Assembly (NCBI GenBank): GCA_964643605.1
Contig: CAZXTF010000001.1
Location: 1-34,023, forward strand
Length of the DNA: 34,023 nucleotides
Source of the DNA: an uncultured Candidatus Saccharibacteria bacterium
GTDB taxonomy: Bacteria; Patescibacteriota; Saccharimonadia; Saccharimonadales; 2-12-FULL-41-12
Direction of reading: 5' to 3'
Shown here: piece by piece, positions 1 through 34,023 of the stretch
Layout of the letters: each line of letters starts with the position of its first letter
How positions within the stretch are numbered: the first letter of the stretch is position 1
Notes under the pieces: model-generated
The model's database searches: none
What the model was told of the DNA's origin: nothing
The model's input: the letters and a program-made list of their open reading frames with translations, nothing else
Position numbers and translations under genes: made by a program

Positions 1-759
1 AAAAGCCACCACTCCCGAGATGATGTTGCCCTGCAGCCACCTCGAAAAATAAAAGCCCCACAAAAAGAAACTAAGCAACCCTTGTTTACCAGAAAAGACA
101 AGCCAAGCAAAGCAGAAAAATTACTGAATCGTATTACCCAGCCAGAGACTGAAGAGACGTATGCAGTTACAGAAACTGCAAGATTCTTGCAAGGCCGTAT
201 CGCAAAAACTCCTCACAAGCTCTTTGACCAAGACTACGATATGATACGTGAAACAATTGGCGAAGAGATGGTTATGAATGCAGTTGATGTAGCTATTGCT
301 CAATCTTTAGACAAGCGAGCCGAGAGAACTACCTACAACAGCCCTATTGAAAAAAATAAACTGCAAGAGTCTTATAGAGAATGGCTAGAGCTAGCCGTGC
401 AAATATCTTTCCGTGACGAAGACGGTTTTAGGCAGCAAGACTTCTACCAGATAGCCGAGAAGCAAATTGCACACCTTAATCAAGCTCTCCTACTCAATGC
501 CTCTTCTGATAAAGCTGTCGAGCAGATGGTTAAGTCGAATCTAGAAGACCTGAGATATGTATCAGCTTTTTACGCCAAACAAAGCACCAAGTTATCCCAC
601 GAACATCCAGAAGCCTACAAACCACTTATGAAGATACTCGTGGACAGCAGCAAGGACTTACCTACTCGCTGCAAATCAAAATCTCGTAACATATTTGCTC
701 GAAGAACGAGCCCTCCTGCCCGTAGAGGTATCCAGGTATTAGCTCACACTAGCTACTAA
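1..759 (+). CDS. hypothetical protein, 5' end outside window
   Basis: Frame 1 is open from nt 1, with no stop before the TTG at 82 used by the ORF track, so the gene probably starts upstream of the window. The product is a soluble Lys/Glu-rich protein with no motif I recognise. The TAA stop at 757-759 overlaps the stop of the converging M16 gene. Confidence 0.5.
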   Translation, partial: KSHHSRDDVALQPPRKIKAPQKETKQPLFTRKDKPSKAEKLLNRITQPETEETYAVTETARFLQGRIAKTPHKLFDQDYDMIRETIGEEMVMNAVDVAIAQSLDKRAERTTYNSPIEKNKLQESYREWLELAVQISFRDEDGFRQQDFYQIAEKQIAHLNQALLLNASSDKAVEQMVKSNLEDLRYVSAFYAKQSTKLSHEHPEAYKPLMKILVDSSKDLPTRCKSKSRNIFARRTSPPARRGIQVLAHTSY

Positions 760-2045
760 TTTTTAGGCCAAAGTTGGCCGAGTTGGGTATGCAAGTCTGC
801 GACCCCGTCTTTTTTGCCACCCAAGATTCCGAGGCCCCACAGCCCTTGGTCGAATAACAAGTTAGCACCCTCGACAATACTCTTTTTGGTTACTGCCTTG
901 ATACGGCCTGGGATAAGGTTGTAGTCCTCGATATGATCGTCATAAAAATAGCGACTCATGTAGCCATAGGCCAAACCACTAACTGTCTGAGCGCTGCGCT
1001 GAAAACGACCAATGCTGTACTGTTTGGCAGCGTCGATATCTTCTGCGGTAAGCTGACCGGCCAGAACTCTTTTGAGCTCGGTAATGATAATCTCGAACAA
1101 ATCGTGAGCGTTGTCTGGCCGAACTTGGGCGCCAAACCACCAATTGGTAAAGTCATTACCCCAACCCACACCAGAACTCATACCGTACACAAGGCCTCGC
1201 TCACGGGCAGTACCTAAAATGCGAGAGTACAGTGTGCCAGTAAGCGTTGTATCGACTAAGTTCAGGGCGTCACGAAGCTCCTCGCTAATCCTTTCGTTTC
1301 TGAAGGTATCGAAGTAAAAATAGTAGTTGCGGACGCTGTTGTTGGGTATGTACAGGGGCTGGACGAGGCTTGCGGGCTTATAGACGGGTGGCATTTTGCG
1401 CCCTCGGCCTTTTGGAAGATTCATGCTCTCTAGCACTGCTTTGAGGTGAATTTTTCGAGCTGGAGTAATTTTGCCCGCTACGATAAACCGCATGTTGCTG
1501 GTGGTGTGTGTAGTTTTGTAATGCTCTTGGGTGTCGGCTAGCGTAACATTTTTGAGTAGTTTTAGACGATTTTGATAGGTAGTAGCTCGAAAGCCATACG
1601 CCTCACGCAGTGCCAAATTGAGTCGCTGAAAATGATTGTTCGCCCGAGACGACAGCTCTTCTTTTACATTGCCCATCTCGGCTTTGAACTCTTCTTCTAA
1701 AAACAGTGGCTTGGTTATCGCAAGAATCATGCAATCTAAAATCCGCTGCCACTCGATATCGGCACATTCTGCCTCGTATGTTACGTCGTTTACACTTGTG
1801 CTGGCGTTGGAATAGGCACCATTTTTCTCGAACTCTTCCTGAAAATCTCGGGCTTTAGGAAATTCTTTGTTTGCTCCAAGCAACAAGTGCTCCATAACGT
1901 GTGGAGTTTCCCACTTTTTATCTGGTACCAAAAATTCGCCAGCTCGAAAGCTGATCTGAAAGCTCATCACACTGGCGTCGGGTACATCGATAAGAAGCCC
2001 CCTTGCACCATTATCTAGAACAAGCTCCTTAACCGTATGTCTCAT
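756..2045 (-). CDS. M16-family zinc metallopeptidase (pitrilysin/insulinase-like)
   Basis: An inverted-zincin HxxEH motif 'HVMEH' lies about 50 aa from the N-terminus. The 429-aa two-lobe size is typical of M16 proteins. The start overlaps the secA stop by 1 nt (TAATG). Confidence 0.8.
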   Translation of the reverse strand: MRHTVKELVLDNGARGLLIDVPDASVMSFQISFRAGEFLVPDKKWETPHVMEHLLLGANKEFPKARDFQEEFEKNGAYSNASTSVNDVTYEAECADIEWQRILDCMILAITKPLFLEEEFKAEMGNVKEELSSRANNHFQRLNLALREAYGFRATTYQNRLKLLKNVTLADTQEHYKTTHTTSNMRFIVAGKITPARKIHLKAVLESMNLPKGRGRKMPPVYKPASLVQPLYIPNNSVRNYYFYFDTFRNERISEELRDALNLVDTTLTGTLYSRILGTARERGLVYGMSSGVGWGNDFTNWWFGAQVRPDNAHDLFEIIITELKRVLAGQLTAEDIDAAKQYSIGRFQRSAQTVSGLAYGYMSRYFYDDHIEDYNLIPGRIKAVTKKSIVEGANLLFDQGLWGLGILGGKKDGVADLHTQLGQLWPKN

Positions 2046-4654
2046 TATTTCTTACGTCTTTTTTTGGCTTTTTTCTTATTTTGACGTTCAGCTTTTCGGG
2101 CTTTTTTGATCTTTTTCTTCTTTTGAGCAACTTGAGCCTGCTCCTGACTTGAAGTAACGAAATCAGTTTCTTCGAACTCTTCGAGATCGATAATTTTATC
2201 GGCATTGTCTACCGAGCTACGGGCAGCTCGAGTTAGCTCGGTCTCGACTGGGCTGTCAAGTTCGGCCTGAGTTACAGGACGAGCGTGGAATAATGCCTGC
2301 ACTACGTCGTGTCGTAGGTTGAGCTGCATTTCTTCGAATATCCGCTGCGACTGGGTGCGATATTCTACCAGCGGGTCTCGCTGCCCTACTCCCATCCAAT
2401 GGATACCTTCTCGCAAGTGGTCCATGTTCTCGAGGTGCTGCATCCAGTAGTTATCGAGTGTTTGCAGATATACATCTCGCTCGACTCTGCGCAAAATTTC
2501 TTCGCCAAATCGGTCTTCTTGCGTTTTGTACAGCTTGTCGATAGATTTGATTAGCTCAGCCCCGAACTGGTCTGCTGGCAGATCAAATAGTCGATCGATT
2601 GTTTTATCACTAAGTGGAAAATGGCGCTTTAGGATATCTTCAAACTCTGGCGTCAAGCTGGAAGGCGAATTGACCATATCGTGGACCTGGCTATGAACAA
2701 ACTCTTTCACACGCTTGCTGATATCTGCCTGGTGCAAGATTTCTTTACGCATACTATAGGTCGCTCGACGATGGCGATTCATCACGTCGTCGTATTGCAC
2801 AACATTTTTACGTGTGTCGAAGTTGAAGCCTTCGACCTTCTTTTGTGCGCCCTCTAGGCTTTTGCTAATAACACGGTTTTGGATTGGCGTGTCTTCGTCG
2901 ACCTTGAGCCGATCCATAACTCGGATAATCCTTTCGCCGCCGAAGATCCGCATCAGGTCATCTTCGCAAGAAACAAAGAATTGAGTAGTACCAGGGTCGC
3001 CCTGACGACCAGACCGTCCTCGTAACTGATTGTCGATTCGTCGTGATTCGTGTCGTTCGCTACCAAGCACAAACAAACCGCCAGCTTTTTTAGCATCTTT
3101 GTCGAGCACAATGTCAGTACCTCGACCGGCAATGTTGGTTGCTACAGTAACAGCACCCTTTTGCCCTGCTTTGGAAATAATTGCCGCTTCTTTCTCATTG
3201 TTTTTAGCGTTTAATACCTGGTGTGGAATACCTTCTTTTTTGAGAAGTTTTGTAAGAAGTTCGTTCTTGCCGATAGATGCCGTACCAATAAGTACTGGCT
3301 GACCTTTCTTATGGAGTTTCTTGACTTCTTTGATGACTGCTCTAAATTTAGCACCCTCACTTTTGTAGATTCGGTCTGGTAAATCATCACGAACGAGTTT
3401 TTTGTTTGATGGAATTTCTAAAACATCAAGTTTGTAAATCTGGTGAAATTCCTCGGCCTCCGTAGCTGCCGTACCGGTCATACCCGAAAGTTTGTCATAT
3501 AAACGGAAGTAGTTCTGAAAACTGATGGTTGCCAGTGTTTGTGATTCTTCCTGAATTTCTACACCTTCTTTGGCTTCAATTGCCTGGTGTAAGCCCTCGT
3601 TGTAACGACGGCCTTTGAGCAAACGGCCAGTGTGCTCGTCGACAATAACTACTTCACCATCTTTGGTAACAACGTAATCCTTGTCTCGGTGAAAAAGCCC
3701 TTGCGCCCGCAATGCTTGCTCTAGGTGATAAATTGTTCGGATGTTAGACGTAGCGTATAGGTTGTCGATACCTAAAATCTTCTCAACCTTGTCGATACCC
3801 TCTTCTTTTATAGCAACCTGTTTTCGCTTTTCGTCGACTTCGTAGTGTTCATCACGTTTTAGATTACGAACTACTTTCGAGAATTGCTCATAATGTTCGC
3901 TGCTGGCTGTGGATGGCGCCGAGATAATAAGTGGCGTTCGAGCTTCGTCGATTAAGATAGAGTCTACCTCGTCCACGATAGCGAAGTTTAACTCTCGTTG
4001 GCGCAGCTGGTCGACCTCTCGAACCATATTGTCACGCAAGTAGTCAAAACCAAACTCATTGTTGGTACCATATGTAATATCTGCACCGTAAGCTTCTTGA
4101 CGAGTACATGGGCGAAGGTGCTTCATGCGTGGATCATCGTGGTCTTTATTTGTAAAATCTGGGTCGTACAAATATGACTGGTCTGGAATTATTATTCCTG
4201 TAGAGAGCCCAAGAAAATGGTACACTTCGGCCATCCAGCCAGCATCACGCTGAGCCAAATAATCATTCACGGTAACTACATGCACACCCTTGCCGGTCAG
4301 ACCATTAAGATAAACTGGTGCTGTTGCTACTAGAGTTTTACCTTCACCTGTTTTCATTTCGGCAATACTACCCATGTGTAACGCCATGCCACCGACCATC
4401 TGTACGTCAAAATGTCGCATACCCAGTTTTCGCCTGGAAGCTTCTCGGACTACCGCAAATGCATCGGGCAAAATCTTATCAAGCGACTCTTTCTCGAGAC
4501 GCTTCTTGAGTTTGTCTGTTTGTTCTGCCAGAACTTTGTCTGACATTTTTTTGTATGTAGATTCGAGGTTGTTAATACTTGCTACACGTTTTTGCAGCTT
4601 CTTTACCGTCCGCATTTGCGGATCACCAAGCACACGTTTCAGAACTTTTTTCAT
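2045..4654 (-). CDS. secA: preprotein translocase ATPase SecA
   Basis: 869 aa. Walker A 'MKTGEGKT', DEAD-like 'DEVDSILIDEARTPLIIS', 'AGRGTDI' and 'RGRSGRQGDPG' are all present. The C-terminus is a polybasic tail with no Cys. Confidence 0.97.
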   Translation of the reverse strand: MKKVLKRVLGDPQMRTVKKLQKRVASINNLESTYKKMSDKVLAEQTDKLKKRLEKESLDKILPDAFAVVREASRRKLGMRHFDVQMVGGMALHMGSIAEMKTGEGKTLVATAPVYLNGLTGKGVHVVTVNDYLAQRDAGWMAEVYHFLGLSTGIIIPDQSYLYDPDFTNKDHDDPRMKHLRPCTRQEAYGADITYGTNNEFGFDYLRDNMVREVDQLRQRELNFAIVDEVDSILIDEARTPLIISAPSTASSEHYEQFSKVVRNLKRDEHYEVDEKRKQVAIKEEGIDKVEKILGIDNLYATSNIRTIYHLEQALRAQGLFHRDKDYVVTKDGEVVIVDEHTGRLLKGRRYNEGLHQAIEAKEGVEIQEESQTLATISFQNYFRLYDKLSGMTGTAATEAEEFHQIYKLDVLEIPSNKKLVRDDLPDRIYKSEGAKFRAVIKEVKKLHKKGQPVLIGTASIGKNELLTKLLKKEGIPHQVLNAKNNEKEAAIISKAGQKGAVTVATNIAGRGTDIVLDKDAKKAGGLFVLGSERHESRRIDNQLRGRSGRQGDPGTTQFFVSCEDDLMRIFGGERIIRVMDRLKVDEDTPIQNRVISKSLEGAQKKVEGFNFDTRKNVVQYDDVMNRHRRATYSMRKEILHQADISKRVKEFVHSQVHDMVNSPSSLTPEFEDILKRHFPLSDKTIDRLFDLPADQFGAELIKSIDKLYKTQEDRFGEEILRRVERDVYLQTLDNYWMQHLENMDHLREGIHWMGVGQRDPLVEYRTQSQRIFEEMQLNLRHDVVQALFHARPVTQAELDSPVETELTRAARSSVDNADKIIDLEEFEETDFVTSSQEQAQVAQKKKKIKKARKAERQNKKKAKKRRKK

Positions 4655-4689
4655 AAATAAATAGATATCCCCGAGTTAAAACTTTACAT

Positions 4690-4718
4690 ATTATAGCGCA
4701 AGCTGGCTTTCTTTGTAA
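4690..4718 (-). promoter_or_regulatory. sigma70-type promoter for secA (TTACAA-17 nt-TATAAT)
   Basis: On the minus strand the -35 TTACAA lies at 4718..4713 and the -10 TATAAT at 4695..4690, with a 17-nt spacer. It sits in the 70-nt hpf-secA spacer, about 35 nt before the secA ATG. Confidence 0.5.
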
Positions 4719-4724
4719 GCTGTT

Positions 4725-5081
4725 TTAGCGACGCTTCATAAACGACAAGACTTTGTGATGAAATTGAGGCCCACCATGTGTCTCTTTATATTTTTTGAGC
4801 TGAATCTTCAACTTTGCCTCTGCTTCATCAATTGCTGCCTCGACACTTTCACCACGAGCATTTGTTGTTACCTGCGTTTGTGGCAAGTGCATGATTACCT
4901 CGCACGTATGGTTTACTTTATTTTTTGCCTTTGATTCTTTTAGCTTAACTTCTGTGTGCAGACTCTCCCTTGCACTCTTAGAAACATACCTGTCGAGTTC
5001 ACCAATTTTTGTTTCAACATATTTTTTCTTTTTTGGGGTTAGTTTGCTGTGGATGGCGCTTATTTCAAGTCTTTGGATCAT
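4725..5081 (-). CDS. hpf: ribosome hibernation-promoting factor, short HPF/RaiA (S30EA) family
   Basis: 118 aa. The layout is 'LEISAIHSKLTPKKKKYVETKIGELDRYV...EVKL...CEVIMHLP...ARGESVEAAIDEAEAKLKIQLKKYKE', which matches the HPF/YfiA pattern. It lies immediately upstream of secA, as in Firmicutes. Its start overlaps the serS stop (TAATG). Confidence 0.8.
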   Translation of the reverse strand: MIQRLEISAIHSKLTPKKKKYVETKIGELDRYVSKSARESLHTEVKLKESKAKNKVNHTCEVIMHLPQTQVTTNARGESVEAAIDEAEAKLKIQLKKYKETHGGPQFHHKVLSFMKRR

Positions 5082-6322
5082 TATATCTTCTCCTTATTTA
5101 TATACGATTGTAATGCCCTTGGAATATGCACATCACCAGACGAATCTTGATGGTTCTCAATTAAAGCAATTGCGATGCGGCTAAATGCCATGGCCGTACC
5201 GTTAAGCGTATGAACAAGCTCTGGCTTGCCCTCTTCGTTGCGATAGCGAATCTTCAAACGCCGAGCTTGATAGTCAGTTACGTTTGAACAGCTCATAAGT
5301 TCTCGATATATTCCCTCGACTGGACTCCAGTATTCTATGTCGAACTTCTTGTAGGCTGGTGCGCCCAAGTCACCTGCAGCAATGCGGACTAACTGATACG
5401 GGATCTCGAGAGCTTCGCATAATTCTTCTTCGATCTTCAGCAGCATTTCGTGCCATTTTGGACTTTCCTCAGGTTTGCAGAATACGTACATTTCAACTTT
5501 GTTAAATTGATGTACTCGATACAGCCCCTTGCTATGCTTGCCATATGCACCCGCTTCTTTGCGATATGCCGGACTCAAGCCGACATACAACAGCGGCAAG
5601 TCTTTTGTCTCTAAGATCTCTCCTGCATGATAGCCCGTAATTGGAATTTCGGCAGTAGCAATTAAGCTCAGGTCTTCTCCTTCAACAGTATAGATTTGGT
5701 CTTCCTCACCCTTTGGTGAAAATCCAGTTCCATTGGCTGTCTTCTCGTTTACCAGATGCGGAACAGTAATCGGCGTAAAGCCATGTTTCGTAGCAATACG
5801 TATTGCCAAGTTAATACAAGCTAGCTCTAGCTCAACCAGCGGACCTTTGGTGTAATAAAATTTTGCGCCAGCTACTTTTGCGCCCCGCCCAAAATCTAGG
5901 TAGCCCTTTTCTTCTCCCCACGTTAGATGATCTTTTACGTCTTTTTTTTCTGCAGTGCCAACCTGCTTGACTGGCGTATTATTCTCCTCGCCACCAAGTG
6001 GTGTATCGTCAGGAAAAATGTTTGGAACTTTCTCGAGTTCTTGCTGATAGCTCGTAATTACTTCCTGCAAGGCCGCCTCGACGGTTTCGAGATCTTCACG
6101 AAGTTTGCGCCCTTTTTCTATAGCTTCTTCAGATGGCTTTTGCCCTTTGTTTTGAACAGTGAGTTCGTTTCTTTTCAAACGAAGTTCGTCTGCCTGCTGG
6201 AGCAGGCTCCTTCTTGACTCGTCTTGCTCTAAAAGTTTTCTGACATCAACAACAACGCCCTTCTGCTTGGCTTTTTCTTCAACAAGCTCTGAGTTCTCAC
6301 GGATAAACTGAATATCAATCAT
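5081..6322 (-). CDS. serS: seryl-tRNA synthetase
   Basis: 413 aa. It has the N-terminal coiled-coil tRNA arm and class-II motifs ('YRKEAGAYGKHSKGLYRVHQFNKVEMY', 'LNGTAMAFSRIAIALIEN'). Confidence 0.95.
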   Translation of the reverse strand: MIDIQFIRENSELVEEKAKQKGVVVDVRKLLEQDESRRSLLQQADELRLKRNELTVQNKGQKPSEEAIEKGRKLREDLETVEAALQEVITSYQQELEKVPNIFPDDTPLGGEENNTPVKQVGTAEKKDVKDHLTWGEEKGYLDFGRGAKVAGAKFYYTKGPLVELELACINLAIRIATKHGFTPITVPHLVNEKTANGTGFSPKGEEDQIYTVEGEDLSLIATAEIPITGYHAGEILETKDLPLLYVGLSPAYRKEAGAYGKHSKGLYRVHQFNKVEMYVFCKPEESPKWHEMLLKIEEELCEALEIPYQLVRIAAGDLGAPAYKKFDIEYWSPVEGIYRELMSCSNVTDYQARRLKIRYRNEEGKPELVHTLNGTAMAFSRIAIALIENHQDSSGDVHIPRALQSYINKEKI

Positions 6323-6330
6323 ACCTTTTA

Positions 6331-7110
6331 TTATACCTTTTTATGTAGGTGTTTTAATGTTAATTCGGTGCGAGATTTTGCATACATACAAAAGTCGCAT
6401 GGGCCCCCCATGGCTGCGGTACCGACTTCTGGCATATCTCCGTCCATACATTCCTTCATTTTGATCACCGCTTTTTCTACCCAAGAGTCGTCTCCATCGT
6501 ACGGGATAACTTTGGTTCTAAATTCTAAGTGATCGCCAAAACCTTCGACATCCATCCGAGCATTGGTGTACACAAAATAGCCCCGCTTGCTAACTTCAAA
6601 GCCCTTTTGCCGCAGTAGCCACTGGTAAATTTCCATTTGGCGTTTGTACATAATCTGCCAATCGGCATCTAGAGTTATCTCGGCATTTTTAGAAGTGGCC
6701 TTGTAGTCAACTACGATCAGCTTGTCGTCTTTGCCCTTCCACACATCATCGACTGCGCCAAAAAGATGTAAATTGGTAGGCTTGTGCTCAATCGCTACCC
6801 CACTAAAGTTGTGCCGCCAGACATCAAGATCTTCGTGCTCAAACGGAATGGCCTGGATTTTATTCTCGGCCATAATGGGGTGTGGTTTTTTTTGCGCTCG
6901 ATAACTGTCGAATTCTTTCTTGAAAAGTTCGTCGATAGTTTTGTTGATCTGAAATGGCGGACCACTGGGGCGAGTAATCTTTAGCCGAGCATCGAGCCAA
7001 AAGCAACGAGGACACTGCATAAACAGCTCGATCTTGCTACGAGACAATTTATAGATATCTTTTTGACCTGGTTGATACGGCGGATTGCGCCTGCCCCATT
7101 GAGAACTCAT
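6331..7110 (-). CDS. PD-(D/E)XK (RecB/Cas4-like) nuclease with split four-Cys cluster
   Basis: The nuclease core reads 'GAVDDV...LIVVDYKATSK' (D...D/E-x-K) followed by 'QMEIYQWLL' (a RecB-type Q..Y motif). There is an N-terminal 'CPRC' and a C-terminal 'CDFC'. Confidence 0.6.
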   Translation of the reverse strand: MSSQWGRRNPPYQPGQKDIYKLSRSKIELFMQCPRCFWLDARLKITRPSGPPFQINKTIDELFKKEFDSYRAQKKPHPIMAENKIQAIPFEHEDLDVWRHNFSGVAIEHKPTNLHLFGAVDDVWKGKDDKLIVVDYKATSKNAEITLDADWQIMYKRQMEIYQWLLRQKGFEVSKRGYFVYTNARMDVEGFGDHLEFRTKVIPYDGDDSWVEKAVIKMKECMDGDMPEVGTAAMGGPCDFCMYAKSRTELTLKHLHKKV

Positions 7111-7115
7111 TAGTA

Positions 7116-7967
7116 CTATTGTACCAGCTCAGCCTTAGGATACGAGCCCAGCACCTGCAGATCAGCTGATCTACGTCCCATTTCTTCAACAGCCTGTGCC
7201 ACTGGATCTTCCTGTATGTGCCCTTCTATCTCTATATACATCGAGTGGCCACCCTCTCTAATTTCACGAGAGTGGATCTCATTCATAGATATATCTCGAT
7301 CAGCAAGTGGGCCAAGCATAGAGCGAAGCCCACCAGGCTTATCTTCTGGCTGACAGAGAATTGATGTTTTGTCGTTGCCAGTAGGCTGAGTCTCGTGCCG
7401 TGACAGAACGATGAATCGTGTGTGATTGTCTTCATGATCGTGCATATTATCAAGTACAACTCTCAGTGGAGTTGACTTTGCTACTTTGCGTGATGCAAGT
7501 ATTGCAGCGTCGGTACGTCTCAAAACCTTATCAATTGCTGCTGTGTTGCTCGATGCAAGAGTGAGATCTGCATCTGGCAGGTTATCTCCTATGGTCTGTC
7601 GGCACTGCGCGATTGTCTGATCATGACCGTACACCGTCTTGATATCTTCAATCAGCACTCCCTTTGGAGCTAACAGTGTATGTTTAATGGCCAATAGTTC
7701 TTCGCCAACGATACTAAGCTCAGTCTCTGTAAGTGCTAATTCTGCTGGCCTTACCAAACCTCGGGTTGTAGAGTTCTTAAGAGGTATCACTGCATAGTCG
7801 GCGCCTCTATTCTCTACCAGCCCCAACGCTGCCGAGATACTTTGCACTGGATTAAGTTCAACATGTGTTCCAAATCGCTGGTATACTGCCTCTTCCGAAT
7901 ACGTGCCTCTTGGTCCCAAGTAGCTTACTGCCGGTCCTCCTGGATTGATTTCTGGTGATTTATACAT
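7116..7967 (-). CDS. pheA: prephenate dehydratase (PDT + ACT domains)
   Basis: 'YLGPRGTYSEEA' at the N-terminus, 'ADYAVIPLKNS', the 'NHTRFIVLS' TRF motif, an ACT region 'DKTSILCQPEDKPGGLRSMLGPLADRDISMNEIHSRE' and a C-terminal 'LGSYP'. A GAGAGGAAAG Shine-Dalgarno lies upstream. Confidence 0.8.
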   Translation of the reverse strand: MYKSPEINPGGPAVSYLGPRGTYSEEAVYQRFGTHVELNPVQSISAALGLVENRGADYAVIPLKNSTTRGLVRPAELALTETELSIVGEELLAIKHTLLAPKGVLIEDIKTVYGHDQTIAQCRQTIGDNLPDADLTLASSNTAAIDKVLRRTDAAILASRKVAKSTPLRVVLDNMHDHEDNHTRFIVLSRHETQPTGNDKTSILCQPEDKPGGLRSMLGPLADRDISMNEIHSREIREGGHSMYIEIEGHIQEDPVAQAVEEMGRRSADLQVLGSYPKAELVQ

Positions 7968-8002
7968 AACTCTTTCCTCTCTAGTTTACTTTTCTTTAGA
8001 TT

Positions 8003-8026
8003 TAAAAAACCGCCTTTTTGGCGGTC
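8003..8026 (-). terminator. rho-independent terminator ending the long minus-strand gene array
   Basis: The minus strand reads GACCGCC-AAAAA-GGCGGT followed by TTTTTT. This gives a 6-bp GC-rich stem (8009-8014/8020-8025) and a T-tract (8003-8008), about 100 nt after the stop at 8128. Confidence 0.65.
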
Positions 8027-8127
8027 AGTCTTCTTTGATTAATTTTACGAATATGAATAATGGCCGCCTTATTTAAAGTCGGTAAAGAAAAATCCTTTGC
8101 TACTCGTATACTTTTTCATGAAGGCTA

Positions 8128-8724
8128 CTATAACACAGAGGAAGAATTATTACAATTCGCTGGTTCTAAGCCTATTGTCTGGCCCATAACCCCTGCGACT
8201 CGATCAAGCCTGGCTAACGTTCGCTCATCCTTGAAAAAATCAATATTACCGGCGTCCAGCAATGCAACACTGCAATGAGGAGTATAGCCAGACATATTGG
8301 GTCGCAACGGATAACCTTGATCCCTATACATCTGCATAATAGTCTGGTGCTCGTCGTGTAAATACTGACTCTCGAGCTCAAACGCTAGTTTTATTTTCTG
8401 CCGACCGCCATATACTCCTAGCTTGCCGAGCATAACCTCTACGCTGGCAGCCCCTTCTCTATTCTGCTTTAATACATTTTTGGTCGTGGGGCCCTTATGT
8501 ATAGCTTCGGGGGTAAGTTGAGAGAAGCCGATTACCGTAACCCCGATTGTTTCTGGAGTAAAAAGTCTTCCTGCTCCTAAAATCTCTGGTTCGAGTTTTT
8601 CGTTAACTTCAGCAAATAGCTCATGAGATGATGGCGCAACACGCCGTCTTATAGCCTGCACACCTCGTGATTGTGCAATTTCTCCCACCCGTCTTTTTGG
8701 TTTTTGGGGCCTCCGGGTTGCCAT
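8128..8724 (-). CDS. hypothetical protein with basic N-terminus (possibly a degenerate 2H-phosphoesterase-like fold)
   Basis: 198 aa with the N-terminus 'MATRRPQKPKRRVGE..RRR'. 'GYTPHCSVALL' resembles the second H-x-S/T-x motif of LigT-type 2H enzymes, but the expected first motif reads 'IGVTVIGF' and has no His. The family call is weak. Confidence 0.35.
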   Translation of the reverse strand: MATRRPQKPKRRVGEIAQSRGVQAIRRRVAPSSHELFAEVNEKLEPEILGAGRLFTPETIGVTVIGFSQLTPEAIHKGPTTKNVLKQNREGAASVEVMLGKLGVYGGRQKIKLAFELESQYLHDEHQTIMQMYRDQGYPLRPNMSGYTPHCSVALLDAGNIDFFKDERTLARLDRVAGVMGQTIGLEPANCNNSSSVL

Positions 8725-8760
8725 AACTATGCTTAGCGTACCATCTTTTATATAAAAGCG

Positions 8761-9450
8761 CTAGAGCAGCTTGCTAGCTGCGACAACAGCGGCAGTTTCG
8801 GCCCGCAAGACGTGATTACTAATCGACATATGAAGAAAGTTGTTTGCTTTAAATAGTTCTTTTTCTGCCTCGCTCCAGCCACCTTCTGGGCCAATCAACA
8901 ATGCATATCTCTTTGCATCATCAAGTGTTATCTCTGGTTCTTCTGTCTGCTCGCACACAATAAACTCGACATGATCTCTGTATTGCTCTAGGGCTTTTTC
9001 TAGGTGCATGGGCTCTCGCACTGTAGGGATATCCGACCGCCCACATTGCTCACTAGCCTCGATAATAATCTTGTGCGCCCGATCTATATTGAAGTTTGTA
9101 CGTACAGACCGCTCACTCAAAATTGGCACAAAGTTAGATACTCCAAGTTCGGTGCATTTTTGCAAAATATGATCGTTGTTATCTTTTTTGAGCAAGCTCC
9201 ACAGCAGATAGACGTGTCTTCTGGGTAATACTCGCTCCATATCTGTTACTAGCTGTAAGTGCGCTTCGGCCTTACTAATGTCAGCAATTTTGTATAGTCT
9301 ATCTTTATCTTGTCCATCAAATAAGATAAGTTGTTGACCAACCTTAAAGCGCAACACCTTATTCCATTGCCACAATAATGCAGCATCGTGTACCCAAAAA
9401 TCGTGCGTAAGGTCTAGTGTGTCAGACACATAAAAACGATGTATCCGCAC
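8761..9450 (-). CDS. rsmE: 16S rRNA (uracil1498-N3)-methyltransferase RsmE
   Basis: 'MRIHRFYV' at the N-terminus, with the SPOUT knot motifs 'LLIGPEGGWSEAE' and 'LRAETAAV'. 229 aa. Confidence 0.85.
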   Translation of the reverse strand: MRIHRFYVSDTLDLTHDFWVHDAALLWQWNKVLRFKVGQQLILFDGQDKDRLYKIADISKAEAHLQLVTDMERVLPRRHVYLLWSLLKKDNNDHILQKCTELGVSNFVPILSERSVRTNFNIDRAHKIIIEASEQCGRSDIPTVREPMHLEKALEQYRDHVEFIVCEQTEEPEITLDDAKRYALLIGPEGGWSEAEKELFKANNFLHMSISNHVLRAETAAVVAASKLL

Positions 9451-9462
9451 CCTGCGTGTTCC

Positions 9463-10248
9463 CTACTTATATAACGCAGCAATAGCGATTAAGCCAAAGG
9501 CAAGCACAGTCGCAAAGTTAATCGCTAGATGATTCCGCTCAATAAACAAGTACTCTTTCCAGCCTTTTCGACCGGATAGGTAGTAGTATTGGTTGAAACC
9601 GTATAGGACAAAACTGATGAGTAATGTAGCTGCTAGTGCATATACTGCCCAAGTAAATCGTTCCATGCCATATACAGCGGTGCCAAAGAAGCTTCCTGCC
9701 AATGGGAACCAGGCACCAATACCAGCAAAAACCGCTACCACAAAAGGAAGCCACTTTTTCTTCTCAGCTCCATCGTTTTCTCGTTCTGAAATCCAGCACA
9801 AAAGCGACGAAACAAGCACCAAGCCAGCAACAACTTTTAAGACCATGAGGTCGGTAATACCAGCTAGTAAGTTCACCACCCCGAATAGATATGCAGCTGT
9901 TATACCGACAAAAATCCACTTATAGCCAGATACTCTGGCTTTTAGGGTAGTCTCATAATTTGCACGTAGTTTGGTAAATAGTAAGACTGCCAAAATTGCG
10001 CTTAGCGCAAAAATACCCGCCAGAATATAGCGAATCTCAACACTAAATAATTCTTTATATGCTGGTACTAAAACTACCTTTTCCCCTGGGTTCAGCAGAT
10101 CACGAGCCATATAGCCAAGCCACAAACTGACATTGGTTGTGGCGAGTAATGTCGCTGATGCAACTGCCAAAACTGCAGACGTCACTGCAGTAGCAATATT
10201 TATTTTTTTAATCTGTACTTGTAATACTTTTTTACTTGGTGCTTTCAT
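9463..10248 (-). CDS. heliorhodopsin-like 7-TM membrane protein lacking the retinal-binding Lys
   Basis: Seven hydrophobic helices plus a long TM1-TM2 loop. Three blocks match remembered heliorhodopsin sequences: 'GITDLMVL', 'WLPFVVAVFAGIGAW' and 'KGWKEYLFIER'. TM7 ('HLAINFATVLAFGLIAIAALY') contains no Lys. A GAGG Shine-Dalgarno lies 5 nt before the ATG. Confidence 0.6.
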   Translation of the reverse strand: MKAPSKKVLQVQIKKINIATAVTSAVLAVASATLLATTNVSLWLGYMARDLLNPGEKVVLVPAYKELFSVEIRYILAGIFALSAILAVLLFTKLRANYETTLKARVSGYKWIFVGITAAYLFGVVNLLAGITDLMVLKVVAGLVLVSSLLCWISERENDGAEKKKWLPFVVAVFAGIGAWFPLAGSFFGTAVYGMERFTWAVYALAATLLISFVLYGFNQYYYLSGRKGWKEYLFIERNHLAINFATVLAFGLIAIAALYK

Positions 10249-10278
10249 AATGCCTCAACTATATCACATTTACCCTTC

Positions 10279-11811
10279 TTATGATTCTAGTTTTAGGCGT
10301 TTTATTAACCAGTCACGTGGCAAGATACTTAAAAACCATCCTGCTCGTGGTCCAGAATCTTTATTAATTGTTACCTGATAGATTGTCTGGAAAAGCTCTT
10401 TTGGGGCAAGCCCAGTGGTATCTCTTAAGTCATATACTGCCTGGTGAAACCAGCCACCATCCGCATCCTCTGGTGCTTGTTCTATTTTTTTTGCAAGACT
10501 AGATAAAAAATCTTTTTGTATATCATTAAAATTGTTTTGGTCTACCGTGTCGGCCAGCTCAAACTTCGCATCCTCTGGTGCCCAATTATTAAGCCAGCTA
10601 TCTATAAACTTTAGCTCTCGCAAGATTATATCTCGTTGTTCTTTAGCTGTATTTACATGTTCAGTTCGCTCAATAACTTCGAGTGTTTTTTCTGGATTTC
10701 GAAGTGACGCCTGATAGCTCGCTACTAGATGCGTAAATGGAATGTTGCTAATTGTTTGCTCGTCTATATCAGCTGTACACAATTCTATAAGCTGCTTTTC
10801 TGCCTCTGTCTTTTCTGGTTTTGCGATCAGCTCAGCAAATTCATCGACCAAGCGGATTAGTGTTGGACCCTGGTCAAAGAACAGTTGCTTTTCGGGAGCA
10901 TAGCGCAAGATAAAATACCAAACGATCTCAGGCGGTAATACGTTTAAGAGCTCTGATGCTGTAATAGTATCTCCTGCACTTTTGCTCATTTTTTTTGTAT
11001 CGCCCGTGCGATTGATAAAGTTATATGGCACAGGCACTGGTGCATCAGCACCAAAAACTTCTTTTACAAGTCGCCTACCTGTGTCATATGAACCACCTTT
11101 CGTAGCGTGGTCTCGGCCAAATGGTTCTACATTTACACCAAGCAGCGACCACCGAGCTGGCCAATCAATTCGCCAGCTAAGCTTCACCTCTCCATGTACG
11201 TAGCTAACTGTTTGCTCTTCACCATCTTTATCAAGACAGACAATCTCTTTTTTATCTGTATCTATAGAAATGAATTGACGATTTTTTAAATATCCCTCTT
11301 CTACTACCTGCACCGGTGACCATTGGTCATTGAGCTTGCGACCAGATACTTCTTCTAAGATATCCCTGATTTTATCGATGTTATCTAGTGCTTTTTCGAT
11401 AACTGGCACAAAATACCCTTCACGATATTTCTGGTGTGCTCGCATAATATCCACATCGAGCTTCATAGCCTTAGCTGCATCAAGTAAGTCATTCAAGAAA
11501 TAGTCTGCATATGATTGTTTGGAGCCATCTGGTGCTGGCACATCACATAGTGGCATACCGAGGTACTTACTAAAACTCTCTGGCACATCAACCGGAACTT
11601 TCCGAATATTATCTAAATCATCAACTACGTGAATATGCCGACTTTTTCGGCCACGACGACGCAGTTCACGGGCAATAATCTCGGCCGTTAGTACTTCTCG
11701 CAGCGTACCAATATGGTACGTCCCCGAAGGCGAAACACCAGAAGAAACCACGATTTCTCCATCGGGGTTTTTTGCAATAACCTCATCAGCTACATTGTTT
11801 AACCACTGCAT
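10279..11811 (-). CDS. lysK: class I lysyl-tRNA synthetase
   Basis: 510 aa with the class-I signatures 'SGTYHIGTLRE' (HIGH) and 'KKMSKSAGD' (KMSKS). Size and layout match archaeal/spirochaete-type LysRS rather than class-II LysS. Confidence 0.9.
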   Translation of the reverse strand: MQWLNNVADEVIAKNPDGEIVVSSGVSPSGTYHIGTLREVLTAEIIARELRRRGRKSRHIHVVDDLDNIRKVPVDVPESFSKYLGMPLCDVPAPDGSKQSYADYFLNDLLDAAKAMKLDVDIMRAHQKYREGYFVPVIEKALDNIDKIRDILEEVSGRKLNDQWSPVQVVEEGYLKNRQFISIDTDKKEIVCLDKDGEEQTVSYVHGEVKLSWRIDWPARWSLLGVNVEPFGRDHATKGGSYDTGRRLVKEVFGADAPVPVPYNFINRTGDTKKMSKSAGDTITASELLNVLPPEIVWYFILRYAPEKQLFFDQGPTLIRLVDEFAELIAKPEKTEAEKQLIELCTADIDEQTISNIPFTHLVASYQASLRNPEKTLEVIERTEHVNTAKEQRDIILRELKFIDSWLNNWAPEDAKFELADTVDQNNFNDIQKDFLSSLAKKIEQAPEDADGGWFHQAVYDLRDTTGLAPKELFQTIYQVTINKDSGPRAGWFLSILPRDWLIKRLKLES

Positions 11812-11867
11812 AAATATACTCTTTAGATTAACGGATTTTGCCAGATATATCTAGCGGGGGTCTTTGC

Positions 11868-12329
11868 CTAAGAGATACTAGCGATAACAAATTTGTTCGT
11901 TTCGGCAGGTGTTGTAATTTCCACCTCTTCACCCTCTTTCTTGCCAAGCAACGCTACACCAATTGGTGATTCGTCAGAGATTTTACCGTTCAAAGGATCA
12001 GCCTCAACTGTACCTACAACCTGAAATACCTTTTCGGCAATCCCCTTGCCCTTAAGCTTTACCGTACTGCCAAGACGTACCTGGCTATCACTTCGTGGTT
12101 TACTAATCACCTCAACGTTTTGCAAAATATGCTCAAGCTCAGCAATACGTGACTCAGTTCGCTCCTGGTCATCTTTTGCTGCATGGTACTCAGCGTTTTC
12201 GCTCAAATCGCCCTGCTCTCGAGCAGTCTTAATAGCCTCAGCAATATCTCCCCGGCGAGCCACAAGTGCATCATGCTCTGCTTGTAATTCAGCGATTCCT
12301 TCTTTGGTCATATGAAATTGTTTTTTCAT
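11868..12329 (-). CDS. greA: transcription elongation factor GreA
   Basis: 153 aa with 'GDLSENAEYHAAKDDQ' at the coiled-coil tip and a C-terminal FKBP-like domain. There is a perfect AAAGGAG Shine-Dalgarno 6 nt upstream. Confidence 0.95.
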   Translation of the reverse strand: MKKQFHMTKEGIAELQAEHDALVARRGDIAEAIKTAREQGDLSENAEYHAAKDDQERTESRIAELEHILQNVEVISKPRSDSQVRLGSTVKLKGKGIAEKVFQVVGTVEADPLNGKISDESPIGVALLGKKEGEEVEITTPAETNKFVIASIS

Positions 12330-12387
12330 GATATAACTCCTTTCAGTTGTAGAAAATTAACTCTTGCAACTGGGTTTGGTCATGTAG

Positions 12388-12415
12388 ATTATAGCTATTT
12401 AAACTTAGTTTGCAA
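12388..12415 (-). promoter_or_regulatory. sigma70-type promoter for greA (TTGCAA-16 nt-TATAAT)
   Basis: On the minus strand the -35 lies at 12415..12410 and the -10 at 12393..12388. The -35 overlaps the proS stop codon region. The leader is about 50 nt and carries a strong Shine-Dalgarno. Confidence 0.5.
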
Positions 12416-13658
12416 GTCGTTTTATTAACATTTGCCGAGAGATCTCTTCCGCCTCTTGTTCGGTACGTTTCTTAAACTCAAATATACCCGCCTCAAGACC
12501 TCGTGGGCTTACTACAACTCGACATGGGATACCCAGCAAATCGGCATCGGTAAACTTAGCACCCGGACGCTCGTTTCGATCATCCCATAGTACACTTACA
12601 CCATTGTTTGTAAGCTCGTCATATAGCTCCTTCGCTTCTTTTTCAGTATCACCAATCTGCACTAGATACACCTGGAATGGCGCTATATCTTCTGGCCACA
12701 CAAGTCCGTTTTCGTCTGCATATTTCTCGGCAATTATGCCCATAAGTCGACTAATCCCGATGCCGTAACAACCAGCGATAATTGATTTACGTTGGCCTGT
12801 CTCATCCATAAAGTACACGTCTAAAGCATCTGTATATTTACTCTCTAAATGGAAGGTATTCCCTACTTCAACTGCTCGTTTTTCTACTAAATCAGCTTTG
12901 TTAAGACCAAGTTTTTGTAGGTTTTCATCAGTCATTACCTCTTCGTTGATGGCAATTTTCTTGGCCTCATCAACAAAGATTTTATCTTCGCCAACATCGC
13001 TCAATGTCTGAAATTCGTCTGAAAATCGACTGGTAAAGATACCGCCGTCGGCATAGGTACGATATGTCTCCTCGCCCAAACCAAGCCGATCGTATACTCT
13101 GTGGTACGCCTTCACTACATCTTCATAGATTTTTTCGTGTTCTTCTTGGGTTCGAGCAAAACTATACATATCTTTCATCAAGAATTCTCTACCTCGCAGC
13201 AGACCGCTCTTAGCTCGCAGCTCGTTGCGAAACTTTGGCCCAATTTGATACACCGAGAATGGTAAATCTTTGTACGAATTTACGTAATCTCTGAGAACAT
13301 CTACAATTGGCTCTTCATGAGTTAGGCCCACACCCAGCTCTGTGCCATTTGCAAGCTTTGTCTTAAACCAATTATCTACCTTTGTATCATCCCAGCGATC
13401 TGTTTTTTCCCAGATGTCTTTGGGTTGCAAGGTAGTCATAGCCAGCTCTTGCCCACCGACGGCATTCATTTCTTCTCGCACAATTGTCTTGATGTTCTCA
13501 AGCACTCTTAGGCCCAATGGTAAATAGGCATACACGCCGGCCATTTCCTTATGGATAAAGCCAGCCTGGATGAGCAACTGAGCATTCTTGGCTTGCTCGT
13601 CCCCTGGGACGTTTTTACTCGTTTTAGTGAATAACTGAGAGATTCTAGTGCTATGCAT
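12405..13658 (-). CDS. proS: prolyl-tRNA synthetase, bacterial type without INS editing domain
   Basis: 'ISQLFTKTSKNVPGDEQAKNAQLLIQAGFI', class-II motif 2 'FRNELRAKSGLLRGREFLMKD' and motif 3 'GCYGIGISRLMG'. I start it at the ATG at 13658 (MHSTRISQLF). The track's TTG at 13688 would overlap the upstream gene by 17 nt. Confidence 0.93.
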   Translation of the reverse strand: MHSTRISQLFTKTSKNVPGDEQAKNAQLLIQAGFIHKEMAGVYAYLPLGLRVLENIKTIVREEMNAVGGQELAMTTLQPKDIWEKTDRWDDTKVDNWFKTKLANGTELGVGLTHEEPIVDVLRDYVNSYKDLPFSVYQIGPKFRNELRAKSGLLRGREFLMKDMYSFARTQEEHEKIYEDVVKAYHRVYDRLGLGEETYRTYADGGIFTSRFSDEFQTLSDVGEDKIFVDEAKKIAINEEVMTDENLQKLGLNKADLVEKRAVEVGNTFHLESKYTDALDVYFMDETGQRKSIIAGCYGIGISRLMGIIAEKYADENGLVWPEDIAPFQVYLVQIGDTEKEAKELYDELTNNGVSVLWDDRNERPGAKFTDADLLGIPCRVVVSPRGLEAGIFEFKKRTEQEAEEISRQMLIKRLAN

Positions 13659-13671
13659 GTCAATAATTGTA

Positions 13672-14442
13672 CTAGAAGTAGACCCCAAACACGAAAATAC
13701 TTAGGAATGCTAAGCTATTTTTCATCATGTGCACTAGTACGCCCGACCAAATATTGCCTGTTTTTTCACGCAACCAAATTAGCACTATTGATAAGACAAA
13801 CGTATCAATTGCAGCCACCCATAGCGGTGGTTCTCCGCTGCCCAATTGTAAGTGAGCAACACCAAAGATTAAACTGGCTAATACAGCTGCTGTCCTTGCA
13901 TTGAATGTCTTTTTGAAACCACCATACAAAAAACCACGTACTAAAATTTCTTCAACGATAGACGGCAAGATAACCAAGCTTGCAAAAACCAAAATCAGGC
14001 TTATGCCTTGCGCCGAGCTGAATCCAATCTGCTGCTCTTGCTCAAAATCAAGACCAGGCAAAATCGGCCTTAGAACAGCAAAAAGTATAATCAAAATTAT
14101 AAAGTAAACCACAAATACTGGCAGAGCGAGTAACAAGTTACTATCTGTGGGCTTCTTTAGGCCAAGCTGGCTAAGACTAATCGAGCGATGCCGAACAAAA
14201 ACATACAGCGCTACCAACGAAACTACCTCAATAATCAGAACAAAAAGAAACTGTGTCGTTACAGAGTTAGTGATAGCCTGCACAGCATCCTCAGTATTTT
14301 TACCCTGCAAAGTAAAGTACAGGCCCAACAGAACTCCTGCAAAAATTTGCGAGCCAAAGTAAATAAATAACGTCACAAACAGGGCTGACCCAGCCCCATA
14401 ACCCTTAATTTTGCCTGGTCTTATTTTTTCTATAATTTTCAC
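13672..14442 (-). CDS. CPBP family intramembrane glutamic endopeptidase (CAAX protease/Abi)
   Basis: A polytopic membrane protein with the three family motifs 'EEILVRG' (EExxxR), 'FGVAH' (FxxxH) and 'HMMKN' (HxxxN). Confidence 0.85.
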   Translation of the reverse strand: MKIIEKIRPGKIKGYGAGSALFVTLFIYFGSQIFAGVLLGLYFTLQGKNTEDAVQAITNSVTTQFLFVLIIEVVSLVALYVFVRHRSISLSQLGLKKPTDSNLLLALPVFVVYFIILIILFAVLRPILPGLDFEQEQQIGFSSAQGISLILVFASLVILPSIVEEILVRGFLYGGFKKTFNARTAAVLASLIFGVAHLQLGSGEPPLWVAAIDTFVLSIVLIWLREKTGNIWSGVLVHMMKNSLAFLSIFVFGVYF

Positions 14443-14448
14443 TGTATC

Positions 14449-15570
14449 TTAGAGGAATCGTTTTACATCAACAATCGTTATCAGCACGAACAAGCTCATC
14501 AAAGCCACAAATCCAATACCATGAATAAGCTCTTCGGTCTTTTTTGGCAGCGGCCTGTTAAGGGCCCGGAAAAGCAGTGTCACAAATAGCCTGCCCCCAT
14601 CTAGCGCAGGTATTGGTAATACATTTATAAGTGCAAGTGTAAGCGATATTATCGCAATAATCATCAACACAAAATTAATACCTAACTTACTACCCTCTTT
14701 CAAGATAACCACGATACCCACCGGACCAGCCACTTGCTCACTAGCTTCGGCAGTATGTCCTCGTACCAAGTTATACAGTGCCGTACCAATACCTTTATAG
14801 GTCAGTTCACTAAATTGCTTTATGACACCAGCTGCAACAACCGGCGAAGACCATGTCGAGCGACGCAGTTCTATGCCAGTCTGGCCAGAAACACTGCCAA
14901 CTCCAAGATAACCCTGACCAGAATTATGCTGATTCAGTGTCACCTGAACTGTCTTAGTTTCGTCTCCACGCTTTATAACAACTGGTACGGTTTTGCCTGC
15001 TTTGGTCTTAGTAATTTCTGCTACCCGCCCAGGCTCAGTTATATTCTGGTCAGCGACTGCAATAATCTGATCGTCCTTTTGAATACCCGCTTTTTCGGCT
15101 GGTGATTCTTTGAGGACTGTACCAACCTTTACACTTCCTTTATTCTCGACTTCTCGGGTCGTTTTCGTGTCACTGGCTACTGTAAATTGATTATCAACCA
15201 ACTTCGGCATGCCGATTGCCGCCAAAAGCGTCAGAGCGATAAAAGCAGCAATTAAGTTCATCACTACACCGGCCAACATAATCTTTACCTTAGTAGGAAG
15301 AGGTGCTGCGCCAAAGCTGCCTGGACGAGTATCGGAATCACTCTCGCCTTTAAGACGCACGAAACCACCCAGCGGCAGCGCATTTATACTAAACAAAAAT
15401 GCGTGTTTGCCTTCGCCAATCTTTTTGCTCCACGCTTTGGGCGGAAACCCAATACCAAATTCTTCGACATCAACTCCGCCACGACGAGCGGCAATAAAAT
15501 GCCCCCACTCGTGCACCACAACCAAAAGGACAAAGAGGACAATCCCCAAAATCAATAAGAATACTGACAT
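14449..15570 (-). CDS. rseP: site-2 protease RseP/RasP (M50 zinc metalloprotease with PDZ)
   Basis: 'HEWGHFIAAR' (HExxH) in TM1, a central PDZ-like region ('SPAEKAGIQKDDQIIAV') and 'NVLPIPALDGGRL' (the LDG motif). Confidence 0.9.
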   Translation of the reverse strand: MSVFLLILGIVLFVLLVVVHEWGHFIAARRGGVDVEEFGIGFPPKAWSKKIGEGKHAFLFSINALPLGGFVRLKGESDSDTRPGSFGAAPLPTKVKIMLAGVVMNLIAAFIALTLLAAIGMPKLVDNQFTVASDTKTTREVENKGSVKVGTVLKESPAEKAGIQKDDQIIAVADQNITEPGRVAEITKTKAGKTVPVVIKRGDETKTVQVTLNQHNSGQGYLGVGSVSGQTGIELRRSTWSSPVVAAGVIKQFSELTYKGIGTALYNLVRGHTAEASEQVAGPVGIVVILKEGSKLGINFVLMIIAIISLTLALINVLPIPALDGGRLFVTLLFRALNRPLPKKTEELIHGIGFVALMSLFVLITIVDVKRFL

Positions 15571-15614
15571 ATGCTAACTAGTATACCCGACTCACCCAAA
15601 TTAAGACTAGCGTT

Positions 15615-16181
15615 TTAAGATGCCCTTTTGTTGTCGCCAATAACGAGCGAAATATGCCGCAGAGCTTTCAGGATATCTCTGTCACCTAACGGAACAATAT
15701 GGGGAGGAATATCGTAAGCTTGCTCTTCGACAATTTCCTTCAAACGATCTTCTTCTTTCATATCATAGATAATCCCCTTACCTGGCAACATAAAAGCAAA
15801 CTCCTCCGGATGACCATTTTTTATACCCAGGGCAGGTGCAACAATTAACTTTTTGTCATCCCAGCCAGCGGTAATTTCTGCTGTATGCTCTTCGCTCGTA
15901 CCTATTACTGCAGATAAAGAATAGTCTGTCTGATTAATAAAACGTTCTTCTTCCGGATAAATAACTTCTATCTTTCTAGAAAACTCTACGTGCTTGGGTG
16001 TTATAATTTGCCCCGCTATCCCCCGACAACTCATCCGTGCGCCTGGGTCTGTCATAACACCTAGCGAATCTTCGGCTTCCCACTTTTCATAAGAAGTTGC
16101 CACACTATTTCGAGGGGCTTCGATCCCGAGTTGTTCAAGAGGAGTTTGTTCTGTCAGCTCTAACATCTCGAGATAGTTCAT
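15615..16181 (-). CDS. hypothetical acidic cytosolic protein
   Basis: 188 aa with no TM segment and no motif I recognise. It is tightly packed between frr (6-nt gap) and rseP (44-nt gap), so it is probably co-transcribed. Confidence 0.5.
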   Translation of the reverse strand: MNYLEMLELTEQTPLEQLGIEAPRNSVATSYEKWEAEDSLGVMTDPGARMSCRGIAGQIITPKHVEFSRKIEVIYPEEERFINQTDYSLSAVIGTSEEHTAEITAGWDDKKLIVAPALGIKNGHPEEFAFMLPGKGIIYDMKEEDRLKEIVEEQAYDIPPHIVPLGDRDILKALRHISLVIGDNKRAS

Positions 16182-16187
16182 AGTGGT

Positions 16188-16751
16188 TTAAATCGTCAGG
16201 ATTTCCTTCTCTTTTTGTTTTGCGGCTTGGTCGGTTTTTTCTTTGTACTCTGCCATGAGATCGTCTACTTGCTTAGCGTAGCGGCTATACTCATCTTCGC
16301 TAATGTCTTTATCTTTCTTGGCTGCGTCCAAAGTCTTGAGCGCATCGTGTCGAACATTACGAAAAGCGATCATACAGTCCTCGGTCTTCTCGCCGAGTGT
16401 TTTTACAATCTGTTGGCGCCGCTCGGTAGTAAGTGGTGGAATCGGCACACGAATTACCCGCCCATCATCAGTTGGATTGAGGCCAAGTGCCTGATTATCA
16501 CGAATCGCTGCTGCAATAGCCTGGATGTTGTTTGGGTCAAATGGCGATACCTGCAAAAGCTGTGGTTCTGGTGTAGTAATGGTCGCAACTTGAATCAGCG
16601 GCATCTGCTGCTCGTACGCCTCGACTGTTACACCATCGAGCATACTAGGATGTGCACGGCCAGTCCGAAGTTTTTTAGCTTCGTCTTCAAAGCGACTCAG
16701 TGCGCTGCCGAACTTTGTTTTTGTATCGTCAATAACTTGGCTAGGACTCAT
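16188..16751 (-). CDS. frr: ribosome recycling factor
   Basis: 187 aa with 'LRTGRAHPSMLDGV', 'IRVPIPPLTTERRQ' and 'RNVRHDA', the classic RRF blocks. Confidence 0.97.
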   Translation of the reverse strand: MSPSQVIDDTKTKFGSALSRFEDEAKKLRTGRAHPSMLDGVTVEAYEQQMPLIQVATITTPEPQLLQVSPFDPNNIQAIAAAIRDNQALGLNPTDDGRVIRVPIPPLTTERRQQIVKTLGEKTEDCMIAFRNVRHDALKTLDAAKKDKDISEDEYSRYAKQVDDLMAEYKEKTDQAAKQKEKEILTI

Positions 16752-16787
16752 TACCCTCGGTTTCCTCTTATCCCTAGCTTACTATTT

Positions 16788-17378
16788 TTAGGCGACTTCG
16801 CCAATAGCCATACGGTCAAAACGTCGAATCACAATGTTTTCGCCAAGCTTCGCAATATGTTCTTTTAGATAATCACCCACTGTTTGGTCTGGATTCTTAA
16901 TATATGGCTGGTCGAGCAAGCACTTTTCTGCAAAGTGTTTTTTGGTCATGCCCTCTACAATTTTGGGGATCATATCGGCTGGCTTGCCCTCTTCTTTTGT
17001 CTTTTCGGTAAATTCTTTTTCTACACGAGCCTTGTCTTCATCAGAAATGTTTTCATTACTCACATACTCGGGAGCACTGGCTGCAATATGCATAGAAATA
17101 TCTTTTACAAAATCAGTGAAGATTTCGTTGCGAGCCACAAAGTCTGTCTCACAATTCACTTCTACCAACACACCAATTCGGCCGTCATGGTTGTATGTAC
17201 CAATAACTCCCGCACGAGCTTCTCGCTCACCACGCTTTTCGGCCTTAGTTAGGCCTTTTTTGCGCATAGCTTCTAGTGCTTTATCAAAATCACCATTGCT
17301 CTCAACAAGTGCTTTTTTAGCATCGGTAATCCCAACGCCAGTTAGCTCTCGTAGTCTTTTAATACTCTCAATGTCCAC
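16788..17378 (-). CDS. tsf: translation elongation factor Ts (short form)
   Basis: A UBA-like N-terminus 'IKRLRELTGVGITDAKKALVESNGDFDKALEAMRKKG' and 'VEVNCETDFVARNE'. It uses a GTG start 1 nt after the rpsB stop, with a GAGGAG Shine-Dalgarno inside the rpsB 3' end. Confidence 0.95.
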   Translation of the reverse strand: MDIESIKRLRELTGVGITDAKKALVESNGDFDKALEAMRKKGLTKAEKRGEREARAGVIGTYNHDGRIGVLVEVNCETDFVARNEIFTDFVKDISMHIAASAPEYVSNENISDEDKARVEKEFTEKTKEEGKPADMIPKIVEGMTKKHFAEKCLLDQPYIKNPDQTVGDYLKEHIAKLGENIVIRRFDRMAIGEVA

Positions 17379-17379
17379 C

Positions 17380-18105
17380 TTATTTCTCCTCTTCTTCTGT
17401 TTTTTCAGCTTTTTTAGCTTGCTTACTCTTACCGGCAGAAATTGATTCTACGACATAGTCAGTAATAAGCTGCAAAGCTTTAATAGCGTCGTCGTTGGCA
17501 GGAATTGGGTAGTCTACCAAGCTTGGGTCAGCATTTGTATCGACAATTGCCACAATAGGAATATTAAGCTTCCGGGCTTCCCGAACAGCATTTGCGTCTT
17601 TCATAATGTCGGTTACAAAGATTGCACCTGGACGATTTGCCATTTCCTTAATACCACCATATAGGAAGTTCAGTGCATCGATCTCTTCCTGATATCGTTG
17701 CAGCTCGAGCTTGTTGTACTTGTTCGCCAGTGCACCAGAATCCATCTGTTGCTCAAGGTCTTTTAGGTGCTTAATCCGACCGTTCATAGTTGTCGTATTG
17801 GTCAGCATCCCACCAACCCATCGCTCTACCACAAAAGGCATCTTGGTATCTTCGGCAGCTTTCTTAACAATATCTTTTGCCTGTCGTTTTGTACCGACCA
17901 AAAGTACTTGCTTGCCTTCACTAGCAGTTTTTTCTAGGAAAGCTAGCGCAGCTTCTAAATTATCAGCTGTTTTAGTAAGGTCAACAATGTGGCTACCATC
18001 ACGCTTGCTGTGAATATATGGTGCCATTTTAGGGTGCCATCGACTGGTCTTGTGACCAAAGTGCGCACCAGATTCTAATAGTTTCTTAACATCAACAGAT
18101 GCCAT
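17380..18105 (-). CDS. rpsB: 30S ribosomal protein S2
   Basis: 'LLESGAHFGHKTSRWHPKMAPYI', 'VLLVGTKRQA' and 'IVDTNADP'. An AAAGGA Shine-Dalgarno lies 8 nt upstream. Confidence 0.97.
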   Translation of the reverse strand: MASVDVKKLLESGAHFGHKTSRWHPKMAPYIHSKRDGSHIVDLTKTADNLEAALAFLEKTASEGKQVLLVGTKRQAKDIVKKAAEDTKMPFVVERWVGGMLTNTTTMNGRIKHLKDLEQQMDSGALANKYNKLELQRYQEEIDALNFLYGGIKEMANRPGAIFVTDIMKDANAVREARKLNIPIVAIVDTNADPSLVDYPIPANDDAIKALQLITDYVVESISAGKSKQAKKAEKTEEEEK

Positions 18106-18206
18106 AGATTTGTTCCTTTCTCTTCGCTCGAGGTACCAAATCGTCGCCTACACGGCTGACACGTCTGGAGGAATGACTCCTCGGCTGCTTATCTTATAGT
18201 GTCTCT

Positions 18207-18235
18207 ATTATACTACTGTTGTAACTTCTTAGCAA
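18207..18235 (-). promoter_or_regulatory. sigma70-type promoter for rpsB-tsf (TTGCTA-17 nt-TATAAT)
   Basis: On the minus strand the -35 lies at 18235..18230 and the -10 at 18212..18207. This predicts a leader of about 95 nt. Confidence 0.55.
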
Positions 18236-18247
18236 GTACGCTATAAT
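18219..18247 (+). promoter_or_regulatory. sigma70-type promoter for rpmE (TTGTAA-17 nt-TATAAT)
   Basis: On the plus strand the -35 lies at 18219-18224 and the -10 at 18242-18247. It is interdigitated with the rpsB promoter, and the -10 ends 9 nt before the rpmE ATG. Confidence 0.55.
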
Positions 18248-18256
18248 ATGAAACTT

Positions 18257-18580
18257 ATGAAGAAAGATATTCACCCAAACGATTATCGCCCAGTAGTGTT
18301 TCAGGATCTTTCCAATGGAGAGACTTTTGTAACCAAATCTACGGCTAAAACAGATGAAACCATCAAGGTAGATGGCGTTGAATACCCATTGGTAAAGGTG
18401 CACATTTCTAGCGCTTCTCACCCATTCTTCACTGGTCAAGAAAAGCTACTCGACATAGAAGGTCGTGTTGACAAGTTTAAGGCTCGTGCCGAAGCTGCCA
18501 AGAAAGCTCGTGCAGCTACAGCTAAGAAGGCCGCTAAGCCTAAAAAAGAACAAGAACAAGCCCAAAAGCTCGGCAAGTAG
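18257..18580 (+). CDS. rpmE: 50S ribosomal protein L31 (Cys-less, non-zinc type, with Lys/Ala-rich C-terminal tail)
   Basis: '[10 protein letters not shown]' matches the universal L31 N-terminus, so I start at the ATG at 18257; the track's ATG at 18248 abuts the -10 box. 'HPFFTGQEK' and 'GRVDKF' are present. No CxxC motifs are present. Confidence 0.93.
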
Positions 18581-18582
18581 CC

Positions 18583-19092
18583 TTAATACATCGACTGCTT
18601 GGTGGTTTCGGTGGTCTGTGCACCAACGTCATTAATCTTATTGGCTATTTCCAGCTTAATCGCCTGAGCTTTTTCTCGGTTAGGCTCTGCCTGCATTTTG
18701 AGTACATCAGCTCCAACCGTATTTCCTGATACATAAGCCCTGCTGCCTCCTGCATCCTTTTGGTCAATACTGCCACTTACATTGCTGATACCCGGCATTT
18801 TATTAATCGAAGTTGATACGCCACTAGCTGATCCATCTGATCCACGAGTACTAGTACTGACAATATCCTGCATCAGGTTCTGCTCTTTAACGGCATACGT
18901 GATCGATCCATCCTCATGCTTAATCTCTTGTCTGCCTTCTGGGAATGCTTGGACGGCATCCACAAGTGCCTGATCACCCTTCTCGAGCGGACCCATAGGT
19001 TGAGTACGATCCTCAATCGCAGCTGCCGGTGGAGTTAGGAAATCATGTGCTGGTAACACTTCTTCGGCATATGTTGGTATTGTTTCTTTCAT
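18583..19092 (-). CDS. hypothetical soluble protein
   Basis: 169 aa, acidic and Ser/Gly-rich, with no recognisable motif. It has its own near-consensus promoter and an AAAGGA Shine-Dalgarno 6 nt upstream. Confidence 0.5.
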   Translation of the reverse strand: MKETIPTYAEEVLPAHDFLTPPAAAIEDRTQPMGPLEKGDQALVDAVQAFPEGRQEIKHEDGSITYAVKEQNLMQDIVSTSTRGSDGSASGVSTSINKMPGISNVSGSIDQKDAGGSRAYVSGNTVGADVLKMQAEPNREKAQAIKLEIANKINDVGAQTTETTKQSMY

Positions 19093-19139
19093 AGTTTGTC
19101 CTTTTTGTTTTTAATATTTTGTTTCTAACTATTGTGTAC

Positions 19140-19168
19140 ATAATAGCAAATTTTGGCAGTTTTGTCAA
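19140..19168 (-). promoter_or_regulatory. sigma70-type promoter for the 169-aa gene (TTGACA-17 nt-TATTAT)
   Basis: On the minus strand the consensus -35 TTGACA lies at 19168..19163 and the -10 TATTAT at 19145..19140. Confidence 0.55.
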
Positions 19169-19190
19169 TATTAAACAGAGGTGATATACT
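19162..19190 (+). promoter_or_regulatory. sigma70-type promoter for prfA-prmC (TTGTCA-17 nt-TATACT)
   Basis: On the plus strand the -35 lies at 19162-19167 and shares 5 of its 6 bp with the opposite-strand -35. The -10 lies at 19185-19190 and ends 10 nt before the prfA ATG. Confidence 0.5.
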
Positions 19191-19200
19191 TAGTTAACAG

Positions 19201-20253
19201 ATGAAAGAAAAGGAAAAAGCATTACGCCAGGAATATGAGGAGCTGCAAAAGAAGCTGCAGGATCCATCTGTTTTTAGTGACCCAAAATACCCCAAGCTTG
19301 CCAAACGCTCTAAAGAACTCGAAGATATCATTGCCCTGTTTGATCAATTCAGGCAGATCGAATCTGATAGCAAAGGTGCTTCGGAGCTTGCTAGTGGCAG
19401 CGACGAGCTAGCAGAACTGGCAAAAATTGAGCTCGAAGAACTGCAGAATAAGAAAAAAGTTGTTCAAGAATCTTTAGACGAAGCATTAACGCCCAAAGAC
19501 CCAAACGATGATAAAGACGTAATTGTAGAGATTCGTGCCGCTGCGGGCGGCGACGAGTCTAGCTTGTTCGCTGCAGAGCTGTACCGAATGTACGTACGCT
19601 GGGCAGAAAACCATGGCTTTAAGGCTGAACATATAGACGACAGCCCAAACGATGTTGGTGGCTACAAAGAAATTAGCTTTGCCATCCGTGGCGAAGACGT
19701 CTACAAAGCACTAAAGTTCGAGGCTGGCGTACACCGAGTACAGCGAGTCCCTACTACCGAATCACAAGGCCGAGTTCACACCAGTACCACTACAGTCGCC
19801 ATCATGCCAGAAGCCGAAGAAACAGATCTCGAAATTAGCCCAAACGATCTTCGAATAGATGTATTTCGATCTGGTGGGCACGGCGGCCAAAGTGTAAACA
19901 CCACCGACTCTGCCGTACGGATTACTCACTTACCTACTGGCACAGTAGTAACCTGCCAAGACGAAAAATCTCAGCTAAAAAACAAAGATAAAGCTATGGG
20001 CGTACTGCGTTCTCGCTTGCTGCAGGCAAAGATTGAGTCCGAGCAAAAGGAACTATCTGACGCCCGCAAAAAACTTATAGGCTCTGGCGACCGTAGCGAA
20101 AAGATTCGCACCTATAACTTCCCTCAAGACCGTATAACCGATCACCGTATTGGTTTTTCTCGCAGCAATATCCCATCAGCACTAGCAGGCGATATCGACG
20201 ATTTAATCGAGCAACTTCAGGCGGCCGAACGTGCGGCTCTCAAATCCGAGTAA
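19201..20253 (+). CDS. prfA: peptide chain release factor 1
   Basis: An RF1-type P-x-T tripeptide sits in '[17 protein letters not shown]', and a GGQ loop in '[25 protein letters not shown]'. 350 aa. Confidence 0.95.
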
Positions 20254-20254
20254 G

Positions 20255-21064
20255 ATGATGGTATCTAACTGGCTAATAGAAACAATGAAGAAACTAGGCG
20301 AGACTGGGGTAGATTCGCCACGGCGAGATACTTTGGTGTTGCTTGAAGATACTTTAGACAAAGACCGAGCATGGGTGCTAGCAAATCCGGATTATGAATT
20401 AAAAAATACTGAACTAAAAACTGTTGATACACTGATAAAACAACGTATTAGCAGAGAGCCATTGGCTTATATTCGAGGCAAGGCCTGGTTTTATGGTCGC
20501 TTCTTCACAGTTAATCCCGATGTTTTAATTCCCCGCCCTGAGTCCGAAGATTTTATAGATATCCTAAAAGAATTACAGCCGAAAGCAGTGATTGATATTG
20601 GTACTGGCAGTGGGGTTTTAGCAATTACCACCAAGCTGGAATTGCCAGAGATAAAAGTTATTGCTACTGACACCGATACATCTGCTCTCAAAATAGCCGA
20701 AAAGAACGCTCATAACTATAATGTTGCTATCGAATTTTTACAGGGTTCATTGCTAGAACCTCTGCAAGATTTAAAACTGCAAGATTACACAATTATTACA
20801 AATCTGCCGTATGTTCCAGATAGTCTTATAACTAGCCCCGAGATTAAAACCGAGCCAAAACTAGCACTCTTCTCTGGCGCCGATGGGCTGGATCATTATC
20901 GAAAATTTTGGGAACAAACAAAAAACCTACCGCAGGCACCGCAGCATGTCCTCACCGAATCTTTAGAGAATCAGCATGAGCAGATAGAGAAACTAGCCGA
21001 GGAGGCAGGATATAAACCTGTAAAAACAGAGGGGCTTGTCCAGGTATTTAAGGACGCTAACTAA
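20255..21064 (+). CDS. prmC: release-factor glutamine N5-methyltransferase PrmC/HemK
   Basis: A SAM motif 'VIDIGTGSG', a catalytic tetrapeptide that reads 'NLPY' instead of NPPY, and 'REPLAYIRGKAWFYG'. I start at the ATG at 20255, 1 nt after the prfA stop; the track's GTG at 20231 lies inside prfA. Confidence 0.85.
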   Translation: MMVSNWLIETMKKLGETGVDSPRRDTLVLLEDTLDKDRAWVLANPDYELKNTELKTVDTLIKQRISREPLAYIRGKAWFYGRFFTVNPDVLIPRPESEDFIDILKELQPKAVIDIGTGSGVLAITTKLELPEIKVIATDTDTSALKIAEKNAHNYNVAIEFLQGSLLEPLQDLKLQDYTIITNLPYVPDSLITSPEIKTEPKLALFSGADGLDHYRKFWEQTKNLPQAPQHVLTESLENQHEQIEKLAEEAGYKPVKTEGLVQVFKDAN

Positions 21065-22248
21065 TCTGTCTGAGCGGCTTCGAGGGTAGCCTCGATAACA
21101 ATCGACGTGCCGTCTCGCACAACAGTTAGCTTGATTTTGTCACCCACTGCATAACGACCAACGACTGATGTAAGTGTATTATCTTTGTTAATATCTGTGT
21201 CATTAACTTTGGTGATGATATCTTTTTCTTGCAAACCTGATTTTTGTGCTGGACTACCGGCAACTATCGATGGGGCCCTCTGAGATGGGACAATATAAGC
21301 CCCTGTGGTAGTTGCTAGATTATGCTCTTTTGCGTAGGCTTCGGTTAGCGTAATGTAGCGGACTCCGAGATATGGACGCTGGAGCTTGCCGTCTTTTAGA
21401 ACGCTCTTGATCAGCCCTTGTAGGTCGCCAACAGGAATTGCAAAGCCAATACCTTGAGCTGTGCCGCCAGCAATAGCTGTGTTTATCCCGATTACTTCGC
21501 CGTTCATGTTGACCAGCGGACCGCCCGAGTTACCCTGGTTGATTGCTGCGTCTGTCTGGAAGAGATTCTGTAAACTCTCGCTCGACTCTTCGTTATCGGC
21601 TTCGACATTGCGGCCATAGCCCGAGATAATGCCAGATGTTACTGTGTTCTGGAACTCGCCGAGGGCGTTACCAATGGCAACTACCCTGCTGCCAACCTGC
21701 ACCTTTGAGGAATCACCTAACTTTGCTGGCTTTAGGTCTTTGCCTTTTTTATCTTTTACTTTTAAGAACGCTACATCGAGTGAGTCACTGTCGGTTGTTC
21801 GACCAATTATCTCGACATCTTCTAGTTCTGTTCCGTCTGATAACGTAACACTAACGCTGGTGGAGCCTTTTGGAACTACGTGCCTGTTCGTGATAATTAT
21901 GCCACTTGGGTCGATAATTACACCTGTGCCAGCACTCTCTTGAGTGATTGGCCGAGTACCAAAGAAAGTTGCCTGAGTAGTGGTTGTCTTTACGCTAATC
22001 GATACGACACTTGGGCCGACGTCTTCGGCGATCTTGGTGATAAGCTCGCCCTCACTTGAAACGATAGCCTGGCCCTGCGAAACACTCGAGTGATTAGCCT
22101 TATTAAAGTTTGCACCATAATAACCTCCCACAAATCCAGCAGTAACACTGCTTAAAATTAATAGTGCTATGACCGCAAATTTTGCTCGGCCATTCTGCTT
22201 TGGCTCTACAGTAGTGCTGCTATAATCCTCATCCATTGACATAACCAT
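21061..22248 (-). CDS. htrA: HtrA/DegP-family serine protease with N-terminal membrane anchor and PDZ domain
   Basis: The catalytic triad contexts are 'TNRHVV', 'DVAFLKV' and 'GNSGGPLV'. The C-terminal PDZ region reads 'SPAQKSGLQEKDIITKVND', and the TM helix reads 'FAVIALLILSSVTAGFVGGYY'. The start is ambiguous among three in-frame ATGs at 22248, 22242 and 22236. Confidence 0.88.
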   Translation of the reverse strand: MVMSMDEDYSSTTVEPKQNGRAKFAVIALLILSSVTAGFVGGYYGANFNKANHSSVSQGQAIVSSEGELITKIAEDVGPSVVSISVKTTTTQATFFGTRPITQESAGTGVIIDPSGIIITNRHVVPKGSTSVSVTLSDGTELEDVEIIGRTTDSDSLDVAFLKVKDKKGKDLKPAKLGDSSKVQVGSRVVAIGNALGEFQNTVTSGIISGYGRNVEADNEESSESLQNLFQTDAAINQGNSGGPLVNMNGEVIGINTAIAGGTAQGIGFAIPVGDLQGLIKSVLKDGKLQRPYLGVRYITLTEAYAKEHNLATTTGAYIVPSQRAPSIVAGSPAQKSGLQEKDIITKVNDTDINKDNTLTSVVGRYAVGDKIKLTVVRDGTSIVIEATLEAAQTD

Positions 22249-22280
22249 TATACAACGATTGGGCTTATAAAAACCTGAGT

Positions 22281-23033
22281 TTAAATGGTTTTATCACCCC
22301 AGTTTGAGAAAACTAATATCACTAAGATGATCGTAATCATCACGAGTAGTACCTGACGACGCACCAATTGCGATAATTTATCAGTTTCTTCCAGATAGTA
22401 CAGCCCGCCAAGCCCGTATCCAAGCACCGAAAGGATTAGTGCCGGTTGGGCAATTGGCCCGATAAAGAGCAGCCAGTGTGCAAGGACCCACATAAGACTT
22501 GCCGCAAAAAATCCCCATTGAGAAGCCAAGATTTGTGCATGGGGTTCATCAAAGCTCGAGAGAAAATGTCGAGCACAGAAGTATGCAATGAACCCGTAAG
22601 AAAGTACCATAAATGCCAAATATGCATTCTCGAAAACAAAGAATATCGAGACAAACCCAAGAGTTTGAGCAATCATAGCCTGCAACGACACCATAAGAAC
22701 ACTGGAACGTGGCTTTAGAGCCAGCAGCCAGAATTCGTACACAGCAACCCAAAGTAACTGCCAGGTTAGTGCTCCAGTACTACTCATGCACGCCAAGAGG
22801 CTCACGCCCACAATAATATCTACAGCGTTTGTGCGAATATGCGGCACCCAGTGATGCGGCTTGACTGCAAACATCCGCCATTTGCTCAAAAGGATTAGAA
22901 GTAGCGCAAGAATATCAAGATTGAGCCGAACCAACAGCAAGACTGCCAAAGGTATAACTGCTATAAAAACAACATGCAGAAAATGAGAGAACCCTTTTGT
23001 TGGACGTATTTTTGAAGTTAAGAATGTTACCAT
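22281..23033 (-). CDS. hypothetical polytopic membrane protein
   Basis: 250 aa with about 7-8 hydrophobic segments and no recognisable motif. It sits between the LCP and HtrA genes on the same strand. Confidence 0.5.
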   Translation of the reverse strand: MVTFLTSKIRPTKGFSHFLHVVFIAVIPLAVLLLVRLNLDILALLLILLSKWRMFAVKPHHWVPHIRTNAVDIIVGVSLLACMSSTGALTWQLLWVAVYEFWLLALKPRSSVLMVSLQAMIAQTLGFVSIFFVFENAYLAFMVLSYGFIAYFCARHFLSSFDEPHAQILASQWGFFAASLMWVLAHWLLFIGPIAQPALILSVLGYGLGGLYYLEETDKLSQLVRRQVLLVMITIILVILVFSNWGDKTI

Positions 23034-23067
23034 TGTTTTTTGCTACAGATAAAAATCAAAGAGCTTA

Positions 23068-24732
23068 TTAATTGGTAGCTCCCTGATCAGTACCAAGTAT
23101 TATAACAAAGTCTGCGTTTTGCGAATCTATATTACTGTCGGGCAACGAGCCTGTGGCAATAGTCTTGAACCGCTGCTCAAGATATCGCTTGGTATATTTC
23201 TTGACACCACCACGCATGTCTACAATGATTGTTTTTGTGTAGTTTTTAGTTGGCGCATTTGAAGCATTCGCCACATTATAGCCATACGACTTTAGCTCGT
23301 CTGACTTGGTGGTAGCTAGCCCCGGTATTTGCGTACCGTTCAGAACAAGAATGCTAGCATTTTCGTTTTTAATAAAGCTATCTTTTAGTGTATTCCTAAT
23401 ATATGACTGGATATCTTTGTAGTTATTCAGCCCTGCCTTTGGCACTACAACCGACAAGCCGCCGATGTTTCTGGTTGTTAGGTAGTCATGTGGCGGATCA
23501 ACCAGCCCAATAGATTGGATTTTGTTGCTTGGTATTTGTTTGCTCAGATCATACAAACGGGTTAAATCTTGCAAGCTAAAGTTGGTCTGAACATGGTTAC
23601 CAAAGTTATCTAAAAGTTGAGAGATCTTTGCAGGATTAGAAAACGTTCCAAGGGTAAAAACCTTTTCTTTAAGAGCCACTATTATTAGCCTTTGTCGCTC
23701 GGCACGATCAAAGTCCCCTCGAGCACTGGTGTACCGTGAACGAGAGTATGCTAGTGCCTTAAACCCATCCATGTGTTGCCAACCGGGTTTTACATTTAGA
23801 ACATACGTCTTTCCATCTATACGCATCTGTTCTCTGACTGCTTGCGGGACGTTGATATCAACACCCCCAACTGTATCAATCGCCTGTTTGAAACCAGTAA
23901 AATCAACCATGGCATGGTAATGCACCGGCACGCCTAGAACCGACTCAACTGTATCTTCTAGCAAATCAAACCCTGCTTGCTCGGCCTGCTTTTTCTGGTC
24001 TGCAGTTGGCCTAGAGTACTTGTTAAGTACACTCGATTTACCAGTAGAATACACGGCATTAATCTTCATGGACCCCTTACGAGGCACTGAAACATAGAGG
24101 TCTCTTGGGATACTCACAAGAGCCGCTTCTTTGTCGATCGGGTTAATACTAGCCAAAATTATCGTATCTGTTAGATCAGCGCCTTCATGGCCATCGCCCC
24201 CACGACCCATAACCAATATATTGATTCGGCCGTCACCCTCACCTCTTAACTTAGAAGGGTCTACATCTTTTTGGAGCGCAGCAGCTCCGCCATCGCCCCC
24301 AAGTACTTTACGTAAGTTCAAATAACCTTTGGCAAAAAGGAAGCCAAAGACAAGCATCAAGATTATAAGTATTATGCCGATAAGGCGTAGTGTTTTCTGT
24401 TTTTTTGTGTAGCTTCTCCAGCGCTCACGAAATGGTAGTTTTTCTTTCTTCTTATTTCGCTGCCAGAATTTCCAGCCTCGCTTTTGCTTCGGCTCCTTCG
24501 GAGGTTCAAAGGTTTTTTTCTTAGGCTTGTGAGTAACAGGAGTCAATGAAGTCTGACCATTCCTCTGCCAACCCTCTTTTCGTTCAAAATTATCGAGTGA
24601 TCCATGGGGTCGATACGACTTTGGACGCTTAAAATCTATCTGTCTATTACCGCTTGCACCAGTGGGACTCACACCATCAATAGAAAGATTACGGCGGCGT
24701 CTTTGTGGGTGGTTCGAGGGGTCGCTATTCAT
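23068..24732 (-). CDS. LytR-CpsA-Psr (LCP) family cell-wall glycopolymer ligase with LytR_C-like C-terminal domain
   Basis: The LCP core reads 'INILVMGRGGDGHEGADLTDTIILASINPIDKEAALVSIPRDLYV' and 'FDRAERQRLII'. There is one TM helix after a polybasic cytoplasmic tail of about 115 aa. The C-terminal region 'ILVLNGTQIPGLAT...YGYNV' resembles LytR_C. Confidence 0.88.
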   Translation of the reverse strand: MNSDPSNHPQRRRRNLSIDGVSPTGASGNRQIDFKRPKSYRPHGSLDNFERKEGWQRNGQTSLTPVTHKPKKKTFEPPKEPKQKRGWKFWQRNKKKEKLPFRERWRSYTKKQKTLRLIGIILIILMLVFGFLFAKGYLNLRKVLGGDGGAAALQKDVDPSKLRGEGDGRINILVMGRGGDGHEGADLTDTIILASINPIDKEAALVSIPRDLYVSVPRKGSMKINAVYSTGKSSVLNKYSRPTADQKKQAEQAGFDLLEDTVESVLGVPVHYHAMVDFTGFKQAIDTVGGVDINVPQAVREQMRIDGKTYVLNVKPGWQHMDGFKALAYSRSRYTSARGDFDRAERQRLIIVALKEKVFTLGTFSNPAKISQLLDNFGNHVQTNFSLQDLTRLYDLSKQIPSNKIQSIGLVDPPHDYLTTRNIGGLSVVVPKAGLNNYKDIQSYIRNTLKDSFIKNENASILVLNGTQIPGLATTKSDELKSYGYNVANASNAPTKNYTKTIIVDMRGGVKKYTKRYLEQRFKTIATGSLPDSNIDSQNADFVIILGTDQGATN

Positions 24733-24741
24733 AAGTTTGCA

Positions 24742-24770
24742 ATTATATTACGTGCGCCGGCGTCTTACTA
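24742..24770 (-). promoter_or_regulatory. candidate promoter for LCP gene (TAGTAA-17 nt-TATAAT)
   Basis: On the minus strand a consensus -10 TATAAT lies at 24747..24742 and ends 9 nt before the ATG at 24732. The -35 at 24770..24765 is weak. No Shine-Dalgarno is present. Confidence 0.4.
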
Positions 24771-24938
24771 GCGCTTTTTTGAATTATCTTAGATCCTTCT
24801 TTACAGTTGCCTCTGTCAGATGACCCTCGTATTTTACAGGACAAGATTAAGAGCAACCTGATAGACCATTATTATAGCTGTTTTTGTCGATTTTACTAAA
24901 TCGATATTGCTTATTTTCTGCCCCATCCCGCTAAAGTA

Positions 24939-24947
24939 TGCTAATCT
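24939..24947 (+). promoter_or_regulatory. candidate extended -10 promoter for lepB (TGcTAATCT)
   Basis: A TG dinucleotide at 24939-24940 and the hexamer TAATCT at 24942-24947 end 7 nt before the ATG at 24955. There is no Shine-Dalgarno and no good -35. Confidence 0.35.
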
Positions 24948-24954
24948 GTTAGCA

Positions 24955-25593
24955 ATGCAAGATCAAAACATAACAACCCCAATATATGGGTCTACTGAGC
25001 CGACTCCAAAGTCGAGCCAACGTCGAGAAATTCTCTCGACATTAGCTATTATTATCATTGCCCCGCTTGTGGCACTATTCTTGACTGCATTTGTGTTCCA
25101 ATCTTACGAAGTTGATGGGCCAAGTATGGAAAAAACACTATTTAATAAAGACCGCTTGCTCGTCAACAAAACACCTCGTACGTGGGCTCGAATTACTGGG
25201 CACTCATATCAGCCAAAACGATATGACGTAGTTATCTTTAACCATACAGAGAATTACGGCCTGGATGGCACGACCGATAAGCAACTAATTAAGCGAGTAA
25301 TCGGTTTACCTGGTGATAGAGTGGTCGTAAAAGACGGAGTTGTGAGGGTTTATAATAAAGAAAATCCCAATGGTTTCTTAGTTGACCAAAAAGGCCCAGA
25401 AGCAGCCGTAATTGGCGAGACTGTCGCATCAACAGAGATAGACCAAAAAATTAATAAAGGCGAAGTATTTGTTATGGGAGATAACCGTCCTAACTCTTTA
25501 GACTCTCGAGCATTCGGCCCAATCAATATAGATGATATCGTCGGCAGATTATCGATTCGAATTTATCCGTTTAACGAAATAACCAGGTTCTAG
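24955..25593 (+). CDS. lepB: signal peptidase I
   Basis: A Ser box 'DGPSMEKTL', a Lys box 'KRVIGLPGDRV' and 'GDNRPNSLDSR', with one N-terminal TM helix. I start at the ATG at 24955 (MQDQNITT). The track's TTG at 24907 would add an implausible 16 aa. Confidence 0.9.
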   Translation: MQDQNITTPIYGSTEPTPKSSQRREILSTLAIIIIAPLVALFLTAFVFQSYEVDGPSMEKTLFNKDRLLVNKTPRTWARITGHSYQPKRYDVVIFNHTENYGLDGTTDKQLIKRVIGLPGDRVVVKDGVVRVYNKENPNGFLVDQKGPEAAVIGETVASTEIDQKINKGEVFVMGDNRPNSLDSRAFGPINIDDIVGRLSIRIYPFNEITRF

Positions 25594-26453
25594 CTACTGA
25601 TCTTATTCACTATTTGGCTTAGCTGATCATCTGAGTCAAAGAAGATTTGAAGCTTTCCACCTTTTTTACCTCTCTGAATCGCTACTTTAGTGCTTAGCTT
25701 CTTTTTTAGGACTTCTGAAGTCTGTACATCTCTTTTAGAGATAGTTTTTACTGAGGTTGTAGTAGTTTTTTTACCCTTCGATTCTTGCACGAATTGCTCT
25801 GCCTGCCGAACCGACCATTTATTTCTTATAATTAGATCAAGTAATTGCTGCTGTTTTTGTGGCGTATCTTTTAACGCCAAGATTGATCGAGCGTGCCCCT
25901 CACTAATCTTCCCCTCTGTTAAGGCACTTTTTACAGCCTCTGGAAGCTGTAAAAGCCGAACAGTATTTACGACAGTTGTATGGGCCTTGCCTAGCCGTTT
26001 TGCAATATCTTCAAGCGATATATTGAACTGCTCATTTAGTTTTGCTATTGAAATTGCCTGCTCCAAAGGAGACAGATCAACTCGCTGCACATTTTCTACG
26101 AGGCCGATCTCGAGCCTATCAAGCTCCTCACTACTTCTAACAAGTGCTGGGACTTCCTTAACTCCTGCCAATTTTGCTGCTCGGTAACGCCTTTCGCCAG
26201 CGATAATAATATATTTACCTGTATCTCCAGGAGTTACAACCAACGGCTGCAAAATACCATGTCGCTTAATAGACGCTGAGAGCTCCTGTAGCGCTGCTTG
26301 GTCAAAATGCTTCCGAGGCTGCTCCAAATTAGGAGAAATATCAGAAATGAATAACTTTTGTGTTCGATCTTTCTTGTCTAGAAGTATTGATTCGTCAAAG
26401 TTATTAGGTAACAAACTGCCGAATCCTTTGCCAAGTCCTGTCTTGTTTACCAT
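25590..26453 (-). CDS. parB: chromosome partitioning protein ParB/Spo0J
   Basis: ParB box 'IIIAGERRYRAAKLAG', 'GLVENVQRVDLSPLEQA' and an HTH 'LEDIAKRLGKAHTTVVNTVRLL'. Confidence 0.93.
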   Translation of the reverse strand: MVNKTGLGKGFGSLLPNNFDESILLDKKDRTQKLFISDISPNLEQPRKHFDQAALQELSASIKRHGILQPLVVTPGDTGKYIIIAGERRYRAAKLAGVKEVPALVRSSEELDRLEIGLVENVQRVDLSPLEQAISIAKLNEQFNISLEDIAKRLGKAHTTVVNTVRLLQLPEAVKSALTEGKISEGHARSILALKDTPQKQQQLLDLIIRNKWSVRQAEQFVQESKGKKTTTTSVKTISKRDVQTSEVLKKKLSTKVAIQRGKKGGKLQIFFDSDDQLSQIVNKISS

Positions 26454-26466
26454 TGTACTTGTTCCC

Positions 26467-27234
26467 TTATGTTAGTCTCGTGTTAACTTCTTTTGCCAGA
26501 TTCTTATAGGCTCGTGCACCCCTGCTCCACTTGTCATGTTCTGATATCGGCTTGCCAAAGCTAGGTGCCTCTGCCAAACGAACATTCCGTGGAATCACTG
26601 TCTCAAACAATTTGTCGCCAAAGTGCTTGCCTACTTCATTATATACTTGTTCAGACAAACTTGTACGTTTGTCATACATAGTCACTACTACTCCAAGTAG
26701 TTCCAGATTTGGGTTCAAGCCACCACGGACTGTTTGTATGACTTGCAATAATTGGCTTAGGCCTTCTAGCGCATAGTACTCAGCCTGAACAGGAATTAAT
26801 ACATAGTGAGATGCCACTAGTGCATTAATAGTTAGTAAGCCTAGGGCTGGTGGACAATCTATCAATATATAGTCATAGCCACTAGCAGACCCGAGAGCAG
26901 CTGCTAACACTTCTTCTCTTTTCTCTTCTGTAGCCAGCTCAACTTCGATACTTGCCAATCGAGCATCTGTAGGTAATAAATGTATATTTTTAAAATCTGT
27001 TTGGTGTAGTACTTTGTCCAAGCTTACTTGTGAAAGTAATATGTCGCACAATGTTTGGCTTATGGCCGTCTTATCGAAACCTAAGCCACTCGTAGCATTA
27101 CCTTGTGGATCAGCATCTACCACCAAGACCGTCTTGCCCTGTTTTGCTAGATATGCAGCCAAATTAATGGTAGTGGTGGTTTTGCCCACACCACCCTTCT
27201 GGTTCAGCACAGCAATTATTTTTGTTTGTCTCAT
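26467..27234 (-). CDS. parA: chromosome partitioning ATPase ParA/Soj
   Basis: A deviant Walker A 'NQKGGVGKTTT', 'VLVVDADPQGNAT' and 'YDYILIDCPP'. I start at the ATG at 27234 (MRQTKIIAV), which has a GAGGGA Shine-Dalgarno 4 nt upstream. Confidence 0.93.
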   Translation of the reverse strand: MRQTKIIAVLNQKGGVGKTTTTINLAAYLAKQGKTVLVVDADPQGNATSGLGFDKTAISQTLCDILLSQVSLDKVLHQTDFKNIHLLPTDARLASIEVELATEEKREEVLAAALGSASGYDYILIDCPPALGLLTINALVASHYVLIPVQAEYYALEGLSQLLQVIQTVRGGLNPNLELLGVVVTMYDKRTSLSEQVYNEVGKHFGDKLFETVIPRNVRLAEAPSFGKPISEHDKWSRGARAYKNLAKEVNTRLT

Positions 27235-27297
27235 AGCTTCCCTCTGTTTATAGATTACCATGTACGTGTATCCTCAGTAAATTCAAGAAGCATAAGA

Positions 27298-27306
27298 TGG
27301 TATGAT
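27298..27306 (+). promoter_or_regulatory. candidate extended -10 promoter (TGgTATGAT)
   Basis: A TG dinucleotide at 27298-27299 and the hexamer TATGAT at 27301-27306 end 6 nt before the ATG at 27313. No Shine-Dalgarno is present. Confidence 0.4.
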
Positions 27307-27312
27307 AATCAT

Positions 27313-28095
27313 ATGTCAAAAATTGATAATAGACTTAGATCCTTTACGAGGAAGCTGAATTATACTGGCTTTCTGAAAAGAGTTGGTATTGTCTTCCTGA
27401 TTTTTAGTGTGGCGTACCTCCCATATTTTTTCATCCAGCAACATCAAGCTAAAAATCAGAAAGCACCCCTGTCAAAATCTAGTATTCGTGTAGACTTAAA
27501 CCAGCACCTCATCGCCCTGCAATCCCTACGAGATATTGACACAAAAGACATATCTTCAACAGTAAGAATCGAGGGGCTCAGAAGCTCAATCGATACAACA
27601 CGAGAAAATTATAGAAAAAATCTAGCTGCCTACAAGAAAAAAGATGGCGCTATCGTACCACCTAATGCTGAAGAGTTTTTTGCCCAAGAAGAACTAATTT
27701 TAAAGAAATACGACCAAAATTACAAAGAACTTAAGAAAGTAATTCAATACTCACCAGACAAAGACTTAAACTCACTAAACCTAGCGAGCGACTTGGCAGA
27801 AGTAGCTACCCGTATCGACATCGCAACGCAAGCCCTAACTAATATCAAGAACCAAAGCAGTGCTATATCTGATCAGACAAAACAGTACATCGACCGCTCA
27901 ATTGCCTGTTTGAACGATATCCAAAAACAAGCCAGAGATAATCAAGCAGATACGCTTGATGAGCACATCAGAAGCTGCGACACAACCTATACCAGCGCCC
28001 GCTTGAGTGCAATCACCGATGTTACTCAACCACTCAGAACCACTAATAGCGAGGATCTGTTTGGTCAAATCCGTGACTTAATAAATAAATTTTAG
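27313..28095 (+). CDS. hypothetical membrane-anchored helical protein
   Basis: Starting at the ATG at 27313 (MSKIDNRL) gives about 260 aa. It has one TM helix ('VGIVFLIFSVAYLPYFFI') followed by a Lys/Gln/Asp-rich, probably alpha-helical, extracytoplasmic domain. No family is recognised. Confidence 0.5.
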   Translation: MSKIDNRLRSFTRKLNYTGFLKRVGIVFLIFSVAYLPYFFIQQHQAKNQKAPLSKSSIRVDLNQHLIALQSLRDIDTKDISSTVRIEGLRSSIDTTRENYRKNLAAYKKKDGAIVPPNAEEFFAQEELILKKYDQNYKELKKVIQYSPDKDLNSLNLASDLAEVATRIDIATQALTNIKNQSSAISDQTKQYIDRSIACLNDIQKQARDNQADTLDEHIRSCDTTYTSARLSAITDVTQPLRTTNSEDLFGQIRDLINKF

Positions 28096-28781
28096 TCTAT
28101 TGTAGTTTTTATCTGGCCATCAACAAAACTAGGCCAAGAGTCTGACTCACCACCCTCTTTTATGACCTTATACCGATTCCCTGGTGCTGGTTCGGCAAGA
28201 TCATACAAAACAACCTGCCATTCTTTTCCACTTTTGCCTGTGTACTGTGCGTAGACTATTTTGTTATCCTGTATCTTAGGACGTAGAGAGGTGCTGTCGT
28301 GGCTAATCTGATAAATCTCGGTTCCATCAAAATAAAATACTTGTTGCAGTCCTCGATTTACACCTTCCCACACTATTTTATTCCCCCAAATCGACGGAGA
28401 TAGATTAGTCCCCGTTTGCGTTATCTGCAAGATGGTTTTATCTAGCAAATCATACAAGACTATCTGAGGAAAACCCTCTACAGTCTCTGTCCAAGTTACA
28501 TACCGGCCACTTATTGCAGGTTGCGTGTGATTCCTTTGATTATTTGTAATAAAGACTTTTACATCATTATAAAGGTAGTAGACTTGCTGATAGCCACTAA
28601 CCGACTCAACCCCGATATTCAACGCATGGCCATTCAAATAACCCTCTAGTTCTTGTCGGGTTGGTTCTGGATTTGCCGATATACGACTATTAATAATTAC
28701 GAATACTATCAATACAATAGCTATTGGTAACAGCCATATTTTTGCAAGATTTAGTCCTTTTCTCAGTGTTAATCTACCCAA
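28092..28781 (-). CDS. membrane-anchored beta-propeller-repeat protein
   Basis: An N-terminal TM helix ('IWLLPIAIVLIVFVII') is followed by repeated blades: 'ISGRYVTWTE...QIVLYDL', 'IWGNKIVWEG...QVFYFDG' and 'IQDNKIVYAQ...QVVLYDL'. These resemble the G-x-x-IVW...YDL surface beta-propeller repeats of archaeal and bacterial envelope proteins. It uses a TTG start with an AAAGGA Shine-Dalgarno 5 nt upstream, inside the end of the preceding gene. Confidence 0.55.
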   Translation of the reverse strand: MGRLTLRKGLNLAKIWLLPIAIVLIVFVIINSRISANPEPTRQELEGYLNGHALNIGVESVSGYQQVYYLYNDVKVFITNNQRNHTQPAISGRYVTWTETVEGFPQIVLYDLLDKTILQITQTGTNLSPSIWGNKIVWEGVNRGLQQVFYFDGTEIYQISHDSTSLRPKIQDNKIVYAQYTGKSGKEWQVVLYDLAEPAPGNRYKVIKEGGESDSWPSFVDGQIKTTID

Positions 28782-30571
28782 GAGAATCCTTTCTCAGATC
28801 CGTCCTGGAAGAAATTACCATGCCGCAGTTGATTCTCTGTATGTGGCTTTGTTACCAATGTTGGACATTGCGCATAGTCACTCATAACACCGTCGTCACT
28901 TTCGACAAGCCTAAAACTGTACTGGGTGGCAGGTGCTGCTCCATTATGCTCTATATGAAAATCATACTCGATGGTTTGCCCCACAGCTGCACTATTAGGA
29001 TTGGTAGCTGTCGGATTAGACTTTGAGTAGAGCTCTCGAACACTCGAAGATAAGACACTCGTCGACAGCGTGACATTATTGGTAATACCAGAGGTAGCAA
29101 AACGCCAGACACTACCACTACCCCCTGCTCCTACATCCGTCCATGTACCTGCTGTGCAGCTACTATCAGTACCGGCCTTGTATTGCAGCTTAAACGCCAC
29201 ACTGTGCGCTAGCAGAGGTTGGTTACCCATCAATATCTTGACTCTTAGTCGTAGCTTATTGCCCGCACCGGGCGGATTGTATCTCGTCGGCAACGAAGGA
29301 ATCATGTTGTTTATAGGTACATCCAGCGGAGACCACGGGTCAGTAACAGCTTCGAGATTATTATCCTCATACCATCTATACGAGTTTAGCGACATAGTAA
29401 CCCTCTCTGCAATAACTACATTTACGTATTGCGGCAAGAAATAGTCATTATTACCGGTATAAAGAGGGTCGGAATTTCCGGCATAAAATGTCGCTGTCAA
29501 ATTATGGGTGTGGTTAGAAGCAGCTCCGCCAGTACCACTACCAGAGCTCGAGTTGCTACCACCAGAAGCAGCACCAGTTACACCGGTAGCGGTATGGGTA
29601 TGGTAAGCCTGCCCTCCTCCAGCGTTATAGGCGGCACCTGGCCTTAAGAATTTTCTATAGTAAACCCCCCCAGGCTCAGATCTTGATGTCCATAAATCTC
29701 CTGGGGCACCCTCGAACATTGCTGTTAAGCCCACTGTTGATGTCTGAGTATTTGCATTTGCTTTTGCAAGAATAGGCTGCACATATGGAGGTATAGCAGA
29801 ATCACTCGTACTAGTGGTTGCGCCTGGAGCAGTATGTGTATGGTTCGCTGATTTTGCCTGTGGGGATCCGCTACAGAAAAATATCCCCCCACAAATATTT
29901 GTGCTCGTGGCATTACCGCTTACACTACCCGACCAAGTTGCAGAATGCGTGTGTGTATCCGATCCAGCATTAGTGCCAGCTGTGGTATGTACTTTAAGCA
30001 CCTTGTTGTCGTACGCAGAGAGCCTAGTCCATCCAGACACAGGCATACCAGGGCTGTCGTCGAACATCACAATAGCTCCAGCAGGGATAGTAGTCGGTAT
30101 ACCGCTGTTATACTGAATGACTCTTATTGTTCTGGTTGCCGGCTCATTACTAGCAGCAGATATACTGGAGACACTTGGTAACGTAGGGTGCGAATGATTG
30201 TCTGTAGAGATTGCAGTTAGTGTGAGACCGGTTCCCGTTGTACCGTTTGTGCTTGTTATTGCCACAGATTGATTTGTATGAGAGTGTGTGGTGCCACCCC
30301 CAAGACCTCCAAAGCTAGCTGCGGCCTCACCTCTAATCATCCTGCCAGGTACTGCAGAAGAAACCTCACTCCATCCAGAGGGTACCGATATGGGGTTGCC
30401 CAGGTAATCTGTGCCATCCCAAAAAAGAATCATATCTCCGGTTGCAGCTTTTGTATGATGAGGTTTTATCAGTACAGAGAATAAGCTACCAAAGACTGCA
30501 GAAAAGGCAAAACAAATGACCACCCCAAGAATTGAGAGCCCAAAGAGCTTTTGTTTAACCGCCGTTAACAT
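28769..30571 (-). CDS. secreted/anchored protein with three tandem phage-tail-collar-like modules (six HxH motifs) and a C-terminal ~210-aa domain
   Basis: An N-terminal hydrophobic signal or anchor ('LFGLSILGVVICFAFSAVFGSLFSVLI') leads into three modules of about 110 aa (aa ~44-155, ~163-270, ~280-390). Each module has G-x-I-x-(M/L)-F, P-x-GW, a basic strand (GRMIRG / NKVLKV / RKFLRPG), GG-x-H-(S/T)-H, N-H-(S/T)-H, and (P)PY/QY-V. This order is the one I remember for Collar/MdpB-type proteins. A separate domain then begins at 'YRWYEDNN'. Confidence 0.55.
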   Translation of the reverse strand: MLTAVKQKLFGLSILGVVICFAFSAVFGSLFSVLIKPHHTKAATGDMILFWDGTDYLGNPISVPSGWSEVSSAVPGRMIRGEAAASFGGLGGGTTHSHTNQSVAITSTNGTTGTGLTLTAISTDNHSHPTLPSVSSISAASNEPATRTIRVIQYNSGIPTTIPAGAIVMFDDSPGMPVSGWTRLSAYDNKVLKVHTTAGTNAGSDTHTHSATWSGSVSGNATSTNICGGIFFCSGSPQAKSANHTHTAPGATTSTSDSAIPPYVQPILAKANANTQTSTVGLTAMFEGAPGDLWTSRSEPGGVYYRKFLRPGAAYNAGGGQAYHTHTATGVTGAASGGSNSSSGSGTGGAASNHTHNLTATFYAGNSDPLYTGNNDYFLPQYVNVVIAERVTMSLNSYRWYEDNNLEAVTDPWSPLDVPINNMIPSLPTRYNPPGAGNKLRLRVKILMGNQPLLAHSVAFKLQYKAGTDSSCTAGTWTDVGAGGSGSVWRFATSGITNNVTLSTSVLSSSVRELYSKSNPTATNPNSAAVGQTIEYDFHIEHNGAAPATQYSFRLVESDDGVMSDYAQCPTLVTKPHTENQLRHGNFFQDGSEKGFSWVD

Positions 30572-30582
30572 TTCTCAAAATC

Positions 30583-30599
30583 ACCCATAAATTATGGGT
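30583..30599 (-). terminator. weak hairpin / possible attenuating terminator between the giant gene and the collar-module gene
   Basis: The minus strand reads ACCCATA-ATT-TATGGGT (7-bp stem) followed by GATTTTGAG. A TATAAT at 30608..30603 lies just upstream. Confidence 0.3.
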
Positions 30600-30612
30600 T
30601 TAATTATACCAT

Positions 30613-33600
30613 CTAGAACTGGCTCTTGTAATTGATGAATATCTCGCCAGCTCGGGCATAGTTACCATTGCTAGCTACTGTGAGCGTAATCCTAAATACT
30701 AGCTCATCTCCGGCGTTGATAGAACAACTTGTCGTTGGGTTAGAAGTTACAAGTGCCCATGAGCCAGAACTTCCCAGAGAGTCGTTGTCACATACAGTAC
30801 CGCTACCACTCTTGTATACTCTAAGTTGCACAGCGTCAGAACCACCTGTCTTCCATCCGTAGAACTGCACCGGTGTAGCAGCAAAGCTTGCAAAGTCGCT
30901 TGGGACTTTCCATTTAACATATATGTCGTAGTCGTTCGTCGCATTAGCAGTCCATGAGTAGAAGTTATGATCCTCGTTAGCTCCACAGCTGGTACCTATA
31001 TTAAGTAGACTGCTCCCGCTACAAAAATCAGAGGTCATCGTACCAACGTTATTTGTACCGTCACCCGTTAGTACTGCCCCCGCATACTCTGGACTAAGCG
31101 TTACACTTATATCGTTCTGTGCTGTTCCACGGAATCGCAACTTGCCACCCACCTGGTCATTAAAGCTAATGCCATTCGTGCTATCGCCTACTCGTAATGT
31201 AGTTGTTACGTCTACCGAAGTTACTTCCAATGCTCTACCCGTCAAAGAGCCTGTTGCCCCACCGATGGTAATACGCATATTAGTGGTATCTGCATTTAAT
31301 AAACCGGTGCTAGATGAGTTCTGTATGCTAAATGCTGTAGTAGAATTGATAGCTGTCTGCACTAAGAAGCTATCATCTGTTTGTAGAGTATTAGCCGCAC
31401 CTCGGTAAAGGTTAGTGTCTGTGCCAAACCAGATACCACCTGTGTTAGCTGTGGTGTTGGTGCCTATGGTTAGTGCCCCATTAGCTGGTACTGCGGCTGG
31501 GCCTATGGCTACTCGTTGGTTGGTGGTGTCGGCTACGAAGAGGTTTTGGGCACCAGCATTTTGGATACGGAAGGCTGTGGTGGAGTTAGTGGAGTTTTGG
31601 CTTAGAATGTTGCCTGTCTGACCTACGGTAAAAACAGTTGTTCCATTATTTCTGGCACTCAATATATCATCATTGCCATTGACTTGATTTAGTACTAGAG
31701 TTTTTCGGCCAGCACCAACGTTGGAGTTTATGGTTACGAATCCCCCGCCAACTGCAATACTAGCATTATTGCCTCCTGCACCAAAACCAACCGTCCCTTG
31801 GAAGGAATTGGCATCGAAGAACGAAGTTCCGTTATAAAACTGTAACTGCAAGCCGTTAACAGAAGAAGTAGAAGCCCTAAGAACAGGAGCTACTATAGTG
31901 CTTGTGTGGAGTTGCATATTGGTGGTGTCGGCAGTGAATAAACTAGTGCCACTTGAATTTTGTATCTGGAAGGCGGTGGTAGAGTTAGTTTGATTGTTAA
32001 ATGTAGTAGCTCCACCATCGGCTATAGTAAACACAGCCGTAGCGTTATCCCTAGCCTGTAAAATGTTACCGGTAGAGGTTGAGTTACTTATTATGAGTGT
32101 ATCTGCGCTACCGCTAGTTCGGTTGGTTATAGTAGTAGCGCCAGTAATCGCCGTCGTACCAGCTACAGACGAACCTATGTTCACATTATTAGTAGAGCTG
32201 GCTGTCGAGTTATTACCTATGTTAATAGTTTGGGTGACAGCACCTGTGGTGTTGCCAATTTGGATGGTGTTGGCTGCTCCACCACCGCCAAGATTGAGAG
32301 CAGTACTAGCTTGGATGTCTACGTTGCTTACGCTGGTAGTGTTTCCAATAGCTATTTGGCCTGTACTAATACCGCTGTTTCCTATAGCAATACCATTGCT
32401 TCCGTTCCCACCGATAAATAGGGCGCCTGTACTGTCTATCTCAGTAGTTCCTTGTCCTGTCAGTTTTGAGCTATTGAAGGCTATCTGGAATCTGTTAACA
32501 TTGTTAGTTTCTAGATTAAGGACGTTATTATCGTTAGTACCTAGGATTGCTGCCCCGCCAAAGCTATTACCACCGTTACGGAAGAAACCGGTAGCAGAAG
32601 TATCGTCTACAGTTAGTGCACCACTAGAGTTTATTAGGCCAGAGCCAGTCAGGTCGGTCAGGGCATCGCCGTTTACAGTAAGGGTTTTGCCAGCAGCAAG
32701 GGTTAGGCCATTGTTTATAGTGGTGGTACCGGTACTAGCTCCAAGCGATATAGTAGTAGCTGCACCAAAGGCGTTTATTGTGGTAGCATCTGTATTTAAC
32801 AAATTAAAGGTGGTAGATGTAGTTGTTAAGTCCCCACCGTTTACAGCTAAGGTACCTCCTATTACTCCGTTACCAGTGATATTAAAGTCGGCTGTTTGGG
32901 GGCTAGTGCCGTTTTGAATAAATCCGCTTGGGTCAGCCGCTGTGCTGCCAATAATTCGCCACAAGCTGGCGCCAGAGTCATATATAAGAGTTACAGAACT
33001 GCCCGCTGCCAAGGTCATGTCCGACCCTGTGCCAGTAACAATCCTATTGGCAGCCGAGGAGCTGCCAGAATTGTTGGCAAGTGTAGCGTCTTGGCTAGCC
33101 GCATTCATCATAGTTAGTATCTTGCCGTCCCTACCGCCAGCGATACCAGTGATAGTCTGAGCAGATGCACCAGTTAGGCGAATCAGAGACACATCGCCAA
33201 AGTTAACGTTATCACTACTGCCAGTCGTAGAAAAGTCTGTCCCTCGCTTAAACGCAGTCGAGCCAGTTACGTCTAGCTGTCCGCCAATACCTATGTTTCC
33301 GTTGAATTGCGAAGAATCCAAGACAGTTAAGCCACCTTGTACAGACAGATTGCCACCTATGCTGCCGCTGCTTTGTACACTCAGGGTACTCGTCTCAACT
33401 CCACCCGTCTCTAATTGCTGTACATAGGCGCCCCCGAGATCGAAGATTTGGAGGGTGTTGGAGCTTTGGTTTGTAACATACGCATAGCGGCCTTGGACGG
33501 AGACGAAGTTAGGCTGAGTGTCTGTAGCTACGGAACCGACGCTAGTGGGGCTGGCTGGATTAGAGATGTTGATAATTTGGAGAGTATTAGAGCCGTAGTT

Positions 33601-34023
33601 AGCCACATAAGCATATCTACCCTGTGTATACACAGAGCGAGGATCATTACCAGCTGCAACAGAGCCAACACTGGCCGGTGAAGCGGGGTTACTGACATCG
33701 AAGATTTGCAGGGTGCCACTACCATCACCACGCACTACATATGCATACCTGCCTTGGACCTGGACAGAGCGTGGCTGGCTTCCTGTAACAATACTGCCCG
33801 TTAGTGTAGGACTTGCGGGGTTACTGACATCGAAGATTTGTAATGAGTCTGTGCCGCCTATATGTATTATATACATGTAGCGGCCCTGTACTTGGACATA
33901 GTTTGGAGCCGCACCTGTAGCTACGCTGCCCGTTAGTGTAGGACTTGCGGGGTTACTGACATCGAAGATTTGCAGGGTGGCAGAGTTATATATCGTGACA
34001 TACGCATATCTGCCTTGGATGTA
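30613..34023 (-). CDS. giant surface protein: N-terminal LVIVD beta-propeller repeats + long Gly/Thr/Ser/Asn-rich fibre-like region + conserved-looking C-terminal domain; 5' end outside window
   Basis: The reading frame stays open upstream of the track's ATG (33876) to the window edge, translating as '...YIQGRYAYVTIYNSATLQIFDVSNPASPTLTGSVATGAAPNYVQVQGRY-MYII...'. At least 4.5 units of 43-44 aa follow the pattern 'LQIFDVSNPASP..GS....G..P..V.VQGRYAYV' (LVIVD-repeat signature). Then come about 750 aa of low-complexity beta-rich sequence, including repeated 'ARDNATAVFT...NSTTAF(Q/R/S)IQN..G..LF.ADTTN' modules. The C-terminal domain of about 170 aa begins 'LSPEYAGAVLTGDG'. Confidence 0.7.
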   Translation of the reverse strand, partial: YIQGRYAYVTIYNSATLQIFDVSNPASPTLTGSVATGAAPNYVQVQGRYMYIIHIGGTDSLQIFDVSNPASPTLTGSIVTGSQPRSVQVQGRYAYVVRGDGSGTLQIFDVSNPASPASVGSVAAGNDPRSVYTQGRYAYVANYGSNTLQIINISNPASPTSVGSVATDTQPNFVSVQGRYAYVTNQSSNTLQIFDLGGAYVQQLETGGVETSTLSVQSSGSIGGNLSVQGGLTVLDSSQFNGNIGIGGQLDVTGSTAFKRGTDFSTTGSSDNVNFGDVSLIRLTGASAQTITGIAGGRDGKILTMMNAASQDATLANNSGSSSAANRIVTGTGSDMTLAAGSSVTLIYDSGASLWRIIGSTAADPSGFIQNGTSPQTADFNITGNGVIGGTLAVNGGDLTTTSTTFNLLNTDATTINAFGAATTISLGASTGTTTINNGLTLAAGKTLTVNGDALTDLTGSGLINSSGALTVDDTSATGFFRNGGNSFGGAAILGTNDNNVLNLETNNVNRFQIAFNSSKLTGQGTTEIDSTGALFIGGNGSNGIAIGNSGISTGQIAIGNTTSVSNVDIQASTALNLGGGGAANTIQIGNTTGAVTQTINIGNNSTASSTNNVNIGSSVAGTTAITGATTITNRTSGSADTLIISNSTSTGNILQARDNATAVFTIADGGATTFNNQTNSTTAFQIQNSSGTSLFTADTTNMQLHTSTIVAPVLRASTSSVNGLQLQFYNGTSFFDANSFQGTVGFGAGGNNASIAVGGGFVTINSNVGAGRKTLVLNQVNGNDDILSARNNGTTVFTVGQTGNILSQNSTNSTTAFRIQNAGAQNLFVADTTNQRVAIGPAAVPANGALTIGTNTTANTGGIWFGTDTNLYRGAANTLQTDDSFLVQTAINSTTAFSIQNSSSTGLLNADTTNMRITIGGATGSLTGRALEVTSVDVTTTLRVGDSTNGISFNDQVGGKLRFRGTAQNDISVTLSPEYAGAVLTGDGTNNVGTMTSDFCSGSSLLNIGTSCGANEDHNFYSWTANATNDYDIYVKWKVPSDFASFAATPVQFYGWKTGGSDAVQLRVYKSGSGTVCDNDSLGSSGSWALVTSNPTTSCSINAGDELVFRITLTVASNGNYARAGEIFINYKSQF
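33430..34023 (-). repeat. in-frame tandem 129/132-bp repeats encoding LVIVD units
   Basis: Unit boundaries (first codon of 'LQIF', minus strand) fall at 33975, 33843, 33711, 33582 and 33453. There is an exact 47-nt identity between 33794-33840 and 33926-33972, and an exact 33-nt identity between 33683-33715 and 33947-33979. Confidence 0.85.

Follow-up and report, generated by a model that had tools for sequence, protein, structure and literature searches.

What does a heliorhodopsin (HeR) do for its host once the lysine that carries retinal has been replaced? The question is raised by a gene in a 34,023-nucleotide stretch of Candidatus Saccharibacteria DNA, which we refer to as the window. 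HeRs were discovered in 2018; they do not pump ions, except for some viral ones, and few interactions with partner proteins are known. According to PMC9296517, Saccharibacteria, the host lineage of the gene, have neither blh nor retinal synthesis.

The gene, its locus and its host

The sequence and its list of open reading frames (ORFs) place the gene, which encodes 261 amino acids, on the minus strand between lysK and rsmE.

9463..10248, minus strand: coding sequence of the Lys-less HeR homologue, 261 aa (ORF; Pfam PF18761, 92.6 bits; AF2 pLDDT 96.8; Foldseek TM 0.81-0.88 to HeR structures)
10253..10256, minus strand: ribosome-binding site, a GAGG Shine-Dalgarno seen in the sequence 4 nt ahead of the ATG
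8761..9450, minus strand: rsmE, 16S rRNA methyltransferase, 12 nt downstream of the HeR gene (Pfam PF04452/PF20260)
10279..11811, minus strand: lysK, class I lysyl-tRNA synthetase, ending 30 nt upstream of the HeR gene (Pfam PF01921, 342 bits)

A scan for terminators between lysK, HeR and rsmE found none, and promoter-like sites were fewer than the shuffled expectation (5 vs 9.5 in shuffles) and so carried no information. Synteny comparison showed that the greA-(lysK)-HeR-rsmE locus was common to Lys-less and Lys-bearing forms, all of them in Saccharibacteria MAGs. The variable neighbour was lysK, which was missing at this position in one locus (L001) and had other genes in its place in three (L005, L014 and L018). 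The only conserved neighbour of HeR was rsmE, and their adjacency was kept even where HeR was only 26% identical; such synteny in streamlined genomes need not imply functional coupling. No second rhodopsin and no carotenoid or retinal genes were found within the 34-kb window. An earlier note, written from the letters of the window, had described a 261-aa ORF at these positions, the order lysK - HeR - rsmE, and a lineage expected to lack retinal synthesis. The ORF is present as described, the gene order is correct by ORFs and Pfam matches, and the host fits the expectation.

A literature search on the run, project and assembly accessions returned no information on the habitat (light or dark) of the source samples. 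The runs SRR22387974 (Lys-bearing) and SRR22388166 and SRR22387867 (both Lys-less) have nearby numbers, a hint of a single project.

Family membership and fold

The window protein matched the Pfam Heliorhodopsin profile (PF18761) with 92.6 bits (E = 3.1e-26; gathering score 26.7) over residues 14-246 and profile positions 2-228 of 242, and had no Pfam match to Bac_rhodopsin (PF01036) at E <= 1. Searching the PDB with phmmer recovered TaHeR (6is6, E = 9e-12) and 48C12 (6su3, E = 4e-6). The NCBIfam 'heliorhodopsin HeR' equivalog (NF038020) gave 90.4 bits (E = 1.3e-25), which is under its curated cutoff of 100, so the NCBI annotation rule would not call the protein HeR.

The AlphaFold (AF2) model had a pLDDT of 96.8 and a pTM of 0.91. 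When it was compared with the PDB by Foldseek, the best ten matches were all HeR, with TM scores of 0.81-0.88 (0.83/0.86 for 6is6 and 0.81-0.82 for 6su3), whereas type-1 rhodopsins reached 0.5-0.6. The model also contained the loop that is a hallmark of HeR, with hairpin strands at residues 39-49 and 60-71.

10036..10134, minus strand: long TM1-TM2 (AB) loop, residues 39-71, folded as a beta-hairpin (by DSSP of the AF2 model)

Lys and Arg residues numbered 3, 4, 3 and 3 in the N-terminus and the BC, DE and FG loops, and 0, 1 and 1 in the CD and EF loops and the C-terminus; by the positive-inside rule the N-terminus is predicted to be cytoplasmic, which is the inverted topology of HeR. The window protein is a true member of the heliorhodopsin family, with the inverted 7-TM fold and the AB beta-hairpin. 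The profile search and the superposition on HeR crystal structures thus bear out the earlier proposal of a heliorhodopsin-like 7-TM protein with the HeR fold and a long TM1-TM2 loop.

Replacement of the Schiff-base lysine and the acidic residues

Residue columns were set by a MAFFT alignment of the window protein with the 48C12 and TaHeR sequences. Four positions in and around the retinal pocket are central to what follows.

9505..9507, minus strand: Val248 (GTG), column of the Schiff-base Lys, 48C12 K241 (alignment; V/I/L in six orthologues, K in five sister sequences)
9517..9519, minus strand: Asn244 (AAC), column of 48C12 S237 and bacteriorhodopsin D212 (alignment; Asp in every Lys-bearing sister)
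9910..9912, minus strand: Phe113 (TTT), column of the TM3 counter-ion Glu, 48C12 E107 (alignment; F/L across the whole Saccharibacteria clade, Lys-bearing members included)
9796..9798, minus strand: Cys151, aligned with 48C12 G145 (G122 of bacteriorhodopsin by the helix-D offset), beside the beta-ionone ring (every Lys-less orthologue has Cys, every Lys-bearing sister Gly)

The TM7 motif SLVAK (SxxxK) of 48C12 reads NFATV in the window protein, and the TM3 motif RWVE of HeR reads KWIF. Neither column leaves space for a gap, with R/K-W standing 2 and 3 residues before E107 and E-R-N 11 residues before K241. There is no Lys in TM7 (residues 233-258), and the sole Lys within a helix core is K138 in TM4. 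The residues His23, His80 and Asn101 of the Schiff-base cavity have become S24, A87 and S107, and are replaced in the Lys-bearing sisters too; Tyr108, Asn138, Pro172 and Pro40 of 48C12 are also replaced in the window protein. A sequencing error is excluded, as Val cannot be reached from Lys with fewer than two base changes and six independent assemblies show the loss. Judged by this alignment, the window protein is predicted to be unable to form a retinal Schiff base, and the chromophore is presumably absent.

A survey of orthologues, which the earlier note had proposed, found six distinct Lys-less sequences, 76-100% identical, with V, I or L at the Lys column, and sisters at 53-60% identity that keep the Lys, with Asp at the position four residues ahead (DxxxK). 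The word-indexed homologue search, repeated with a 36-sequence alignment, returned the same nine proteins together with P0063, while a scan of metagenome contigs added one locus and a scan of genomes three loci. The six Lys-less sequences were monophyletic and nested inside the DxxxK sequences, indicating that the lysine was lost once. The TM3 Glu was already absent throughout the DxxxK parent clade. Besides Asn and Val, the window protein carries 26 further fixed differences from its Lys-bearing sisters, G145C among them.

The earlier note had placed V248 at codon 9505-9507 and F113 at codon 9910-9912, with Val in place of the retinal Lys and Phe in place of the counter-ion Glu. GTG and TTT were read at these codons, and the computed alignment puts V248 in the K241 column and F113 in the E107 column, so both replacements stand. 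They do not belong to one event: loss of the Glu is separate and older, since F/L also occurs in the Lys-bearing DxxxK clade, and it is the change of Asp to Asn244 that goes with loss of the Lys.

Selection after the loss

Pairwise dN/dS (NG86) was 0.04-0.07 for HeR at dS of 0.47-2.2, and 0.04 for rsmE. The ratio of the HeR to the RsmE amino-acid rate was 0.87 in the Lys-less clade versus 1.49 among the Lys-bearing sisters, indicating that no relaxation followed the loss of the lysine. Relaxation confined to the former retinal pocket was not significant either (variable sites 11/21 in the pocket vs 53/147 in the other TM positions, Fisher p = 0.16). Purifying selection equal to that on the adjacent housekeeping gene suggests a function without the Schiff base and, most likely, without light; going by these rates, the scaffold probably has a light-independent job.

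The retained cytoplasmic surface

Three of the parts of HeR that have been kept are listed here.

9916..9921, minus strand: Lys110-Trp111, 48C12 R104-W105, start of TM3, cytoplasmic polar cluster, kept (alignment)
9784..9786, minus strand: Glu155, 48C12 E149, which pairs with R104 on the cytoplasmic surface, kept (alignment; 93% E in Lys-less representatives)
9532..9570, minus strand: basic cytoplasmic FG loop and start of TM7, R227-N239, RKGWKEYLFIERN, including Glu237 (E230) and Tyr233 (Y226) (alignment)

The R/K and W columns are among the most conserved of the family, Lys-less members included. The cytoplasmic cluster R104/W105/E149/Y226/E230/Y92/N16 is kept as K110, W111, E155, Y233, E237, Y98 and N17; these residues and D133, W180, F213 and Q220 make up the core retained in the alignment, and the same core was present in 29 Lys-less representatives of many lineages. 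In the FG region, K228-Y233 and I236-N239 were invariant within the clade. The pocket-wall residues W111, W180, F213, Y216 and Q220 were invariant in the Lys-less clade, and a hydrophobic ligand could still be bound there. In AbHeR, the basic residues K217, K220 and R226 of an intracellular loop are critical for binding glutamine synthetase (PMC9529153); the corresponding loop of the window protein, with R227, K228 and K231, is invariant.

Survey of the family

The family was surveyed with 159 sequences, mostly representatives of clusters at 50% identity. Lys or Arg was absent from the Schiff-base column in 33/159, a fraction that may be inflated because half of the survey profile consisted of Lys-less sequences, and both acidic residues were also absent in 28 of these 33. 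Among the Lys-bearing sequences (n = 115), the acid stood in TM3 alone in 74, at -4 in TM7 alone in 31, at both positions in 3 and at neither in 7. This covariation gave a Fisher p of 5e-18, a value uncorrected for phylogeny in a sample where the DxxxK state arose only a few times. In the DxxxK clade the counter-ion has most likely been relocated from the TM3 Glu to the TM7 Asp, as the alternation of the two acids suggests. The Lys column changed state about 23 times among the 159 sequences.

Published surveys retained only sequences with SxxxK or a TM7 lysine, and because of this demand the DxxxK and Lys-less groups were overlooked. Nor does an earlier description of the DxxxK subgroup seem to exist; a search for TM7 motifs in the text of the Chiriac 2022 supplement found none.

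Proposed explanation and alternatives

Our preferred reading, to which we assign a probability of roughly 0.55, is that the window protein is a chromophore-free HeR that arose by a two-step loss and has been kept for a retinal-independent function, as a binding or regulatory partner at the cytoplasmic face. The ancestral Saccharibacteria-type clade would have lost the TM3 Glu and both histidines of the Schiff-base cavity and gained the Asp four residues before the Lys, most likely as a new counter-ion. On the stem of the window subclade, Asp would then have become Asn244 and Lys would have become Val, Ile or Leu at 248, and covalent retinal chemistry would have ended. The protein would now act as a constitutive, membrane-anchored binding or regulatory partner of a cytoplasmic protein, through the surface that other HeRs use for glutamine synthetase, here locked in a single state. 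The proposal of partner binding comes from the invariance of the Lys/Arg110-Trp111-Glu155-Glu237-Tyr233-Tyr98 cluster, the basic FG loop and the basic N-terminus, and by analogy such binding may take place at the cytoplasmic face.

It is unlikely that the protein still works as a photoreceptor or pigment protein, with retinal held by non-covalent contacts or a carotenoid lodged in the HeR fenestration, and with light driving its function. Retinal without a protonated Schiff base absorbs only in the near UV, which counts against this, and the Lys and the presumptive counter-ion Asp were lost together. The absence of both acids in 28/33 Lys-less sequences is the pattern expected if Schiff-base chemistry was abandoned, and the Gly beside the beta-ionone ring has been replaced by Cys in every Lys-less orthologue. 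Pocket walls that are invariant in the Lys-less clade do fit a bound pigment, as do a preprint that gives a carotenoid-binding site in 91% of HeRs (10.1101/2025.11.27.691015) and the rapid entry of exogenous retinal into TaHeR through an opening, a finding cited in PMC9296517; however, the literature searched contained no natural Lys-less microbial rhodopsin with a functional non-covalent chromophore. We also doubt that the protein is kept for retinal-independent phospholipid scrambling at a dimer interface, which would help to spread host-derived lipids between the leaflets. Two studies report that bovine opsin, bacteriorhodopsin and actinorhodopsin scramble without light or retinal, via polar grooves between protomers (10.1101/2025.08.17.670764; PMC10730872), and in the window protein K138 (TM4), invariant in the clade, occupies the column of 48C12 L132, a reported dimer-interface residue, with Asn126 specific to the Lys-less sequences and the dimer contact D133 kept. 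Yet scrambling is stated not to depend on particular residues and to experience little selective pressure (10.1101/2025.08.17.670764), a poor fit to a dN/dS of about 0.05 and invariant cytoplasmic loops; nor does it account for an Arg-Glu-Glu cluster on the cytoplasmic side that is conserved above all other features, and no heliorhodopsin had been tested for it in the literature searched.

Takeover of the Schiff base by another lysine, K110 (TM3) or K138 (TM4), with retinal still covalently bound, is very improbable. The active-site lysine of an animal rhodopsin has been relocated experimentally, and both candidates lie within predicted helices. Yet P0005 and P0006, which are Lys-bearing sisters, have both of them too, so they are not compensatory, and both canonical positions lack an acidic counter-ion. 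K110 falls in the column of R104, whose side chain points toward the cytoplasm in 48C12 (PMC7049168), and K138 in the L132 column at the dimer interface. Since the Lys-bearing sisters have both lysines and homology places them away from the pocket, the two were rejected as Schiff-base lysines. Least probable of all is that the gene is a decaying relic or pseudogene of an ordinary heliorhodopsin, or an artefact of assembly or sequencing. In a dead opsin the catalytic Lys is classically the first thing to go, and the NF038020 score of 90.4 falls below the cutoff of 100. Against this stand a dN/dS of 0.04-0.07 that equals the rsmE value, for dS reaching about 2, a rate relative to RsmE below that of the Lys-bearing sisters, a very confident AF2 model and a Lys-to-Val change that needs at least two substitutions. 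Intact 261-aa ORFs with V, I or L in six distinct assemblies rule out a pseudogene or artefact.

The preferred reading, of a chromophore-free binding partner, can be joined with the survey into a wider one, which we hold tentatively and at a little under even odds. HeRs would have a retinal-free core function, centred on the basic loops and on the Arg-Glu-Glu cluster of the cytoplasmic side, features that in our sample surpass the Schiff-base Lys in conservation; 'HeR-noK' proteins would have arisen many times, the window protein being a long-maintained example; and the parent clade of the window protein would be an undescribed DxxxK type with a counter-ion moved from TM3 to TM7, both groups having been missed by surveys. 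A Lys-less, counter-ion-less HeR under the constraint of a ribosome-maturation gene would be a natural apo-protein experiment, in which the activity must be a retinal-independent scaffold function and the Lys-bearing positional orthologues at 53-60% identity are built-in controls. Filtering for SxxxK or Lys hid a sizeable part of the family, including a DxxxK group that resembles counter-ion relocation, and such relocation matters for spectral tuning and for how rhodopsins evolved. In the field of CPR biology, a conserved membrane protein is added to the small core gene set of Saccharibacteria.

Comparison with known systems

The window protein shares with the canonical HeRs 48C12 and TaHeR the fold, the AB beta-hairpin, the N-in topology, the cytoplasmic cluster, residues D127, W173, F206 and Q213, and a monoderm-type host without retinal synthesis. 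It differs from them in having V248, F113, N244 and S24/A87 for Lys, Glu, Ser237 and His23/His80. The DxxxK HeRs of Saccharibacteria (P0005-P0008, P0010, P0063 and about 30 representative clusters) are positional orthologues at greA...HeR-rsmE, and their pocket is remodelled in the same way (F/L in the E107 column, His23/His80 missing), but they keep Lys241 and have Asp at -4. AbHeR has a basic cytoplasmic FG loop at which its partner binds (PMC9529153), and the loop of the window protein is likewise basic and invariant. However, AbHeR binds retinal and up-regulates glutamine synthetase, encoded in the same operon, in the light, whereas the window gene has neither a glutamine synthetase neighbour nor the Lys.

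Natural loss of the lysine has precedents. PMC12390592 describes HeR-like proteins of betachloroviruses that naturally lack the TM7 lysine; they come from viruses that infect a eukaryotic alga, their residue in the Lys column is Asn and not a hydrophobic one, and in some of them the chain is longer by about 120 aa. The lysine of the window protein was lost on a branch internal to Saccharibacteria, with Lys-bearing sisters, so a common origin with the betachlorovirus loss is unlikely. Type-1 opsins without the retinal Lys comprise a haloarchaeal class (Becker 2016), the betaproteobacterial Rh-noK and the freshwater FArhodopsins. Like the window protein, Rh-noK is a conserved scaffold without the Schiff-base Lys, for which a regulatory or sensory role without retinal has been proposed (PMC10308929). 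Back-mutation has been shown to return retinal binding to Rh-noK. But Rh-noK belongs to the type-1 family, has the opposite membrane orientation and adjoins a functional proteorhodopsin, while the window protein has no second rhodopsin within the window. The earlier note had held that a light-independent role for HeR would be new. Purifying selection suggests such a role here, but the novelty is narrower than supposed, as Lys-less Rh-noK and Asn-bearing betachlorovirus HeR-like proteins were already known; to Rh-noK the window protein is an analogue, not a member.

Family assignment and fold

We compared the 261-aa protein with heliorhodopsins (HeRs) by sequence and by predicted structure. Pfam family PF18761 (Heliorhodopsin) matched residues 14-246 with an E-value of 3e-26 and 92.6 bits (gathering score 26.7), and the NCBIfam HeR equivalog gave 90.4 bits, slightly below its cutoff of 100. 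A phmmer search of PDB sequences returned heliorhodopsins only (TaHeR 6is6, E 9e-12; 48C12 6su3, E 4e-6), and all of these alignments ended at residue 247, one short of the expected lysine. The gene and its key codons are:

9463-10248, minus strand: HeR homologue, 261 aa
4 nt before its ATG: ribosome-binding site GAGG
9505-9507, minus strand: GTG, Val248, at the Schiff-base Lys column
9910-9912, minus strand: TTT, Phe113, at the TM3 Glu column

In the AlphaFold2 model (132-sequence alignment; mean pLDDT 96.8, pTM 0.91), the protein has seven helices, and its TM1-TM2 loop forms a beta-hairpin. In a Foldseek search against the PDB, the ten best matches were heliorhodopsins (TM-score 0.81-0.88), followed by type-1 rhodopsins (0.5-0.6). 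Because the basic residues cluster in the N-terminus and the BC, DE and FG loops, an inverted, N-in topology is predicted, as in heliorhodopsins. These results demonstrate that the protein belongs to the heliorhodopsin sequence and fold family, as an earlier note had proposed from motif matches; computed alignments bore those matches out.

Loss of the Schiff-base lysine

The sequences of 48C12 (residues 9-256, native numbering) and TaHeR, taken from the PDB alignments, were aligned with 159 relatives. V248 corresponds to 48C12 K241, N244 to S237, and F113 to E107. An alignment shift was excluded because anchors lie adjacent to both sites, K/R-W before the Glu column and E-R-N 11 residues before the Lys column. 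The residues and codons that the earlier note gave for these two positions are correct, and TM7 contains no lysine. Since the protein lacks the defining chromophore features, we use the name "heliorhodopsin homologue lacking retinal lysine" and not rhodopsin. A relocated Schiff-base lysine was rejected, as K110 and K138 also occur in Lys-bearing sisters. Lys138 (9835-9837, minus strand; mid-TM4) does not vary across a clade alignment of 36 sequences, and 84% of Lys-bearing representatives have it; a buried or interface lysine is unusual, and the residue in this column of 48C12, L132, is a dimer-interface residue according to a preprint.

A survey of orthologues separated two groups.

Residues at the Lys column and four positions before it
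Lys-less group: window, L005/P0002, L015/P0003, L006/P0004, L010, L013; identity to window 76-100%; Lys column V, I or L; -4 column Asn
Lys-bearing sisters: P0005/L001, P0006/L017, L012, P0007/L014, P0008/L016; identity to window 53-60%; Lys column Lys; -4 column Asp (DxxxK)
(P, related proteins; L, related loci)

Neighbour-joining recovered the Lys-less sequences as monophyletic, sister to P0005/P0006/L012 and nested inside the DxxxK sequences, indicating a single Lys loss on the stem of the window subclade. Of the key residues that Kovalev et al. (PMC7049168) list, only 244 (Asp to Asn) and 248 (Lys to V/I/L) distinguish the groups, while His23 and His80 (S24 and A87 in the protein studied here), Asn101, Tyr108, Asn138 and Pro172 are replaced in both alike. 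There are 26 more fixed differences, including G145 to Cys151; G145 corresponds, by helix-D offset, to bacteriorhodopsin G122 beside the beta-ionone ring. The TM3 Glu column holds Phe or Leu in both groups. Therefore, the joint absence of Lys and Glu described in the earlier note holds for the protein itself, but the Glu loss is older and would belong to a relocation of the counter-ion.

Selection on the Lys-less gene

All six Lys-less ORFs are intact. Nei-Gojobori dN/dS within the clade was 0.04-0.07 (pairs with dS 0.47 to about 2), compared with 0.04 for rsmE of the same genomes. The HeR/RsmE amino-acid divergence ratio was 0.87 (0.66-1.04) in the Lys-less clade, 1.49 among the Lys-bearing sisters and 1.36 between groups, so constraint was not relaxed after Lys loss and, if anything, became tighter. 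A pseudogene or artefact was rejected on these grounds. The Lys-less state has been kept across a divergence large enough to saturate synonymous sites. These findings show strong purifying selection on a HeR-fold protein that lacks the residues needed to form a protonated retinal Schiff base, and they provide strong evolutionary evidence for a functional apo-scaffold, which is relevant to the open question of heliorhodopsin function.

Lysine and counter-ion across the wider family

Searching 1.84 billion representative proteins with a profile yielded 772 relatives at E <= 0.001 (117 at E <= 1e-30). We aligned the best 150 of the 772 with the locus-derived sequences and two PDB references, and in 159 sequences none of the three key columns was a gap. 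The Lys column held Lys in 115, Arg in 11 and another residue in 33.

Acidic residues at the two counter-ion columns
Lys-bearing (n=115): TM3 acid only 74; TM7 -4 acid only 31; both 3; neither 7
No Lys, no Arg (n=33): TM3 acid only 5; TM7 -4 acid only 0; both 0; neither 28

Because the two acids alternate almost exclusively in Lys-bearing sequences (Fisher p = 5e-18, not phylogeny-corrected), the TM7 Asp, which sits at the bacteriorhodopsin D212 position, probably took over from the TM3 Glu as counter-ion in the DxxxK group. In Lys-less sequences, the lysine and the counter-ion vanish together, as expected if Schiff-base chemistry was abandoned. Fitch parsimony on the neighbour-joining tree required the Lys column to change state roughly 23 times; Lys loss is therefore recurrent. 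After the window clade was collapsed to two sequences, the 29 Lys-less representatives retained R104 (86%), W105 (100%), E149 (93%), Y92 (90%), D127 (93%), G124 (100%), Y196 (100%) and E230 (79%). The cytoplasmic Arg-Glu-Glu cluster is, in this sample, conserved above the lysine itself (115/159).

The DxxxK group (P0005-P0008, P0010-P0026, P0041, P0042, P0047, P0049, P0063 and others; 31/115 Lys-bearing sequences) has a type-1-like TM7 motif and a non-acidic TM3 Glu column (F/Y/L/A/V/G/M); its HeR genes include L001 6001-6786, L014 6001-6795 and L018 5001-5954. The 11 clusters with Arg at the Lys column (P0033, P0069, P0076, P0079, P0086, P0094, P0100, P0103, P0114, P0125, P0134) carry the TM3 acid only in 8/11 and both acids in 1/11; an Arg-acid salt bridge could mimic a protonated Schiff base and its counter-ion.

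Host and locus

Matches in genome collections were without exception MAGs of uncultured Candidatus Saccharibacteria. Consistent with the housekeeping setting described earlier, the window carries only housekeeping genes, among them those for ribosomal proteins S2 and L31, EF-Ts, RRF, RF1, PrmC, SecA, Ser/Pro/Lys-tRNA synthetases, GreA, ParAB, signal peptidase, HtrA and LytR, and no second rhodopsin, carotenoid or retinal gene was found within its 34,023 nt. The HeR gene starts 30 nt after the lysK stop and ends 12 nt before rsmE, and a scan of the window detected no terminator-like site between the three genes.

The order greA ... HeR - rsmE - (~200-aa protein) ... PDDEXK - serS - S30AE was present in all relatives examined, with a HeR-rsmE gap of 7-13 nt; the gene directly upstream of HeR differs (lysK, msrA, a 2'-5' RNA ligase-like gene or greA). 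Even in P0063, whose HeR and RsmE are 26% and 56% identical to those of the window, HeR lies directly upstream of rsmE and the neighbourhood is the same, indicating that HeR has long been inherited vertically at this locus in Saccharibacteria. Other features of the locus are:

10279-11811, minus strand: class I LysRS (PF01921), upstream of HeR, also in close relatives
L018 (distant relative) 478-2454: class II LysRS-like gene fused to DUF2000, in the greA-HeR interval, three genes upstream of HeR
L001 5421-6000: no synthetase between greA and HeR
L005 5494-5979 (Lys-less) and L016 68-550 (Lys-bearing): msrA (PF01625), immediately upstream of HeR
8128-8724, minus strand; L001 7528-8136; L006 7517-8125; L014 7512-8102: ~200-aa protein after rsmE
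L014 5376-5990: clear 2_5_RNA_ligase2 protein directly upstream of HeR
7116-7967, minus strand: stand-alone prephenate dehydratase (PDT)
L006 8291-10256, same place: chorismate mutase-PDT fusion and aminotransferase
L014 8298-10153, same place: PDT and DAHP synthase
27226-28095, plus strand; 28092-28781, 28769-30571 and 30613-33876, minus strand: large-ORF block

The ~200-aa protein has no Pfam family, and its sole match is a weak one to the 2'-5' RNA ligase superfamily (E 0.021); it follows rsmE in L001-L004, L006-L009 and L014 and is missing there in L005 and L018. Remnants of the aromatic-amino-acid pathway vary between close Saccharibacteria. Three proteins of the large-ORF block (289, 229 and 600 aa) have no Pfam match, and the fourth (1087 aa), with LVIVD repeats, may be a cell-surface protein of the episymbiont. 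Chiriac et al. (2022) suggested a link between CPR heliorhodopsins and protection from oxidative stress.

Possible function

Judging from its sequence, the protein would lack a covalent chromophore and be light-independent. Its clade-invariant parts lie on the cytoplasmic side: the basic N-terminus (K6, K7, K15, N17), the BC loop and TM3 start (Y98, K103, S107, W111), R156/E157, and all of K228-Y233 and I236-N239 in the FG loop and TM7 start. The homologous intracellular loop of AbHeR binds glutamine synthetase through its basic residues (PMC9529153). Given this precedent and the invariant cytoplasmic parts, we favour a role as a constitutive partner-binding or regulatory element, which would act through the cytoplasmic face. 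RsmE is encoded by the only conserved HeR neighbour, and this linkage may be mere synteny.

The protein might instead carry a non-covalently bound pigment: the pocket residues W111, W180, F213, Y216 and Q220 stay invariant in the Lys-less clade, and most HeRs have been proposed to carry a carotenoid site, yet we consider this reading unlikely. It is similarly doubtful that the protein is a lipid scramblase. Retinal-independent scrambling has been demonstrated for other opsins, but according to the scramblase paper such activity puts little constraint on sequence, which fits the window protein poorly.

Comparison with known heliorhodopsins

Saccharimonadia commonly carry heliorhodopsins (80 occurrences), most often with motifs of the SLVAK type (PMC9166423). 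Saccharibacteria lack blh, in agreement with the earlier expectation of no retinal synthesis, and their retinal is possibly host-derived (PMC9296517). Large surveys retained a sequence only if it had an SxxxK motif or a lysine in TM7 (PMC8612252; PMC9601134; PMC9166423), so DxxxK and Lys-less forms would drop out. Kovalev et al. (PMC7049168) described ten HeR subfamilies and unsorted groups, in a main text that contains neither 'lysine' nor 'K241'. In our literature search, whose coverage was incomplete, neither Lys-less nor DxxxK heliorhodopsins turned up for bacteria or CPR. The earlier note regarded a light-independent role as new; the evolutionary evidence upholds a functional apo-scaffold, but Lys-less rhodopsin scaffolds have precedents in type-1 families (a haloarchaeal class, Rh-noK and freshwater FArhodopsins). 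Within the heliorhodopsin family, the single Lys-less report found concerns 23 betachloroviruses, whose HeR-like proteins carry Asn in place of the lysine and were given no proposed function (PMC12390592). The window protein resembles AbHeR in its FG loop, which is invariant in the clade and homologous to the basic loop that binds glutamine synthetase.

Follow-up and report, generated by a model that had tools for sequence, protein, structure and literature searches.

Little is settled about the way in which ultrasmall episymbiotic bacteria find their hosts and hold on to them. Type IV pili and a few adhesins are so far the factors implicated genetically in host attachment of episymbionts (PMC10633639, PMC12206443). 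The DNA analysed here (the window, 34,023 nucleotides from an uncultured Candidatus Saccharibacteria bacterium) ends in a cluster of genes for putative surface proteins. Do these genes form a conserved unit, and what could their products do at the cell surface?

Gene layout and spread of the cluster

A preliminary description, made from the sequence alone, had proposed a minus-strand series: an open frame (at least 1136 aa) and a 600-aa gene separated by 41 nt, then a 229-aa gene that starts at TTG and overlaps the 600-aa gene by 13 nt. Every element of this layout was verified; the genes are genuine and co-directional, and the ORFs lie where they had been placed (Table 1). An AAAGGA Shine-Dalgarno sequence is found 9 nt 5' of the TTG start of the 229-aa (propeller) gene, and both sit within the codons for the C-terminal tail of the 600-aa protein. 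The overlap suggests translational coupling of the two genes. In the spacer behind the giant gene, a consensus scan detected an extended -10-like element, TGGTATAAT, and there is a hairpin, ACCCATAA/TTATGGGT, followed by GATTTTG. Judged by consensus matches only, the spacer is possibly an internal promoter, an attenuator or both.

Table 1. Cluster features and their positions in the window
Feature	Position	Strand	Details or basis
Giant gene	frame end 30613, open through 34023	minus	at least 1136 aa; gene runs on past window end
LVIVD region, visible aa 1-197	33433..34023	minus	at least 4.5 beta-propeller blades, 44-aa period
Central stretch of giant protein	31192..33432	minus	Gly/Thr/Ser/Asn/Ala-rich, no Cys, few charged residues
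giantC, C-terminal jelly-roll domain	30616..31191	minus	alignment A3; AF2 model
Intergenic spacer, 41 nt	30572..30612	minus	between giant and 600-aa genes
600-aa gene	28769-30571	minus	41-nt gap after giant gene
N-terminus of 600-aa protein, aa 1-42	30446..30571	minus	translation; family motif; AF2
N3 modules, aa 43-385	29417..30445	minus	three tandem homologous modules; self-alignment
C600 beta-sandwich, aa 386-576	28844..29416	minus	alignment A1; AF2
C-terminal tail, last 24 aa	28772..28843	minus	..LRHGNFFQDGSEKGFSWVD-COOH
229-aa propeller gene	28092-28781	minus	TTG start, 13-nt overlap with 600-aa gene
Convergent gene	27313-28095	plus	260 aa; ATG at 27313

The cluster had been called a three-gene operon. 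Three minus-strand genes are present, but the unit does not stop at three, as the convergent gene that follows is conserved with them across phyla. Its stop overlaps that of the propeller gene by 4 nt; its longest ORF, from a TTG at 27226, would overlap parA. In the product, an N-terminal TM segment is followed by a helical ectodomain, in which two Cys are conserved. Orthologues occur in six Saccharibacteria loci, and hhalign against equally placed convergent genes (L003, L013 from WWE3 and L028 from Chisholmbacteria) gave probabilities of 87-93% with E values of 3e-7 to 4e-6. By these profile comparisons, the convergent gene counts as a fourth conserved cassette member.

Synteny was examined in species-representative genomes. 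The order of giantC-bearing gene, C600 gene and propeller gene recurs in Saccharibacteria, WWE3, Chisholmbacteria, BroJett032 and other Patescibacteria, so the co-occurrence that had been suggested as a check was found. The propeller gene lies directly downstream of the C600 gene in 19 of 21 loci and a jelly-roll protein is encoded upstream of it in 14 of the 21; the 13-nt overlap is the same in L001, L003, L010 and L012, while the flanking genes differ from locus to locus. Since the arrangement appears in about 20 independent genomes, it is more than chance. The closest relatives are Saccharibacteria MAGs (63-72% identity) with the same ParA/ParB flank, in line with the CPR lineage read earlier from the DNA.

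On its 3' side the cluster is followed by 28 kb of housekeeping genes and parAB, and an LCP-family glycopolymer ligase and a signal peptidase are encoded near it. A heliorhodopsin gene is encoded elsewhere in the window, which contradicts the idea that the cluster is its only non-housekeeping block. In the cultured epibiont Southlakia, the LCP-ligase/signal peptidase block is present without the cassette alongside, and the cassette is absent from the position beside parA; at that locus, it is thus accessory to the epibiotic lifestyle.

HMM searches of Pfam, NCBIfam and PHROGs gave no enzymatic family for the cassette proteins, nor did PDB sequences, searched with the 600-aa family, the propeller and the C-terminal 275 aa of the giant protein, and the statement that the proteins carry no enzymatic motif therefore stands. 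No description of the cassette was found in the literature searched, consistent with its not having been recognised as a described system.

Domains of the encoded proteins

The visible part of the giant protein starts with LVIVD repeats. They match Pfam PF08309 in four stretches (107.3 bits, cut-off 20.2, E 2e-31), and five GRY[AM]Y.. units recur at the 44-aa period; the propeller claimed for this region is upheld by this score, above the gathering threshold, together with the motif period. LVIVD surface proteins share the predicted propeller and its period, but here LVIVD is one swappable insert in a fibre protein. Since the module is absent from the closest full-length orthologue (1774 aa, L001) and is common in unrelated giant proteins without the rest of the cassette, the comparison marks it as an interchangeable insert outside the conserved core. 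In the central stretch, no Pfam family was matched. It contains three 'NSTTAFxIQN..LFxADTTN' units and is 61-66% identical to the L001 orthologue. We read it as a fibre or stalk; the Gly/Thr/Asn-rich, fibre-like character attributed to it is evident in composition and motifs and in the absence of Cys.

The last domain, giantC, has the motif GTA..TL.PEYAGAVLTGDGTNNVGTMTSDFCS..., with four near-invariant Cys and the end ..YKSQF-COOH. No other part of the giant protein is as conserved (87-88% identity in L001 and L004). Its AF2 model, with pLDDT >90 across the domain, is a jelly-roll beta-sandwich like those of CBM11 (2c26), CBM61 (2xom), CBM4, the C-terminal domain of the K2-2 tailspike (8iqe) and the short-tail-fibre CBD of cyanophage A-1(L) (8ke9). 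Foldseek matches to carbohydrate-binding modules (E 2e-5 to 1e-3, probability 1.0) denote fold similarity only, with modest TM-scores (0.3 on query, <=0.58 on target), and at the level of sequence, searches of Pfam and the PDB matched no CBM and no PDB entry. The modelled fold resembles carbohydrate-binding modules, and sugar binding is a prediction only. As in phage tailspike and tail-fibre binding domains, the jelly roll forms the very C-terminal end of a long fibre; unlike them, giantC has four conserved Cys and is the most conserved, not the most variable, part. Relatives of giantC end small proteins adjoining tail/baseplate genes on viral contigs.

The 600-aa protein begins with a basic start, a hydrophobic helix of ~25 aa and KPHHTKAA; AF2 predicts the helix at residues 3-34, and P-x-H-x-x-A is conserved after the hydrophobic region throughout the family. 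This N-terminus would be either a signal peptide or a signal-anchor. In the N3 region that follows, each module has (M/I)xxF(W)D..PSGW..G(R)xxRG and two His-x-His motifs (H96/98 and H126/128; H207/209 and H244/246; H324/326 and H354/356). Self-alignment places the six HxH motifs in register in three tandem modules, just as had been described, and in a census of 114 domains, 106 kept the second HxH in every one of the three modules. The AF2 model of N3 has a pLDDT of mostly 85-97.

The modules had also been called tail-collar-like. This does not hold as a Pfam match, because the 600-aa protein matched no Pfam family at E <= 1, Collar (PF07484) included, but a remote link to phage tail proteins exists through Pas28 and Pas29 of the Actinoplanes phage phiAsp2. 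Foldseek against BFVD matched N3 to Pas29 (E 5e-13) and Pas28 (E 1e-11) with probability 1.0, and hhalign gave 96.7-97.2% (E 4e-10 and 4e-11); the fold and profile similarity spans about 270-540 columns. The phage proteins share with N3 tandem (hydrophobic)xxFxG..P.GW..G(R)F.RG..GG..HxH modules. Pas29 carries HXH motifs according to its annotation, which names it a possible receptor-recognising protein; both phage proteins belong to phrog_5795 'tail protein', and Pas28 also matches phrog_1800 'tail collar fiber protein' at 1e-6, the sole and transitive link to Collar. PHROG tail HMMs gave no direct match to the 600-aa protein at E <= 1, and Foldseek of its model against the PDB nothing significant. 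Some DPANN archaea have the triple-HxH module by itself. Fibre tips of T4 gp37/gp12 and 'tail collar' fibre proteins are HxH receptor-recognition tail proteins, and in gp37 the HxH motifs coordinate iron. The 600-aa protein is likewise predicted to be non-enzymatic, all-beta and of a binding type. It differs from phage HxH tail proteins in its Sec-type N-terminus, its cellular C-terminal domain and tail, and its place on the chromosome, in a cassette that has no virion genes near it.

The C600 domain has the motif YRWY..LRLR..FKLQYK..C..WTDV..YSFR..CP with an invariant Cys pair (C472 and C569), and its structure matches are limited to weak Ig-like sandwiches. The domain is separable; the 600-aa family profile finds 2391 cluster representatives, and Pfam has no model for it. 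In one lineage, the second gene of the cassette bears LamG and DUF2341 domains. The 24-residue tail has the consensus RHGxFF..GFxWxD-COOH and is present in 118 of 119 terminal C600 copies, against none of 136 internal ones.

In the propeller protein, a hydrophobic segment at the N-terminus precedes a core of ~170 aa. With three complete PD40/TolB-like blades and a half blade at each end, the propeller is probably four-bladed. Regarding the earlier beta-propeller assignment, the repeats are present, but the match to NCBIfam TIGR04275 (beta_prop_Msarc; E 6.6e-21, 73.8 bits) stays under the curated threshold of 85; at E <= 0.01, the model is matched by 13 of 15 family members. The nearest PDB sequences are TolB propellers (E 0.0025). 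In alignment A5, orthologues of 226-234 aa cover the full protein (100%), hydrophobic segment included, which supports the long TTG start; the 181-aa version recorded for the window's own sequence (P0037) has a later start. For this segment, the label TM-anchored is uncertain since cleavable signal peptides are equally plausible; AxA-type cleavage sites follow the segment in many family members.

PD40/TolB-like blades in a predicted exported protein are shared with TolB and the Methanosarcina-type TIGR04275 proteins, and the combination with a bitopic protein bearing a long helical ectodomain is loosely reminiscent of TolA. TolB has six blades, against about four here. Identity with Tol-Pal TolB was rejected: scores against the TolB equivalogs are 18 bits (cut-off 405) and 15.9 (cut-off 343), the core is small, and no TolQ, TolR, TolA or Pal genes are found in the window. 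Saccharibacteria are generally regarded as monoderm.

Proposed function and competing readings

We propose, with a probability of roughly 0.55, that the locus is a conserved Patescibacteria four-gene envelope cassette whose exported, non-catalytic proteins form a surface fibre or adhesin complex. We infer export, assembly and host recognition from the sequences; export is pointed to by N-terminal hydrophobic segments with AxA-like sites and by conserved Cys pairs in otherwise Cys-free proteins. Sec would export all four proteins. The giant protein would be a very long fibre with lineage-variable middle and N-terminal parts and a conserved CBM-like jelly-roll end. The 600-aa protein would join a phage receptor-recognition-like triple HxH half to a conserved beta-sandwich half with the tail. 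The small TolB-like propeller would be made together with it, as the propeller start codon inside the tail codons suggests, and the convergent gene product would be bitopic in the membrane and expose a helical ectodomain. Binding of partner proteins and peptides is a known property of TolB propellers. We hypothesize that the propeller, the helical protein or both stay at the membrane or wall and capture the tail of the 600-aa protein, so that the conserved C-terminal parts would form the base, and that the variable modules and the CBM-like tip face outward, where they would bind proteins or glycans of another cell. One HxH per module, six near-universal His in all, could make one metal site in a single-chain pseudo-trimer or, alternatively, three sites stacked in a homotrimer like those of T4 fibre tips.

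In overall design, Csc/WxL clusters of lactobacilli and enterococci are comparable: they encode co-transcribed secreted proteins with variable N-terminal and conserved C-terminal parts and no enzymes. The cassette likewise combines several putatively secreted proteins of this kind and is enzyme-free, but it has no WxL, DUF916 or LPXTG, and its domain families are without Pfam models. A bolder version of our proposal seems doubtful to us, namely a dedicated Patescibacteria host-recognition device derived from phage receptor-binding modules, with a pseudo-trimeric HxH metal module, a lectin-tipped fibre and tail peptide docking in the propeller. If true, RHGxFF..GFxWxD-COOH would be a new docking peptide plugging into a four-bladed TolB-like propeller.

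A counterpoint to the adhesin reading is the conservation of giantC (87-88%), which exceeds that of the stalk (61-66%). With phage fibres whose tips track host receptors it is the other way round, and a giantC that is the most conserved part favours docking or a conserved ligand, for instance the cell's own wall. The proteins could accordingly make up a self-directed envelope structure, either an S-layer-like coat or a wall-associated scaffold, serving architecture or protection instead of host recognition; the conserved C-terminal domains would bind the cell's own wall polymers and the variable parts would merely face outward. Conservation peaks in the C-terminal domains, as it does in the wall-anchoring modules of Gram-positive surface proteins, and a CBM-like fold could bind the cell's own glycopolymers. 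The spread of the cassette over many Patescibacteria lineages, with presumably different hosts, is also in favour, as are the Pro/Thr/Glu-rich C-terminal linkers of longer propeller homologues, typical of wall-spanning segments, and the nearby LCP-family ligase and signal peptidase, although Southlakia has that block without an adjoining cassette. However, the cassette is accessory at the parA locus, its modules are related to phage receptor-recognition proteins, and the giant size and low-complexity stalk look fibre-like rather than like a lattice subunit. No SLH, CWB2 or other known wall-anchor family was matched: the C-termini ..GFSWVD and ..YKSQF have no LPXTG, TM segment or basic tail, and Pfam and NCBIfam revealed no sortase, SLH, WxL or T9SS CTD family in the cassette proteins. 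We consider a self-directed structure possible, if on the unlikely side.

The proteins have no catalytic domain, and binding is therefore all that is predicted of them, which would also suit the scavenging of extracellular glycans or nutrients by lectin-like modules in a metabolically reduced cell. The resemblance of giantC to carbohydrate-binding modules and the LamG and DUF2341 domains of one lineage fit such a role; yet neither the window nor the related loci examined show a transporter or glycoside hydrolase linked to the cassette, and a fibre of >1100 aa would be an odd design for substrate capture, making this quite improbable. Least credible is that the genes belong to a prophage, tailocin or other phage-derived tail-fibre locus in the chromosome, even though N3 and the jelly roll both have relatives among phage tail modules and the LVIVD part of the giant protein matches a PHROG of unknown function. 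The 28 kb downstream contain no capsid, terminase, tape-measure, baseplate or integrase genes, the related loci are likewise without phage genes, and the gene order is conserved across phyla in differing chromosomal contexts. An IMG/VR scan for the 600-aa family and tblastn of the 600-aa protein against 50,697 phage records both returned nothing. Moreover, all cassette proteins have Sec-type N-termini, which virion proteins are not known to have.

In summary, the cassette adds four uncharacterised, widespread protein families in conserved gene order, and a surface fibre or adhesin complex offers hypotheses in tail-propeller docking, a His metal site and a glycan-binding tip. Its proteins are candidate specificity determinants for the pairing of Patescibacteria with their hosts. 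Even if the cassette were merely a self-directed envelope structure, it would provide new domain families for genes that are now annotated as 'hypothetical'.

A conserved four-gene cassette

The cassette contains four conserved genes. Its gene structure was confirmed as the preliminary description had it: an open giant frame, a 41-nt spacer, the 600-aa ORF and a 13-nt overlap, with a TTG start preceded by AAAGGA. The description as a three-gene unit has to be widened, since it had left out the convergent gene, which is conserved too. We surveyed synteny in 34 loci from species-representative genomes. C600, the beta-sandwich C-terminal domain of the 600-aa protein, ends a protein in 21 of them; in 19 of these 21, the next gene downstream encodes the propeller. 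A jelly-roll-domain protein is encoded upstream in 14 of the 21, and most of the remaining loci lack upstream sequence. The synteny expected in related genomes was thus found. The 13-nt overlap is kept in four related loci (L001, L003, L010 and L012). Between loci, the first two proteins differ in their N-terminal parts: the second carries N3, a set of three tandem His-x-His (HxH) modules, in Saccharibacteria, a LamG and a DUF2341 domain in a single further lineage and nothing recognisable elsewhere. The genes flanking the cassette vary by lineage.

Coordinates of the cassette genes and of other features discussed in the text
Sequence	Feature	Position	Strand	Remarks
Window	giant gene frame	stop at 30613, open through 34023	minus	at least 1136 aa, runs past the window end
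Window	giant/600-aa gene spacer	30572-30612		41 nt
Window	600-aa ORF	28769-30571	minus	3' of the giant gene after the spacer
Window	229-aa propeller ORF	28092-28781	minus	TTG start 13 nt within upstream gene; AAAGGA 9 nt upstream of start
Window	convergent ORF	27313-28095	plus	ATG 27313 form, 260 aa; TTG 27226 form, longest
Window	parA	26467-27261	minus	
Window	Rce1-like CAAX protease	13672-14442	minus	
Window	class-I lysyl-tRNA synthetase	10279-11811	minus	
Window	heliorhodopsin	9463-10248	minus	261-aa ORF; PF18761, E 3e-26
Window	prephenate dehydratase	7116-7967	minus	with ACT domain
L003	small secreted proteins	2195-7112		
L012	small secreted proteins	548-1645		
L016	small secreted proteins	1039-2148		
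L018	small secreted proteins	1524-2609		
L023	small secreted proteins	910-1953		
L026	small secreted proteins	11835-16273		
L104	LVIVD-fibre-jelly-roll protein	2-19603		>6533 aa
L072	LVIVD-fibre-jelly-roll protein	2579-12796		3405 aa
L108	LVIVD-fibre-jelly-roll protein	5552-12199		2215 aa
L033	N3 alone	7905-9311		468 aa, signal-bearing; 97-kb Aenigmatarchaeota-labelled MAG contig
L036	N3 protein	1773-4646		signal-bearing; 4.6-kb Micrarchaeota-labelled MAG contig

Judged from alignment, the long TTG start of the propeller gene is the correct one, since orthologues of 226-234 aa align end to end, hydrophobic N-terminal segment included. The protein that the database gives for this stretch itself (P0037) is a 181-aa version that begins at Leu49 and lacks this segment. 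The residues upstream of Leu49 are conserved among orthologues, and the Leu49 start is probably a start-codon miscall. The convergent gene most plausibly starts at its ATG, since its orthologues are 252-258 aa long; the TTG form (289 aa) would overlap the 5' end of parA by 36 nt. The stop codons of the propeller and convergent genes share 4 nt (28092-28095), which leaves no space for a terminator between the genes; in L001 and L002 they lie 1 nt apart without overlap. The spacer behind the giant gene contains an extended -10-like TGGTATAAT and a hairpin with GATTTTG after it, and its equivalent in L001 is longer and contains a called 55-aa ORF. Scans of the window for tRNAs and Rfam families found nothing. 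GC content rises from about 0.41-0.44 to 0.46-0.51 across 29000-34023, and in the giant gene GC skew becomes positive, with a cumulative minimum at about 31 kb. This shift probably reflects the codon composition of the Gly/Thr/Ala-rich giant gene rather than a replication origin; parAB adjoins, however.

Most other genes of the window have housekeeping roles: SecA, SerRS, class-I LysRS, GreA, RRF, EF-Ts, S2, L31 and RF1/PrmC, together with HtrA, an LCP-family protein, signal peptidase I and ParB/ParA. The cassette had been singled out as the only clearly non-housekeeping block, but the window also encodes a heliorhodopsin, a light-sensing membrane protein, in an apparently Saccharibacterial genome. 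Besides the class-I LysRS, a prephenate dehydratase and an Rce1-like CAAX protease are encoded as well; the group of this genome is noted for reduced biosynthesis. The nearest relatives of the cluster are in MAGs labelled Candidatus Saccharibacteria, with 600-aa proteins 63-72% identical and the same ParA/ParB flank. The cultured epibiont Southlakia epibionticum also has the ParA-ParB-SPase-LCP-hypothetical-HtrA block, and there L21 and an NTP-transferase precede parA in place of the cluster (PMC10633639). Since the parA flank of Southlakia has other genes, the cluster is accessory at this locus. The surface proteins SEML1_0890/0891, essential in Southlakia by Tn-seq, were considered as counterparts of the cassette and rejected, being different proteins in a different gene context: one is Ig-like and 195 aa long, and the other, of 565 aa, has lysozyme-like and seven-bladed domains (PMC10633639).

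Domains of the cassette proteins

The visible part of the giant protein opens with at least 4.5 LVIVD blades (residues 1-197; Pfam PF08309, 107 bits, E 2e-31) with a 44-aa period, so the LVIVD propeller noticed earlier is real. It is followed by a stalk (residues ~198-945) that is rich in Gly, Thr, Ser, Asn and Ala, nearly uncharged and without Cys, and that has three 'NSTTAFxIQN..ADTTN' units. The last ~190 residues form a distinct conserved domain with four near-invariant Cys in the alignment and AlphaFold pLDDT above 90. Its Foldseek neighbours are jelly-roll carbohydrate-binding modules (CBM11, CBM61, CBM4/6/36), along with the C-terminal domains of two phage proteins, a Klebsiella phage tailspike and a short tail fibre of a cyanophage (E 2e-5 to 3e-3). 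Relatives of this jelly roll are encoded on five IMG/VR contigs; in the two examined (L039 and L041) it ends a 277-322-aa protein whose gene comes immediately after tail or baseplate genes. It is the best-conserved part of the giant protein, with 87-88% identity in L001 and L004 versus 61-66% for the stalk. The giant protein's N-terminal part has no alignable counterpart in the 1774-aa orthologue in L001, in which no LVIVD match was found. Homology between the jelly roll and C600 was rejected (hhalign probability 1.6%).

Relatives of the window's LVIVD part are encoded at 383 metagenome loci, and proteins running from LVIVD through fibre to jelly roll range there from 1284 to more than 6533 aa. 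The complete ones begin with a hydrophobic segment (Sec signal or TM), followed in L113 and L072 by an 'INFQARL..YNVEFKIYN' domain. These orthologues and analogues suggest that the giant protein of the window likewise starts with a Sec signal or TM segment and then an 'INFQ..YNV.FKIY' domain. An exact 52-nt search of metagenome contigs with the window end gave no match, and a search for an exact protein record of the 600-aa product found none. LVIVD was rejected as a marker of the cassette: since N3, C600 and propeller genes occur at 0 of 80 metagenome loci with LVIVD relatives, it is an interchangeable insert and not a hallmark.

For the 600-aa protein, neither Pfam nor PHROG gave a family match at a threshold as loose as E <= 1. 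A k-mer-limited search returned 36 relatives, and an exhaustive profile search of the family gave 2391 cluster representatives at E <= 1e-3, 593 of them at E <= 1e-30. The N-terminus of the 600-aa protein is basic and then hydrophobic, and the P-x-H-x-x-A that follows across the family is compatible with a signal-peptidase site. N3 spans aa 43-385, with two in-register HxH motifs in each of its three homologous modules. In 106 of 114 domains, every module has the second motif; every module has the first motif in 36 domains, and no module has it in 28. AlphaFold gives a confident model (mean pLDDT 83, pTM 0.74). Against the PDB, Foldseek gave nothing below E 0.01 and weak Ig-sandwich matches for the C-terminal domain only; sequence searches of the PDB with the jelly-roll and 600-aa family profiles returned none or spurious matches only. 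Against predicted viral structures, N3 matches Pas29 (E 5e-13) and Pas28 (E 1e-11) of Actinoplanes phage phiAsp2, and hhalign agrees (probability 96.7% and 97.2%). The annotation of Pas29 mentions HXHY motifs and a possible role in receptor recognition; the two proteins belong to phrog_5795 'tail protein', and Pas28 additionally matches 'tail collar fiber protein'. The earlier term tail-collar-like thus stands as a remote, transitive likeness through Pas28, but the Pfam Collar test on the 600-aa protein fails. Two module types of the cassette thus appear related to phage tail proteins. A tblastn search of 50,697 phage records with the 600-aa protein gave no match, and an IMG/VR scan with its family alignment found no relative.

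C600 (~190 aa) has an invariant Cys pair and is followed by a 24-residue tail, [LM]RHGxFF......GFxW[AVS][DN]-COOH. Among 257 C600 copies in the retrieved proteins, the tail is present at 118 of 119 protein-terminal copies but at 0 of 136 internal ones; it is specific to the C-terminus, and the propeller start codon lies within its codons. Where N3/C600-like domains lie within 3000-4600-aa proteins, these lack the tail and are not followed by a propeller. The N3 proteins on the two DPANN-labelled contigs (L033 and L036) are without C600, tail or propeller gene; going by the taxon labels of these MAG records, the triple HxH module may be common to episymbiotic bacteria and archaea.

The 229-aa protein matches the beta-propeller repeat TIGR04275 (E 7e-21, under the curated cut-off), as do 13 of 15 family members, and TolB weakly; its closest solved sequences are TolB propellers (E 0.0025). 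Its conserved core is only ~170 aa, three full blades plus a half blade at each terminus, which would make a four-bladed propeller. Longer homologues add Pro/Thr/Glu-rich tails. The convergent protein has a TM segment, a helical ectodomain and two conserved Cys. Its gene has orthologues in six Saccharibacteria loci, and hhalign relates the protein to those of equally placed convergent genes in L003, a WWE3 genome and a Chisholmbacteria genome (probability 87-93%, E 3e-7 to 4e-6). Small secreted proteins (~230-470 aa, no Pfam family) adjoin the cassette or N3-bearing giants in several lineages, some starting like '..PASTNYKLD.FG.G.GG', and may be further parts of the envelope.

A putative surface structure and its alternatives

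No enzymatic family is detectable in the cassette proteins, as the preliminary description had noted for three of them, and Pfam has no model for any of the four cassette domain families. Since the proteins combine Sec-type N-termini with Cys pairs in otherwise Cys-free proteins, we infer that they are exported. In the structure we propose, the propeller and the bitopic helical protein would assemble with the conserved C-terminal elements into a base that sits at the membrane or wall. The tail of the 600-aa protein could dock onto the propeller, by analogy with the protein and peptide binding of TolB propellers, while the variable modules and the carbohydrate-binding-module-like tip would bind external ligands. 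One possibility is that the three near-universal HxH pairs make up one six-histidine site within a single-chain pseudo-trimer; another is a homotrimer with stacked sites, like the stacked HxH sites of the homotrimeric T4 gp37 tip.

The main rival to an outward-binding function is a self-directed envelope or S-layer-like structure. It would account for the C-termini being the conserved parts and for a jelly roll more conserved than the stalk, a pattern opposite to that of phage fibre tips that track their hosts. Capture of nutrients or glycans is possible, but the window and the related loci examined show no linked transporters or hydrolases. An origin as a prophage or tailocin is suggested by the phage-like modules and is nevertheless unlikely, given the lack of virion genes in the 28 kb beside the cluster, the Sec-type N-termini and a chromosomal gene order conserved across phyla.

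Among the candidates already commonly proposed for host recognition in Patescibacteria are large surface proteins that have adhesion-type domains (e.g. PMC13059738, PMC10633639), so adhesin-type recognition is not new in general. In the literature searched we found no description of the cassette, of its four domain families or of the C-terminal tail, nor any equivalent, in line with the preliminary description, which did not recognise it as a described system.

In summary, we rate the cassette as a probable surface adhesin or fibre gene cluster by kind. Its anatomy is well defined and provides testable hypotheses.
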